Assembly: GCF_050920415.1 (NCBI RefSeq)
Contig: NZ_CP169309.1
Source: Escherichia coli
Lineage (GTDB): Bacteria > Pseudomonadota > Gammaproteobacteria > Enterobacterales > Enterobacteriaceae
Length of the DNA stretch: 64,000 bases
Direction: 5' to 3' (one strand)
The notes beneath the pieces were generated by a model. The model saw only the letters and a list, made by a program, of their open reading frames with translations, searched no databases and had not been told where the DNA came from. Made by a program: the position numbers and the translations under genes. Numbering within the stretch: position 1 is the first letter of the stretch; each line of letters starts with the position of its first letter. This document shows, one piece after another, positions 1 through 64,000 of this stretch.

Positions 1-17
1 ACGGATCTGGAGGTAAC

Positions 18-1067
18 GTGCGGGTATTACTTCGACCTGTACCGGTACCGGAACTCGGGGTGGTTATCGTTAAGCCAGGCCGTGAATCAATGTCGGTATT
101 CCATAACGACAGAGTACTGGTGGAGCCGGAACCAAAAAGCATGCGCGGTCTGCCGTCCGGAGTCGTCCCTACCGTTCGCCAGCCGCTGGCGGAGGATAAA
201 TCATTACTGCCGTTTTTCAGTAACAAACGAGTGATTCGTGCTGCTGGCGGCGCTGGTGCACTGTCTGACTGGTTACTGCGCCATGTCAAATCCTGCCAGT
301 GGCCTCATGGTGATTACCACCATAGTGAAACCGTTATTCACCGTTACGGTACCGGCGCGATGGTATTGTGCTGGCACTGCGACAACCAGCTGCGCGACCA
401 GACATCGGAATCACTCGAGCAACTTGCTCAACAAAATCTGACAGCCTGGATGCTTGAGGTTATACGTCACGCAATGAATGGCACGCAGGAGCGGGAATTA
501 TCGCTGGCTGAATTATCCTGGTGGGCGGTTTGCAATCAGGTGGTGGATGCTCTACCTGAGGCAGTATCACGTCGTTCGTTGGGATTACCGGTGGAAAAAA
601 TCCTCTCTGTGTATCGCGAGAGCGACATCGTACCGGGAGAACAGACAGCCACCAGCATACTGAAGCAGCGCACAAAAAATATTGCGCTACCGCCTCACGT
701 CCACCAGCAACAAAACTCACCACAGGAAAAGGCGGTGGTAAGCATCGCCGTTGATCCTGAGTCCCCGGAATCTTTCATGAAGCGACCTAAACGTCGCCGT
801 TGGGTAAATGAGAAATACACACGCTGGGTAAAGACACAGTCGTGTGCGTGCTGTGGTAAGCCAGCTGACGATCCCCATCACCTGATAGGTCATGGTCAGG
901 GCGGAATGGGAACAAAGGCCCACGATATTTTCACGTTACCGTTGTGTCGTAAACATCATAACGAGCTTCATGCAGAACCGTTGGCGTTCGAAGAAAAGCA
1001 TGGTTCTCAGGTTGATTTAATTTTTCGTTTTCTTGATCACGCCTTTGCAACCGGCGTGCTCGGATAA
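18..1067 (+). CDS. Prophage nin-region protein with C-terminal Cys/His-rich HNH-like motif (CxxC...HHL..H....C..HH...H); resembles E. coli prophage YdfU/DUF-type proteins; 5' end may lie outside window
   Basis: 349-aa ORF directly upstream of rusA and the Q-like gene; zinc-finger/HNH-like motif visible in translation; no stop upstream of position 18. Confidence 0.5.
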   Translation: MRVLLRPVPVPELGVVIVKPGRESMSVFHNDRVLVEPEPKSMRGLPSGVVPTVRQPLAEDKSLLPFFSNKRVIRAAGGAGALSDWLLRHVKSCQWPHGDYHHSETVIHRYGTGAMVLCWHCDNQLRDQTSESLEQLAQQNLTAWMLEVIRHAMNGTQERELSLAELSWWAVCNQVVDALPEAVSRRSLGLPVEKILSVYRESDIVPGEQTATSILKQRTKNIALPPHVHQQQNSPQEKAVVSIAVDPESPESFMKRPKRRRWVNEKYTRWVKTQSCACCGKPADDPHHLIGHGQGGMGTKAHDIFTLPLCRKHHNELHAEPLAFEEKHGSQVDLIFRFLDHAFATGVLG

Positions 1068-1076
1068 AAGAGGTTA

Positions 1077-1439
1077 TTGATGGGGATAGAATTTGTTTTG
1101 CCTTACCCGCCGACGGTAAATACCTACTGGCGTCGTCGTGGCAGCACATATTTTGTATCAAAAGCAGGGGAGCGTTATCGCCGGGATGTGGCGCTTATTG
1201 TTCGCCAGCAGCGGCTGAAATTAAATCTGTCCGGAAGGCTGGCAATAAAAATTATTGCAGAGCCACCGGATAAGCGCCGTCGTGACCTGGACAATATTCT
1301 GAAAGCACCACTGGATGCACTGACACATGCGGGACTGCTTATCGACGACGAGCAGTTTGATGAAGTTAATATTATGCGCGGTCAGGTTGTTCCCGGTGGT
1401 CGGCTGGGGATAAAAATCACAGAACTGGAGTGCGCATGA
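1077..1439 (+). CDS. rusA: RusA crossover junction endodeoxyribonuclease (Holliday junction resolvase)
   Basis: 120-aa translation recognisably matches the RusA family; typical nin-region position upstream of Q. Confidence 0.9.
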   Translation: MMGIEFVLPYPPTVNTYWRRRGSTYFVSKAGERYRRDVALIVRQQRLKLNLSGRLAIKIIAEPPDKRRRDLDNILKAPLDALTHAGLLIDDEQFDEVNIMRGQVVPGGRLGIKITELECA

Positions 1440-2101
1440 ATAACCAGTATTTACAGTTTGTGCGTGAGCAGCTCACGATCGCCACCGCTGATTTGAGTGG
1501 AGCAACAAAAGGTCAGCTTGAAGCCTGGCAGGAGAATGCCATGTTCAATACAGGGCGTTACAGACGTAAAAAAATCCGGTACCGCGATAAGGTCACTGGA
1601 AAAATAGTAACGCTGGATAATCCACCGATCCCGGGAAAGCAATCGCTGGCGAAAGGTTCATCAATTGCCCTGGTCAGTCCGGTTGAGTTTTCGACATCAT
1701 CATGGCGACGCGCCGTTCTGTCTCTTGAAGAACATCATAAAGCCTGGCTGCTGTGGTGTTACAGCGGTAGCATTTGCTGGGAGCATCAGATCGCGATAAC
1801 GCAGTGGGCGTGGATTGAATTTAATGCTCAATCCGGTACCAGAAAAATTGCAGGAAAAACTCTGGTGCGCCTGAAGACGTTGAGCTGGTTGGCGGCGCAG
1901 GCGGTAAAAGCTGAGCTTTTTGGTGGGGAAGGTTACGAATACCAGGAACTGGCGTTACTGGTGGGAGTAACAACCAAAAACTGGTCCAAGACATTTACTG
2001 GTCACTGGGTTGCAATGAAACACATTTTTCATCGGCTGGATAGTGAAGCTTTATTGTTAGTGGAGAGAACACGTTCAAAACAAAAGGCGGCATTTTCATA
2101 G
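1430..2101 (+). CDS. Putative late-gene antiterminator (Q-family by position)
   Basis: 223-aa ORF immediately upstream of a promoter plus short-transcript terminator (pR'/tR' arrangement) and the late region; assignment by synteny, sequence not confidently recognised. Confidence 0.45.
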   Translation: MRMNNQYLQFVREQLTIATADLSGATKGQLEAWQENAMFNTGRYRRKKIRYRDKVTGKIVTLDNPPIPGKQSLAKGSSIALVSPVEFSTSSWRRAVLSLEEHHKAWLLWCYSGSICWEHQIAITQWAWIEFNAQSGTRKIAGKTLVRLKTLSWLAAQAVKAELFGGEGYEYQELALLVGVTTKNWSKTFTGHWVAMKHIFHRLDSEALLLVERTRSKQKAAFS

Positions 2102-2108
2102 CAAAGTA

Positions 2109-2137
2109 TTGCAAAAGTAGATTAAAACGCATATATT
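2109..2137 (+). promoter_or_regulatory. pR'-like late promoter (TTGCAA -17 bp- TATATT) immediately after the Q-like stop
   Basis: -35 TTGCAA at 2109-2114, 17-bp spacer, -10 TATATT at 2132-2137. Confidence 0.4.
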
Positions 2138-2188
2138 TCGTGTAAATCTGATATTTTGCCGTTTTTATACGTGATGGCAAAGCTAGTA

Positions 2189-2214
2189 AAACCCGCGACC
2201 GAGCGGGTTTTTTA
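2189..2214 (+). terminator. tR'-like rho-independent terminator (aaacccgc-gaccga-gcgggttt + T-run)
   Basis: Perfect 8-bp stem, 6-nt loop, followed by T-run; about 50-70 nt downstream of the pR'-like promoter, as for lambda 6S RNA. Confidence 0.6.
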
Positions 2215-2287
2215 TCCCCCCAAAAAATGGCATAGACATTAAACGTGATGACGATTGTGCCAATACTTTCTCCATCAATGACGCCCC

Positions 2288-2317
2288 TTGACTGCATGGA
2301 ATCCAATTTGTTATGTA
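2288..2317 (+). promoter_or_regulatory. Candidate sigma70 promoter for the moron membrane-protein gene (TTGACT ... TGtTATGTA)
   Basis: Consensus-like -35 TTGACT at 2288-2293; extended -10-like TGnTATGTA about 18 bp downstream; lies after tR' and before the ATG at 2356. Confidence 0.3.
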
Positions 2318-2355
2318 ATATGTGTTGATATTTTTGAGTTGTTAATGGTGTTACT

Positions 2356-3069
2356 ATGAATGACAGTGCTCTGCTCAGAAACTCTTCACTTTTTGTTGCT
2401 TATATGGGCTGTCTAGGATGGGGAAGCGCTTATTTCTATGGATGGGGTACTTCATTTTACTATGGCTTTCCATGGTGGGTTGTCGGGGCTGGTGTCGATG
2501 ATGTTGCACGAAGTTTGTTTTATGCTGTGACAGTTATCGTTATATTCCTTATTGGATGGGGAGTTGGTATTGTTTTCTTTTTGGGCATAAAACAAAAGCG
2601 CAATATACAAAATTTGAGTTTTATCCGGCTTTTTCTCGCGATATTGCTGCTTTTTATTCCACCTGTTCTGGAGTTTTCGGTAATTCATCAGCATGTTGAG
2701 CCAGATGTACTGATTTTCTGCATTCTTGCTGCCTTTACAATCACGCTTTTTGTCAGGTCTGGAAGAAGACTTGTTTCAGTCAAATGTTTTTCGGAAATGT
2801 CTTTTATTCGCCATCACCGAATTGAGTTCATGATGGCTGGGTTTATGATTTATTTCTGGGCATTCTCTCTTATTGCCGGTTGGTACAAACCACAGTTTAA
2901 GAGGGAATATCAGGCGATCCACTATGAGAATGTATGGTATTACATTATTGCGCGTTATGATGATCGTCTGGTGTTATCGAAATCATACAGGAGTGGGGGT
3001 AAGAAATTCGTTATATTTAATAGCGGAAATATTAATGATTTTGAAATTAATACTATCAGAGTGCGTTAA
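2356..3069 (+). CDS. Uncharacterised integral membrane protein (about 4 predicted TM helices, Trp/Tyr/Gly-rich N-terminus, about 60-aa soluble C-terminal tail); moron
   Basis: 237-aa ORF, AT-rich codon usage unlike flanking phage genes, hydrophobic segments visible in translation; no family recognised. Confidence 0.7.
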   Translation: MNDSALLRNSSLFVAYMGCLGWGSAYFYGWGTSFYYGFPWWVVGAGVDDVARSLFYAVTVIVIFLIGWGVGIVFFLGIKQKRNIQNLSFIRLFLAILLLFIPPVLEFSVIHQHVEPDVLIFCILAAFTITLFVRSGRRLVSVKCFSEMSFIRHHRIEFMMAGFMIYFWAFSLIAGWYKPQFKREYQAIHYENVWYYIIARYDDRLVLSKSYRSGGKKFVIFNSGNINDFEINTIRVR

Positions 3070-3243
3070 AATTTCTTGAGTAATGAAGATTTTTACTGCC
3101 CGGCATTGAGCGGTTTTTTTATGCCAGAAAAATGGTGTGGTACATAAAATGTGCTGGTGGTTATTAATACCGGTCTTTCAGCTTGCTGGCTTTTTCGACA
3201 AGAGTTATTGGTATGTCACGTTAACCAATAAAGAGAAAAAGAC

Positions 3244-3441
3244 ATGCTAAAACAGCAGGATATGACCGAAACAGCCAGAGTGGTGTTTAATGAATTAAGC
3301 GTCACTGAACCGGCAACAGTTGGGGAAATTGCGCAGAATACTTACCTTTCACGCGAACGCTGCCAGTTAATACTGACCCAGCTTGTGATGGCGGGTCTGG
3401 CAGATTATCAGTTCGGTTGTTACAGACGCCTTCCGCAGTGA
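3244..3441 (+). CDS. Small (65 aa) putative winged-helix/HTH DNA-binding protein
   Basis: Helix-turn-helix-like segment (ATVGEIAQNTYLSRERCQLILTQLVMAGLA); own rho-independent terminator overlapping the stop. Confidence 0.45.
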   Translation: MLKQQDMTETARVVFNELSVTEPATVGEIAQNTYLSRERCQLILTQLVMAGLADYQFGCYRRLPQ

Positions 3442-3452
3442 AGGCTTTTTAC
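3428..3452 (+). terminator. Rho-independent terminator (gccttc-cgcagt-gaaggc + TTTTT)
   Basis: 6-bp perfect stem plus T-run overlapping the stop of the 65-aa ORF. Confidence 0.5.
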
Positions 3453-3591
3453 TTTGTGGTAATGGGCGGCTGGTGGGTGTTAGCGGCACCTGCCAGCCAT
3501 CTGCTCATGTGTTGAGGTCACAAGCAAACCTCAGGCCCATCTGCTTTGCGCAAAAGCGGTATGAGCCTATCAGAGAAGTGCTTATTGATCT

Positions 3592-4677
3592 ATGGCTAAT
3601 ACTGTAAAAATATCCAGTTGTGAGTTAATCAACACTGATTGCCTGGAATTTATCCAGACCTTATCGGAAAACTCTGTCGATCTTATAGTCACAGACCCGC
3701 CATATTTTAAAGTGAAGCCCGAGGGCTGGGATAACCAGTGGAAGGGCGACGATGATTACCTAAAATGGCTGGACCAGTGTCTGGCTCAGTTCTGGCGGGT
3801 ACTGAAGCCTGCCGGAAGTCTTTACCTGTTTTGTGGTCATCGCCTGGCATCTGATATCGAAATCATGATGCGTGAGCGCTTTAATGTGCTGAACCACATT
3901 ATCTGGGCGAAGCCGTCCGGACGCTGGAACGGGTGCAACAAAGAAAGCCTGCGGGCGTATTTCCCGGCAACAGAGCGCATTCTGTTTGCCGAACATTATC
4001 AGGGGCCATATCAGCCAAAAAATGCCGGCTATGCGGCAAAGGAGCGCGAGCTTAAACAACACGTCATGGCCCCGCTGATTTTTTACTTTCGTGATGCGCG
4101 TGAATCACTGGGAATAACGTCCAAACAGATAGCGGAAGCCACCGGAAAGAAAAACATGGTGTCGCACTGGTTTGGTACCAGTCAGTGGCAGTTACCGAAC
4201 GAAGCTGATTACAGAAAACTGCAGGCGCTGTTCGCGCGTGTTGCAGAAGAAAAACACCAGCGTGGGGAGCTGGCAACGCCACACCAACTGCTGGTCAGCA
4301 CATACAGTGAACTGAACCGGCAATATGCCAGTCTGCTTGAGGAATACAAATCTCTGCGGCGTTATTTTTCTGTATCGGCCGCCGTTCCTTATACGGATGT
4401 CTGGACGCATAAGCCCGTACAGTATTATCCGGGTAAGCATCCCTGCGAAAAACCGGCGGATATGTTGCGTCAGATAATTTCTGCCAGCAGTCGTCCGGGG
4501 GATGTGGTTGCGGATTTTTTTATGGGATCGGGGGCAACAATAAAAGCAGCAATGGGATTGGGGCGTCGCACGATTGGGGTTGAACTTGAGTCCGGGCGTT
4601 TTGAACAAACAGTTGGTGAAATATTGGTGCTGAACGATAAATTGCGAAATGCACAATTAGATAAGAACAGGAGCTAA
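3592..4677 (+). CDS. DNA methyltransferase, beta-class (N6-adenine or N4-cytosine); apparently orphan
   Basis: Motif IV DPPY near N-terminus (LIVTDPPYF), motif I FxGxG-like (DFFMGSGAT) near C-terminus; no restriction endonuclease ORF adjacent. Confidence 0.85.
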   Translation: MANTVKISSCELINTDCLEFIQTLSENSVDLIVTDPPYFKVKPEGWDNQWKGDDDYLKWLDQCLAQFWRVLKPAGSLYLFCGHRLASDIEIMMRERFNVLNHIIWAKPSGRWNGCNKESLRAYFPATERILFAEHYQGPYQPKNAGYAAKERELKQHVMAPLIFYFRDARESLGITSKQIAEATGKKNMVSHWFGTSQWQLPNEADYRKLQALFARVAEEKHQRGELATPHQLLVSTYSELNRQYASLLEEYKSLRRYFSVSAAVPYTDVWTHKPVQYYPGKHPCEKPADMLRQIISASSRPGDVVADFFMGSGATIKAAMGLGRRTIGVELESGRFEQTVGEILVLNDKLRNAQLDKNRS

Positions 4678-5197
4678 TCCTCGATTAATATCTAAGCCAA
4701 GCAGGATGCTTGGAAGTTCTGATATATTCTTATCGTTTTTCGGTATTTAAAACTGATTTTCGCTGGTTGCGAAAGCACGTGGTCGGGCACTGCGTTCACA
4801 CATGCAGGAGGGTGTGAAGTCAGCTTTTTTTCTGTGTATTCAGATGGCGTTCTGATTCTATAACGAGTTACGTGGACATCAGGGATGGAGAGAATAGGAA
4901 CGCCATCTTAATACATTTTCCCCGTTTATTTGATATATCTTCCGGATAAGGGATTAGGTCTGGTTTTTTATGTCATTCAATAACGCTCTTCTATACTGTA
5001 TACAATACTTTATCCTGGCAGTGTGTTTAAAACCTGAACTTATCCTTTGTTTCGTTTATAGACAGAAGGGTTAATATCGACTTATCATCAGCAGGATGGC
5101 AACAGATGTGTAAGCAGCTGGTCACCAGTTATACTTCAGTGGTACTTCTGAGTGCTTCTCTCCGTGAAATGATTATCATCCAGATGACAGGAGTAGA

Positions 5198-5476
5198 GTG
5201 AATATTGATGATATTTCCAGGTGCTCCAGCTTGTTGCAGCGTATTGAGGATGTTAATGCTGAACGAGCCAGGGCCTTTAGTCGTTTGACAGTTATATTTT
5301 CTACCCCTGATCGCCTTTCAGGAAAGAACATTGTTTTATTAAACAGTGATGCCATCCATAAGGTTTTTGAAGAGTTCATGGCTGCTAATTCAGAATTGCT
5401 GGCTCTTGTTGAGGAATACAACGAGATAGCCAGCCGTGTCGGTATGGATGAATTCAACGTCATACTTCGTGGATAA
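5198..5476 (+). CDS. Hypothetical protein (92 aa), GTG start with AGGAG RBS
   Basis: ORF preceded by AGGAG at 5187-5191 and followed by a strong terminator. Confidence 0.45.
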   Translation: MNIDDISRCSSLLQRIEDVNAERARAFSRLTVIFSTPDRLSGKNIVLLNSDAIHKVFEEFMAANSELLALVEEYNEIASRVGMDEFNVILRG

Positions 5477-5499
5477 AAACATGCTTCATATTTTCTGTT

Positions 5500-5524
5500 A
5501 GCTCGCTACGGCGAGCTTTTTTTG
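5500..5524 (+). terminator. Rho-independent terminator (agctcgc-tacg-gcgagct + T-run)
   Basis: 7-bp perfect stem, tetraloop, T-run of 8. Confidence 0.65.
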
Positions 5525-5657
5525 TATCTGAGCCACACCTGGCGCACATCAAAAACACAGAGCCTTTCAGGAGGTGCTTACGGGATTGTCAGTGTGACTT
5601 TCACTGTGGGCTGGTAACCATCTGGCGCAGGCTCGTCTACGCAAAGGAAAAGTCACG

Positions 5658-6083
5658 ATGTTAGGTATTTTCAAAAAGAAAACCCGCAAGGCCATCACAG
5701 AAGTGAAGAAGATGGAGAACCGTGATGCGGTGGAGGCGACCGTCTGGGGCGCATATTCCATTGCATATGCCGACGGCACCTGCGATGCGAAAGAAATCGC
5801 AGTACTGGAGAAAACTATTGCTGCGCTTCCTGCTTTTGCACCGTTCTCTGGTGAGATTGCCCAGATGAGCGCCAATATCCGCGCCCGTTATGAAGCGTCA
5901 CCGCGTAGTGCGAATGCGCATGCATTGCGTGAGCTGGCTGATGTGGCGGGGACAACTGAGGCGGTTGACGTGCTTTGCCTCTGTCTGGATATCGCTGATC
6001 AGGATGGCATTGGTCCGGATGAAGAAGCGCAGCTCAAGAAAATTGCACAGGCGCTTCAGTTACCACTGGAGCAGTATCTGTGA
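5658..6083 (+). CDS. TerB-like (tellurite-resistance TerB / DjlA N-terminal domain family) protein
   Basis: 141-aa helical protein whose acidic C-terminal motif (LCLCLDIADQDGIGPDEEAQLKKIAQAL) is typical of TerB-domain proteins. Confidence 0.55.
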   Translation: MLGIFKKKTRKAITEVKKMENRDAVEATVWGAYSIAYADGTCDAKEIAVLEKTIAALPAFAPFSGEIAQMSANIRARYEASPRSANAHALRELADVAGTTEAVDVLCLCLDIADQDGIGPDEEAQLKKIAQALQLPLEQYL

Positions 6084-6232
6084 AAAGTGCGGGCCTTGTG
6101 CTGGCTGCCATCCTGTTGTTTCTGGTAGTGGCAGTGGATTTCACTGGATGGCTGATGTCGGTACTGGCTGATGGTGTGCTGGTGGCGATGGTAACGGTCT
6201 TACTCTGGCCTTTACTTCGCAAATCTGAATAA
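6080..6232 (+). CDS. Possible small hydrophobic membrane protein (about 50 aa, GTG start overlapping the TerB-like stop)
   Basis: Unannotated frame reading VKSAGLVLAAILLFLVVAVDFTGWLMSVLADGVLVAMVTVLLWPLLRKSE; two hydrophobic stretches; start codon uncertain. Confidence 0.3.
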   Translation: MKSAGLVLAAILLFLVVAVDFTGWLMSVLADGVLVAMVTVLLWPLLRKSE

Positions 6233-6317
6233 ACAGCCTACAAAAGGTATCTGCGGGTACCTTTGATAAAGTTTTTTAGGGCCGCTGATGGTCCTTTTTA
6301 TTTACAGGAGAATAAAT

Positions 6318-6710
6318 ATGTCTGAACCCTTATCCGGTTCCGGCACTGCTGTGGCGCTCGGCGGGGCGACGGTATTCGGGCTGTTTACCGGGACGGATTT
6401 CGGGATTGTATTTGGTGCGTTCGCTGGTGCGTTATTTGTGGCAACAATGCCGCAGACACTTTCAGCCTGGCGTGTGGCTGCACATTTTCTGGTGTCCTTT
6501 ATTGTTGGTGTGCTTGGGGCCCGTGGTGTGGCCGGTTACATGGCGGAACGTATTGGGTTTAACAGTGCTTCCGTTGATGCGTTGTGTGCGGTCCTGGTGT
6601 CGGTGCTCTCAGTAAAAGTCCTGTCATTCATCCACCAGCAGGAGATTACATCACTGGTATCCGGTCTGTTCTCCCGTCAGCGTGGAGGAGGTGGTGGTAA
6701 TGACAAATAA
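6318..6710 (+). CDS. Putative holin (multi-TM membrane protein, Gly-rich C-terminus)
   Basis: ATG at 6318 preceded by AGGAG; about 3 hydrophobic helices; lies upstream of the endolysin. Confidence 0.55.
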   Translation: MSEPLSGSGTAVALGGATVFGLFTGTDFGIVFGAFAGALFVATMPQTLSAWRVAAHFLVSFIVGVLGARGVAGYMAERIGFNSASVDALCAVLVSVLSVKVLSFIHQQEITSLVSGLFSRQRGGGGGNDK

Positions 6711-6978
6711 TCTTCCAGGATTACTGAATGCGGCGTTATGTACGGTTATCGTACTGACGCTTTTTTTCTACCGCAGAAAAGAGTCCCGACACAAACCGCT
6801 GATATCGTGGTGCGCCTGGTGTCTGATGCTGTTGTATGCGATAACGCCGTTAAGTTATCTCTGTGGTCATCCGTTGCCGGCAGACTGGCTGGTAGTGATG
6901 CTGAACCTGGTGTTTGGTGTCATGGTAGTGCGTGCGCGCGGTAATGTTTCAAAAATTTTTGCTTTCCTGAGTGGCTGA
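6700..6978 (+). CDS. Putative holin/antiholin-like small membrane protein
   Basis: 92-aa hydrophobic protein (start MTNNLPGLL) overlapping the preceding gene's end and the endolysin start. Confidence 0.5.
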   Translation: MTNNLPGLLNAALCTVIVLTLFFYRRKESRHKPLISWCAWCLMLLYAITPLSYLCGHPLPADWLVVMLNLVFGVMVVRARGNVSKIFAFLSG

Positions 6979-7525
6979 TATGAAATCGAGAGATGAAATT
7001 TTTGATGAAATCCTCGGAAAAGAGGGGGGGTATGTCAGTCATCCTGACGATACAGGCGGAGCGACGAAGTGGGGAATTACTGAAAAAGTGGCGCGCGCGC
7101 ATGGTTACCGTGGTGATATGCGTGATTTGAGCCGCGGGCAGGCTCTGGAAATCCTTGAGGCAGACTATTGGTATGGACCTCGTTTTGACCAGGTGGCAAA
7201 CCTGTCTCCTGATATTGCTGCAGAACTGTGTGATACCGGGGTAAACATGGGGCCGTCGGTAGCCACAAAAATGCTTCAGCGCTGGCTGAATGTGTTTAAT
7301 CAGAAGGGAATGCTGTATCCGGACATAGTTACAGACGGGGGGATCGGGCCGCGAACCATTAATGCGTTACGTTCTTATCTGAAAAATCGCGGCAGGGATG
7401 GCGAACTGGTACTGGTGAAAGCCCTGAACTGTACGCAGGGTGAGCGTTATCTGGCGCTGGCAGAGAAACGCGAGGCTAACGAGTCGTTTGTCTATGGCTG
7501 GATGAAAGAGCGCGTTGGTTTATAA
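6971..7525 (+). CDS. Endolysin, glycoside hydrolase family 108 with C-terminal peptidoglycan-binding domain
   Basis: N-terminal EILGKEGGYVSHPDDTGGATKWGI motif characteristic of GH108 lysozymes. Confidence 0.85.
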   Translation: MADMKSRDEIFDEILGKEGGYVSHPDDTGGATKWGITEKVARAHGYRGDMRDLSRGQALEILEADYWYGPRFDQVANLSPDIAAELCDTGVNMGPSVATKMLQRWLNVFNQKGMLYPDIVTDGGIGPRTINALRSYLKNRGRDGELVLVKALNCTQGERYLALAEKREANESFVYGWMKERVGL

Positions 7526-7533
7526 ACTCATCG

Positions 7534-7558
7534 AAAAGGTCACTTCGGTGGCTTTTTT
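7534..7558 (+). terminator. Rho-independent terminator with UUCG tetraloop (aaaaggtcac-ttcg-gtggc + T-run)
   Basis: Stem with G-U wobble pairs, UUCG loop, T-run of 6, immediately after the endolysin stop. Confidence 0.5.
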
Positions 7559-7726
7559 ATTGTTCAAAAAACGAAAGAACGGAGGTACGTATGTACGCAC
7601 TGAAAAAGATTACGGTAACTGAAGATGGTCGTCAGTAGACTGGCCCCCTGAATCTCCAGACAACCAGTATCACTTAAATAAGTGATAGTCTTAATACTAG
7701 TTTTTAGACTAGTCATTGGAGAACAG

Positions 7727-8092
7727 ATGATTGATGTCTTAGGGCCGGAGAAACGCAGACGGCGTACCACACAGGAAAAGATCGCAATTGTTCAGCAGAG
7801 CTTTGAACCGGGGATGACGGTCTCCCTCGTTGCCCGGCAACATGGTGTAGCAGCCAGCCAGTTATTTCTCTGGCGTAAGCAATACCAGGAAGGAAGTCTT
7901 ACTGCTGTCGCCGCCGGAGAACAGGTTGTTCCTGCCTCTGAACTTGCTGCCGCCATGAAGCAGATTAAAGAACTCCAGCGCCTGCTCGGCAAGAAAACGA
8001 TGGAAAATGAACTCCTCAAAGAAGCCGTTGAATATGGACGGGCAAAAAAGTGGATAGCGCACGCGCCCTTATTGCCCGGGGATGGGGAGTAA
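7727..8092 (+). CDS. insC: IS2 transposase OrfA (InsC)
   Basis: Translation [41 protein letters not shown]... matches IS2 InsC. Confidence 0.9.
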
Positions 8093-8955
8093 GCTTAGTC
8101 AGCCGTTGTCTCCGGGTGTCGCGTGCGCAGTTGCACGTCATTCTCAGACGAACCGATGACTGGATGGATGGCCGCCGCAGTCGTCACACTGATGATACGG
8201 ATGTGCTTCTCCGTATACACCATGTTATCGGAGAGCTGCCCACGTATGGTTATCGTCGGGTATGGGCGCTGCTTCGCAGACAGGCAGAACTTGATGGTAT
8301 GCCTGCAATCAATGCCAAACGTGTTTACCGGATCATGCGCCAGAATGCGCTGTTGCTTGAGCGAAAACCTGCTGTACCGCCATCGAAACGGGCACATACA
8401 GGCAGAGTGGCCGTGAAAGAAAGCAATCAGCGATGGTGCTCTGACGGGTTCGAGTTCTGCTGTGATAACGGAGAGAGACTGCGTGTCACGTTCGCGCTGG
8501 ACTGCTGTGATCGTGAGGCACTGCACTGGGCGGTGACTACTGGCGGCTTCAACAGTGAAACAGTACAGGACGTCATGCTGGGAGCGGTGGAACGCCGCTT
8601 CGGCAACGATCTTCCGTCGTCTCCAGTGGAGTGGCTGACGGATAATGGTTCATGCTACCGGGCTAATGAAACACGCCAGTTCGCCCGGATGTTGGGACTT
8701 GAACCGAAGAACACGGCGGTGCGGAGTCCGGAGAGTAACGGAATAGCAGAGAGCTTCGTGAAAACGATAAAGCGTGACTACATCAGTATCATGCCCAAAC
8801 CAGACGGGTTAACGGCAGCAAAGAACCTTGCAGAGGCGTTCGAGCATTATAACGAATGGCATCCGCATAGTGCGCTGGGTTATCGCTCGCCACGGGAATA
8901 TCTGCGGCAGCGGGCTTGTAATGGGTTAAGTGATAACAGATGTCTGGAAATATAG
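8050..8955 (+). CDS. insD: IS2 transposase OrfB (InsD), DDE integrase-type
   Basis: 301-aa translation matches IS2 InsD; overlaps insC in the -1 frame as in IS2. Confidence 0.9.
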
Positions 8956-9236
8956 GGGCAAATCCAGTCAGGTTGAGGAAGTGCATGTCCTGGGGGGATA
9001 TGTATCGTATGGAGTTTTACCCGCGTAATACCCATCTGGCAGCAAAAATTGAGTATTGCCGGAACGGGAATATTTCATGTTTGCAGGTAGAGAAAACGGA
9101 TGAGGCTTATATCACTACGCTGAACGGCGATACGATGTCAGCGCCAATGATATAAGACAGTAATTCACCATTTGGATTGTCCGCTCCACCCAACATGTTG
9201 TTTCCTTAAGGTTCCTACACCACAAAGGGAACACTC

Positions 9237-11202
<1,966 letters not shown>

Positions 11203-11419
11203 TGACCAATAGCGGACATTAAAAATGGCGAAAAACGGCCAATAATCTTGGCGTTGACAACGATGCGTTGCATCTGTCGCGGCGACAGTAAAGCCCGGAA
11301 TGAAATGGCCAGATGTCGTACTCATACCAGTGAATAACAAGTAAAACCCCGGCGGCTGAAACAACCAAGGGGTTAACAGTGTAAATAAAACTGCCCATAT
11401 TGATGGGCAGCGCATGTAA

Positions 11420-11713
11420 TTATTGTGAGCAATAGACCCGAGCTTCAAGCGGAGTATAAATGCCTAAAGTAATAAAACCGAGCAATCCATTTACGAATGT
11501 TTGCTGGGTTTCAGTTTTAACAACTTTATCTGCGCCACCACAAATTTTGGCTGCATCGACAGTTTTCTTCTGACCAATTCCTGAAACGAAGAAATGATGA
11601 GTGATGGTTTCCTTCGGTGTTACTGTTGTAGGTTTGTTTTCAACTGTAAACGTCTGTTGAGCACATCCAGAGATAAGCAGCGCCAGTGTGAAAGTGAGTA
11701 GCGTTTTTTTCAT
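11420..11713 (-). CDS. bor: Bor lipoprotein (lambda Bor/Iss family)
   Basis: 97-aa translation with lipobox LLISGC, recognisably matching lambda Bor; minus strand between lysis region and cos as in lambda. Confidence 0.9.
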   Translation of the reverse strand: MKKTLLTFTLALLISGCAQQTFTVENKPTTVTPKETITHHFFVSGIGQKKTVDAAKICGGADKVVKTETQQTFVNGLLGFITLGIYTPLEARVYCSQ

Positions 11714-11937
11714 CGTGTGATTCCCGTTGTGTTTTTAAGTTTGGTGCATCGTATTTGTGGAAATTTAAACAAAACCTAAACAATGAGTTGAAATCTCATA
11801 TTGTTAATGTTTATTAAAGTATGCCAGATGTGCTGTATCTTTACTGTATACCCAGATTAACTATGGCCACAGCACCGACTGGTAACTCCTGTGTGGGAGT
11901 GCCGGCTACTGAGGCGGATCAAACCGGACGTTATGGT

Positions 11938-12348
11938 TTAGCGTGGAAAAATTTGAGTCGTGTTCTGGATGCTTTCGGTAAACAATAATGAGTTGTCAAA
12001 GGTATAGTAATATCTTTTGTGTTCGTGGATATTTGTAACCCATCGGAAAACTCCAGCTTTAGCCAGATTTACCCTGTATTCATGAAATGTGATTTCTCTT
12101 GATTTCAACTTATGAAGGTAAGTTTCTATAAGTCGCGTGTCTCTGCAAAAGCTAACATGAATAACATCATGGAAACCTTTTATTAACACCGTGTTATCGC
12201 TCTCAAATACAATGTGAATATTACCTGTGGCTAAATAGTAAATGTAATGTGAGACATTGTGGCGTTTTAGTTCAGAGTAAAACCGGTCACAGTTTAAATC
12301 TTTCCGCACTTGATCAAATATTTCTTTAAAAATGGCAACCTGAGCCAT
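11938..12348 (-). CDS. Uncharacterised protein (136 aa), AT-rich moron
   Basis: Minus-strand ORF in the bor-cos interval; AT-rich codon usage; no family recognised. Confidence 0.5.
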
Positions 12349-12907
12349 CAGTATCCCCTTGTATATGATATGAGGGGCGTAGTCTGCATGAGTGCTTTTA
12401 ATACTGCAATCTGGTCAGATGTCTTTATCGTATATTGATGATTATTGTCGGATAGTATGAGGTTTTCTCAACTCATGGAAATACCGGAAGGTGCGAAAAT
12501 TACTAAGTAAGAAGAGTTACATAAGCCCTTCATACAGTGAAGGGCTTATGTAATCTTAGAAATAAAAAACCGGTCATAGGGAGCTACACAGAACCGGTCG
12601 GCGAAGACCGCCAATACCACCCATGCATCGATGCAACATACTAATGACAATAGCTGCTATTGATGTAAATGCAATGTTATGCATCGACGAAAATAAAAAA
12701 CCGGCAGGGGAAATCCATTGAAGACTTGCCGGTGGCAAAAGTTGCCAATGCTTTTATAACCGTAGTCACAGAGTTACGAAGTGCAACACCGACTGCTGCT
12801 GGTATATGGATGAATGGCGTTTCAATGATGTGCATCATTCAAATCACAAATAGTATTGATACTTATTCTCGGTTTTGCGGGTCCTTTCCGGTGATCCGGC
12901 AGGCTAC

Positions 12908-12919
12908 GGGGCGGCGACC
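12908..12919 (+). other. cosN cohesive-end site (GGGCGGCGACCT), lambda type; cosB expected in the following ~180 bp
   Basis: 12-nt sequence GGGCGGCGACCT followed by AGCGGGTTTTCGCTATTTA, matching the lambda left end as recalled; lies just upstream of Nu1. Confidence 0.8.
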
Positions 12920-13597
12920 TAGCGGGTTTTCGCTATTTACGAGTTTTTTTGAGGTGATGGTTGTTGTTTTATCGTTTGATATATCTACTTGATAAGTAAT
13001 AAGAAAGAAAAATAAACACAACAACCTGATGATCTTTCTTATACGAAAAAGCATGTAAAATCAGAGGGTTTTACAAAAAACGTGGTTGTTGTATTGCTTT
13101 TTTGCCGGTGGTTTATGGAGGGGCTGTGGCCTTTTTATTGAATAAAAGCGACATGGCCTCCTCCATCGGTATCTCAGTACAGGCATTTGATAAATGGGGT
13201 GTTCCTCCTGTTGAGCGCCGGGGGAGAGAGGTTTTCTATGACGTTAAAACTGTACTGGAGATAGATCGCGAGCGACGTCAACAAAACCAGAAATCTTCAG
13301 GTGGTGAAAATGATCTTGAGGAAAGGCTACTTCAGGCCAGGGTTAACCTGACGGAAGAACAGGCTATTGCTCAGCGGTTAAAAAACCAGGTTGCAGAGCA
13401 TAAGGTGATTGATACAGCTTTCTCTATTTTTGCCCTGTCCCGGTTATCCGGAGAACTGGCATCTGTTTTGGACAGTATTCCGCTTTCGATGCAAAGAAAA
13501 TTCCCTGAATTGACAGGCAGACAATTGGCTTATCTAAAAGAGCTGGTTGCGAAGGGGGCTAATAAATGCGTTGAGTCCGCTGAAAAAATGAAGGAAT

Positions 13598-17310
<3,713 letters not shown>

Positions 17311-17330
<20 letters not shown>

Positions 17331-18630
17331 TCTCCCGCATATTGCCAGCATGGCCTTTAATGAGCCGCTGATGCTTGAACCCGCCTATGCGCGGGTTTTC
17401 TTTTGTGCGCTAGCAGGCCAGCTTGGGATCAGCCGCCTGACAGATGCGGTGTCCGGTGACAGCCTGACTGCCCCGGAGACACCCGCGACGCTGGCGTTAT
17501 CTGGTGATGATGACGGACCACGACAGGCCCGCAGTTATCAGGTCATGAACGGCATCGCCGTGCTGCCGGTTTCCGGCACGCTGGTCAGCCGGACGCGGGC
17601 GCTGCAGCCGTATTCGGGGATGACCGGTTACAACGGCATTATCGCCCGTCTGCAACAGGCTGCCAGCGATCCGATGGTGGACGGCATTCTGCTCGATATG
17701 GACACGCCCGGCGGGATGGTGGCGGGGGCATTTGACTGCGCTGACATCATCGCCCGTGTGCGTGACATAAAACCGGTATGGGCGCTTGCCAACGACATGA
17801 ACTGCAGTGCAGGTCAGTTGCTTGCCAGTGCCGCTTCCCGGCGTCTGGTCACGCAGACCGCCCGGACAGGCTCCATCGGCGTCATGATGGCTCACAGCAA
17901 TTACGGTGCAGCGCTGGAGAAACAGGGCGTGGAAATCACGCTGATTTACAGCGGCAGCCATAAGGTGGATGGCAACCCCTACAGCCATCTTCCGGATGAC
18001 GTCCGGGAAACACTGCAGTCCCGGATGGATGCAACCCGCCAGATGTTTGCGCAGAAAGTGTCGGCATATACCGGCCTGTCCGTGCAGGCTGTGCTGGATA
18101 CCGAGGCTGCAGTGTACAGCGGTCAGGAGGCCATTGATGCCGGACTGGCTGATGAACTTGTTAACAGTACCGATGCGATCACCGTCATGCGTGATGCACT
18201 GGATACACGTAAATCCCGTCTCTCAGGAGGGCGAATGACCAAAGAGACTCAATCAACAACTGTTTCAGCCACTGCTTCGCAGGCTGACGTTACTGGCGTG
18301 GTGCAAGCGACGGAGGGCGAGAACGCCAGCGCTGCGCAGCCGGACGTGAACGCGCAGATCACCGCAGCGGTTGCGGCAGAAAACAGTCGCATTATGGGGA
18401 TCCTCAACTGTGAGGAGGCTCACGGACGCGAAGAACAGGCATGCGTGCTGGCCGAAACCCCCGGTATGACCGTGGAAACGGCCCGCCGTATTCTGGCCGC
18501 AGCACCACAGAGTGCACAGGCGCGCAGTGACACTGCGCTGGATCGTCTGATGCAGGGGGCACCGGCGCCGCTGGCTGCAGGTAACCCGGCATCTGATGCC
18601 GTTAACGATTTGCTGAACACACCAGTGTAA
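17311..18630 (+). CDS. C: Head maturation protease/scaffold C (GTG start with GGAGGAG RBS); Nu3 scaffold encoded in-frame in its 3' portion
   Basis: 439-aa translation from GTG 17311 (VTAELRNLPHIASMAFNEPLMLEP...) matches lambda gpC; the ORF-track start at 17176 lies within B. Confidence 0.9.
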
Positions 18631-18639
18631 GGGATGTTT

Positions 18640-18972
18640 ATGACGAGCAAAGAAACCTTTACCCATTACCAGCCGCTGGGCAACAGTGACCCGGCTCATA
18701 CCGCAACCGCGCCCGGCGTATTGAGTGCGAAAGCGCCTGCAATGACCCCGCTGATGCTGGACACCTCCACCCGTAAGCTGGTTGCGTGGGATGGCACCAC
18801 CGACGGTGCTGCCGTTGGCATTCTTGCAGTTGCTGCTGACCAGACCAGCACCACACTGACGTTCTACAAGTCCGGCACGTTCCGTTATGAGGATGTGCTC
18901 TGGCCGGAGGCTGCCAGCGACGAGACGAAAAAACGGACCGCGTTTGCCGGAACGGCAATCAGCATCGTTTAA
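18640..18972 (+). CDS. D: Head decoration protein D
   Basis: [12 protein letters not shown]... matches lambda gpD (110 aa). Confidence 0.9.
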
Positions 18973-18990
18973 CTTTACCCTTCATCACTA

Positions 18991-19014
18991 AAGGCCGCCT
19001 GTGCGGCTTTTTTT
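18991..19014 (+). terminator. Hairpin plus T-run in the D-E intergenic region
   Basis: ggccgc-ctgt-gcggc stem followed by TTTTTTT. Confidence 0.4.
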
Positions 19015-19027
19015 ACGGGATTTTTTT

Positions 19028-20053
19028 ATGTCGATGTACACAACCGCCCAACTGCTCGCGGCAAATGAGCAGAAATTTAAGTTTGATCCGCTGTTTCTGC
19101 GTCTCTTTTTCCGTGAGAGCTATCCCTTCACCACGGAGAAAGTCTATCTCTCACAAATTCCGGGACTGGTAAACATGGCGCTGTACGTTTCGCCGATTGT
19201 TTCCGGTGAGGTTATCCGTTCCCGTGGCGGCTCCACCTCTGAATTTACGCCGGGATATGTCAAGCCGAAGCATGAAGTGAATCCGCAGATGACCCTGCGT
19301 CGCCTGCCGGATGAAGATCCGCAGAATCTGGCGGACCCGGCTTACCGCCGCCGTCGCATCATCATGCAGAACATGCGTGACGAAGAGCTGGCCATTGCTC
19401 AGGTCGAAGAGATGCAGGCAGTTTCTGCCGTGCTTAAGGGCAAATACACCATGACCGGTGAAGCCTTCGATCCGGTTGAGGTGGATATGGGCCGCAGTGA
19501 GGAGAATAACATCACGCAGTCCGGCGGCACGGAGTGGAGCAAGCGTGACAAGTCCACGTATGACCCGACCGACGATATCGAAGCCTACGCGCTGAACGCC
19601 AGCGGCGTGGTGAATATCATCGTGTTTGACCCGAAAGGCTGGGCGCTGTTCCGTTCCTTCAAAGCCGTCAAGGAGAAGCTGGATACCCGTCGCGGCTCTC
19701 ATTCCGAGCTGGAGACAGCGGTGAAAGACCTGGGTAAAGCGGTGTCCTATAAGGGGATGTATGGCGATGTGGCCATCGTCGTGTATTCCGGACAGTACGT
19801 GGAAAACGGCGTCAAAAAGAACTTCCTGCCGGACAACACGATGGTGCTGGGGAACACTCAGGCACGCGGTCTGCGCACCTATGGCTGCATTCAGGATGCG
19901 GACGCACAGCGCGAAGGCATTAACGCCTCTGCCCGTTACCCGAAAAACTGGGTGACCACCGGCGATCCGGCGCGTGAGTTCACCATGATTCAGTCAGCAC
20001 CGCTGATGCTGCTGGCTGACCCTGATGAGTTCGTGTCCGTACAACTGGCGTAA
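19028..20053 (+). CDS. E: Major capsid protein E
   Basis: 341 aa from ATG 19028 (MSMYTTAQLLAANEQKFKFDPLFLRLFF...) matches lambda gpE. Confidence 0.95.
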   Translation: MSMYTTAQLLAANEQKFKFDPLFLRLFFRESYPFTTEKVYLSQIPGLVNMALYVSPIVSGEVIRSRGGSTSEFTPGYVKPKHEVNPQMTLRRLPDEDPQNLADPAYRRRRIIMQNMRDEELAIAQVEEMQAVSAVLKGKYTMTGEAFDPVEVDMGRSEENNITQSGGTEWSKRDKSTYDPTDDIEAYALNASGVVNIIVFDPKGWALFRSFKAVKEKLDTRRGSHSELETAVKDLGKAVSYKGMYGDVAIVVYSGQYVENGVKKNFLPDNTMVLGNTQARGLRTYGCIQDADAQREGINASARYPKNWVTTGDPAREFTMIQSAPLMLLADPDEFVSVQLA

Positions 20054-20094
20054 TCATGGCCCTTCGGGGCCATTGTTTCTCTGTGGAGGAGTCC

Positions 20095-20493
20095 ATGACG
20101 AAAGATGAACTGATTGCCCGTCTCCGCTCGCTGGGTGAACAACTGAACCGTGATGTCAGCCTGACGGGGACGAAAGAAGAACTGGCGCTCCGTGTGGCAG
20201 AGCTGGAAGAGGAGCTTGATGACACGGATGAAACTTCCGGTCAGGACACCCCTCTCAGCCGGGAAAATGTGCTGACCGGACATGAAAATGAGGTGGGATC
20301 AGCGCAGCCGGATACCGTGATTCTGGATACGTCTGAACTGGTCACGGTCGTGGCACTGGTGACGCTGCATACTGATGCACTTCACGCCACGCGGGATGAG
20401 GCTGTGGCATTTGTGCTGCCGGGAACGGCGTTCCGTGTCTCTGCCGGTGTGGCAGCTGAAATGACAGAGCGCGGCCTGGCCAGAATGCAATAA
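20095..20493 (+). CDS. FI: DNA packaging protein FI
   Basis: 132 aa from ATG 20095 (MTKDELIARLRSLGEQLNRDVSLTGTKEELA...) matches lambda FI. Confidence 0.9.
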   Translation: MTKDELIARLRSLGEQLNRDVSLTGTKEELALRVAELEEELDDTDETSGQDTPLSRENVLTGHENEVGSAQPDTVILDTSELVTVVALVTLHTDALHATRDEAVAFVLPGTAFRVSAGVAAEMTERGLARMQ

Positions 20494-20504
20494 CGGGAGG
20501 CGCT

Positions 20505-20879
20505 GTGGCTGATTTCGATAACCTGTTCGATGCTGCCATTGCCTGCGCCGATGAAACGATACGCGGGTACATGGGAACGTCAGCCACCATGACATCCGGT
20601 GAGCAGTCCGGTGCTGTGATACGTGGTGTTTTTGATGACCCTGAAAATATCAGCTATGCCGGACAGGGCGTGCGCGTTGAAGGCTCCAGCCCGTCCCTGT
20701 TTGTCCGGACTGATGATGTGCGGCAGCTGCGGCGCGGCGACACGCTGACCATCGGTGAGGAAAACTTCTGGATAGACCGGATTTCGCCGGATGATGGCGG
20801 AAGCTGTCATCTCTGGCTTGGGCGGGGCGTACCGCCTGCCGTTAACCGTCGCCGCTGGAAGGGGGATGTATGGCCATAA
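20505..20879 (+). CDS. FII: Head-tail connector protein FII
   Basis: Translation MADFDNLFDAAIA...DETIRGYMGTSAT matches lambda FII. Confidence 0.9.
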   Translation: MADFDNLFDAAIACADETIRGYMGTSATMTSGEQSGAVIRGVFDDPENISYAGQGVRVEGSSPSLFVRTDDVRQLRRGDTLTIGEENFWIDRISPDDGGSCHLWLGRGVPPAVNRRRWKGDVWP

Positions 20880-21448
20880 AAGGTCTTGAGCAGGCCGTTG
20901 AAAACCTCAGCCGTATCAGCAGAACGGCGGTGCCCGGTGCCGCCGCAATGGCCATTAACCGCGTTGCTTCATCCGCGATATCGCAGTCGGTGTCACAGGT
21001 TGCCCGTGAGACAAAGGTACGCCGGAAACTGGTAAAGGAAAGGGCCAGGCTGAAAAGGGCCACGGTCAAAAATCCGCAGGCCAGAATCAAGGTTAACCGG
21101 GGGGATTTGCCCGTAATCAGGCTGGGTAATGCGCGGGTTGTCCTTTCGCGCCGCAGGCGTCGTAAAAAGGGGCAGCGTTCAGCCCTGAAAGGTGGCGGCA
21201 GCGTGCTTGTGGTGGGTAACCGTCGTATTCCCGGCGCGTTTATTCAGCAACTGAAAAATGGCCGGTGGCATGTTATGCAGCGTGTGGCCGGGAAAAACCG
21301 TTACCCCATTGATGTGGTGAAAATCCCGATGGCGGTGCCGCTGACCACGGCGTTTAAACAAAATATTGAGCGGATACGGCGTGAACGTCTTCCGAAAGAG
21401 CTGGGCTATGCGCTGCAGCATCAACTGAGGATGGTAATAAAGCGATGA
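20870..21448 (+). CDS. Z: Tail completion protein Z
   Basis: 192 aa, matches lambda gpZ. Confidence 0.9.
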   Translation: MAIKGLEQAVENLSRISRTAVPGAAAMAINRVASSAISQSVSQVARETKVRRKLVKERARLKRATVKNPQARIKVNRGDLPVIRLGNARVVLSRRRRRKKGQRSALKGGGSVLVVGNRRIPGAFIQQLKNGRWHVMQRVAGKNRYPIDVVKIPMAVPLTTAFKQNIERIRRERLPKELGYALQHQLRMVIKR

Positions 21449-21840
21449 AACATACTGAACTCCGTGCAGCCGTACTGGATGCACTGGAGAAGCATGACAC
21501 CGGGGCGACGTTTTTTGATGGTCGCCCCGCTGTTTTTGATGAGGCGGATTTTCCGGCAGTTGCCGTTTATCTCACCGGCGCTGAATACACGGGCGAAGAG
21601 CTGGACAGCGATACCTGGCAGGCGGAGCTGCATATCGAAGTTTTCCTGCCTGCTCAGGTGCCGGATTCAGAGCTGGATTCGTGGATGGAGTCCCGGATTT
21701 ATCCGGTGATGAGCGATATCCCGGCACTGTCAGATTTGCTCACCAGTATGGTGGCCAGTGGCTATGACTACCGGCGCGACGATGATGCGGGCCTGTGGAG
21801 TTCTGCCGATCTGACTTATGTCATTACCTATGAAATGTGA
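21445..21840 (+). CDS. U: Tail terminator protein U
   Basis: 131 aa, matches lambda gpU. Confidence 0.9.
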
Positions 21841-21847
21841 GGACGAT

Positions 21848-22588
21848 ATGCCTGTACCAAATCCAGCAATACCGGTGAAAGGTGCCGGGACCACCCTGTG
21901 GGTTTATAACGGGAGCGGCGACCCTTATGCGAACCCGCTTTCAGACGTTGACTGGTCGCGTCTGGCTAAAGTTAAAGACCTGACGCCCGGCGAACTGACC
22001 GCTGAGTCCTATGACGACAGTTATCTCGATGATGAAGATGCGGACTGGACCGCGACCGGGCAGGGGCAGAAATCCGCCGGAGATACCAGCTTCACGCTGG
22101 CGTGGATGCCCGGAGAGCAGGGGCAGCAGGCGCTGCTGGCGTGGTTTAATGAAGGTGATACCCGTGCCTATAAAATCCGCTTCCCGAACGGCACGGTCGA
22201 TGTGTTCCGTGGCTGGGTCAGCAGTATCGGTAAGGCGGTGACGGCGAAGGAAGTGATCACCCGTACGGTGAAGGTCACCAATGTGGGCCGTCCGTCAATG
22301 GCAGAAGATCGCAGCACGGTAACAGCGGCAACCGGTATGACCGTGACGCCTGCCAGCTCCTCGGTGGTGAAAGGGCAGAGCACCACGCTGACCGTGGCAT
22401 TCCAGCCGGAGGGCGCAACTGACAAGAGCTTCCGTGCGGTGTCAGCGGATAAAACAAAAGCCACCGTGTCGGTCAGTGGTATGACCATCACCGTGAAAGG
22501 CGTTGCTGCAGGTAAGGTCAACATTCCGGTTTTATCCGGTAATGGTGAACTTGCTGCGGTTGCAGAAATCACTGTCACCGACAGTTAA
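21848..22588 (+). CDS. V: Major tail tube protein V (with C-terminal Ig-like domain)
   Basis: 246 aa from ATG 21848 ([20 protein letters not shown]...) matches lambda gpV. Confidence 0.95.
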
Positions 22589-22603
22589 TCCGGAGAGTCA
22601 GCG

Positions 22604-23028
22604 ATGTTCCTGAAAACCGAATCATTTGAACATAACGGTGTGACCGTCACGCTTTCTGAACTGTCAGCCCTGCAGCGCATTGAGCATCTCGCCCTGATGA
22701 AACGGCAGGCAGAACAGGCGGAGTCAGACAGCAACCGGAAGTTTACTGTGGAAGACGCGCCATCAGAACCGGCGCGTTTCTGGTGGCGATGTCCCTGTGG
22801 CATAACCATCCGCAGAAGACAAAGCTGCCGTCCATGAATGAAGCCGTTAAACAGATTGAGCAGGAAGTGCTTACCACCTGGCCCACGGAGGCAATTTCTC
22901 ATGCTGAAAACGTGGTGTACCGGCTGTCTGGTATGTATGAGTTTGTGGTGAATAATGCCCCTGAACAGACAGAGGACGCCGGGCCCGCAGAGCCTGTTTC
23001 TGCGGGAAAGTGTTCGACGGTGAGCTGA
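22604..23028 (+). pseudogene. G: Tail assembly chaperone G, disrupted by a 2-nt insertion near 22757-22760
   Basis: Two overlapping ORFs (22604..22837 and 22783..23028) each carry part of the lambda G sequence; reading switches frame at GAAGACGCGCCATC. Confidence 0.75.
23004..23010 (+). other. Programmed -1 ribosomal frameshift slippery heptamer GGGAAAG (G to G-T fusion)
   Basis: GGGAAAG at the 3' end of G with the T reading frame opening at this point, as in lambda. Confidence 0.8.
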
Positions 23029-23444
23029 GTTTTGCCCTGAAACTGGCGCGTGAGATGGGGCGACCTGACTGGCGTGCCATGCTTGCCGGGATGTCATCCA
23101 CGGAGTATGCCGACTGGCACCGCTTTTACAGTACCCATTATTTTCATGATGTTCTGCTGGATATGCACTTTTCCGGGCTGACGTACACCGTGCTCAGCCT
23201 GTTTTTCAGCGATCCGGATATGCATCCGCTGGATTTCAGTCTGCTGAACCGGCGCGAGGCTGACGAAGAGCCTGAAGATGATGTGCTGATGCAGAAAGCG
23301 GCAGGGCTTGCCGGAGGTGTCCGCTTTGGCCCGGACGGGAATGAAGTTATCCCCGCTTCCCCGGATGTGGCGGACATGACGGAGGATGACGTAATGCTGA
23401 TGACAGTATCAGAAGGGATCGCAGGAGGAGTCCGGTATGGCTGA
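23010..23444 (+). CDS. T: Tail assembly protein T (normally expressed only as the G-T frameshift fusion)
   Basis: 144-aa frame matching lambda T. Confidence 0.85.
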   Translation: MFDGELSFALKLAREMGRPDWRAMLAGMSSTEYADWHRFYSTHYFHDVLLDMHFSGLTYTVLSLFFSDPDMHPLDFSLLNRREADEEPEDDVLMQKAAGLAGGVRFGPDGNEVIPASPDVADMTEDDVMLMTVSEGIAGGVRYG

Positions 23445-25998
23445 ACCGGTAGGCGATCTGGTCGTTGATTTAAGTCTGGATGCGGCCAGATTTGACGAGC
23501 AGATGGCCAGAGTCAGGCGTCATTTTTCCGGTACGGAAAGTGATGCGAAAAAAACAGCGGCAGTCGTTGAACAGTCGCTGAGCCGACAGGCGCTGGCTGC
23601 ACAGAAAGCGGGGATTTCCGTCGGGCAGTATAAAGCCGCCATGCGTATGCTGCCTGCACAGTTCACCGACGTGGCCACGCAGCTTGCAGGCGGGCAAAGT
23701 CCGTGGCTGATCCTGCTGCAACAGGGGGGGCAGGTGAAGGACTCCTTCGGCGGGATGATCCCCATGTTCAGGGGGCTTGCCGGTGCGATCACCCTGCCGA
23801 TGGTGGGGGCCACCTCGCTGGCGGTGGCGACCGGTGCGCTGGCGTATGCCTGGTATCAGGGCAACTCAACCCTGTCCGATTTCAACAAAACGCTGGTCCT
23901 TTCCGGCAATCAGTCGGGTCTGACGGCAGATCGCATGCTGGTCCTGTCCAGAGCCGGGCAGGCGGCAGGGCTGACGTTTAACCAGACCAGCGAGTCACTC
24001 AGCGCACTGGTTAAGGCGGGGGTAAGCGGTGAGGCTCAGATTGCGTCCATCAGCCAGAGTGTGGCGCGTTTCTCCTCTGCATCCGGCGTGGAGGTGGACA
24101 AGGTCGCTGAAGCCTTCGGGAAGCTGACCACAGACCCGACGTCGGGGCTGACGGCGATGGCACGCCAGTTCCATAACGTGACGGCGGAGCAGATTGCGTA
24201 TGTTGCTCAGTTGCAGCGTTCCGGCGATGAAGCCGGGGCATTGCAGGCGGCGAACGAGGCCGCAACGAAAGGGTTTGATGACCAGACCCGCCGCCTGAAA
24301 GAGAACATGGGCACGCTGGAGACCTGGGCAGACAGGACTGCGCGGGCCTTCAAATCCATGTGGGATGCGGTGCTGGATATTGGTCGTCCTGATACCGCGC
24401 AGGAGATGCTGATTAAGGCAGAGGCTGCGTTTAAGAAAGCAGACGACATCTGGAATCTGCGCAAGGATGATTATTTTGTTAACGATGAAGCGCGGGCGCG
24501 TTACTGGGATGATCGTGAAAAGGCCCGTCTTGCGCTTGAAGCCGCCCGAAAGAAGGCTGAGCAGCAGACTCAACAGGACAAAAATGCGCAGCAGCAGAGC
24601 GATACCGAAGCGTCACGGCTGAAATATACCGAAGAGGCGCAGAAGGCTTACGAACGGCTGCAGACGCCGCTGGAGAAATATACCGCCCGTCAGGAAGAAC
24701 TGAACAAGGCACTGAAAGACGGGAAAATCCTGCAGGCGGATTACAACACGCTGATGGCGGCGGCGAAAAAGGATTATGAAGCGACGCTGAAAAAGCCGAA
24801 ACAGTCCGGCGTGAAGGTGTCTGCGGGCGATCGTCAGGAAGACAGTGCTCATGCTGCCCTGCTGACGCTTCAGGCAGAACTCCGGACGCTGGAGAAGCAT
24901 GCCGGAGCGAATGAGAAAATCAGCCAGCAGCGCCGGGATTTGTGGAAGGCAGAAAGTCAGTTCGCGGTACTGGAGGAGGCGGCACAACGTCGCCAGCTGT
25001 CCGCACAGGAGAAATCCCTGCTGGCGCATAAAGATGAGACGCTGGAGTACAAACGCCAGCTGGCTGCACTTGGCGACAAGGTTACGTATCAGGAGCGCCT
25101 GAACGCGCTGGCGCAGCAGGCGGATAAATTCGCACAGCAGCAACGGGCAAAACGGGCCGCCATTGATGCGAAAAGCCGGGGGCTGACTGACCGGCAGGCA
25201 GAACGGGAAGCCACGGAACAGCGCCTGAAGGAACAGTATGGCGATAATCCGCTGGCGCTGAATAACGTCATGTCAGAGCAGAAAAAGACCTGGGCGGCTG
25301 AAGACCAGCTTCGCGGGAGCTGGATGGCAGGCCTGAAGTCCGGCTGGAGTGAGTGGGAAGAGAGCGCCATGGACAGTATGTCGCAGGTAAAAAGTGCAGC
25401 CACGCAGACCTTTGATGGTATTGCACAGAATATGGCGGCGATGCTGACCGGCAGTGAGCAGAACTGGCGCAGCTTCACCCGTTCCGTGCTGTCCATGATG
25501 ACAGAAATTCTGCTTAAGCAGGCAATGGTGGGGATTGTCGGGAGTATCGGCAGCGCCATTGGCGGGGCTGTTGGTGGCGGCGCATCCGCGTCAGGCGGTA
25601 CAGCCATTCAGGCCGCTGCGGCGAAATTCCATTTTGCAACCGGAGGATTTACGGGAACCGGCGGCAAATATGAGCCAGCGGGGATTGTTCACCGTGGTGA
25701 GTTTGTCTTCACGAAGGAGGCAACCAGCCGGATTGGCGTGGGGAATCTCTACCGGCTGATGCGCGGCTATGCCACCGGTGGTTATGTCGGTACACCGGGC
25801 AGTCTGGCTGACAGCCGGTCGCAGGCGTCCGGGACGTTTGAGCAGAATAACCATGTGGTGATTAACAACGAAGGCACGAACGGGCAGATAGGGCCACAGG
25901 CGCTGAAGGCGGTTTATGACGTAGCCCGTAAGGCGGCAATGGATGTTGTGACCGGGCAGATGCGCGATGGTGGTCTGTTCTCCGGAGGTGGACGATGA
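23437..25998 (+). CDS. H: Tail tape measure protein H
   Basis: 853 aa, same length as lambda gpH, coiled-coil-rich translation. Confidence 0.95.
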   Translation: MAEPVGDLVVDLSLDAARFDEQMARVRRHFSGTESDAKKTAAVVEQSLSRQALAAQKAGISVGQYKAAMRMLPAQFTDVATQLAGGQSPWLILLQQGGQVKDSFGGMIPMFRGLAGAITLPMVGATSLAVATGALAYAWYQGNSTLSDFNKTLVLSGNQSGLTADRMLVLSRAGQAAGLTFNQTSESLSALVKAGVSGEAQIASISQSVARFSSASGVEVDKVAEAFGKLTTDPTSGLTAMARQFHNVTAEQIAYVAQLQRSGDEAGALQAANEAATKGFDDQTRRLKENMGTLETWADRTARAFKSMWDAVLDIGRPDTAQEMLIKAEAAFKKADDIWNLRKDDYFVNDEARARYWDDREKARLALEAARKKAEQQTQQDKNAQQQSDTEASRLKYTEEAQKAYERLQTPLEKYTARQEELNKALKDGKILQADYNTLMAAAKKDYEATLKKPKQSGVKVSAGDRQEDSAHAALLTLQAELRTLEKHAGANEKISQQRRDLWKAESQFAVLEEAAQRRQLSAQEKSLLAHKDETLEYKRQLAALGDKVTYQERLNALAQQADKFAQQQRAKRAAIDAKSRGLTDRQAEREATEQRLKEQYGDNPLALNNVMSEQKKTWAAEDQLRGSWMAGLKSGWSEWEESAMDSMSQVKSAATQTFDGIAQNMAAMLTGSEQNWRSFTRSVLSMMTEILLKQAMVGIVGSIGSAIGGAVGGGASASGGTAIQAAAAKFHFATGGFTGTGGKYEPAGIVHRGEFVFTKEATSRIGVGNLYRLMRGYATGGYVGTPGSLADSRSQASGTFEQNNHVVINNEGTNGQIGPQALKAVYDVARKAAMDVVTGQMRDGGLFSGGGR

Positions 25999-26324
25999 AA
26001 ACCTTCCGCTGGAAAGTGAAACCCGGTATGGATGTGGCTTCGGCCCCTTCCGTCAGGAAGGTGCGCTTTGGTGATGGCTATTCCCAGCGTGCGCCTGCCG
26101 GGCTGAATGCCGACCTGAAAACGTACAGTGTGACGCTTTCCGTGACCCGGGAGGAGGCCCGGCATCTGGAGTCGTTTCTGGCAGAGCACGGGGGCTGGAA
26201 GGCCTTTCTGTGGACGCCGCCTTATGGTTACAGGCAGATAAAGGTGACCTGCGCAAAATGGTCGTCGCAGGTCAGTATGTTGCGTGTTGAGTTCAGCGCA
26301 GAGTTTAAACAGGTGGTGAACTGA
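25995..26324 (+). CDS. M: Tail tip protein M
   Basis: 109 aa, matches lambda gpM. Confidence 0.9.
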   Translation: MKTFRWKVKPGMDVASAPSVRKVRFGDGYSQRAPAGLNADLKTYSVTLSVTREEARHLESFLAEHGGWKAFLWTPPYGYRQIKVTCAKWSSQVSMLRVEFSAEFKQVVN

Positions 26325-27022
26325 TGCAGGATATCCGGCAGGAAACACTGAATGAATGCACCCGTGCGGAGCAGTCGGCCAGCGTGGTGCTCTGGGAAAT
26401 CGATCTGACAGAGGTCGGTGGAGAACGTTATTTTTTCTGTAATGAGCAGAACGAAAAAGGTGAGCCGGTCACCTGGCAGGGGCGACAGTATCAGCCGTAT
26501 CCCATTCAGGGGACGGGATTTGAACTGAACGGCAAGGGCAGTGCTGCCCGTCCGACACTGACGGTCTCTAACCTGTACGGCATGGTCACCGGGATGGCGG
26601 AAGATCTGCAGAGTCTGGTTGGCGGAACGGTGGTCCGGCGTAAGGTTTACGCCCGTTTTCTGGATGCGGTGAACTTCGTCAACGGAAACAGAGACGCCGA
26701 TCCGGAGCAGGAGGTGATCAGCCGCTGGCGCATCGAGCAGTGCAGCGAACTGAGCGCGGTGAGTGCCTCCTTTGTACTGTCCACGCCGACGGAAACGGAT
26801 GGCGCTGTTTTTCCGGGACGTATCATGCTGGCCAACACCTGCACCTGGACCTATCGCGGTGACGAGTGCGGTTATAGCGGTCCGGCTGTCGCGGATGAAT
26901 ATGACCAGCCAACGTCCGATATCACGAAGGATAAATGCAGCAAATGCCTGAGCGGTTGTAAGTTCCGCAATAACGTCGGCAACTTTGGCGGCTTCCTTTC
27001 CATTAACAAACTTTCGCAGTAA
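26324..27022 (+). CDS. L: Tail tip protein L
   Basis: 232 aa, matches lambda gpL including the C-terminal Cys cluster. Confidence 0.9.
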   Translation: MQDIRQETLNECTRAEQSASVVLWEIDLTEVGGERYFFCNEQNEKGEPVTWQGRQYQPYPIQGTGFELNGKGSAARPTLTVSNLYGMVTGMAEDLQSLVGGTVVRRKVYARFLDAVNFVNGNRDADPEQEVISRWRIEQCSELSAVSASFVLSTPTETDGAVFPGRIMLANTCTWTYRGDECGYSGPAVADEYDQPTSDITKDKCSKCLSGCKFRNNVGNFGGFLSINKLSQ

Positions 27023-27027
27023 ATCCC

Positions 27028-27771
27028 ATGACACAGACAGAATCAGCGATTCTGGCGCACGCCCGGCGATGTGCGCCAGCGGAGTCGTGCGGCTTCGTGG
27101 TAAGCACGCCGGAGGGGGAAAGATATTTCCCCTGCGTGAATATCTCCGGTGAGCCGGAGGCGTATTTCCGGATGTCGCCGGAAGACTGGCTGCAGGCAGA
27201 AATGCAGGGTGAGATTGTGGCGCTGGTCCACAGCCACCCCGGTGGTCTGCCCTGGCTGAGTGAGGCCGACCGGCGGCTGCAGGTGCAGAGTGATTTGCCG
27301 TGGTGGCTGGTCTGCCTGGGCGTGATTCACAAGTTCCGCTGTGTGCCGTATCTCACCGGGCGGCGCTTTGAGCACGGAGTGACGGACTGTTACACGCTGT
27401 TCCGGGACGCTTACCATCTGGCGGGAATTGAGATGCCGGATTTTCACCGCGAGGATGACTGGTGGCGTCACGGTCAGAATCTCTATCTTGACAATATGGA
27501 GGCAACGGGTTTTTACCGTGTCGCACTGACAGAGGCGCAGCCGGGCGATGTGCTGCTGTGCAGCTTTGGTTCATCGGTGCCGAATCATGCTGCCATTTAC
27601 TGCGGCGACGGCGAGCTGCTGCACCATATTCCTGAACAACTGAGCAAACGAGAGAGGTATACCGACAAATGGCAGCGACGCACACACTCCCTCTGGCGTC
27701 ACCGGGCATGGCACGCATCTGCCTTTACGGGGATTTGCAACGATTTGGCCGCCGCATCGACCTTCGTGTGA
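27028..27771 (+). CDS. K: Tail tip assembly protein K (MPN/NlpC-P60 type)
   Basis: Translation MTQTESAILAHARRCAPAESCGFVVS... matches lambda gpK; overlaps I by about 100 nt as in lambda. Confidence 0.9.
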   Translation: MTQTESAILAHARRCAPAESCGFVVSTPEGERYFPCVNISGEPEAYFRMSPEDWLQAEMQGEIVALVHSHPGGLPWLSEADRRLQVQSDLPWWLVCLGVIHKFRCVPYLTGRRFEHGVTDCYTLFRDAYHLAGIEMPDFHREDDWWRHGQNLYLDNMEATGFYRVALTEAQPGDVLLCSFGSSVPNHAAIYCGDGELLHHIPEQLSKRERYTDKWQRRTHSLWRHRAWHASAFTGICNDLAAASTFV

Positions 27772-28310
27772 AAACGGGGGCTGAAGCCATCCGGGCGCTG
27801 GCCACACAGCTCCCGGCGTTTCGTCAGAAACTGAATGAGGGCTGGTATCAGATACGGATTGCCGGGCGTGATGCAGGTGAAACCGAATTATCAGCCCGTC
27901 TGAATGAGCCGCTGGAAAATGGTGCCGTGATCCACATCGTGCCGCGTCTGGCGGGTGCTAAAAGTGGCGGTATTTTTCAGGCAGTGCTGGGGGCGGCTGT
28001 TATGGCAGTTGCTATATGGATGCCAGGAGTAGGAATTATGGCGAGTAATCTGCTGTTTTCTCTCGGTGCCAGTATGACGCTTGGCGGTGTTGCACAGATG
28101 CTGGCCCCTAAACCCAAAACCCCCCGCACACAGACAACGGATAACGGCAAACAGAACACCTATTTTTCTTCACTGGATAACATGGTTGCCCAGGGCAATG
28201 TCCTGCCCGTTCTGTACGGTGAAATGCGTGTGGGGTCGCGCGTGGTTTCTCAGGAGATCAGCACGGCAGACGAAGGGGACGGTGGTCAGGTTGTGGTGAT
28301 TGGTCGCTGA
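27669..28310 (+). CDS. I: Tail tip assembly protein I
   Basis: Translation matches lambda gpI; 60-bp gap to J as in lambda. Confidence 0.9.
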   Translation: MAATHTLPLASPGMARICLYGDLQRFGRRIDLRVKTGAEAIRALATQLPAFRQKLNEGWYQIRIAGRDAGETELSARLNEPLENGAVIHIVPRLAGAKSGGIFQAVLGAAVMAVAIWMPGVGIMASNLLFSLGASMTLGGVAQMLAPKPKTPRTQTTDNGKQNTYFSSLDNMVAQGNVLPVLYGEMRVGSRVVSQEISTADEGDGGQVVVIGR

Positions 28311-28370
28311 TGCAAAATGTTTTATGTGAAACCGCCTGCGGGCGGTTTTATCGTTTATGGAGCGTGAGGA

Positions 28371-31300
28371 ATGGGTAAAGGCAGCAGTAAGGGGCATACC
28401 CCGCGCGAAGCGAAGGACAACCTGAAGTCCACGCAGCTGCTGAGTGTGATCGATGCCATCAGCGAAGGGCCGGTTGAAGGTCCGGTGGATGGATTAAAAA
28501 GCGTGCTGCTGAACAGTACACCTGTGCTGGACAGTGAGGGGAATACCAATATCTCCGGCGTCACGGTGGTGTTCCGGCCGGTGAGCAGGAGCAGACACCG
28601 CCGGAGGGGTTTGAATCCTCCGGCTCCGAGACGGTGCTGGGTACGGAAGTGAAATACGACACGCCGATCACCCGCACCATTACGTCTGCAAACATCGACC
28701 GTCTGCGCTTTACCTTCGGTGTACAGGCACTGGTGGAAACCACCTCAAAGGGTGACAGGAATCCGTCGGAAGTCCGCCTGCTGGTTCAGATACAACGTAA
28801 CGGTGGCTGGGTGACGGAAAAGGACATCACCATTAAGGGTAAAACCACTTCACAGTATCTGGCCTCGGTGGTGGTGGATAACCTGCCGCCGCGCCCGTTC
28901 AGTATCCGGATGCGCAGGATGACGCCGGACAGCACCACAGACCAGCTGCAGAACAAAACGCTCTGGTCGTCATACACTGAAATCATCGATGTGAAACAGT
29001 GCTACCCGAACACGGCACTGGTTGGCGTACAGGTGGACTCGGAACAGTTCGGCAGTCAGCAGGTGAGCCGTAATTATCATCTGCGCGGGCGCATTCTGCA
29101 GGTGCCGTCGAACTATAACCCGCAGACGCGGCAATACAGCGGTATCTGGGACGGAACGTTTAAACCGGCATACAGCAACAACATGGCCTGGTGTCTGTGG
29201 GATATGCTGACCCATCCGCGCTACGGCATGGGGAAACGTCTTGGTGCGGCGGATGTGGATAAATGGGCGCTGTATGTCATCGGCCAGTACTGCGACCAGT
29301 CAGTGCCGGACGGCTTTGGTGGCACGGAGCCGCGCATCACCTGTAATGCGTACCTGACCACACAGCGCAAGGCGTGGGATGTGCTCAGTGATTTCTGCTC
29401 GGCGATGCGCTGTATGCCGGTATGGAACGGGCAGACGCTGACGTTCGTGCAGGACCGACCGTCGGATAAGGTGTGGACCTATAACCGCAGTAATGTGGTG
29501 ATGCCGGATGATGGCGCGCCGTTCCGCTACAGCTTCAGCGCCCTGAAGGACCGCCATAATGCCGTTGAGGTGAACTGGATTGACCCGGACAACGGCTGGG
29601 AGACGGCGACAGAGCTTGTTGAAGATACGCAGGCCATTGCCCGTTACGGTCGTAATGTCACGAAGATGGATGCCTTTGGCTGTACCAGCCGGGGGCAGGC
29701 ACACCGCGCCGGGCTGTGGCTGATTAAAACGGAACTGCTGGAGACGCAGACCGTGGATTTCAGCGTGGGTGCTGAAGGGCTTCGCCATGTACCGGGCGAT
29801 GTCATTGAAATCTGCGATGATGACTATGCCGGTATCAGCACCGGTGGTCGCGTGCTGGCGGTGAACAGCCAGACCCGGACGCTGACGCTCGACCGTGAAA
29901 TCACGCTGCCATCCTCCGGTACCACGCTGATAAGCCTGGTTGACGGAAGTGGCAATCCGGTCAGCGTGGAGGTTCAGTCCGTCACCGACGGCGTGAAGGT
30001 AAAAGTGAGCCGTGTTCCTGACGGTGTTGCTGAATACAGCGTATGGGGGCTGAAGCTGCCGACGCTGCGCCAGCGACTGTTCCGCTGCGTGAGTATCCGT
30101 GAGAACGACGACGGCACGTATGCCATCACCGCCGTGCAGCATGTGCCGGAAAAAGAGGCCATCGTGGATAACGGGGCGCACTTTGACGGCGAACAGAGTG
30201 GCACGGTGAATGGTGTCACGCCGCCAGCGGTGCAGCACCTGACCGCAGAAGTCACTGCAGACAGCGGGGAATATCAGGTGCTGGCGCGCTGGGACACGCC
30301 GAAGGTGGTGAAGGGCGTGAGCTTCCTGCTTCGCCTGACCGTGGCAGCGGATGACGGCAGTGAGCGGCTGGTCAGCACGGCCCGGACGACGGAAACAACA
30401 TACCGCTTCAGGCAGCTGGCGCTGGGGCGGTACACGCTGACAGTCCGGGCGGTAAATGCGTGGGGGCAGCAGGGCGATCCGGCATCGGTATCGTTCCGGA
30501 TTGCCGCACCGGCAGCGCCGTCGCGGATTGAGCTGACGCCGGGCTATTTTCAGATAACCGCCACGCCGCATCTTGCGGTTTATGACCCGACGGTACAGTT
30601 TGAGTTCTGGTTCTCGGAAAAGCGGATTACCGATATCAGGCAGGTTGAAACCACAGCCCGCTATCTTGGTACGGCGCTGTACTGGATAGCCGCCAGTATC
30701 AATATCAAACCGGGCCATGATTATTACTTTTATATCCGCAGTGTGAACACCGTTGGCAAATCGGCATTCGTGGAGGCTGTTGGTCAGCCGAGTGATGATG
30801 CTTCCGGCTATCTGGATTTTTTCAAAGGAGTGATAGGGAAAACACACCTGGCTCAGGAGCTGTGGACGCAGATTGATAACGGTCAGCTTGCGCCTGACCT
30901 GGCTGAAATCAGGACGTCCATTACGGATGTCAGCAATGAAATCACACAGACCGTCAATAAGAAACTGGAAGACCAGAGTGCAGCGATCCAGCAGATACAG
31001 AAGGTTCAGGTTGATACAAATAATAACCTGAACAGCATGTGGGCTGTGAAGCTGCAGCAGATGCAGGACGGACGCCTTTATATCGCGGGTATCGGTGCCG
31101 GTATTGAGAACACCCCTGACGGCATGCAGAGTCAGGTGCTGCTGGCGGCGGACAGGATTGCGATGGTTAATCCTGCGAATGGCAACACAAAACCGATGTT
31201 TGTTGGTCAGGGCGATCAGATATTCATGAACGACGTGTTCCTGAAGCGCCTGACGGCCCCCACCATTACCAGCGGCGGCAATCCCCCGGCCTTTTCCCTG

Positions 31301-31849
31301 ACACCAGACGGAAAGCTGACCGCTAAAAATGCGGATATCAGTGGCAGTGTGAATGCGAACGCCGGGACGCTCAATAATGTCACGATTAATGAGAACTGTC
31401 AGATTCTGGGGAAACTGTCAGCTAATCAGATTGAAGGCGATATTGTTAAAACGGTGGGTAAGGCTTTCCCCCGTGACTCCCGGGCACCGGAGCGGTGGCC
31501 GTCAGGGACCATTACCGTCAGGGTTTATGACGATCAGCCTTTTGACCGGCAAATTGTCATTCCGGCGGTGGCATTCAGCGGTGCCAGACATGAGAGAGAG
31601 CATAATGACATTTATTCATCATGCCGTCTGATAGTGCGGAAAAACGGTGCTGAAATTTATAACCGTACCGCGCTGGATAATACGCTGATTTATACCGGTG
31701 TGATTGATATGCCAGCGGGTCGCGGTCACATGACGCTGGAGTTTTCGGTATCAGCGTGGCTGGTGAATGACTGGTATCCCACGGCAAGCATCAGCGATTT
31801 GCTGGTTGTGGTGATGAAGAAATCCACAGCCGGTATCAGTATCAGCTGA
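28371..31849 (+). pseudogene. J: Central tail fibre / host-specificity protein J, disrupted by a 1-nt frameshift near 28578; C-terminal receptor-binding region appears divergent from lambda J
   Basis: N-terminal 93-aa ORF (28371..28652) matches the J N-terminus; the rest (28634..31849) continues in another frame. Confidence 0.8.
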
Positions 31850-31907
31850 ATGTTCAGAAACCAGACCGGGTGCCAGAAATGGCACCTTTTTTATTTGTGG
31901 AACGAAT

Positions 31908-34492
31908 ATGGCAGTAAAGATTTCAGGCGTGCTGAAAGACGGTGCAGGTAAACCGGTACAGAACTGCACCATTCAGCTGAAAGCAAAACGTAACAGTACC
32001 ACGGTGGTGGTGAACACGGTGGCCTCAGAAAATCCGGATGAAGCCGGGCGTTACAGTATGGACGTTGAGTACGGCCAGTACGGTGTCATCCTGCTGGTTG
32101 AAGGTTTTCCGCCGTCACATGCCGGCACCATCACCGTGTATGAAGATTCTGAGCCGGGGACGCTGAATGATTTTCTCGGTGCCATGACGGAGGATGATGC
32201 CCGTCCGGAGGCACTGCGCCGTTTTGAACTGATGGTGGAAGAGGTGGCGCGTAACGCGTCCGCAGTGGCACAGAACACGGCAGCCGCGAAAAAATCCGCC
32301 GGCGATGCCGGAACATCTGCCCGTGAGGCGGCAACCCATGCGACTGATGCTGCAGGCTCAGCACGCGCCGCCAGCACGTCCGCCGGACAGGCTGCGACGT
32401 CAGCACAGGAAGCATCTTCCGGCGCAGAAACAGCCTCAGCAAAGGCCGCTGAGGCATCAAAAAGTGCTGCCGCTGCAGAGTCCTCAAAAAGCGCGGCGGC
32501 CACCAGTGCCGGTGCCGCGAAAACGTCAGAAACGAATGCGGCAGCGTCACAACAATCAGCCGCCACGTCTGCATCCACCGCGACCACGAAAGCGTCAGAA
32601 GCTGCCACGTCAGCCAGGGATGCGGCGGCCTCAAAAGAGGCGGCAAAATCATCAGAAACGAGCGCAGCCTCGAGCGCCGGTAGTGCAGCTTCCTCGGCAA
32701 CGGCGGCAGGAAATTCCGCGAAGGCGGCAAAGACGTCTGAGACGACGCCAGGTCTTCTGAAACGGCAGCGGAACAGAGTGCCTCCGCAGCAGCAGGCTCA
32801 GAAACTGCCGCTGCATCATCGTCCCGTGAGGCGTCAGTTAAAGCGGAGGAGGCATCAGCCAGTGCCACCGCCGCCGGAAAATCGGCAGAAAGTGCCGCAT
32901 CGTCCGCTTCAGCAGCCACAACGAAGGCTGGCGAAGCCACTGAACAGGCCACTGCAGCAGTGAGGTCTGCTTCCGCTGCGAGGACATCCGAGACGAACGC
33001 GAAAGCGTCGGAAACCCGTGCAGAATCTTCAGAAACGGCTGCCGTATCGTCCGCCAGTTCGGCGGCGTCATCAGCATCATCGGCGTCAGCTTCAAAAGAT
33101 GAGGCGGCAAGGCTGGCGTCAGAGGCGCAGGGCAGTGCCACGACGGCATCCGCGAAGGCGACAGAGGCAGCTGGCAGTGCGACAGCGGCAGCACAGAGCA
33201 AAAGCACGGCAGAATCCGCGGCAACGCGCGCCGAGACTGCGGCAAAACGGGCGGAGGATATTGCGTCTGCCGTGGCGCTTGAGGATGCGAGCACGACGAA
33301 AAAGGGGATAGTCCAGCTCAGCAGTGCAACCAACAGCACTTCCGAGTCACTGGCGGCAACACCAAAGGCCGTAAAAGCCGCCTGTGAGAATGCTGAGAAA
33401 CGACTGCAGAAAGATAAGAACGGTGCGGATGTCCCCGACAAAGACACCTTTACGAAAAATATTGGTGCCTGCCGTGCCTTCGGTGGGGCCGTAAGCACAA
33501 CGACAGGAGACTGGACGACCGCACAGTTTATCGGGTGGCTGGATTCTCAGGGCGCATTTAACCACCCATACTGGATGTGCAAGGGCTCCTGGTCTTACGG
33601 TAATAATAAAATCATCACGGATACGGGCTGCGGAAATATTCATCTCGCCGGCGCTGTCATTGAGGTGATGGGGATAAAGTCAGCGATGACGATCCGCATA
33701 ACCACACCGACAACATCCAGCGGAAGTGGAACGGCGAATGCGCAGTTTACCTATATTAATCATGGTGATGGTTATTCCCCTGGCTGGCGTCGTGACTACA
33801 ACACGAAAAACAAGCCACCGGCCTTTGCGCTGGGAAAAACCGGGGAAACGCTCGCCGATACAGATGCCGTCGCCTGGAACCTGGACAGTGGCGCTTATTG
33901 TGCACAGGATGGTGGCGCATCATCCTTAATTCTTCATTTTAATACAGGGGAAGGCAGCTGCCCCGCGGTCCAGTTTCGGGTGAATTACCGGAATGGCGGG
34001 ATATTTTACCGCTCCGCCCGTGATGGCTATGGCTTTGAGGCGGACTGGGAGCGTCTGTTCACGACAACGGGCGGGACCCTGGAAGGTGCTGTGGGTATCG
34101 GTGCACAGAATACGCTGGGCGGCCATTCACTTGCGCTGGGGAGGGGCGACACAGGCCTGAAACAAAACGGCGACGGTAATCTTGATGTTTACGCCGGTAA
34201 CGCACGTGTAATGCGCTTTACAAACGGCAGCATTCAGGTCAGTAAAGGGCTGAATGTGTCCGGGCGCGTTAATCCTTCCGATTACAGTAATTTTGATATC
34301 CGCTATGTCAGGGATATCCGGCTGGGTACGCGTGTTGTTCAGGGCATGCAAAAAGGCGTGACGTATGAGAAATCCGGCCATGTCATTACGGGGCTTTGTC
34401 TTGTCGGGGATGCTGATGGCGATAACTCAGCGGTTTACCGGCCGGTGCAAAAATACATAAACGGCACATGGTTTAACGTATCGCAGGTATAA
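31908..34492 (+). pseudogene. stf: Side tail fibre protein Stf, disrupted by a 1-nt frameshift near 32747 within the Ala/Ser/Thr-rich repeat region
   Basis: N-terminus MAVKISGVLKDGAGKPVQNCTIQLKA... and the conserved GIVQLSSATNSTSESLAATPKAVKAA motif lie in different frames; genuine repeat sequence continues in the other frame across 32741. Confidence 0.75.
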
Positions 34493-34495
34493 GTA

Positions 34496-35026
34496 ATGCA
34501 GCACTTAAAAAATATTACAGCAGGTAATCCCAAAACCGTTGCTCAGTATCAACTGACAAAAAATTTTGATGTTATCTGGTTGTTTTCAGAGGACGGAAGA
34601 AACTGGTATGAAGAAGTGAGTAACTTTCAGAAAGACACAATAAAGATGGCTTACGATGAAAACAATATTATCGTTGCCATCACCCGGGATGCCTCAACGC
34701 TTAATCCGGCGGGATTAAGTGTTGTTGAGGTGGCAGATATAACGGCGAACCGCCGTGCAGACGATTCGGGGCAGTGGATGTATCTGGACGGTCAGGTGAG
34801 GAAACGCGAGTATTCGTCAGAGGAAGTCAACAGACAGACAGAGCAACGCAAGGCCACGCTGCTCAGTGAAGCAGATACCATCATCCGGCTTCTGGAGCGG
34901 TCGGTAAGGCTGAGTATGGCCACGGAAGAAGAGCGAACCCGGCTGTCGGCCTGGGAGCGTTACAGCGTCCTGCTCAGCCGGGTGGATTCAGCGAACCCGG
35001 AATGGCCACAAAAGCCAGAGCAGTAA
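34496..35026 (+). CDS. tfa: Tail fibre assembly protein Tfa
   Basis: 176-aa ORF immediately downstream of stf; sequence typical of lambdoid Tfa. Confidence 0.8.
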
Positions 35027-35290
35027 ATACCGGAGAAGAGGATTTTACGTTAATCAGTAATTACAGGCAGAGATGATAAAAGCCGCGGAACATTGTATGC
35101 AGGAATGTGCTGCGGCATACCGGATAACTGCGTATGTTGTGGAGTTTTATTTGGGGCATATATGGGACAGAAACAGGCCTCAGATAGGCAGTGATATTGA
35201 GATCAGGATATTTTTGAAAAGATGCAACCATTTGAAAAAACATAGAAAACCCCAAGAAAACCACAGGATGAAAAAAAACACCTATGAATC

Positions 35291-36574
35291 ATGGATTTCC
35301 AGTTATATTCGCTCGGCGCAGCGTTAGTGTTTCATGAAATATTTTTTCCTGAATCATCAACGGCAATGGCGTTAATTCTGGCAATGGGAACCTACGGTGC
35401 AGGTTATGTGGCGCGTATTGTCGGAGCATTTATTTTCGGCAAAATGGGCGACAGAATCGGGCGTAAAAAAGTGCTCTTTATTACCATCACTATGATGGGG
35501 ATCTGTACCACCTTAATTGGTGTGCTGCCGACCTATGCACAAATTGGTGTGTTTGCGCCAATTTTGCTGGTGACGCTGCGTATTATTCAGGGGCTGGGGG
35601 CAGGCGCGGAAATTTCCGGTGCCGGTACGATGCTGGCGGAATATGCGCCAAAAGGTAAGCGCGGAATTATCTCCTCATTTGTTGCTATGGGGACTAACTG
35701 CGGAACCTTGAGCGCAACGGCAATCTGGGCCTTTATGTTCTTCATTCTCAGTAAAGAGGAACTGTTGGCGTGGGGATGGCGTATACCGTTCCTGGCGAGC
35801 GTTGTCGTGATGGTCTTTGCTATCTGGTTGCGTATGAATCTGAAAGAAAGCCCGGTCTTTGAGAAGGTTAACGACAGCAACCAACCGACAGCAAAACCTG
35901 CACCTGCTGGTAGCATGTTCCAGAGCAAATCCTTCTGGCTGGCAACAGGGCTGCGTTTTGGTCAGGCTGGTAACTCAGGTTTAATTCAGACTTTCCTTGC
36001 AGGCTATTTAGTGCAGACGTTATTGTTTAACAAAGCAATTCCAACAGATGCATTGATGATCAGTTCGATTCTCGGCTTTATGACCATTCCGTTCCTTGGT
36101 TGGTTATCCGATAAAATTGGTCGCCGGATCCCGTATATTATTATGAATACCTCTGCGATTGTGCTGGCGTGGCCAATGCTTTCTATCATCGTAGATAAAA
36201 GCTATGCCCCGAGCACCATTATGGTTGCACTGATTGTGATTCATAACTGTGCGGTGCTGGGATTATTTGCTCTGGAAAACATTACCATGGCAGAAATGTT
36301 CGGCTGTAAAAATCGCTTTACCCGGATGGCCATTTCTAAAGAAATTGGTGGTCTTATCGCTTCCGGTTTTGGTCCTATCCTGGCGGGTATTTTCTGCACC
36401 ATGACGGAATCCTGGTATCCGATCGCCATTATGATCATGGCATATTCAGTGATTGGTTTAATCTCTGCGCTGAAAATGCCAGAAGTGAAAGACCGTGATT
36501 TAAGTGCACTGGAAGATGCCGCGGAAGATCAACCGCGTGTTGTAACAGCTGCGCAACCTTCAAGAAGTCTGTAA
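35291..36574 (+). pseudogene. ydfJ: MFS transporter YdfJ, 5'-truncated by the prophage insertion (prophage right junction about 35285-35290)
   Basis: 427-aa ORF lacking the first TM region of the family; in-frame stop immediately upstream of the ATG; same arrangement as Qin-interrupted ydfJ in K-12. Confidence 0.8.
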
Positions 36575-36663
36575 ATCCTCCATCCCTTCTCTTACCGGAG
36601 AGGGGATTTTTTATTCATATAACAAAACATGCAGCTTGCCATATTTAAATTTAAGGAATTGTT

Positions 36664-38124
36664 ATGGGAAATAATTTGTTATCAGCAAAAGCGACGCTCC
36701 CTGTTTATGATCGTAATAACCTGGCCCCAAGAATTGTTCATTTAGGCTTTGGTGCATTTCACCGTGCGCATCAGGGCGTGTATGCCGATATTCTTGCTTC
36801 GGAACATTACAGTGACTGGGGATATTATGAGGTCAACTTAATCGGCGGCGAACAGCAAATTGCCGATTTACAACAGCAAGATAATCTTTATACCGTTGCG
36901 GAAATGTCGGCCGATGCGTGGACGGCTCGCGTCGTTGGCGTCGTTAAAAAAGCCTTGCACATACAAATAGATGGCTTAGAAACCGTGCTGGCTGCGATGT
37001 GTGAACCGCAAATCGCGATTGTCTCTCTGACAATCACCGAAAAAGGGTATTTCCACTCTCCGGCGACCGGACAGTTAATGCTCGATCACCCGATGGTCGT
37101 TGCCGACGTGCAAAATCCCCACCAGCCGAAAACTGCAACAGGGGTGATTGTTGAGGCGCTGGCTCGCCGTAAAGCGGCAGGACTTCCCGCATTTACCGTA
37201 ATGTCATGTGACAACATGCCAGAAAACGGTCATGTTATGCGTGACGTTGTCACTTCCTACGCGCAAGCTGTTGATGTAAAACTGGCACAATGGATCGAAG
37301 AAAACGTGACTTTCCCATCAACAATGGTGGACCGTATTGTGCCCGCAGTGACAGAGGATACGCTGGCGAAAATCGAACAACTTACCGGTGTGCGCGATCC
37401 TGCTGGCGTTGCCTGTGAACCTTTCCGCCAGTGGGTAATAGAAGATAACTTTGTTGCCGGACGTCCGGAATGGGAAAAAGCGGGAGCCGAACTGGTTAGT
37501 GATGTGCTGCCTTATGAAGAGATGAAGTTGCGCATGCTCAACGGCAGTCATTCATTCCTGGCGTATCTGGGATATCTTGCGGGATATCAGCACATTAATG
37601 ACTGCATGGAAGATGAAAATTATCGCCGTGCGGCACATGCCTTGATGTTGCAGGAACAGGCGCCGACGCTGAAAGTGCAGGGCGTGGATCTGCAAAATTA
37701 TGCGGATCGACTAATTGAACGCTACAGTAATCCAGCGTTACGCCATCGAACCTGGCAGATTGCGATGGATGGCAGCCAGAAATTGCCACAGCGGATGTTG
37801 GATTCTGTTCGCTGGCATCTGGCGCATGACAGCAAGTTCGATCTGCTGGCGCTGGGCGTCGCGGGTTGGATGCGTTATGTCGGTGGTGTTGATGAACAGG
37901 GAAATCAGATAGAAATCAGTGACCCACTGTTACCTGTTATTCAGAAGGCAGTACAAAGTAGTGCTGAAGGGACAGCGCGCGTCCAGTCATTGCTGGCAAT
38001 TAAGGCGATCTTTGGTGATGATTTACCAGGCAATAGTTTGTTTACGACAAAAGTAACGGAAGTGTACTTGTCTTTATTAGCGCATGGCGCGAAAGCGACC
38101 GTGGCGAAATATTCCGTGAAGTAA
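36664..38124 (+). CDS. ydfI: Mannitol dehydrogenase-family oxidoreductase YdfI
   Basis: 486 aa; recognised E. coli YdfI. Confidence 0.9.
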
Positions 38125-38127
38125 AAA

Positions 38128-38158
38128 AAGCAATGCCGCCATCGGCGGCATTCACACG
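38128..38158 (-). terminator. Rho-independent terminator for ydfZ (hairpin aatgccgcc-atc-ggcggcatt, T-run on minus strand)
   Basis: 9-bp perfect stem between convergent ydfI and ydfZ; A-run on the + strand corresponds to a U-run for the minus-strand transcript. Confidence 0.6.
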
Positions 38159-38159
38159 C

Positions 38160-38363
38160 TTAGTTCATGCCGAGACGAATCAGGTCCAGTGGTGCCAGTT
38201 TCTCTTCACAACCTTCAACAACTACGGTTTTTCCGCGGCGGATTTGCTCAGCGGTCAGACCTTCAGTATCAATCGACAGGATCTTGCCAGTGTGACCGGT
38301 GCCGCTAACCATAACACGGCTGCCAGTGGTGATTGCGTTACGGTTACGATCGTAGGTCGTCAT
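38160..38363 (-). CDS. ydfZ: Small protein YdfZ
   Basis: 67-aa translation [32 protein letters not shown]... recognised as YdfZ. Confidence 0.9.
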
Positions 38364-38539
38364 AGGTGTTTTCTCCTTTCTGATTTACAGTCGAAGCCCA
38401 CGTAACGGGCGCAATATAAATACTCCTGTCGAGTGAAATATTTTTTGTTTTTGATCAAGCTCACATCTTTTTTGATGCATGCATGAGCCATATGACGGAG
38501 GGAAAAACTCTCACCCCGGATGGGATGAGAGGAATTGAA

Positions 38540-39226
38540 TTACTCTTCGCTAAACCAGTCGCTGTTTTCCTGGCGGATCTGGCGCACGGATTCGCTGATT
38601 TCCTGCAAATGTTGCGTCATTGCACGTTCTACCGCATCGCCATCACGTTTTTGCAGGGCAGAGAAAATCTCAAGATGCTGGCGTAACAGCATTTCTGGTG
38701 GAGAAACGTGGTCGAAACTCATATAGCGCACGCGATCAACGGTCGCTTTCAGGTTCTCAATGGTATCCCACGCCAGTTGACAGTCGGCAATCTGCGTCAG
38801 GAGTTGATGGAAGTTGTCATCAAGTTCAAAAAAATCATCCAGTTGCTTGCGCTCAATGGCAATGCGTTGCTGGTGAAGATTTTGTTCCAGTTGGTAGCAC
38901 TGGCTTTCGGTAATCATGCTCGCCGCCCGACGCGCCACCGCGCACTCAATGGCCTGACGGATAAAACTGCCGTTGTGCACCTGGGCCATGGAAATTTTGT
39001 TGACGTAGCTGCCACGCTGCGGACGAATTTGAATCAGGCCGTTTTCCGCCAGTTTAATAAAGGCTTCACGAACCGGCTGGCGTGACACATTGAAACGAAC
39101 AGAAACTTCTTTTTCCGACAACGGTGTGCCTGGTGCAATCAGGCAATGGACAATGTCGCGGCGAAGAATACGATAAATCTGCTGATTGACAGGCTGTGTG
39201 GGATTAAGTTGCGTTTCGACGGTCAT
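38540..39226 (-). CDS. ydfH: GntR-family transcriptional regulator YdfH (RspR)
   Basis: 228 aa; N-terminal GntR HTH plus FCD domain; recognised E. coli YdfH. Confidence 0.9.
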
Positions 39227-39314
39227 TCGTTCTTGCTTGTGAGTGAGTTAACTGCATGAGTCTACCACTTTTTTGTGACAAGCAATAACCCGGCAGTTAC
39301 GCCGGGTATAAAAA

Positions 39315-40061
39315 TTACTGACGGTGGACATTCAGTCCGGCATAGCTTTGGGTAACCGGCATCATTTCCAGGGTATTGATATTGACGTGAGCAGGCAGCG
39401 TTGACACCCACCAGACGGCTTCGCTGACATCTTCTGGCGTCAATGCAACTGTGTTTTGATAGGTTTTTTCGGCTTTACCGTCATCACCTTTAAAGCGGAC
39501 ATTAGAAAACTCGGTGCCACCCACCAGTCCCGGTTCGATGTCTGTGACACGTACTGCCGTACCGTGCAGATCTGTGCGTAGATTAAGGCTGAACTGACGA
39601 ACAAACGCTTTCGTCGCACCATAAACGTTACCACCAGCATACGGCCAGCTGCCTGCCGTGGAGCCAATGTTAATGATATGACCATGATTACGTTCAACCA
39701 TACCCGGTAAGACGGCCCGCGTCATATATACCAGGCCTTTGTTGTTGGTATCAATCATCGTTTCCCAGTCTTCAACGCTGGCTTTATGCGCAGGCTCCAT
39801 GCCCAGCGCCAGACCGGCATTGTTTACCAGGATATCAATATTGCACCACTCGGCAGGAAGCGATGCCAGCATCTCTTCAATAGCGGCGCGATTACGAACG
39901 TCCAGTTGGGCGATATACAGATTATCACCCAGTTCGTCTTTTAACTCCTGCAACCGCTCCTGGCGACGGCCAGTGGCGATAACTTTATGCCCTTGTTGAA
40001 TAAAACGACGAGTAATGCATTCACCAAAACCTGCCGTTGCTCCAGTTACTAAAACGATCAT
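39315..40061 (-). CDS. ydfG: NADP-dependent 3-hydroxy acid dehydrogenase YdfG (SDR family)
   Basis: MIVLVTGATAGFGECITRRF... with Rossmann TGxxxGxG motif; start set at the MIVLV methionine. Confidence 0.9.
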   Translation of the reverse strand: MIVLVTGATAGFGECITRRFIQQGHKVIATGRRQERLQELKDELGDNLYIAQLDVRNRAAIEEMLASLPAEWCNIDILVNNAGLALGMEPAHKASVEDWETMIDTNNKGLVYMTRAVLPGMVERNHGHIINIGSTAGSWPYAGGNVYGATKAFVRQFSLNLRTDLHGTAVRVTDIEPGLVGGTEFSNVRFKGDDGKAEKTYQNTVALTPEDVSEAVWWVSTLPAHVNINTLEMMPVTQSYAGLNVHRQ

Positions 40062-40197
40062 CTCACTGTTCCTCAACGCTTTTGTGTGTCAATAACATAG
40101 CACGTGATGCTTAAGAGCGGGTAATACTGGTTTGCAAGATTGCACTCCGTTATCAGTAAGCCTACGCTATGGAACACCTCGCGTTCAGGAGAAGAAA

Positions 40198-42243
40198 ATG
40201 ACAACAATGAATCCTTTCCTTGTGCAAAGCACACTGCCGTATCTGGCTCCCCATTTTGATCAAATTGCCAATCATCACTATCGACCGGCATTTGATGAGG
40301 GAATGCAGCAAAAGCGGGCCGAAATTGCCGCCATTGCGCTCAACCCGCAAACACCTGATTTCAACAATACTATTCTGGCACTGGAGCAGAGTGGGGAACT
40401 GCTGACCCGCGTCACCAGCGTTTTTTTTGCGATGACTGCGGCGCATACCAATGATGAATTACAGCGTCTTGATGAGCAGTTTTCCGCTGAACTGGCAGAA
40501 CTGGCTAATGATATCTATCTGAACGGTGAATTATTCGCGCGAGTAGATGCTGTCTGGCAGCGCCGTGAATCCGAGGGGCTTGATAGTGAATCCATTCGCC
40601 TGGTGGAGGTTATTCATCAACGTTTTGTCCTTGCCGGAGCCAAACTTGCGCGAGCTGATAAAGCAAAATTAAAAGTTCTTAATACAGAAGCTGCGACCCT
40701 GACCAGCCAGTTTAACCAGCGGTTACTTGCGGCAAATAAATCCGGCGGTCTGGTTCTGGACGATATTGCGCAACTGGCTGGGATGAGCGAACAGGAGATT
40801 GCGCTGGCGGCAGAGGCGGCTCGCGAGAAAGGTCTGGATAACAAATGGCTTATTCCGCTGCTGAATACCACCCAGCAACCGGCGCTTGCTGAACTGCGCG
40901 ATCGCGCGACGCGTGAAAAACTGTTTACTGCGGGCTGGACGCGAGCGGAAAAAAATGATGCCAATGATACCCGCGCTATCATTCAACGTCTGGTGGAGAT
41001 CCGTGCACAACAGGCTACATTACTTGGTTTTCCTCATTATGCCGCATGGAAAATCGCCGATCAGATGGCAAAAACACCTGAAGCAGCACTTAACTTTATG
41101 CGGGAAATTGTTCCAGCGGCGCGTCAACGTGCGAGCGATGAATTAGCCTCCATACAGGCGGTTATCGATAAGCAGCAGGGCGGGTTTAGCGTGCAGCCGT
41201 GGGACTGGGCATTTTATGCCGAACAGGTACGGCGGGAGAAATTTGATCTTGATGAGGCGCAGCTCAAGCCATATTTTGAATTAAACACGGTGTTGAATGA
41301 AGGTGTATTCTGGACCGCGAATCAGCTCTTCGGTATTAAGTTTGTCGAACGTTTTGATATTCCTGTCTACCATCCTGACGTTCGTGTGTGGGAAATTTTT
41401 GATCATAATGGCGTGGGGCTGGCGTTATTTTACGGTGATTTCTTCGCCCGTGATTCAAAAAGCGGCGGTGCATGGATGGGCAATTTTGTTGAGCAATCAA
41501 CGCTGAATGAAACGCATCCGGTAATTTATAACGTCTGCAATTATCAGAAACCCGCTGCCGGTGAACCTGCGTTGTTACCCTGGGATGATGTGATAACCTT
41601 ATTCCATGAATTTGGTCATACGCTGCACGGCCTTTTTGCCCGCCAGCGTTATGCCACGCTTTCCGGTACCAACACGCCGCGTGATTTTGTCGAATTTCCA
41701 TCGCAAATCAACGAACACTGGGCAACGTATCCGCAGGTATTCGCTCGCTACGCCCGGCATTATCAGAGCGGGGCAGCAATGCCTGACGAACTGCAACAGA
41801 AAATGCGTAAAGCCAGCCTGTTCAACAAAGGGTATGAGATGAGCGAACTGCTTAGCGCCGCACTTCTCGATATGCGCTGGCATTGCCTGGAAGAAAACGA
41901 AGCAATACAGGATGTCGATGATTTCGAATTGCGGGCGCTGGTGGCGGAAAATATGGATCTTCCTGCTATACCGCCACGCTATCGCAGCAGTTATTTCGCC
42001 CATATTTTTGGTGGCGGATATGCCGCAGGTTATTACGCTTATCTGTGGACACAAATGTTGGCCGATGATGGTTACCAGTGGTTTGTTGAGCAGGGCGGAT
42101 TAACGCGTGAAAATGGGCTGCGTTTTCGCGAGGCGATCCTTTCCAGAGGTAACAGCGAAGATCTGGAACGCCTGTATCGACAATGGCGCGGTAAGGCTCC
42201 TCAGATTATGCCGATGCTGCAACATCGTGGCTTGAACATATAA
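40198..42243 (+). CDS. dcp: Dipeptidyl carboxypeptidase II (M3 zinc metallopeptidase)
   Basis: 681 aa from ATG 40198 (MTTMNPFLVQSTLPYLAPHFDQI...); HEFGH zinc-binding motif present. Confidence 0.95.
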   Translation: MTTMNPFLVQSTLPYLAPHFDQIANHHYRPAFDEGMQQKRAEIAAIALNPQTPDFNNTILALEQSGELLTRVTSVFFAMTAAHTNDELQRLDEQFSAELAELANDIYLNGELFARVDAVWQRRESEGLDSESIRLVEVIHQRFVLAGAKLARADKAKLKVLNTEAATLTSQFNQRLLAANKSGGLVLDDIAQLAGMSEQEIALAAEAAREKGLDNKWLIPLLNTTQQPALAELRDRATREKLFTAGWTRAEKNDANDTRAIIQRLVEIRAQQATLLGFPHYAAWKIADQMAKTPEAALNFMREIVPAARQRASDELASIQAVIDKQQGGFSVQPWDWAFYAEQVRREKFDLDEAQLKPYFELNTVLNEGVFWTANQLFGIKFVERFDIPVYHPDVRVWEIFDHNGVGLALFYGDFFARDSKSGGAWMGNFVEQSTLNETHPVIYNVCNYQKPAAGEPALLPWDDVITLFHEFGHTLHGLFARQRYATLSGTNTPRDFVEFPSQINEHWATYPQVFARYARHYQSGAAMPDELQQKMRKASLFNKGYEMSELLSAALLDMRWHCLEENEAIQDVDDFELRALVAENMDLPAIPPRYRSSYFAHIFGGGYAAGYYAYLWTQMLADDGYQWFVEQGGLTRENGLRFREAILSRGNSEDLERLYRQWRGKAPQIMPMLQHRGLNI

Positions 42244-42287
42244 ACACCACCAATGGCTGGCCTGGAGATATCGCCAGGCCAGCCTGG

Positions 42288-42806
42288 TTAGAGCAGTAAT
42301 TGCAGCAGCTGGGCGAGGGCAAACCTCACCGCTAAAGCTAATACCGTTTCGCAGTCGCCAGCAAAATGCATAACCGCAGTGTAGTTCTGGCCTTTAAAAT
42401 GCCACGCGAACCAGACGGTACCCGCTGGTGTACCATCTTCACCGCCCTCCGGTCCGCCGTAGCCGGTAATGGCAATACTGACATCAGCATCCGCACGCTC
42501 TATGGCACCGGTTGCCATTTCTGCTGCCACTTTCTCACTCACCGCAGAATATCGTTCAAGAGATTGCTGGCTTACGCTGAGGATTTTCATCTTTGCCTGA
42601 TCGGTGAAAGTAACAAAGCCTGCACCGTAAAATTTGGGTGTATCTTCAGCTGCACACAGGGCGCTAGCCAACTTACCGCCGGTGCATGATTCGGCGGTAG
42701 TTAAGCGTAATTGATCCGCGATAAGTCTTTGACTCAACGCGGATGTCAGGTTTTCAATAGTGTCGGTATCTGCGAGTTGTACAATTTTATCTTTATTAAT
42801 GTTCAC
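42288..42806 (-). CDS. ydeJ: CinA-family protein YdeJ
   Basis: 172-aa translation recognised as YdeJ. Confidence 0.85.
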   Translation of the reverse strand: MNINKDKIVQLADTDTIENLTSALSQRLIADQLRLTTAESCTGGKLASALCAAEDTPKFYGAGFVTFTDQAKMKILSVSQQSLERYSAVSEKVAAEMATGAIERADADVSIAITGYGGPEGGEDGTPAGTVWFAWHFKGQNYTAVMHFAGDCETVLALAVRFALAQLLQLLL

Positions 42807-43084
42807 TGTTTTTTGTCCACGCTATTATTTATAAAGGTAATTTACTTTTTCTGTATACTCTTCCGTTATAATAATTTTCAAATTTATAAATCCGATTATT
42901 CTGAAAATGAGCTTAAGACTCTTTAATCTTCTTCTTAACTTTAGTGAGTTAAATTCTCTGAATATTTGACAGCTAGTTGGCTGATTTTAAATGCCTTATA
43001 ACAATTGGCAGTATTCTTATTTGGCAATTATAAAAATAGCAACCAGACTTAATAAGTCAAACCAAACGCAATTAAGGAGTCAGT

Positions 43085-43477
43085 ATGAAATTTCAGGCCA
43101 TTGTATTAGCAAGTTTTCTTATCATGCCTTATGCGTTGGCAGATGACCAGGGGGGATTAAAACAGGATGCAGCGCCACCGCCGCCTCATGCAATAGAAGA
43201 TGGCTATCGCGGAACCGATGATGCAAAAAAAATGACCGTTGATTTCGCAAAAACCATGCACGATGGCGCTTCGGTTTCACTACGCGGTAATTTGATTTCT
43301 CACAAAGGAGAGGACCGTTACGTTTTTCGCGATAAGAGCGGTGAAATTAATGTTGTTATTCCTGCGGCCGTTTTTGATGGACGAGAAGTTCAGCCGGACC
43401 AGATGATCAACATTAGTGGCAGCCTGGATAAGAAAAGCGCGCCGGCCGTCGTTCGGGTCACTCATTTGCAGAAATAA
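43085..43477 (+). CDS. ydeI: Periplasmic OB-fold (BOF/YgiW family) protein YdeI
   Basis: 130 aa with signal peptide; recognised as YdeI. Confidence 0.85.
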
Positions 43478-43730
43478 AAATAAATTAGCCTGATGGCCTG
43501 AACTACTGGGCCATTAGGGTATTGGGTTATGCTATTTGTCATCCTTTTATTTACGATAATGCAGAGGTAATTTACAGAATTAAACACTTTTTATCCGCTG
43601 ATTTTGTTTTAAATCAGAATGTTATCTCAGAGATGACTCATAACTTCGGATTTCTATGAAAATATTAACGTAATTTTGCTTTTCTCTCGTTAGAATAGCG
43701 CGCACAAGGAACTGTGAAAAAGGAGTGGCA

Positions 43731-44621
43731 ATGATCAAGAAGACAACGGAAATTGATGCCATCTTGTTAAATCTCAATAAGGCTATCGATGCCCACTACC
43801 AGTGGCTGGTGAGTATGTTTCACAGCGTGGTCGCGAGAGATGCCAGTAAGCCAGAAATAACGGATAACCATTCTTATGGACTGTGCCAGTTTGGTCGGTG
43901 GATTGATCATCTGGGGCCACTCGATAACGATGAATTACCTTACGTTCGGCTAATGGATTCTGCCCATCAACATATGCATAACTGTGGTCGGGAATTAATG
44001 TTGGCTATTGTTGAAAATCACTGGCAGGACGCGCATTTCGACGCCTTTCAGGAAGGGTTGCTTTCTTTTACTGCGGCATTAACCGATTACAAAATTTATT
44101 TGCTGACGATCCGTAGCAATATGGATGTTTTGACGGGATTGCCGGGTCGTCGGGTTCTTGATGAATCCTTCGATCATCAGTTACGCAATGCTGAACCTCT
44201 GAATCTTTATTTAATGTTGTTGGATATTGACCGATTTAAATTGGTTAATGATACCTACGGGCATTTAATCGGCGATGTAGTATTACGCACCCTGGCAACT
44301 TACTTAGCCAGTTGGACGCGCGATTACGAAACGGTTTATCGCTACGGGGGCGAAGAATTTATCATTATTGTCAAAGCGGCTAATGATGAAGAAGCATGTC
44401 GTGCAGGTATCAGAATTTGCCAGTTAGTCGATAACCATGCCATCACACATTCTGAAGGGCATATCAACATTACCGTTACAGCAGGTGTGAGTCGCGCATT
44501 TCCTGAAGAGCCTCTGGATGTGGTCATTGGAAGAGCGGACCGGGCAATGTATGAGGGTAAGCAAACCGGAAGAAATCGCTGCATGTTTATTGACGAACAA
44601 AATGTGATTAACCGAGTTTAA
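43731..44621 (+). CDS. dgcZ: Zinc-sensing diguanylate cyclase DgcZ (YdeH)
   Basis: 296 aa from ATG 43731; GGEEF motif (RYGGEEFIIIV) present. Confidence 0.9.
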   Translation: MIKKTTEIDAILLNLNKAIDAHYQWLVSMFHSVVARDASKPEITDNHSYGLCQFGRWIDHLGPLDNDELPYVRLMDSAHQHMHNCGRELMLAIVENHWQDAHFDAFQEGLLSFTAALTDYKIYLLTIRSNMDVLTGLPGRRVLDESFDHQLRNAEPLNLYLMLLDIDRFKLVNDTYGHLIGDVVLRTLATYLASWTRDYETVYRYGGEEFIIIVKAANDEEACRAGIRICQLVDNHAITHSEGHINITVTAGVSRAFPEEPLDVVIGRADRAMYEGKQTGRNRCMFIDEQNVINRV

Positions 44622-44654
44622 GCTCCGTTTAACATTCATTGAGAAAACTGATGC

Positions 44655-44764
44655 TACTGTGTCAACGATCCGTTATCAGTGCAGGAAAATGCCTGTTAGC
44701 GTAAAAGCAAAACACAAATCTATCCATGCAAGCATTCACCGCCGGTTTACTGGCGGTTTTTTTT
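44655..44764 (+). ncRNA. mgrR: Probable PhoP-activated small RNA MgrR (ends approximate)
   Basis: PhoP-box-like direct repeat GTTTA-N6-GTTTA at about 44616-44631, followed about 100 nt later by a terminator (caccgccggt-ttac-tggcggt + T-run at about 44737-44766); matches the known mgrR position downstream of dgcZ. Confidence 0.5.
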
Positions 44765-44839
44765 CGCCGTCATAAAAATCAGGCCCCTTGTACACAGTTG
44801 TAACAAGGGGCCGGTTAGGTGAGGGGTTATCTCCGTTCA

Positions 44840-44935
44840 TTAGTCATCCCATTTGTGGCTGAAATACGCGGCCAGAAAACCAGAAAATAAAATTATTCCC
44901 AGTACGGCCATAAAAACATTCATATTACCCAGCAT
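44840..44935 (-). CDS. mgtS: Small membrane protein MgtS (YneM), 31 aa
   Basis: Minus-strand translation MLGNMNVFMAVLGIILFSGFLAAYFSHKWDD*; below the ORF-track size cutoff; followed by a hairpin terminator on the minus strand. Confidence 0.8.
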   Translation of the reverse strand: MLGNMNVFMAVLGIILFSGFLAAYFSHKWDD

Positions 44936-45061
44936 TATTTGCCTCCGTTTATGGTGTGGTGTGTTTCCTCGCTTACCTTAATTTTCATCTCAATGAGAAA
45001 GATATTAGCAGAGGTAACCTAAACGAAGGCTGAATTAAATTTTTATTGTGTTCGACTTAAA

Positions 45062-46249
45062 TCAACAAAGCGCGGGCTGCCCCCACGGTCTTGCACGAAT
45101 CCCTTTTAACATCAGCACCCACGCAGCAATGATCACCAACGCTAAGATGATAAACAGCGAGGAAGGCGGCAGGCTGGTTAGCACTACGCCACTCACTAAT
45201 GGATTAATCGCAGCACCAAGCCAGCCTAAAGACTGGGCGGAAAAATAGCTGGCTTTCATTCCTGGCGGCGCAATATGGTCAATCAACATATACTCGCCCG
45301 GCGCATAAATGATTTCACCGACAGTAAATACCGCAGCTGACATACCCCACATTAGCAGGCTGTTGCCGGAAAAAATAAAACCGACCAGCCCGATGACGAA
45401 ACAGAGGGTGCCTGCTGTCATCAGCGCGCGGATGTTAGCCGGATTAAGGCGGCGGCCCACGGAATACTGCAACGTAACCACCATCGCAGCATTAACCGGA
45501 AGAACAACCGCGACCACCTTTTCGGCAAAATCACCATCAGCAATTACCATCACATATTGTGAAATGCATGAAGCAAATGCTCCGCTAACAAAAGAAGCCA
45601 GAAAGCCAGAGCAGGTAAACCACAACAGTGCTTTATCTTGTAATAAAACTTTCGGCGACCAGACACTGCCTGTTTCCGTGGCGATGATTTTCTCGCTGCG
45701 CTTTACCCAAATTTGAATGAAAAGCATGGGAAACGCGGAACAGATAGCTGCCAGCCAAAAGGGCAGATTGATGCTCTGCATCACCAACAGCGTGCCGAGC
45801 GGCGGACCGATGGTCCAGCCAATGTTGAGCATGGTGTAGTTGATTGAGAAGATTTTCGTTTTGCTGGTGGACGAAAGATTGTCGGCAAACCAGGCTTTCA
45901 ACACGGTAGCAAAAACGGAATAGGCGCAGTTAATAAGGGCAAAAAAGAGCACCACCAGCGTCACGTTATTCACTAAAGGAATGGCAATAAAACCGCTGGC
46001 GAAGGCGGTAATTGACAGTAACATATAGCGTTTCTTGTCGAACTTATCCGCCAGGATACCAAAACCGAGGCTAAAAACGACGCCAATAGTGAGCGCAATT
46101 GTCATCGCATAACCGATTAGATCGACACTCAGGCTGTACTGGCGACTCAAGTAAATGGTCATAAATGGCAGCGTAGCGCCGCGTCCGATGGTTAATAACA
46201 ACGACGAGGCAAGAAGGGCGCTGGTAGAGCGTCGTAGGGATAAGTTCAT
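45062..46249 (-). CDS. ydeE: MFS efflux transporter YdeE
   Basis: 395-aa 12-TM MFS protein recognised as YdeE. Confidence 0.9.
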   Translation of the reverse strand: MNLSLRRSTSALLASSLLLTIGRGATLPFMTIYLSRQYSLSVDLIGYAMTIALTIGVVFSLGFGILADKFDKKRYMLLSITAFASGFIAIPLVNNVTLVVLFFALINCAYSVFATVLKAWFADNLSSTSKTKIFSINYTMLNIGWTIGPPLGTLLVMQSINLPFWLAAICSAFPMLFIQIWVKRSEKIIATETGSVWSPKVLLQDKALLWFTCSGFLASFVSGAFASCISQYVMVIADGDFAEKVVAVVLPVNAAMVVTLQYSVGRRLNPANIRALMTAGTLCFVIGLVGFIFSGNSLLMWGMSAAVFTVGEIIYAPGEYMLIDHIAPPGMKASYFSAQSLGWLGAAINPLVSGVVLTSLPPSSLFIILALVIIAAWVLMLKGIRARPWGQPALC

Positions 46250-46443
46250 TTGTCTGTCCGGCAGTGCGTTTCGTTATGCTTTGTTTTAGAGATGTAAAGA
46301 AATAGCATGGCAAAAATCCGAAGTATAGCGACTTATTTGCGCATTAATGCCGTCGTAACCGGCGACTAACGAATCAACTGTTAAAGAAAAGTAAATTCAG
46401 CTAAGTTGATTGCTTACAAAAGATGAAATTCAGAGGCGGTAGA

Positions 46444-47343
46444 ATGTCGCGAAAAGATGGGGTGTTGGCGCTACTGGTAGTGGTCGTATGGGGGCTAAAT
46501 TTTGTGGTCATCAAAGTGGGGCTTCATAACATGCCACCGCTGATGCTGGCCGGTTTGCGCTTTATGCTGGTCGCTTTTCCGGCCATCTTTTTTGTCGCAC
46601 GACCGAAAGTACCACTGAATTTGCTGCTGGGGTATGGATTAACCATCAGTTTTGCGCAGTTTGCCTTTCTGTTTTGCGCCATTAACTTTGGTATGCCTGC
46701 TGGACTGGCCTCGCTGGTGTTACAGGCACAGGCGTTTTTTACTATTGTGCTCGGTGCGTTTACTTTTGGCGAACGGCTGCACGGTAAGCAACTGGCGGGG
46801 ATCGCGTTAGCGATTTTTGGCGTACTGGTGTTAATCGAAGATAGTTTTAACGGTCAGCATGTGGCGATGCTCGGCTTTATGTTGACCCTGGCGGCAGCAT
46901 TTAGTTGGGCGTGCGGCAATATCTTCAATAAAAAAATAATGTCACACTCAACGCGTCCGGCAGTGATGTCGCTGGTCATCTGGAGCGCATTAATCCCGAT
47001 CATTCCTTTCTTTGTTGCCTCGCTGATTCTCGATGGTTCCGCAACCATGATTCACAGTCTGGTTACTATCGATATGACCACCATCTTGTCTCTGATGTAT
47101 CTGGCATTTGTGGCGACAATCGTTGGTTATGGGATCTGGGGGACGTTACTGGGACGCTATGAAACCTGGCGGGTTGCACCGCTATCGTTACTGGTGCCTG
47201 TAGTTGGACTGGCAAGTGCGGCACTATTGCTGGATGAACGCTTAACGGGTCTGCAATTTTTCGGTGCGGTGCTCATTATGACCGGGCTGTATATCAATGT
47301 ATTTGGCTTGCGGTGGCGTAAAGCCGTGAAAGTGAGAGGCTAA
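46444..47343 (+). CDS. eamA: O-acetylserine/cysteine exporter EamA (YdeD)
   Basis: 299 aa from ATG 46444 (MSRKDGVLALLVVVVWGLNF...). Confidence 0.9.
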   Translation: MSRKDGVLALLVVVVWGLNFVVIKVGLHNMPPLMLAGLRFMLVAFPAIFFVARPKVPLNLLLGYGLTISFAQFAFLFCAINFGMPAGLASLVLQAQAFFTIVLGAFTFGERLHGKQLAGIALAIFGVLVLIEDSFNGQHVAMLGFMLTLAAAFSWACGNIFNKKIMSHSTRPAVMSLVIWSALIPIIPFFVASLILDGSATMIHSLVTIDMTTILSLMYLAFVATIVGYGIWGTLLGRYETWRVAPLSLLVPVVGLASAALLLDERLTGLQFFGAVLIMTGLYINVFGLRWRKAVKVRG

Positions 47344-47373
47344 AAAGCCCCGAGATGTCGGGGCCAGAATAAA

Positions 47374-47592
47374 CTATATAGCGTGTTGATTATAATAGGG
47401 CACGCCAAGCGCATCCGATTTATCACTGCCTGTGCTCATGTGGTTAAAATCAAATGGTGATTGTTCCGGTGATGGGGGAACAACCACCACATTGCCACAG
47501 GAAGTAACAACCGGCTGCGTGGTTTGTTCCGCAAAGCTCTGCGCAGAGAAGAGAATAAGCGCGGTTACCATTGCGGATAAAAGTGGTTTCAT
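47374..47592 (-). CDS. marB: Multiple antibiotic resistance protein MarB
   Basis: 72-aa translation MKPLLSAMVTALILFSAQSFA... recognised as MarB. Confidence 0.9.
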   Translation of the reverse strand: MKPLLSAMVTALILFSAQSFAEQTTQPVVTSCGNVVVVPPSPEQSPFDFNHMSTGSDKSDALGVPYYNQHAI

Positions 47593-47623
47593 GATTGCCT
47601 CAGTGACGTTGTCACGTTATCAA

Positions 47624-48007
47624 CTAGCTGTTGTAATGATTTAATGGATGTAAAAAGCGCGATTCGCCCTGCATATTGGTCATCCGGTATTTATGTGGCG
47701 GAACATCAAAGTAATTTTTGAAGGTTCGGGTCAGAGTTTGTTGCGACTCGAAGCCATATCGTTCTGCCAGATAGAGTATCGGCTCGTTACTTTCCTTCAG
47801 CTTTTGCGCGATTTCCGTCATCTTACGGCTGCGGATGTATTGGCCTAATGAATGACCGGTTTCTTTTTTAAACATCCGTTGCAGGTGCCATTTGGAGTAA
47901 CCCGAACGCTCTGACACTTTCTCCAGTGACAGTGGCGATTCCAGGTTGTCCTCGATCCAGTCCAAAATGCTATGAATGGTAATAGCGTCAGTATTGCGTC
48001 TGGACAT
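47624..48007 (-). CDS. marA: AraC-family transcriptional activator MarA
   Basis: [46 protein letters not shown]... recognised as MarA. Confidence 0.95.
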
Positions 48008-48027
48008 CGTCATACCTCTTTTTTTGT

Positions 48028-48462
48028 TTACGGCAGGACTTTCTTAAGCAAATGCTCAAGTGTTGCCACTTCGTCCGCCGTCAGGTTTTTTGTTAATTCT
48101 TGATGCAGGTCCTGGCCAACTAATTGATGGCATTGTTTACATATTGCCGCGCCGCTGGTGGTAAGTTTTACCAGTACGCCGCGCTTATCATTCGGGTTCG
48201 GCAACCTTTCCACCCAGCCTTTACAAACCAGGCGATCCAGCATACGGGTCAGCGCTCCCAGGTCGACCGACAACACTTTTTTCAGTTCAACCGGAGTAAT
48301 ACACGACGCGCAGCGGATAGAGCAGAGCACCTTAAACTGTGCCGCGGTAATATCCAGCGGAGACAGATACTCGTTAAGCAGGCGATCTTTCTTCTGATTA
48401 ACCATATGGATTAAGCGACCCAATGGAATAATTTCATTGAACAGATCGCTGGTACTTTTCAC
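48028..48462 (-). CDS. marR: Transcriptional repressor MarR
   Basis: 144-aa translation recognised as MarR. Confidence 0.95.
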
Positions 48463-48673
48463 ATTAGTTGCCCTGGCAAGTAATTAGTTGCAGGGGATAA
48501 TATTGCCCAGGCAAGTATAAGTCAAATGAATGAATTGACCGATGCCACGTTTTGCTAAATCGGTTCAAGTTTTGGTCAATGCGATTCAAGGCTAGCTAAA
48601 GAGTGACACTTTATCGTTGTTTACCCCTTATACTTTTCGCTGATAACCCAGATACACAGGATAACAACCACTA
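48463..48673 (-). promoter_or_regulatory. marO operator/promoter region with two MarR-binding palindromes (TTGCC-N-GGCAA) and the divergent marC promoter
   Basis: ttgccctggcaa at about 48470-48481 and ttgcccaggcaa at about 48507-48518, between divergent marR and marC. Confidence 0.8.
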
Positions 48674-49339
48674 ATGTTAGATTTGTTTAAAGCAATAGGC
48701 CTGGGGCTGGTGGTGTTACTGCCGTTAGCTAACCCATTAACAACTGTCGCGTTATTTCTTGGTCTGGCAGGCAACATGAACAGTGCCGAACGTAATCGTC
48801 AGTCGTTGATGGCCTCGGTGTACGTCTTTGCCATCATGATGGTGGCGTATTACGCCGGGCAACTGGTGATGGATACATTTGGCATTTCGATTCCCGGTCT
48901 GCGAATTGCAGGCGGCTTAATCGTCGCGTTTATCGGTTTTCGGATGCTCTTTCCGCAACAGAAAGCGATTGATTCACCGGAAGCGAAAAGCAAGTCGGAA
49001 GAGCTGGAAGATGAACCCAGCGCCAATATTGCCTTTGTACCTCTGGCAATGCCTAGTACCGCCGGTCCGGGAACCATTGCGATGATTATTAGCTCGGCGT
49101 CCACTGTGCGTCAGAGTTCAACCTTCGCTGATTGGGTACTGATGGCTGCGCCGCCGCTGATCTTTTTCCTGGTGGCGGTTATTTTGTGGGGAAGTCTACG
49201 CAGCTCTGGCGCAATTATGCGGCTGGTGGGCAAGGGGGGAATTGAAGCGATCTCCCGTCTGATGGGATTCCTGCTGGTATGTATGGGTGTGCAGTTTATT
49301 ATTAACGGCATCCTGGAAATCATTAAAACGTATCATTAA
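48674..49339 (+). CDS. marC: Inner membrane protein MarC
   Basis: 221-aa translation recognised as MarC. Confidence 0.9.
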
Positions 49340-49363
49340 AAAAGGCCCGAATGGGCCTTTCAA

Positions 49364-50554
49364 CTATTGCGTCTGTTCTTCGAGTGTCACTGGCCAGCGG
49401 CGAAAAATGATGATTGACCATATTAACGCGGCAAAAGCAGGCACCGCGCCCACATAACCAATCATCGACATTGACCAGTGCAGACTGACCTGATTACCTA
49501 CCAACGCGCCAGCGCCGATTCCAATATTAAATATTCCCGAGAATAGCGCCATCGCGACGTCGGTGGCATCTGGTGCCAGCGCCAGCACTTTAACCTGCAT
49601 ACCAAGCCCGATGATCATCATCGCGATCCCCCAGAAAATACTCAGCACCCCGAGGTGTATTTCACTGTTCGCCGCAGTTAGCAGTAATGCAAGGCAGACC
49701 AGCAACAGCGCAATCGCCGTACTCACCAACGTAGACGCATACTGATTGCCCAGTTTACCGAAAATCACGCTGCCAATAATGCCTGCACCACCGAGTAATA
49801 ACAGTAATGCCGTGGCAAAGTTGGCGCTGAATCCCGCAATGTTTTGCACAAAAGGCTCGATATAGCTGTATGCCGTGTAATGGGCGGTGACAACCACCAC
49901 AGTTAACAAATAAATGCTCATCAATGCCGGGCGGCGGAACAATAGCGGAAGGCTTTTCAACGACCCTGAATGCTCGCTGGGGAGTAAGGGAAGTAACTTA
50001 ATCAGGCACAGAAGGGTGATAAATGCCCCGATACCGATCGCGAAGAAGGTCATACGCCAACCGAAATACTGCCCCACAATGCGCCCGAGAGGTAAACCTA
50101 ATACCATCGCCAGAGCTGTACCGGTGGCAATTAAACTCAATGCCTGTGCTCGCTTTCCGGCCGGAGCCATACGGATCGCCAGAGACGCCGTAATCGACCA
50201 GAAAATCGCATGTGCAAAAGCTACACCAATGCGACTGATCACCAGAACGGTAAAGCTCCACGACAAAAAAGACAGTACATGGCTGGCAATAAACACCACA
50301 AACAGGCAGATCAGTAATTTGCGGCGTTCAACCTGGCTTGTCATTAGCATAAAAGGCAATGACATTAGCGCCACTACCCATGCATAAATGGTTAACATGA
50401 TACCGACTTGAGCGGTTTGCATATGGAAACTTTGTGCGATGTCAGAAAGCAGGCCAACAGGGACAAATTCGGTAGTATTGAAGATGAAAGCGGCGACTGC
50501 CAGCGTAACTACCCGTAGCCACGCCACTTTGCGGGAAACAGTGTTTGTTGTCAT
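49364..50554 (-). CDS. sotB: MFS sugar efflux transporter SotB (YdeA)
   Basis: 396-aa translation recognised as SotB. Confidence 0.9.
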
Positions 50555-50701
50555 AACAGATTATCGGGTGAGTTGCGAAAAGTAATGAAATGATCTTAAA
50601 ACGGTTAATGATGTGAATACAATGCATTTGTGATCTAGATCGCATCTCCATCTCTCTGACGGTTGTTCTGTCACGCGTCAGAGAGTTGTTAACATCACAT
50701 T

Positions 50702-51817
50702 TTAATGACGATCAGGAAGGTCTGGCGTTTTGGTGGCTGATGGTAAAGGTGGCCTCACAGGGGAACGAGGCCTGTTGTCCAGTAGTTCTTCGTTACTAAT
50801 TTTGGGCGGAATTTCATTTTTTACAAAAAGTTTTAAAATCTTGCGTGCCATACGATGGATACTTTTATCTTCACTTAATAATGCCGGTATCAACACATCA
50901 TTCAGGTCATTTTCATTAGGTTTCATAAAAATTTGAAAGTGCAATAACATATTTGTAAAAAATAAGAATAGACTCTGAAAGTGAGGTATTTCTTTGTTTG
51001 ATAAAAGCGATAAAAAGCAGATACAAACTTCAGGTAGTACTTGTTTGTTAGAACCTAATGAATCCATGAGGTTTTGTAATAACTCCTCTTTTAATGGGCT
51101 ATCCTTTATGTCGTAGATGGCGGTGATTAAGTTTGGGTTTTTATTCGCGAACCACCTGTGGACCTGCGGCTTATTCCATAGTCGGGGGAGTATGACAAAA
51201 TTACCACGAGAGATAAAGTTCAGTACGAATAAATCAAACTGACGTAAGTAGTCTGCAGCGGTATGATGCTCAGGAGGAAGAGGTTCAATATGTGGAGTAT
51301 GAGACCTTTTGATGGGGACGCCGGGGCTGATCATTGGAAATTGTTCAATAAAGTCATTAAGAAACAGAAAGAGCACACGCTCGACGCCGGTCTGAAAGGC
51401 CCGACCCATAGTGACAGGCTTTGGGTCGGGAGCACAATAAATATTAATTTCCCCATCGTGGCGAAAATTATCTAAATAAATAGGGCTTAAATTTATTACT
51501 ACCTGAAATTCAATATTTTCTTTATGTCTTCCATTCTTAACAGGATAAGTGAGTTTAAATTGAACCTTTTCATTGTATAGCGTGTCGTTATCTCGGAAAG
51601 TTGTCCTCTGTATATAAGATAGGTTATCAAGATTATTGAATATCTTTTTGGTGTTTGAATTGATGTTTAAAGACGTACGCCACTCCTCATCACATATTAT
51701 AATGCTGAGCGCATCAATAAAATCCTTCAAAACTTCTTTTACCTGAGGTGCAATATTGCGAACGGGAAAATCATCAGGAAGTGAGATGAAATTGCTGATG
51801 CTTACTGGCGTAACCAT
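50702..51817 (-). CDS. yneK: Uncharacterised protein YneK
   Basis: 371-aa ORF at the K-12 yneK position between sotB and yneJ. Confidence 0.75.
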   Translation of the reverse strand: MVTPVSISNFISLPDDFPVRNIAPQVKEVLKDFIDALSIIICDEEWRTSLNINSNTKKIFNNLDNLSYIQRTTFRDNDTLYNEKVQFKLTYPVKNGRHKENIEFQVVINLSPIYLDNFRHDGEINIYCAPDPKPVTMGRAFQTGVERVLFLFLNDFIEQFPMISPGVPIKRSHTPHIEPLPPEHHTAADYLRQFDLFVLNFISRGNFVILPRLWNKPQVHRWFANKNPNLITAIYDIKDSPLKEELLQNLMDSLGSNKQVLPEVCICFLSLLSNKEIPHFQSLFLFFTNMLLHFQIFMKPNENDLNDVLIPALLSEDKSIHRMARKILKLFVKNEIPPKISNEELLDNRPRSPVRPPLPSATKTPDLPDRH

Positions 51818-51900
51818 ATTTGCCCCATATAGTCATAAGTCATCGGAACATCAATATATAGAGCATATTAGCCGCATGAACTATCAAAAATAGCTCATTG

Positions 51901-52776
51901 CTAACTCTGTTTTGCTGAGTCAGGCACATCGAGCAGTTGAATAAACGCTTCAAGAGGACGCGTTTTCGCACCGCGACGCCAGACCAGCCAGGTTGTTAAC
52001 CAACGCCATTGCTCAGCCAACGGCCACGCTTCAACCTGGTGATGCCCCGGCATACTTTCCAGCATTGAGCGTGGGATAAGTGCAATGCCCGCACCCGCAA
52101 CCACACAGGCTAACATACCGTGATACGACTCCATTTCATGGATGGTCCCCGGCGCTGCACCGTCGGCATGAAACCAGCTCTCGAAGTGGCGACGATACGA
52201 ACAATTGGCGCGGAAGGCATAAATGTTACTGCCATTCACCTGACTGGCACGGGTTACTGGCGCATGTCCTTGAGGCGTGACAATCATCAGCTCCTCGCGG
52301 TACACCGGTATCCCGTCAATGGCAGTATGGTTAATGGGCCCATCAATAAACGCCGCATTCAGTTTTCCCTCCAGCACCCCTTCCAGCATAGTGCCGGAAG
52401 GGCCGGTGGAAAGTGAAAACTGAATTTTGGGATAACGACGGTTATATTCCGCCAGCGTGGCCGGAATGCGCACTGCAGCGGTGCTTTCCAGCGAACCAAG
52501 AGAAAATAAACCTTGCGGCTCATCGCCAGCGACAACGCTCCGCGCTTCATCCACTAACGCGAGAATTTGTTGGCTATAGCGTAAAAAGTTATGCCCGGCA
52601 GGCGAGAGACGTAAACGCTGATTCTCGCGAATAAACAGATCAACCCCCAGTTCTGTTTCCAGCTGGCGTAGACGGGTAGTGAGATTCGACGGGACGCGAT
52701 GCACTTTTGCTGCAGCCTGGGTAATGCTGCCAGCTTCGGCAACCGCGTTGAACATCTCCAGTTGGGTCAGATCCAT
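51901..52776 (-). CDS. yneJ: LysR-type transcriptional regulator YneJ
   Basis: N-terminal LysR HTH; divergent from sad. Confidence 0.85.
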
Positions 52777-52876
52777 GGCATTCTCAATTCGTGAATAAGT
52801 GGCTTAATATTATTCATTTTCAAGCAAGAGTAAATCTGCGTATCTTTTTACCATAACCCATAAAGGAGATACCCCG

Positions 52877-54265
52877 ATGACCATTACTCCGGCAGCCCAT
52901 GCAATTTCGATAAATCCTGCCACTGGTGAACAACTTTCTGTGCTGCCGTGGGCTGGCGCTGACGATATAGAAAACGCACTTCAGCTGGCGGCAGCAGGCT
53001 TTCGCGACTGGCGCGAGACAAATATAGATTATCGTGCTGAAAAACTGCGTGATATCGGTAAGGCTCTGCGCGCCCGTAGCGAAGAAATGGCGCAAATGAT
53101 TACCCGGGAAATGGGCAAACCGATCAACCAGGCGCGTGCTGAAGTGGCGAAATCGGCGAATTTGTGTGACTGGTATGCAGAATATGGTCCGGCGATGCTG
53201 AAGGCGGAACCTACGCTGGTGGAAAATCAGCAGGCGGTTATTGAGTATCGACCGTTGGGGACGATTCTGGCGATTATGCCGTGGAATTTTCCGTTATGGC
53301 AGGTGATGCGTGGCGCGGTGCCCATCATTCTTGCAGGTAACGGCTACTTACTTAAACATGCGCCGAATGTGATGGGCTGTGCACAGCTCATTGCCCAGGT
53401 GTTTAAAGATGCGGGGATCCCGCAAGGCGTATATGGCTGGCTGAATGCTGACAACGACGGTGTCAGTCAGATGATTAAAGACTCGCGCATTGCTGCTGTC
53501 ACAGTGACCGGAAGTGTTCGTGCGGGAGCGGCTATTGGCGCACAGGCTGGAGCGGCACTGAAAAAATGTGTACTGGAACTGGGCGGTTCGGATCCGTTTA
53601 TTGTACTTAACGATGCCGATCTGGAACTGGCGGTTAAAGCGGCGGTAGCCGGACGTTATCAGAATACTGGACAGGTTTGTGCGGCGGCAAAACGCTTTAT
53701 CATCGAAGAGGGAATTGCTTCGGCATTTACTGAACGTTTTGTAGCAGCTGCGGCAGCCTTGAAAATGGGCGATCCACGTGATGAAGAGAACGATCTCGGA
53801 CCCATGGCTCGCTTTGATTTGCGTGATGAGCTACATCATCAGGTAGAAAAAACTCTGGCTCAAGGTGCACGTTTGTTACTGGGCGGGGAAAAGCTGGCTG
53901 GGGCAGGTAACTACTATCCGCCAACGGTTCTGTCGAATGTCACACCAGAAATGACTGCATTTCGGGAAGAGATGTTTGGCCCCGTTGCGGCAATCACTAT
54001 TGCAAAGGATGCAGAACATGCGCTGGAACTGGCTAATGATAGCGAGTTCGGTCTTTCAGCGACCATTTTCACCACCGACGAAACACGGGCCAGACAGATG
54101 GCGGCACATCTGGAATGCGGTGGCGTGTTTATCAATGGTTATTGTGCCAGTGATGCGCGAGTTGCCTTTGGTGGCGTGAAGAAGAGTGGCTTTGGTCGTG
54201 AACTTTCCCATTTCGGTTTACATGAGTTCTGTAATATCCAGACGGTGTGGAAAGACCGGATCTGA
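52877..54265 (+). CDS. sad: NAD-dependent succinate-semialdehyde dehydrogenase Sad (YneI)
   Basis: 462-aa aldehyde dehydrogenase recognised as Sad. Confidence 0.9.
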
Positions 54266-54328
54266 CGCTACATATTCAGCTCTGATATACTCGCAGGTCT
54301 TTTCAGACCTGCGGTCCAGGAGTAGAAA

Positions 54329-55255
54329 GTGGCAGTCGCCATGGATAATGCAATTTTAGAAAACATCTTGCGGCAAGTGCGGCCGCTCATTGGTCAGGGT
54401 AAAGTCGCGGATTATATTCCGGCGTTGGCTACGGTAGACGGTTCCCGGCTGGGCATAGCTATCTGTACCGTTGACGGACAGCTTTTTCAGGCCGGAGACG
54501 CACAAGAACGTTTTTCCATTCAGTCTATTTCCAAAGTGCTTAGTCTCGTTGTCGCCATGCGTCATTACTCCGAAGAGGAAATCTGGCAACGCGTCGGCAA
54601 AGATCCGTCTGGATCACCGTTCAATTCTTTAGTGCAACTGGAAATGGAGCAGGGTATTCCGCGTAATCCGTTTATTAATGCCGGTGCGCTGGTGGTCTGC
54701 GATATGTTGCAAGGGCGATTAAGCGCGCCACGGCAACGTATGCTGGAAGTCGTGCGCGGCTTAAGCGGTGTGTCTGATATTTCCTACGATACGGTGGTAG
54801 CGCGTTCCGAATTTGAACACTCCGCGCGAAATGCGGCTATCGCCTGGCTGATGAAGTCGTTTGGCAATTTCCATCATGACGTGACAACCGTTCTGCAAAA
54901 CTACTTTCATTACTGCGCTCTGAAAATGAGCTGTATAGAGCTGGCCCGGACGTTTGTCTTTCTGGCTAATCAGGGGAAAGCTATTCATATTGATGAACCT
55001 GTGGTGACGCCAATGCAGGCGCGGCAAATTAACGCGCTGATGGCGACCAGTGGTATGTACCAGAACGCGGGGGAGTTTGCCTGGCGGGTGGGACTACCGG
55101 CAAAATCTGGCGTTGGTGGCGGTATTGTGGCGATTGTTCCGCATGAAATGGCCATCGCAGTCTGGAGCCCGGAACTGGATGATGCCGGTAACTCGCTTGC
55201 GGGCATTGCTGTCCTTGAACAATTAACGAAACAATTAGGGCGTTCGGTTTATTAA
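54329..55255 (+). CDS. glsB: Glutaminase 2 (GlsB/YneH)
   Basis: 308-aa translation recognised as GlsB. Confidence 0.9.
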
Positions 55256-55614
55256 TGCAGTCTCTCGATCCACTCTTCGCGCGTTTATCCCGTTCAAAAT
55301 TTCGCTCTCGCTTTCGTTTGGGTGTGAAAGAGCGTCAGTATTGTCTGGAGAAAGGCGCGCCAGTCATCGAACAACATGCGGCGGATTTTGTCTCTAAACG
55401 TCTTGCTCCGGCATTACCGGCTAACGACGGTAAGCAAACCCCCATGCGCGGGCATCCGGTGTTTATCGCTCAGCACGCCACTGCAACCTGTTGTCGCGGT
55501 TGTCTGGCTAAGTGGCATAACATTCCGCAGGGTGTTTCGTTAAGCGAGGAACAACAACGTTATATCGTGTCGGTAATCTATCACTGGTTGGTTATACAGA
55601 TGAATCAGCCATGA
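55255..55614 (+). CDS. yneG: Uncharacterised protein YneG
   Basis: 119-aa ORF overlapping the glsB stop. Confidence 0.8.
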   Translation: MQSLDPLFARLSRSKFRSRFRLGVKERQYCLEKGAPVIEQHAADFVSKRLAPALPANDGKQTPMRGHPVFIAQHATATCCRGCLAKWHNIPQGVSLSEEQQRYIVSVIYHWLVIQMNQP

Positions 55615-55752
55615 TAATTGCGGAAAACGATAAAATAGCATTCCCAGGATATCTTTATTTGCCGCCGCTATCAGCGAACATGCTATCCTTTATGAGAATT
55701 TACTTATTACGTTGAGATAATTGCCACCCGCAATTGTATGGACAGATAATTA

Positions 55753-57171
55753 ATGCATGTACAGCCCATTTCAACTTTCCGTTTGTTCCAGGAAGGTCAT
55801 CTGCTACGTAATAGCATCGCTATTTTTGTGCTAACCACGCTGTTCTATTTTATTGGTGCAGAGTTACGGCTGGTTCACGAACTTTCTCTTTTCTGGCCGC
55901 TGAATGGCGTAATGGCGGGGGTGTTTGCCCGCTATGTCTGGCTTAATCGACTGCATTACTATGCGATCAGTTATGTGGCAATGCTGGTTTATGATGCCAT
56001 AACCACCGAATGGGGGCTGGTTTCACTGGCTATCAATTTCTCCAATATGATGTTTATTGTTACCGTCGCCTTACTGGTCGCGCGGGATAAGCGTCTGGGG
56101 AAAAATAAGTACGAGCCAGTAAGTGCCTTACGGCTATTTAATTACTGTCTGATTGCCGCATTATTATGCGCTATTGTCGGGGCGATTGGTTCGGTCAGTA
56201 TTGATAGTCTGGATTTCTGGCCTTTGCTTGCCGACTGGTTCAGTGAGCAATTCTCAACGGGCGTGTTGATCGTGCCTTGTATGCTGACGTTGGCAATTCC
56301 TGGAGTGCTGCCGCGCTTTAAAGCAGAACAGATGATGCCCGCCATCGCGCTCATTGTGTCGGTTATTGCCTCGGTAGTCATTGGCGGAGCGGGGAGTCTG
56401 GCGTTCCCGCTGCCTGCATTAATCTGGTGTGCAGTGCGCTATACGCCGCAGGTAACATGTCTGTTGACCTTTGTCACCGGTGCGGTGGAAATCGTACTGG
56501 TGGCAAATTCGGTGATTGATATCTCGGTCGGTTCGCCGTTCTCCATTCCGCAAATGTTCTCCGCACGTCTCGGTATTGCCACGATGGCGATATGCCCAAT
56601 TATGGTTTCTTTTAGCGTGGCAGCGATCAATTCGCTAATGAAGCAAGTTGCGCTGCGAGCCGACTTTGATTTTCTGACTCAGGTTTACTCACGGTCCGGT
56701 CTTTATGAGGCGCTGAAAAGTCCATCGCTGAAACAGACACAACATCTGACTGTCATGCTGCTTGATATCGACTATTTCAAAAGCATTAACGATAACTATG
56801 GACATGAATGTGGCGATAAAGTGTTAAGCGTGTTTGCCCAGCATATTCAAAAGATTGTCGGTGATAAGGGGCTGGTGGCGCGAATGGGCGGCGAAGAATT
56901 TGCTGTTGCAGTGCCATCGGTGAATCCTGTCGATGGTCTGCTAATGGCGGAAAAAATCCGTAAAGGCGTTGAACTGCAACCGTTCACCTGGCAACAAAAA
57001 ACGCTTTATCTCACGGTAAGTATTGGCGTCGGTAGTGGTTGCGCATCGTACCGAACGCTGACCGATGACTTTAATAAATTGATGGTCGAAGCCGATACAT
57101 GTCTGTATCGCTCGAAGAAAGATGGGCGCAACCGTACCAGCACTATGCGTTACGGTGAGGAAGTTGTCTGA
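55753..57171 (+). CDS. dgcF: Membrane-anchored diguanylate cyclase DgcF (YneF)
   Basis: N-terminal multi-TM domain plus C-terminal GGDEF domain (RMGGEEFAVAV). Confidence 0.85.
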   Translation: MHVQPISTFRLFQEGHLLRNSIAIFVLTTLFYFIGAELRLVHELSLFWPLNGVMAGVFARYVWLNRLHYYAISYVAMLVYDAITTEWGLVSLAINFSNMMFIVTVALLVARDKRLGKNKYEPVSALRLFNYCLIAALLCAIVGAIGSVSIDSLDFWPLLADWFSEQFSTGVLIVPCMLTLAIPGVLPRFKAEQMMPAIALIVSVIASVVIGGAGSLAFPLPALIWCAVRYTPQVTCLLTFVTGAVEIVLVANSVIDISVGSPFSIPQMFSARLGIATMAICPIMVSFSVAAINSLMKQVALRADFDFLTQVYSRSGLYEALKSPSLKQTQHLTVMLLDIDYFKSINDNYGHECGDKVLSVFAQHIQKIVGDKGLVARMGGEEFAVAVPSVNPVDGLLMAEKIRKGVELQPFTWQQKTLYLTVSIGVGSGCASYRTLTDDFNKLMVEADTCLYRSKKDGRNRTSTMRYGEEVV

Positions 57172-57398
57172 CATCTTTATTTATGCAGAGCGATTTTAAC
57201 GGAATGTGTTCTACCACTTTATTGAGCGAATAAAAGGCGTAGTTCCTCGATTAAACCATGATCCGCGCCACACTTTTCTCATAAAACTGCTCATTAATCA
57301 TCAGGAGTTGATCAAAACAGGGGTTCGGCGTATTAAAGTTTGCTAACCTGTCGTACCAATTCAAACAGGTTGTATGACTAATCAGAAGGGAACCCATT

Positions 57399-58850
57399 GT
57401 GAAAACACTAAATCGTCGCGATTTTCCCGGTGCACAGTATCCAGAACGTATCATTCAGTTTGGTGAAGGTAACTTCCTGCGCGCCTTTGTTGACTGGCAA
57501 ATCGATCTCCTGAATGAGCACACCGATCTGAATTCTGGCGTGGTCGTTGTTCGTCCGATTGAAACTTCATTCCCGCCGTCATTGAGCACGCAGGATGGTC
57601 TTTACACCACTATTATCCGTGGCCTGAACGAGAAGGGTGAAGCGGTCAGCGACGCGCGTCTGATTCGCTCTGTTAATCGTGAAATCAGCGTCTACAGTGA
57701 ATACGATGAATTCCTGAAACTGGCGCACAACCCGGAAATGCGCTTTGTTTTCTCTAACACTACCGAAGCGGGTATCAGCTACCATGCGGGCGATAAATTC
57801 GATGACGCGCCAGCGGTAAGTTATCCGGCAAAACTGACCCGTCTGCTGTTCGAACGTTTTAGCCATTTCAACGGAGCGCAGGATAAAGGTTGGATCATCA
57901 TCCCATGTGAACTGATCGACTATAACGGCGATGCACTGCGTGAACTGGTGCTGCGCTACGCGCAAGAGTGGGCACTACCAGAAGCATTTATTCAATGGCT
58001 GGATCAGGCTAACAGCTTCTGTTCTACGCTGGTGGACCGTATCGTTACCGGTTATCCGCATGATGAAGTGGCTAAACTGGAAGAAGAACTGGGTTATCAC
58101 GATGGTTTCCTCGACACCGCTGAACACTTTTACCTGTTTGTGATTCAGGGGCCGAAATCCTTAGCGACTGAGCTGCGTCTGGACAAATATCCGCTCAACG
58201 TGCTGATTGTTGACGATATTAAACCGTATAAAGAGCGCAAAGTGGCAATCCTCAACGGTGCACACACGGCGCTGGTGCCGGTGGCGTTCCAGGCAGGGCT
58301 GGATACTGTAGGTGAAGCGATGAACGATGCTGAAATTTGCGCATTCGTTGAAAAAGCCATCTATGAAGAGATTATTCCGGTACTGGATTTGCCTCGTGAT
58401 GAACTGGAATCTTTCGCCAGTGCAGTCACCGGGCGTTTCCGTAACCCGTACATCAAGCATCAGCTGCTGTCTATCGCGCTCAACGGTATGACTAAGTTCC
58501 GCACCCGCATCCTGCCGCAGCTGCTGGCAGGGCAGAAGGCAAACGGCACACTACCGGCGCGCCTTACTTTCGCATTAGCGGCATTGATTGCGTTCTATCG
58601 CGGTGAGCGTAACGGAGAAGCGTATCCGGTACAGGACGATGCACACTGGCTGGAACGTTATCAGCAACTCTGGAGCCAGCATCGTGACCGTGTTATCGGT
58701 ACCCAGGAACTGGTTGCTATTGTGTTGGCAGAAAAAGACCACTGGGAGCAGGACCTGACGCAAGTGCCTGGTCTGGTCGAGCAGGTTGCTAATGACCTGG
58801 ATGCGATTCTCGAAAAAGGGATGCGCGAAGCTGTTCGTCCGTTGTGCTAA
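57399..58850 (+). CDS. uxaB: Altronate oxidoreductase UxaB
   Basis: 483-aa translation recognised as UxaB. Confidence 0.9.
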
Positions 58851-59046
58851 TACTTTGAACCCGGTTTCGACCGGGTTTCTTATTTCACTATATTAGTTAC
58901 AACATCCTATGTGCCTTTATCATTAACAGGTGCCACATGCAGCACCTGTTAATGTTGTAAGCTTGTAGGTAATTTGTAAGTAGTGTCTTGAGAATGTGAT
59001 CGTAATCACGTTTAATAGGGCGACTTTTCCACGCCTGAAGATAACC

Positions 59047-59961
59047 ATGATCGTTCGTCCACAACAACACTGGCTGCGCCGTATTTTTGTCTGGCACGGT
59101 TCAGTATTATCCAAGATATCCTCGCGCTTACTACTCAATTTTCTCTTTTCTATCGCTGTTATTTTCATGCTGCCCTGGTACACGCATTTGGGAATCAAAT
59201 TCACCCTCGCACCGTTCAGCATTCTCGGTGTCGCCATCGCCATCTTTTTGGGTTTTCGTAATAACGCCGGTTACGCCCGTTATGTTGAAGCGCGAAAACT
59301 TTGGGGACAGTTGATGATTGCCTCTCGGTCGTTACTGCGTGAGGTAAAAACGACATTGCCGGATTCGGCAAGTGTAAGGGAGTTTGCCCGGCTGCAAATC
59401 GCCTTTGCCCACTGTTTACGCATGACATTACGAAAACAGCCACAAGAGGAAATGCTGGCGCGGTATCTCAAGACTGAAGATCTTCAGCGTGTACTGGCTT
59501 CAAACACTCCAGCTAACCGTATTTTGTTGATAATGGGGGAGTGGTTGGCGGTTCAGCGACGCAATGGACAGCTTTCAGATATCCTGTTTATTAGCCTCAA
59601 CGATCGGCTCAACGATATTTCGGCGGTTCTGGCAGGCTGTGAGCGTATTGCCTATACGCCAATTCCTTTTGCCTACACCCTGATTTTGCATCGTACCGTG
59701 TATCTGTTTTGTATCATGCTGCCGTTCGCACTGGTCGTGGAGCTGCATTACATGACGCCATTTATCTCTGTGCTGATTTCCTACACTTTTATTTCGCTGG
59801 ATTGTCTGGCGGAAGAGCTGGAAGATCCGTTCGGTACTGAAAACAATGACTTACCACTGGATGCCATCTGCAACGCTATTGAAATTGACCTGTTACAGAT
59901 GAACGATGAAGCAGAAATTCCAGCGAAAATTCTTCCCGATCGTCATTACCAGCTGACGTAA
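59047..59961 (+). CDS. yneE: Bestrophin-family membrane protein YneE
   Basis: 304 aa from ATG 59047 (MIVRPQQHWLRRIF...). Confidence 0.85.
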   Translation: MIVRPQQHWLRRIFVWHGSVLSKISSRLLLNFLFSIAVIFMLPWYTHLGIKFTLAPFSILGVAIAIFLGFRNNAGYARYVEARKLWGQLMIASRSLLREVKTTLPDSASVREFARLQIAFAHCLRMTLRKQPQEEMLARYLKTEDLQRVLASNTPANRILLIMGEWLAVQRRNGQLSDILFISLNDRLNDISAVLAGCERIAYTPIPFAYTLILHRTVYLFCIMLPFALVVELHYMTPFISVLISYTFISLDCLAEELEDPFGTENNDLPLDAICNAIEIDLLQMNDEAEIPAKILPDRHYQLT

Positions 59962-59964
59962 TAA

Positions 59965-60723
59965 TTACTCCGTACGCCGGGCAACAATAAACAGACGCGG
60001 AAATGCCAGCAGTATCTCTCCGTTCTCTTGCAGTGGATACTGCTCTTCCAGCATCTGATGGTAGCGCGTAAGAAAATGCTGCTGTTCGCTCTCGGTCAGA
60101 TCCTGTAACCACGGACGTAATCCAGTGGCGGTCACCCAATCGATAATCGCCTGGTGCGACGGCATCTGGTGATAGTAGGTGGTTCGCCAGATATCGACCT
60201 CACATCCGGCTTCGCTCAAAATATCGTAGTAAGCATGAACGCCAGCCAGCGGCTCACGCCCGCGATCCGGATAATTTTGTTCCCAGGCGACTTCGCGCAT
60301 GAGCACATGGGTTGGCTCTAGCCAGTTATCCGGCATTTGTACCGCCAGCACGCCCTGCGGACTGAGTAACGAAACCAGATGAGGGAACAGTTCGTAATGG
60401 TCGGGCAGCCATTGCAGCGAGGCATTAGCAAAAATCAGATCGAGTGCCTGTTCCGGTTGCCAGTTGCGGATGTCTGCTTCCACGAACTGGCAGTCTGGCA
60501 AAGCACTGCGCGCTTCAGCAATCATCGCCGGAGACGAGTCGATGCCTGTTATCCTGGCCGCAGGCCAACGTTGATGCAGCAGGGCGGTGCTGTTACCTGG
60601 GCCACAGCCAAGATCGGCAACGTATTCGATATTCTCCAGCGGCACTCTGGCAAGCAGCTCCACCGCCGGACGCGATCGTTCAGCGGCAAAGTGCAGATAT
60701 AAAGAGGGGTTCCAGTCAGACAT
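59965..60723 (-). CDS. tam: Trans-aconitate 2-methyltransferase Tam
   Basis: 252-aa SAM-dependent methyltransferase recognised as Tam. Confidence 0.9.
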
Positions 60724-60779
60724 ATTTTTACTCCCGTCAGCGCGTTACCCCAATTGTAGATAAAACTGATAAATTCGCC

Positions 60780-61070
60780 TCACGGCATCAATCCATTGAA
60801 CAGACGTTTTTTACGCGGCCCGGTCATTAAAGATTCCAGTTTTGCGACACAGGTTTTGTAGTGGGGCGTGGTTTTATGGAACGCCACTGCGTCTTCATCT
60901 TTATAGGCTTCGTAGATATAAAAGCGCGAATTCACTTCCGGGTCCTGTAAGACATCGAAGCGCAAATTGCCTTCTTCCTGTACCGAGCCCAGGTGGTTCT
61001 GGCGAAAAACTTCGATAAACTCGTCAACCTTGTCTTCATGAACGTTAATTTCAACCAGTGTGACGTGCAT
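60780..61070 (-). CDS. lsrG: (4S)-4-hydroxy-5-phosphonooxypentane-2,3-dione isomerase LsrG
   Basis: 96-aa translation recognised as LsrG. Confidence 0.9.
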
Positions 61071-61093
61071 AATTCTTCTCCTTAAATCCGCAG

Positions 61094-61969
61094 TTACTGT
61101 TTTTCACTCAGATAGAGTTCATATGCCCGATCAGCCGTTTCGTTATGGTGTACCACCGCCTGTACGGCTTTCATCATCGCCACCGGATGGTCAGACTGGA
61201 AAATATTACGCCCCATATCCACACCAGAAGCGCCCTGATTGATAGCCTGCCAGCACATTTCCAGCGCCTCGCGCTCCGGTAATTTTTTACCGCCAGCAAT
61301 AACAATGGGTACCGGACATCCGGCAACAATCCGTTCAAAACCTTTATCGACATAATAAGTTTTGATAATCTGCGCCCCCATTTCAGCGGCGATTCGGGTA
61401 GCCAGCGAGAAATAACGTTGGTCGCGCACCATATCTTTGCCCACGCCAGTCACGGCCATGGTCGGCATTCCTACTTTCATTCCGGCATCGACCAGCTGAA
61501 TAATATTTTTAATCGACTGATGTTCATATTCACTGCCGATATAAACCTGCGCTGCCACCGCGCAACTGTTCAGGCGCACGGCGTCATCCATCGATAACGC
61601 CACGGCTTCATTACTTAATTCCGCCAGAATAGAGTTCGCACCAGACGCCCGCAGTACTACCGGCTTATTGGTCGCCGGGGGGACTACGCTGCGCAAAATG
61701 CCGCGCGTACACATTAATACATCGGCATGTTCAAACAGCGGGGCGATATTTATATCAATGCGTTCAAGTCCGGTAGTCGGCCCCTGAAAATAACCATGGT
61801 CAAAGGCCAGCATCACGGTTTTACCCGTTTTCGGATTAAATATCCGTGATAAGCGTGACTGCATTCCCCAATCCAGCGCACCGCAACCTTTCAGGGTAAA
61901 AGGGATATTTTGTTGCGGTTGATCGGTGCGAAAATCTTTACCATCTTTAATATCGTCTAAATCTGCCAT
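61094..61969 (-). CDS. lsrF: 3-hydroxy-5-phosphonooxypentane-2,4-dione thiolase LsrF
   Basis: 291-aa translation recognised as LsrF. Confidence 0.9.
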
Positions 61970-61995
61970 AACGTACTCCAGTTAAGTAATGCACA

Positions 61996-63018
61996 TCAGA
62001 AATCGTATTTGCCGATATTCTCTTTGTTGAATACCACGCGCTCTGGCAACAGTACGATGCCATTACCATCCGCTTCGTAGTCATAGCCCTGAACGCTGTT
62101 TGGCGAGACTTCAACCTGGCCTACACCCTGGATATCCAGCTTGTCGCCCGTTTTCATTGCACCTTTTTTCAATAATGCATCCGCGACATAAACTGAAATT
62201 TTGCCTTGCTGAACGACGTCCCACAGGCCAAATTCTTTCACCGTGCCGCGCTCGACATACGGACGCATCACATTTGGTGTGCTGAATCCCACAATTGCAA
62301 CTTTGTCATTTTTCAGGTTTTCTGCGGCTTGCGCGGCAGCGGGCAGGGCGTTGGCGTCCGGGGCGATAATGGCGTCGAGATCGCTATAGGCTTTTAATAT
62401 TCCTTCTGCGGTTTGTAACGATTTAGTGGCATCGTTATAGCCAAACTGCGTAGTGACAATTTCCCAGCCTGGATGGTCTTTGGCGATTTTCGCTTTCGCC
62501 TCTTTCACCCACTGGTTTTGGTCCGTAACGGTGGGACTTGAGTAGAAAAACGCGACTTTGGCTTTGTCTTTATTCACCTGACGCGCCGCCATATCCACCA
62601 ACATACCTCCCAACTGGGCGGGCGTTCCCTGATTAATGTAGTAAGAGCGGCACTCCGGTTTGGTATCAGAGTCCCAGGTCAGCACTCTCACGCCACGTTG
62701 CATGGCGCGTTTCAGTGCCGGACACAAGCCATCAGGCGAAACCGCAGAAACGATAATGGCGTTATACCCCTGATTGACGAAGTTATTAATCAACTGTACC
62801 TGACCAGAAACACTGGGTTCTGTCGGCCCGTCGTAGGTCACATCAACGCCCAGCTCTTTACCAGCTTGTTGTGCGCCGTTGCCACCGCTGGTAAAAAATC
62901 CCACGCCAACCAGTTTGGGAATAAAAGCAATACGCTCTGCGGCCTGCACATTCATAGAGATTGCGGCAATGCCAAGAGCGCTAAGTAAGGCGATTTTCTT
63001 AAAGCGATGAAGTGTCAT
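61996..63018 (-). CDS. lsrB: Autoinducer-2 periplasmic binding protein LsrB
   Basis: 340 aa with signal peptide, recognised as LsrB. Confidence 0.9.
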
Positions 63019-63029
63019 GAAGATATCCT

Positions 63030-64000
63030 TTATGGCAATGGGTTATTGGCCCGACGCGCCAGCCACTCTTTAATTTGCTGGCGATGCAGGCTAACGGAAC
63101 GACCTACGACAACGACGATAAGCAGCGCACCGGAAAGGGCGCTGGACACCTGATTTGGCACTCCTGCCATTTGCAAACCTTGTTGCAAATATCCCACTAG
63201 TAAAACCGCAATGGCGGTGCCGATAATGGAACCGGAACCACCATAAATATTGGCACCGCCAAGCACCACGGCGGTGATGGCGGGCATCAGAAACGACGCA
63301 CCGAGATCGGAACGTGCTGAACCAAAATACGATACCAGCAGCACAGCGGCGACCGCAGACGCCAGCCCCGTCATGGCATAGAGCGCACATAAGGTGCGGT
63401 TAACTTTAATCGCGCTATAAAGCGCCACGCGCGGGCTTTGCCCAATCAAAAACACATTACGTCCGGCATGGGTTTTATGCAGCCAGAGCCAGAAAACGAG
63501 GAGACATATCAGAAAGATAATCAGCGGAACGGGGAGTCCCAGCACATCCAGGTTAGCGAAATCTGTAAACGCCATCGGGAATCCACCAATACCTTCGTAC
63601 CCCGTCGCTCCGGCCATCCCGGAAAGCAGCAGAGCGCTTCCGGCAAACAGATACAGCGTGCCAAGCGTAATCACCAGCGGGTTAACTTTGGTATAGATAA
63701 TTAATCCGGCGTTAATCAGCCCGCACAATGCGCCGAGCAGAAAGGTCAGAAGAATCGCCAGCGGCATCGGCACGCCGCTTTGAAACAGTACGCCTAATGC
63801 AATGGCGCACAAGCCGATGGTCGAGCCAAACGAAATATCGATCCCGCCACTGACAATCACCATCGTCAGCGGTAGGGCGACAATGCCAATGCAGATAAAG
63901 TCACTGGTGCTGAACAGCAACATATTGAGATCTAACATCCGCGGGTTAATTGCACCAAATGCGACAATCTCAATAACGAGCAGTGCGGCAAGAGCTAGTT
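63030..64000 (-). CDS. lsrD: Autoinducer-2 ABC transporter permease LsrD (N-terminus beyond window end)
   Basis: Translation matches LsrD; reading frame stays open to the last base of the window. Confidence 0.85.

Follow-up and report, generated by a model that had tools for sequence, protein, structure and literature searches.

A probable attR of a lambda-like prophage within ydfJ of Escherichia coli

Introduction

In a 64,000-nucleotide stretch of Escherichia coli DNA (contig NZ_CP169309.1, hereafter the window), a lambda-like late region stretches from about 13.1 kb (terminase) to J (28634–31849); downstream of it come a tail fibre assembly gene and then an open reading frame for part of the transporter YdfJ. 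The locus raises the question of where phage DNA ends and chromosomal DNA begins, and of what the DNA between the two genes and the shortened ydfJ represent. A sequence-only reading had placed an attR at about 35285–35290, with a 5′-truncated ydfJ directly behind it. We show below that the feature is already known and that this observation is right, with three small corrections.

Earlier work on the site gives a framework for comparison. According to a 2019 review (PMC6379469), integration of Qin at the 5′ end cost ydfJ its promoter and 28 N-terminal codons. For ydfJ prophages, an att of 18–19 bp was defined by attP PCR (2021, PMC8112680, S7 Fig legend), and the ydfJ locus is occupied in many strains, K-12 included (PMC8112680). 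Both the core length and the number of missing codons found here agree with PMC8112680 and PMC6379469.

The ydfJ reading frame at the prophage edge

The last prophage gene, tfa (34496–35026, plus strand), encodes a 176-aa tail fibre assembly protein (Pfam Caudo_TAP, 1.9e-29), the counterpart of which in a near-identical genome is annotated as tail fiber assembly protein. After a gap of 264 bp (35027–35290), it is followed on the same strand by a 427-aa ORF at 35291–36574, which corresponds to codons 29–455 of a gene for an MHS-family MFS transporter and is referred to here as ydfJ′; the genes ydfI, ydfZ, rspR, ydfG and dcp come next. A codon listing of the junction gave TGA (35285–35287), ATC and ATG (35291), so that an in-frame TGA on the plus strand, coming from the phage arm, shuts the ydfJ frame one codon ahead of Met29. 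The stop that the sequence-only reading had seen immediately before the ATG is therefore present, but it is not adjacent, as the ATC codon lies between.

For comparison, the uninterrupted locus was taken from GON1437 and from SYNB1934, a Nissle derivative, in both of which the gene order is rspA–rspB–ydfJ–ydfI. Intact ydfJ in GON1437 is 1368 bp long and encodes 455 aa; as the remnant encodes 427 aa, 28 codons are missing. Upon alignment to both loci, chromosomal identity was seen to begin at window position 35291, with similarity from 35285. Residues 1–28 of YdfJ (MTIEKHERSTKDLVKAAVSGWLGTALEF) are missing from the remnant, the product of which matches residues 29–455 of the intact protein except at 2 of its 427 positions. 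A search of the window for the 5′ end of ydfJ found none, and no intact N-terminus, of the kind that would contradict the sequence-only reading, lies upstream in frame in the window. A full-length 12-TM YdfJ with native start and promoter is thus not found here, residues 1–28 being gone and the 5′ end lying outside the window. PGAP likewise labels ydfJ′ in a near-identical genome as "incomplete; missing N-terminus".

The 427-aa product still carries the signature of the MFS fold in Pfam (MFS_1, 2.3e-37; Sugar_tr, 6e-25). Alignment to MFS_1 starts at residue 21 (profile position 2) of the intact protein and at profile position 33 of the remnant, and profile positions 2–32 are lost. Mean hydropathy over 19 residues was positive for segments centred at about 17–78, with no clear dip at the 28/29 cut and with TM1 not resolved. 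Judged by hydropathy and Pfam coordinates only, the cut is predicted to fall inside the first transmembrane helix, TM1 being destroyed rather than cleanly removed. The earlier claim that the first transmembrane segment is missing accordingly holds for the incomplete N-terminus, but the cut runs inside the first hydrophobic segment and not after it. We conclude that ydfJ′ is a promoter-less gene remnant, not a short MFS gene, and infer that it is most likely a silent pseudogene. As a separate observation, ydfJ of SYNB1934 (L001, 2924–4287) has its full-length extent at a prophage-free locus and is annotated as frameshifted; inactivation of ydfJ is thus possible without any prophage.

The attachment core and the left prophage end

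Among complete genomes, that of strain MFDS1022581 (NZ_CP169399.1) is the closest; it differs from window 28901–41700 by one mismatch and one gap (99.98% identical) and is 99.5% identical to window 1–25000 apart from one IS. The head region is about 0.7% divergent, and the window has an extra 1331-bp IS. As the attL and the integrase lie outside the window, both were read from this near-identical genome, and we infer that the window's own strain has an attL like that of its closest relative.

The order in NZ_CP169399.1 is rspB, the 5′ end of ydfJ, CATGGATTTC, and then int and xis. Its attL (…GCGCTTGAATT CATGGATTTC AAGAGTCATGAATAG…) carries the missing 28 codons (84 bp), then CATGGATTTC, and is adjoined by the cognate tyrosine integrase (426 aa, with Phage_integrase and Arm-DNA-bind_2 domains in Pfam) and the excisionase. 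The attR in the window reads …CACCTATGAAT CATGGATTTC CAGTTATATTC, and attB reads …GCGCTTGAATT TATGGATTTC CAGTTATATTC, with TATGGATTTC or CATGGATTTC as the attB alleles at the shared block. When attL and attR were set against attB, a shared core was found and no bases were lost. The core-to-core distance in NZ_CP169399.1 is 48,118 bp, which puts the left end of the prophage about 14 kb ahead of position 1 of the window.

At window 35290–35299, attR has the block CATGGATTTC, which attL shares without a difference, and alignment of attR, attL, attB and attP extended this to an 18-bp core, TGAATCATGGATTTCCAG, at 35285–35302, somewhere within which strand exchange took place. The boundary proposed earlier is thus correct to within the att core, and the right prophage boundary can be fixed at 35285–35302, with ydfJ at this locus annotated as a remnant. 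A second copy of the core was searched for in the window, and the core occurs there only once; the matching attL repeat expected at the other prophage end was found between rspB and the integrase in NZ_CP169399.1.

The core of attR is one base shorter than those of attL and attB (TGAAT-CATGG vs TGAATTCATGG; window 35285–35299 vs L003, 10575–10590), and the attP of free phages has the shorter form, as attR does. The left edge of similarity is thereby shifted by 1 nt between phage and chromosome, and because of this one-base difference in core length, the exact crossover points are not fixable from sequence.

The P arm and attP in free phages

For a search of phage genomes, window 35027–35299 was joined to the int-side arm of attL and used as a single query. 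PhiR42_1, mEp460_ev081, HannyBb and Tritos span query positions 109–603 in one piece at about 89% identity; these positions start at window 35135, take in the core and reach into int, so that P, O and P′ are contiguous in these phages. By local BLAST, homology to free-phage attP begins exactly at 35135, and the same holds for the Qin attR of REL606. On the strength of this homology, window 35135–35284 is assigned to phage DNA, as the P arm of the attachment site (attR = P-O-B′), and the P-core-P′ of the free phages is taken as the true attP. The earlier identification of the prophage/chromosome junction as an attR is borne out by the complementary attL in the closest genome together with the contiguous attP in free phages.

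Sequence elements within the P arm were then compared with those in the int-side arm. A pair of arm-type-like repeats, 11 bp apart, lies at 35150–35169 on the plus strand (TTTGGGGCA at 35150–35158 and TATGGGACA at 35161–35169), and the int-side arm of NZ_CP169399.1, like that of mEp460, contains two more copies, +58 and +69 from the core. The motif TGGGGCATATATGGGACA is invariant in all of the four att sequences compared, the outer flanks of which are unrelated. In a mismatch scan of the attP region for the resulting four T[T/A]TGGG[G/A]CA-like copies, 0 of 500 shuffles reached the observed count. A stricter pattern, TKGGGRCA, was not enriched window-wide and was replaced by the mismatch scan with shuffles. 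The repeats are candidate sites for the N-terminal domain of the integrase. An IHF-consensus-like site, TTTCAAATGGTTG, with one mismatch to WATCAANNNNTTR, was picked up at 35225–35237 on the minus strand by pattern scan only, and a perfect copy of the consensus, TATCAAATGGTTA, is present in the P′ arm of attL. Arm repeats and IHF-like sites of this kind are the components expected of a lambda-type attP, at which integrase and IHF would be predicted to bind.

The DNA between tfa and ydfJ′

Between tfa and ydfJ′ lie 264 bp of non-coding DNA, made up of a 90-bp trailer of the tail module, a mosaic joint of about 18 bp and the P arm of about 150 bp. The trailer (35027–35116, plus strand) is not part of att and ends in a conserved hairpin without a U-tract. 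The same tfa with about 90 bp after it was found in prophages at tRNA-Ser/hyaA and at uspF, with divergence right after the hairpin; these prophages are also without b-region genes. The hairpin (35082–35116) was seen in the predicted fold and is conserved among prophages that occupy three different att sites, one stem position being G.U, A-U or G-C across three sequences. The fold of 35027–35140 (114 nt) as a whole is no more stable than shuffles (z = −0.92). The exact joint of tfa to the P arm is present in 12 of 5426 genomes. A direct repeat, ATACCGGA(G/T)AA, with copies at 35027 and 35117 flanking the trailer, was considered and set aside as a likely chance match or microhomology.

Several searches for a gene in this gap gave negative results. 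Its two ORFs of more than 60 aa (84 aa on the plus strand and 67 aa on the minus strand) had no match in Pfam, in keeping with the earlier statement that neither an invertase nor another b-region gene lies between tfa and ydfJ. A serine recombinase (a Pin/Gin ORF of about 190 aa) between tfa and att was not found, the space being 264 bp only; pin is present at that position in Qin and mEp460. An Rfam scan of the gap returned nothing, its sole sub-threshold match (E = 0.17) being inside tfa. Neither a promoter-like site in the gap nor a canonical intrinsic terminator from tfa to ydfJ′ was detected in a promoter and terminator scan, and nothing is annotated at the gap position by PGAP (MFDS1022581, REL606 and O157) or in the mEp460 record. 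The 264 bp can accordingly be assigned to the tail-module trailer and the attP arm, and not to a missing gene.

Comparison with known ydfJ prophages and lambda

Qin (Kim) of K-12 and B (REL606) is inserted in ydfJ at the same point and has left the same remnant of 427 aa. Its P arm is 91–93% identical from window 35135 on, and its core differs by one base, T vs C. Upstream of 35135 there is no homology, the tfa/tail fibre module of Qin being unrelated, and in Qin the genes pinQ, ydfK and ynfT separate tfa from the P arm, whereas the window prophage carries none of these. Qin is also a decayed remnant, in contrast to the window prophage of about 48 kb with its full head and tail set.

Among free phages, the attP of mEp460 and its relatives (PhiR42_1, HannyBb and Tritos) matches the P arm and core, with 85% identity over 35135–35302. 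The Int of mEp460 is 98% identical to that of NZ_CP169399.1 and goes with the same arm-type repeats, but one position of the core is T in mEp460 and C in the window (TGAATTATGG vs TGAATCATGG), and in mEp460 tfa is separated from attP by a serine recombinase gene (pin) and a ydfK-like gene, which the window prophage is without. The PPydfJ prophages of STEC (O157:H7 and O26:H11 strain 11368) use the same attB in ydfJ, and the attR of O157:H7 has the arm of the window from about 35151. These STEC prophages often form tandem clusters, and they have effector (DUF1076) and DinI-like genes beside the P arm, whereas the prophage described here is without effector genes.

Similarity to lambda is seen in the layout, J-stf-tfa-attR … attL-int-xis. 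The two also appear alike, as far as can be judged by sequence, in an arm-binding N-terminus of the integrase, in arm motifs that flank a short core on either side and in IHF-like sites. The core, the arm motifs and the target are all different. Lambda integrates between gal and bio, where no gene is disrupted; unlike lambda, the window phage breaks a coding sequence without restoring it. What is particular to the prophage in the window is local only, namely the lack of a pin-ydfK-ynfT block, a re-assorted tail module and the one-base difference in core length between attL and attR.

Occupancy of ydfJ in E. coli

Occupancy of the site was surveyed with a 250-bp probe across attB in 5426 complete E. 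coli genomes. The ydfJ attB was uninterrupted in 2009 of these and split in most of the others; where the site is split, 19 bp of attB, TGAATTTATGGATTTCCAG, are present in both the left and the right half. ydfJ is thus one of the busiest hotspots of lambdoid integration, at which very different phages share one int/att module, and both its status as a hotspot and the common module are already in the literature in outline. The phage-type C variant of the core was found in seven uninterrupted genomes, which fits either natural polymorphism or past excision; given these genomes, the presence of C in both attL and attR needs no special explanation.

In some genomes, homology to ydfJ was lost further inside the gene, at about 35627 in window coordinates for DS26-1 (H30) and at about 3099 of L005 for OkiPb01713 (H100). 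One of these inner breakpoints adjoins a gene annotated "phage tail protein", which suggests that there are insertion or rearrangement breakpoints in ydfJ other than the Qin-type att.

Proposed integration event and alternative explanations

Taken together, 35135–35302 is very probably the attR (P arm, core and B′) of a lambda-like prophage of about 48 kb inserted in ydfJ. A tyrosine integrase of the Qin/mEp460 type would insert the prophage at about codons 27–32 of ydfJ, with strands exchanged within the short core common to phage and chromosome, TGAAT[T/C]ATGGATTTC[A/C]AG. Through integration, codon 29 would come to stand immediately behind the phage P arm and the TGA that this arm brings along, while the promoter of ydfJ and its codons 1–28, the start codon among them, would come to lie at attL, about 48 kb off and beside int and xis; ydfJ′ would in this way be left promoter-less and with its first transmembrane helix cut. 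Excision may depend on the paired arm-type repeats of the P arm and on its IHF-like site.

Were ydfJ instead truncated by a deletion or rearrangement at the prophage edge, there would be no true attR, and it fits this reading that the window holds one junction only and is without the 5′ end of ydfJ. It is nevertheless extremely improbable, as the closest genome retains the missing 84 bp and the same core at the opposite end of its prophage, and attL and attR together account for attB with nothing lost. The same breakpoint, moreover, recurs in thousands of genomes, and attP is contiguous in free phages. We likewise consider it highly improbable that the gap encodes a small protein (the 84-aa plus-strand or the 67-aa minus-strand ORF) or a small RNA, or that it is a remnant of the b region. 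Two ORFs of more than 60 aa do span it, and the hairpin at 35082–35116 is conserved, but matches in Pfam and, inside the gap, in Rfam are lacking, as are a promoter-like site and any annotation. Both ORFs cross the mosaic joint at 35117–35135, and the 84-aa ORF crosses the att core as well, which makes this ORF impossible in the free phage.

A third alternative accepts the attR and holds that ydfJ′ is alive, transcribed by read-through from the late operon or from an unrecognised promoter of the P arm, with Met29 as the start of a shortened transporter. The 427-codon ORF is intact and only two residues off the intact allele, and between tfa and ydfJ′ there is a hairpin without a U-tract and no canonical intrinsic terminator. 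An open ORF is expected anyway, however, from recent or recurrent integration, and no Shine-Dalgarno-like sequence lies within 15 nt of the ATG at 35291, the upstream sequence being AACACCTATGAATC. TM1, with its conserved E-F-x-D-F stretch, is cut, and the K-12 equivalent is treated as truncated with its promoter lost (PMC6379469). A live ydfJ′ is therefore unlikely compared with the silent remnant preferred here. A narrower version, conceivable as there is neither a canonical terminator nor a promoter between tfa and ydfJ′, is that phage late transcription drives the open ydfJ′-ydfI pair on induction, a lysogenic conversion by read-through in which the U-less hairpin (35082–35116) would be an RNA-stabilising end rather than a terminator. 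We regard this as very unlikely; if it were true, induction would turn on a shortened transporter together with an enzyme of the mannitol dehydrogenase family.

Other features of the prophage

The side tail fibre gene of the window prophage consists of two overlapping ORFs in different frames (31908–32963 and 32960–34492). In the relative, the counterpart is labelled by PGAP as a pseudogene "missing C-terminus", and the split state was also observed in related prophages at the tRNA-Ser and uspF sites. The split may therefore be programmed, or a conserved trait, and not a sign of decay.

Full colinearity of the window with NZ_CP169399.1 was considered and proved wrong, the offset being due to the 1331-bp IS in the window. 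Relative to NZ_CP169399.1, this insertion occupies window 7636–8966, and its flanks overlap by 5 bp, which resembles a target duplication. With its ORFs of 136 and 301 aa and going by the size of that element, it is presumably IS2. It sits in the lysis region of the prophage, just upstream of an IS21-family element (about 9237–11202) that is also present in NZ_CP169399.1. In the early prophage region of this relative (L003, 21494–22844, outside the window), a gene of the zeta-toxin family and a truncated Hok/Gef gene were observed.

Follow-up and report, generated by a model that had tools for sequence, protein, structure and literature searches.

Is the short interval between dgcZ and ydeE in this Escherichia coli genome the low-Mg locus that is known from K-12, is it intact, and does it hold the small RNA MgrR and the 31-residue protein MgtS, as a preliminary description of this DNA had proposed? 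All lines of evidence gathered for the 64-kb stretch of DNA analysed here (hereafter the window) lead us to the first of these conclusions with near certainty: the well-known low-Mg locus of E. coli occupies the interval from dgcZ to ydeE, with an mgrR gene on the plus strand and a convergent mgtS operon on the minus strand, both of which PhoQ/PhoP would induce in this strain. The identities and boundaries of the genes, the structure of the RNA, the synteny and the selective constraint are established by the present analysis. The locus as such is already known biology and nothing in this strain departs from the established picture.

A scan of the whole 64 kb at the Rfam gathering threshold returned a single match, RF01407 (STnc560, 'Hfq binding RNA'), at positions 44633-44846 of the plus strand, which covers the model over its full length (positions 1-214 of 214) with 277.4 bits (gathering score 55; E = 2.4e-63) and falls on the very interval to which MgrR had been assigned. 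In the K-12 MG1655 record the genes follow one another in the order dgcZ, mgrR (an ncRNA, b4698), mgtT (b4775), mgtS (b4599) and ydeE. An alignment with this record over 511 nt shows five differences and no indels and places mgrR, mgtT and mgtS at the positions given in Table 1, so that the proposed location between dgcZ and ydeE is borne out. The mgrR gene is identical to b4698 at 97 of 98 nt, the single change being C for T at 44670 (U4C, nt 4 of the RNA). On the minus strand the predicted peptide is found exactly as foreseen, since the mgtS frame translates to MLGNMNVFMAVLGIILFSGFLAAYFSHKWDD; it matches the NCBIfam profile NF033842 over residues 1-31 of 31 (80.6 bits, cutoff 35, E = 5.8e-23) as well as the Pfam profile PF22865 (88.2 bits, cutoff 27, E = 2.2e-25). 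It is because of the Rfam match, the 97/98 identity to K-12 and the profile matches of MgtS that we identify the two genes, and not because of the PhoP-box-like repeat alone on which the initial proposal had drawn.

Two points of nomenclature and delimitation follow from the Rfam match. The RF01407 model (214 nt) has more than twice the length of mature MgrR, since 34 nt of it are promoter and a further 82 nt, with the mgtS terminator hairpin, lie downstream; because the model takes in promoter DNA and the mgtS terminator, its coordinates are no gene boundaries. Furthermore STnc560, which is a Salmonella name, is MgrR, on the basis of the coordinate overlap between the Rfam match and K-12 mgrR; in the literature we found no paper that gives the two names together.

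Table 1. Features of the dgcZ-ydeE interval (positions counted from the first nucleotide of the window)
Feature	Position	Strand	Basis and remarks
dgcZ	ends 44621	+	left flank; stop codon TAA 44619-44621
PhoP-box-like repeat AGTTTA-AGCTC-CGTTTA (half-sites A and B)	44615-44631	+	-52 to -36 of mgrR start; 2 mismatches
Putative half-site C, CATTGA	44637-44642	+	11 bp after B, 12 nt upstream of -10
Extended -10, TGC-TACTGT	44652-44660	+	read from sequence; ends 7 nt before mgrR start
mgrR	44667-44764	+	98-nt Hfq-dependent sRNA; RF01407 and K-12 b4698 coordinates
MgrR 5' stem-loop	44671-44701 (nt 5-35)	+	predicted fold
MgrR A-rich single-stranded linker	44702-44737 (nt 36-71)	+	predicted fold
MgrR terminator stem	44738-44757, U8 tail to 44764	+	intrinsic-terminator scan
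mgtT	44736-44840	-	34 aa (MNGDNPSPNRPLVTTVYKGPDFYDGEKKPPVNRR); ORF list; PF23498; K-12 b4775
GC-rich terminator-like hairpin, then UGAUUUUUAU	44782-44812 (U-run 44774-44778)	-	inside mgtT frame
mgtS (formerly yneM)	44840-44935	-	31 aa, single-pass inner-membrane protein; ORF list, profiles, K-12 b4599
CDS58	44935-44988	-	17-codon upstream ORF (MKIKVSEETHHTINGGK); read from sequence; PIRT-seq supplement
Putative mgtS promoter, AATTCA-GCCTT-CGTTTA (45036-45020), -10 TAATAT (45007-45002)	45002-45036	-	read from sequence
ydeE	45062-46249	-	right flank

The preliminary description had spoken of an unannotated pair, and both words need to be qualified. The locus is unannotated in the list of open reading frames of at least 60 aa, and mgrR is indeed still left out of the automatic (PGAP) annotation of RefSeq; however, RefSeq annotates mgtS together with mgtT in a strain that is 100% identical over 44500-45100, and the K-12 record contains mgrR, mgtT and mgtS. 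Similarly, both members of the pair are present, but the minus-strand unit also holds the published mgtT and CDS58 reading frames. The remark that small genes escape a list with such a length threshold is borne out: four features that are real or at least translated, mgrR, mgtS, mgtT and CDS58, are hidden within 400 bp. As to the origin of the window as a whole, it was considered whether it corresponds to NZ_CP169399.1 throughout; this was rejected, since the window contains 1331 bp extra at 7636-8966, with 99.7% identity elsewhere.

The locus is nearly ubiquitous in the species. Of the 5426 complete E. coli genomes against which 44500-45100 was run by megablast, 5416 contain it, and 2204 complete E. 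coli records are at least 99% identical to the present allele over the 321-nt query 44615-44935. But could the copy at hand be decayed and non-functional, so that its match to MgrR and MgtS is merely historical? What could be held to indicate this are the one substitution in MgrR and a V15T exchange in MgtT relative to K-12. Yet in the predicted fold nucleotide 4 of MgrR takes part in no base pair, and among species it is naturally C or T, which speaks against decay, as does the abundance of almost identical alleles. Moreover, MgtS, its Shine-Dalgarno sequence, both promoters and the linker and terminator of MgrR are identical to K-12. We consider the chance that the locus is defunct to be vanishingly small and treat it as intact in what follows.

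The predicted fold of MgrR comprises a 5' stem-loop, an A-rich linker and a terminator and has a free energy of -25.9 kcal/mol (z = -2.9). The terminator, an 8-bp stem with six G-C pairs and a T8 run (-13.7 kcal/mol, z = -4.1), lies 107 nt downstream of the PhoP-box-like repeat, where a strong terminator had been noted at a distance of about 100 nt. For comparison 19 loci of other species were gathered by searching genome contigs for an exact 22-nt pattern from the MgrR linker; this set consists of Escherichia, Citrobacter, one Raoultella metagenome bin and one mis-binned 'Caldithrix' contig, and the exact pattern gave no match in Salmonella. Both helices are kept in the consensus fold over the 19 sequences, with a compensatory switch between UA and AU of one pair in six sequences and a change from GC to AU of one terminator pair. 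The linker is unpaired both in the single-sequence fold and in the consensus. None of its positions varies among the 19 sequences, which for 22 nucleotides follows from the selection of the set but applies to those outside the 22-mer as well. Structure probing of MgrR, as summarised in PMC6239178, agrees with the predicted fold. With its 5' stem-loop, its single-stranded A-rich (ARN) linker and its U8-tailed terminator MgrR has the architecture of an Hfq-dependent base-pairing RNA, suited to the binding of Hfq and of targets.

We also looked at the pairing of MgrR with the eptB mRNA. The best predicted duplex joins nt 54-69 of MgrR to positions -8 to +8 of eptB, covers the start codon and has an energy of -17.6 kcal/mol; with the prediction restricted to the linker this value is reached by 122 of 1000 shuffles (12%) and is not significant, and when both RNAs were used at full length shuffles scored equally well. 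It is by way of the identity to the K-12 RNA, which extends over the pairing region, that the present MgrR may be expected to pair with eptB.

On the opposite strand, mgtS carries a Shine-Dalgarno sequence (GGAGG, 44942-44946) 6 nt before its ATG, and its product is hydrophobic over roughly residues 6-25. Of the 19 loci of other species 17 have an MgtS reading frame next to MgrR; C. amalonaticus seems to possess mgrR with no mgtS beside it. Codon changes relative to six Citrobacter genomes amount to 6-11 synonymous and 0-2 nonsynonymous ones, which, together with the ribosome-binding site, marks mgtS as a genuine coding gene under purifying selection. In its putative promoter a 12-nt spacer ending in TGC separates CGTTTA (45025-45020) from the -10 hexamer. 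The corresponding box has four mismatches to the PhoP consensus here and two in Citrobacter, where AGTTCA-GCCTT-TGTTTA occupies the equal position, and the region upstream of mgtS showed PhoQ-dependent activity in mgtS-mgtT reporters (PMC11429745). Downstream of mgtS the minus strand can form a hairpin at 44782-44812 (-21.9 kcal/mol, z = -3.75), whose stem arms are conserved in Citrobacter. A simple terminator scan made no call at this minus-strand site because the stem is bulged; the hairpin and the U-run that follows it nevertheless make it a good candidate for the terminator of the mgtS transcript.

Where then does PhoP bind to activate mgrR? The direct repeat noted in the interval is present and overlaps the stop codon of dgcZ. 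By itself, however, such a repeat is weak evidence and statistically undistinctive: the 64-kb window contains 24 boxes with at most two mismatches to the consensus (T/G)GTTTA-N5-(T/G)GTTTA, or about one per 2.7 kb, and 201 boxes with at most three mismatches as compared to about 128 expected. Its position, -52 to -36, is exactly the range given for the PhoP motif of mgrR by Moon & Gottesman 2009, as quoted in PMC8313858, and we take the repeat as the putative PhoP site. A sigma-70 promoter scan called no promoter for mgrR or mgtS, which we attribute to the missing -35 elements, as is the case in activator-dependent promoters, rather than to a lack of promoters.

The conservation of the individual half-sites allows for a different arrangement, in which the activating PhoP dimer binds to B and C (CGTTTA-ACATT-CATTGA, 44626-44642) and the A+B repeat is secondary, or all three half-sites are used. 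Among 18 other Escherichia and Citrobacter genomes half-site B (CGTTTA, 44626-44631) is 97% and half-site C 88% conserved, the latter with CATTG in 17 of the 18 and TATTG in E. albertii, and no indels occur from B to the -10 element, whose TGn-TAnnnT pattern is kept in all genomes compared. Half-site A is poorly conserved in the same 18 genomes, where it degrades to TAGTTA, TAGTTG or TGATTT (two to three mismatches), and indels are present just upstream of it. In addition, the spacing of 12 nt between the proximal half-site, here C, and the -10 element is shared by mgrR, the putative mgtS promoter and the prophage gene bor, which in the window has a perfect PhoP box (TGTTTAGGTTTTGTTTA, 11782-11766) followed after 12 nt by TACGAT. 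This spacing, reportedly described by Lejona et al. in 2003, is said to be the canonical geometry of PhoP-activated promoters, which would favour the use of B and C. Then again, B+C (-41 to -25) deviates from the consensus at four positions and A+B at only two, the site documented at -52 to -36, according to what is quoted in PMC8313858, is A+B rather than B+C, and functional PhoP boxes have been described at other spacings relative to the -35 region (PMC7667037). Activation from B and C, or from all three half-sites together, strikes us as a tentative proposal that is rather unlikely to be correct.

In this strain, as in others, low Mg would act through PhoQ/PhoP to induce both convergent units. 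On the plus strand a promoter with an extended -10, GTTTA-type half-sites in phase with one another and no -35 element would yield the 98-nt MgrR, and on the minus strand a similar promoter would drive an operon composed of CDS58, mgtS and mgtT. MgrR together with Hfq would then repress eptB, ygdQ and pitA, and MgtS would stabilise the importer MgtA and act on the phosphate symporter PitA, both raising intracellular Mg. The PhoP dependence, the Hfq binding, the targets of MgrR and the mechanism of MgtS in this scheme are ones that we take from the literature or infer for this strain. Convergent PhoPQ-dependent transcription, the repression of eptB by the 98-nt MgrR and the need of MgtS for accumulation of the Mg importer MgtA have been reported (10.1101/2021.06.30.450655), as have the PhoQ/PhoP induction of the mgtS-mgtT unit in low Mg (PMC11429745), the repression by MgrR and Hfq of ygdQ and of eptB, which encodes a lipopolysaccharide phosphoethanolamine transferase (PMC6239178), and the repression of pitA by MgrR (PMC8313858). 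It is established that MgrR alters lipopolysaccharide modification and the sensitivity to antimicrobial peptides, and that MgtS raises intracellular Mg.

The minus-strand unit is richer than the preliminary description suggested. CDS58, mgtS and mgtT are three open reading frames chained by one-base stop-start overlaps of the sequence TAATG, the stop codon of CDS58 overlapping the start of mgtS and the stop codon of mgtS overlapping the start of mgtT (at 44840). The mgtT gene was found by ribosome profiling (Weaver et al., 10.1101/511675) and forms an operon with mgtS (PMC11429745); RefSeq labels the present allele a 'hypothetical protein' with the gene name mgtT. The peptide and DNA sequences of CDS58 are an exact entry in supplementary file 5 of the PIRT-seq study (PMC12350097). 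MgtT matches Pfam PF23498 with 93.3 bits (cutoff 27). The lack of conservation described below leaves this membership of the E. coli protein intact and bears only on selection at the protein level.

But are the MgtT and CDS58 peptides themselves of use to the cell? In our comparison of Escherichia and Citrobacter MgrR and MgtS proved to be strongly constrained; on MgtT and CDS58 no protein-level constraint was seen. CDS58 is not conserved beyond E. coli, its start being lost in E. whittamii and its stop in E. albertii. Only E. coli, E. albertii and one other Escherichia species keep the 34-aa frame of mgtT intact; its C-terminus is altered in E. whittamii and it meets a stop after 14 codons in most Citrobacter. 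Beyond Escherichia the protein is thus not conserved, and the codon changes are mostly nonsynonymous. Within Escherichia the synonymous and nonsynonymous changes in mgtT stand at 1:5, 3:6 and 1:3, as opposed to the 6-11:0-2 of mgtS in the comparison with Citrobacter. Moreover, the terminator hairpin of mgtS encodes residues 10-20 of MgtT, and residues 26-34 are encoded opposite the MgrR terminator, to which the final 29 nt of mgtT are antisense. The residues that appear to be conserved are of just this origin, RPLV...KGP stemming from the mgtS terminator and KKPPVNRR from the complement of the MgrR terminator, and the exchange of V15 in K-12 for T15 in the present MgtT corresponds to a 2-nt difference in the terminator hairpin loop.

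These findings point to mgtT, and likewise CDS58, as a translated by-product, a reading frame that happens to be open in Escherichia, with a sequence dictated by RNA elements. The restriction of the intact frame to three Escherichia species, the preponderance of nonsynonymous changes as against the mostly synonymous ones of mgtS, and the two hairpins that dictate residues 10-20 and 26-34 all agree with this explanation, as does the observation that the 90% protein cluster of MgtT is confined to Escherichia or Shigella among the named members listed. Furthermore, neither deletion nor overexpression of mgtT caused a phenotype (PMC11429745). Against it stand the evidence for translation that ribosome profiling, epitope tagging and PIRT-seq have given and the good conservation, Citrobacter included, of the first 13 codons and of the TAATG/TGATG junction. 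Also, substitutions in mgtT are few, which leaves its contrast to mgtS in synonymous and nonsynonymous changes statistically weak, and a young, lineage-specific function is conceivable. On balance we believe that the by-product explanation is probably, though by no means surely, the right one.

The geometry of the terminators invites a further thought. If loss of a spacer of about 32 nt in Escherichia left the terminators of mgtS and mgrR no more than 14 nt apart and thereby opened mgtT, translation of mgtT through the mgtS terminator might couple the two units. Ribosomes on mgtT would melt the mgtS terminator hairpin and thus cause read-through, and the resulting transcripts, antisense to the 3' end of MgrR, would give rise to transcriptional interference or would pair with the MgrR terminator and its Hfq-binding site. 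In that event mgtT would be a regulatory reading frame whose peptide is immaterial, and the two PhoP-induced units would be coupled via translation. This is speculation drawn from the geometry and from the lack of protein-level constraint in mgtT, and we rate it as quite improbable. The mildly new point, which is incidental to the identification of the locus, is that mgtT looks like a young reading frame dictated by RNA structure.

Taken together, the worth of the locus is that of a calibration case rather than of a discovery. The present mgrR is like that of K-12 (b4698) in its position between dgcZ and ydeE, in its convergence with mgtS, in the identical linker and terminator and in the equal position of the PhoP-like motif at -52 to -36, and differs from it by U4C only. 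MgtS (YneM) shows no detectable difference from b4599, its 31 residues and its coding DNA being identical. MgtT (b4775, PF23498) and CDS58 agree with the published reading frames in frame, TAATG overlaps and length, and MgtT differs by its T15. Like canonical PhoP-activated promoters, finally, the promoter of mgrR and the putative one of mgtS are devoid of a -35 element, and they share with these the phasing of a conserved GTTTA half-site 11 bp from its partner and the distance of 12 nt from a half-site to a TGn-extended -10. Unlike those promoters, however, the boxes of mgrR and mgtS contain four mismatches each in the canonical register, and the better repeat of mgrR, with two mismatches, lies one helical turn farther upstream.

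The mgtS and MgrR terminators are separated by 14 nt in Escherichia, whereas most Citrobacter loci among L003-L021, the other-species loci gathered by an exact 22-nt pattern from the MgrR linker, carry an extra 30-40 nt between them as compared to the window (44765-44778). It is because the two terminators lie so close together in Escherichia that the mgtT frame reaches the MgrR terminator: the frame reads through the terminator hairpin of mgtS, and its last part lies within the sequence complementary to the MgrR terminator. Since the frame is intact in only some Escherichia among the species compared and its codon changes are mostly nonsynonymous, these alignments give no indication that mgtT is under selection at the protein level.

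Small features of the window and their positions
Feature	Size or sequence	Coordinates	Strand	Remark
mgtT	34 aa	44736-44840	-	absent from the preliminary description
Upstream ORF (CDS58)	17 codons, MKIKVSEETHHTINGGK	44935-44988	-	stop overlaps mgtS start
Perfect PhoP box	TGTTTAGGTTTTGTTTA	11766-11782	-	upstream of ORF 11420-11713 (-)

The short ORF preceding mgtS has the same sequence as CDS58 from the PIRT-seq study (PMC12350097), and either its start or its stop is missing in E. whittamii and E. albertii.

Linkage of mgrR and mgtS is not universal, as a Citrobacter amalonaticus locus (L011, NZ_PQMB01000002.1) contains MgrR, with the 22-nt pattern at 684-705 (-), but its 4 kb yielded no MgtS-like ORF, and the sequence that follows MgrR is unrelated. 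Both genes are present and identical to those of K-12 on a contig assigned to a 'Caldithrix sp.' metagenome bin (L006, SMXE01000224.1), which over 10.7 kb (1-10712) shares 95% identity with window 44665-55375 and almost certainly belongs to Escherichia, having been placed in a Caldithrix genome by a binning error.

The limits of mgrR differ from those of the Rfam family that matches it. The RF01407 model is 214 nt long and extends from promoter DNA across the 98-nt RNA and the terminator of mgtS into the first bases of that gene, so that its match covers 44633-44846 as compared to 44667-44764 for the gene, and annotating mgrR directly from the match coordinates would introduce an error of more than 100 nt.

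A lambdoid prophage takes up the window's initial 35 kb or so. A 1331-bp segment inserted in its lysis region (7636-8966) has no counterpart in strain NZ_CP169399.1, which is otherwise nearly identical. The segment carries two overlapping transposase ORFs of 136 and 301 aa, which we take to resemble IS2. Just one PhoP box in the window is perfect; it is followed after 12 nt by a TACGAT -10 element, and the gene downstream encodes a prophage bor-family lipoprotein. In K-12, bor genes are PhoP-controlled, and the bor box provides, within the same window, an example of the canonical PhoP promoter geometry.
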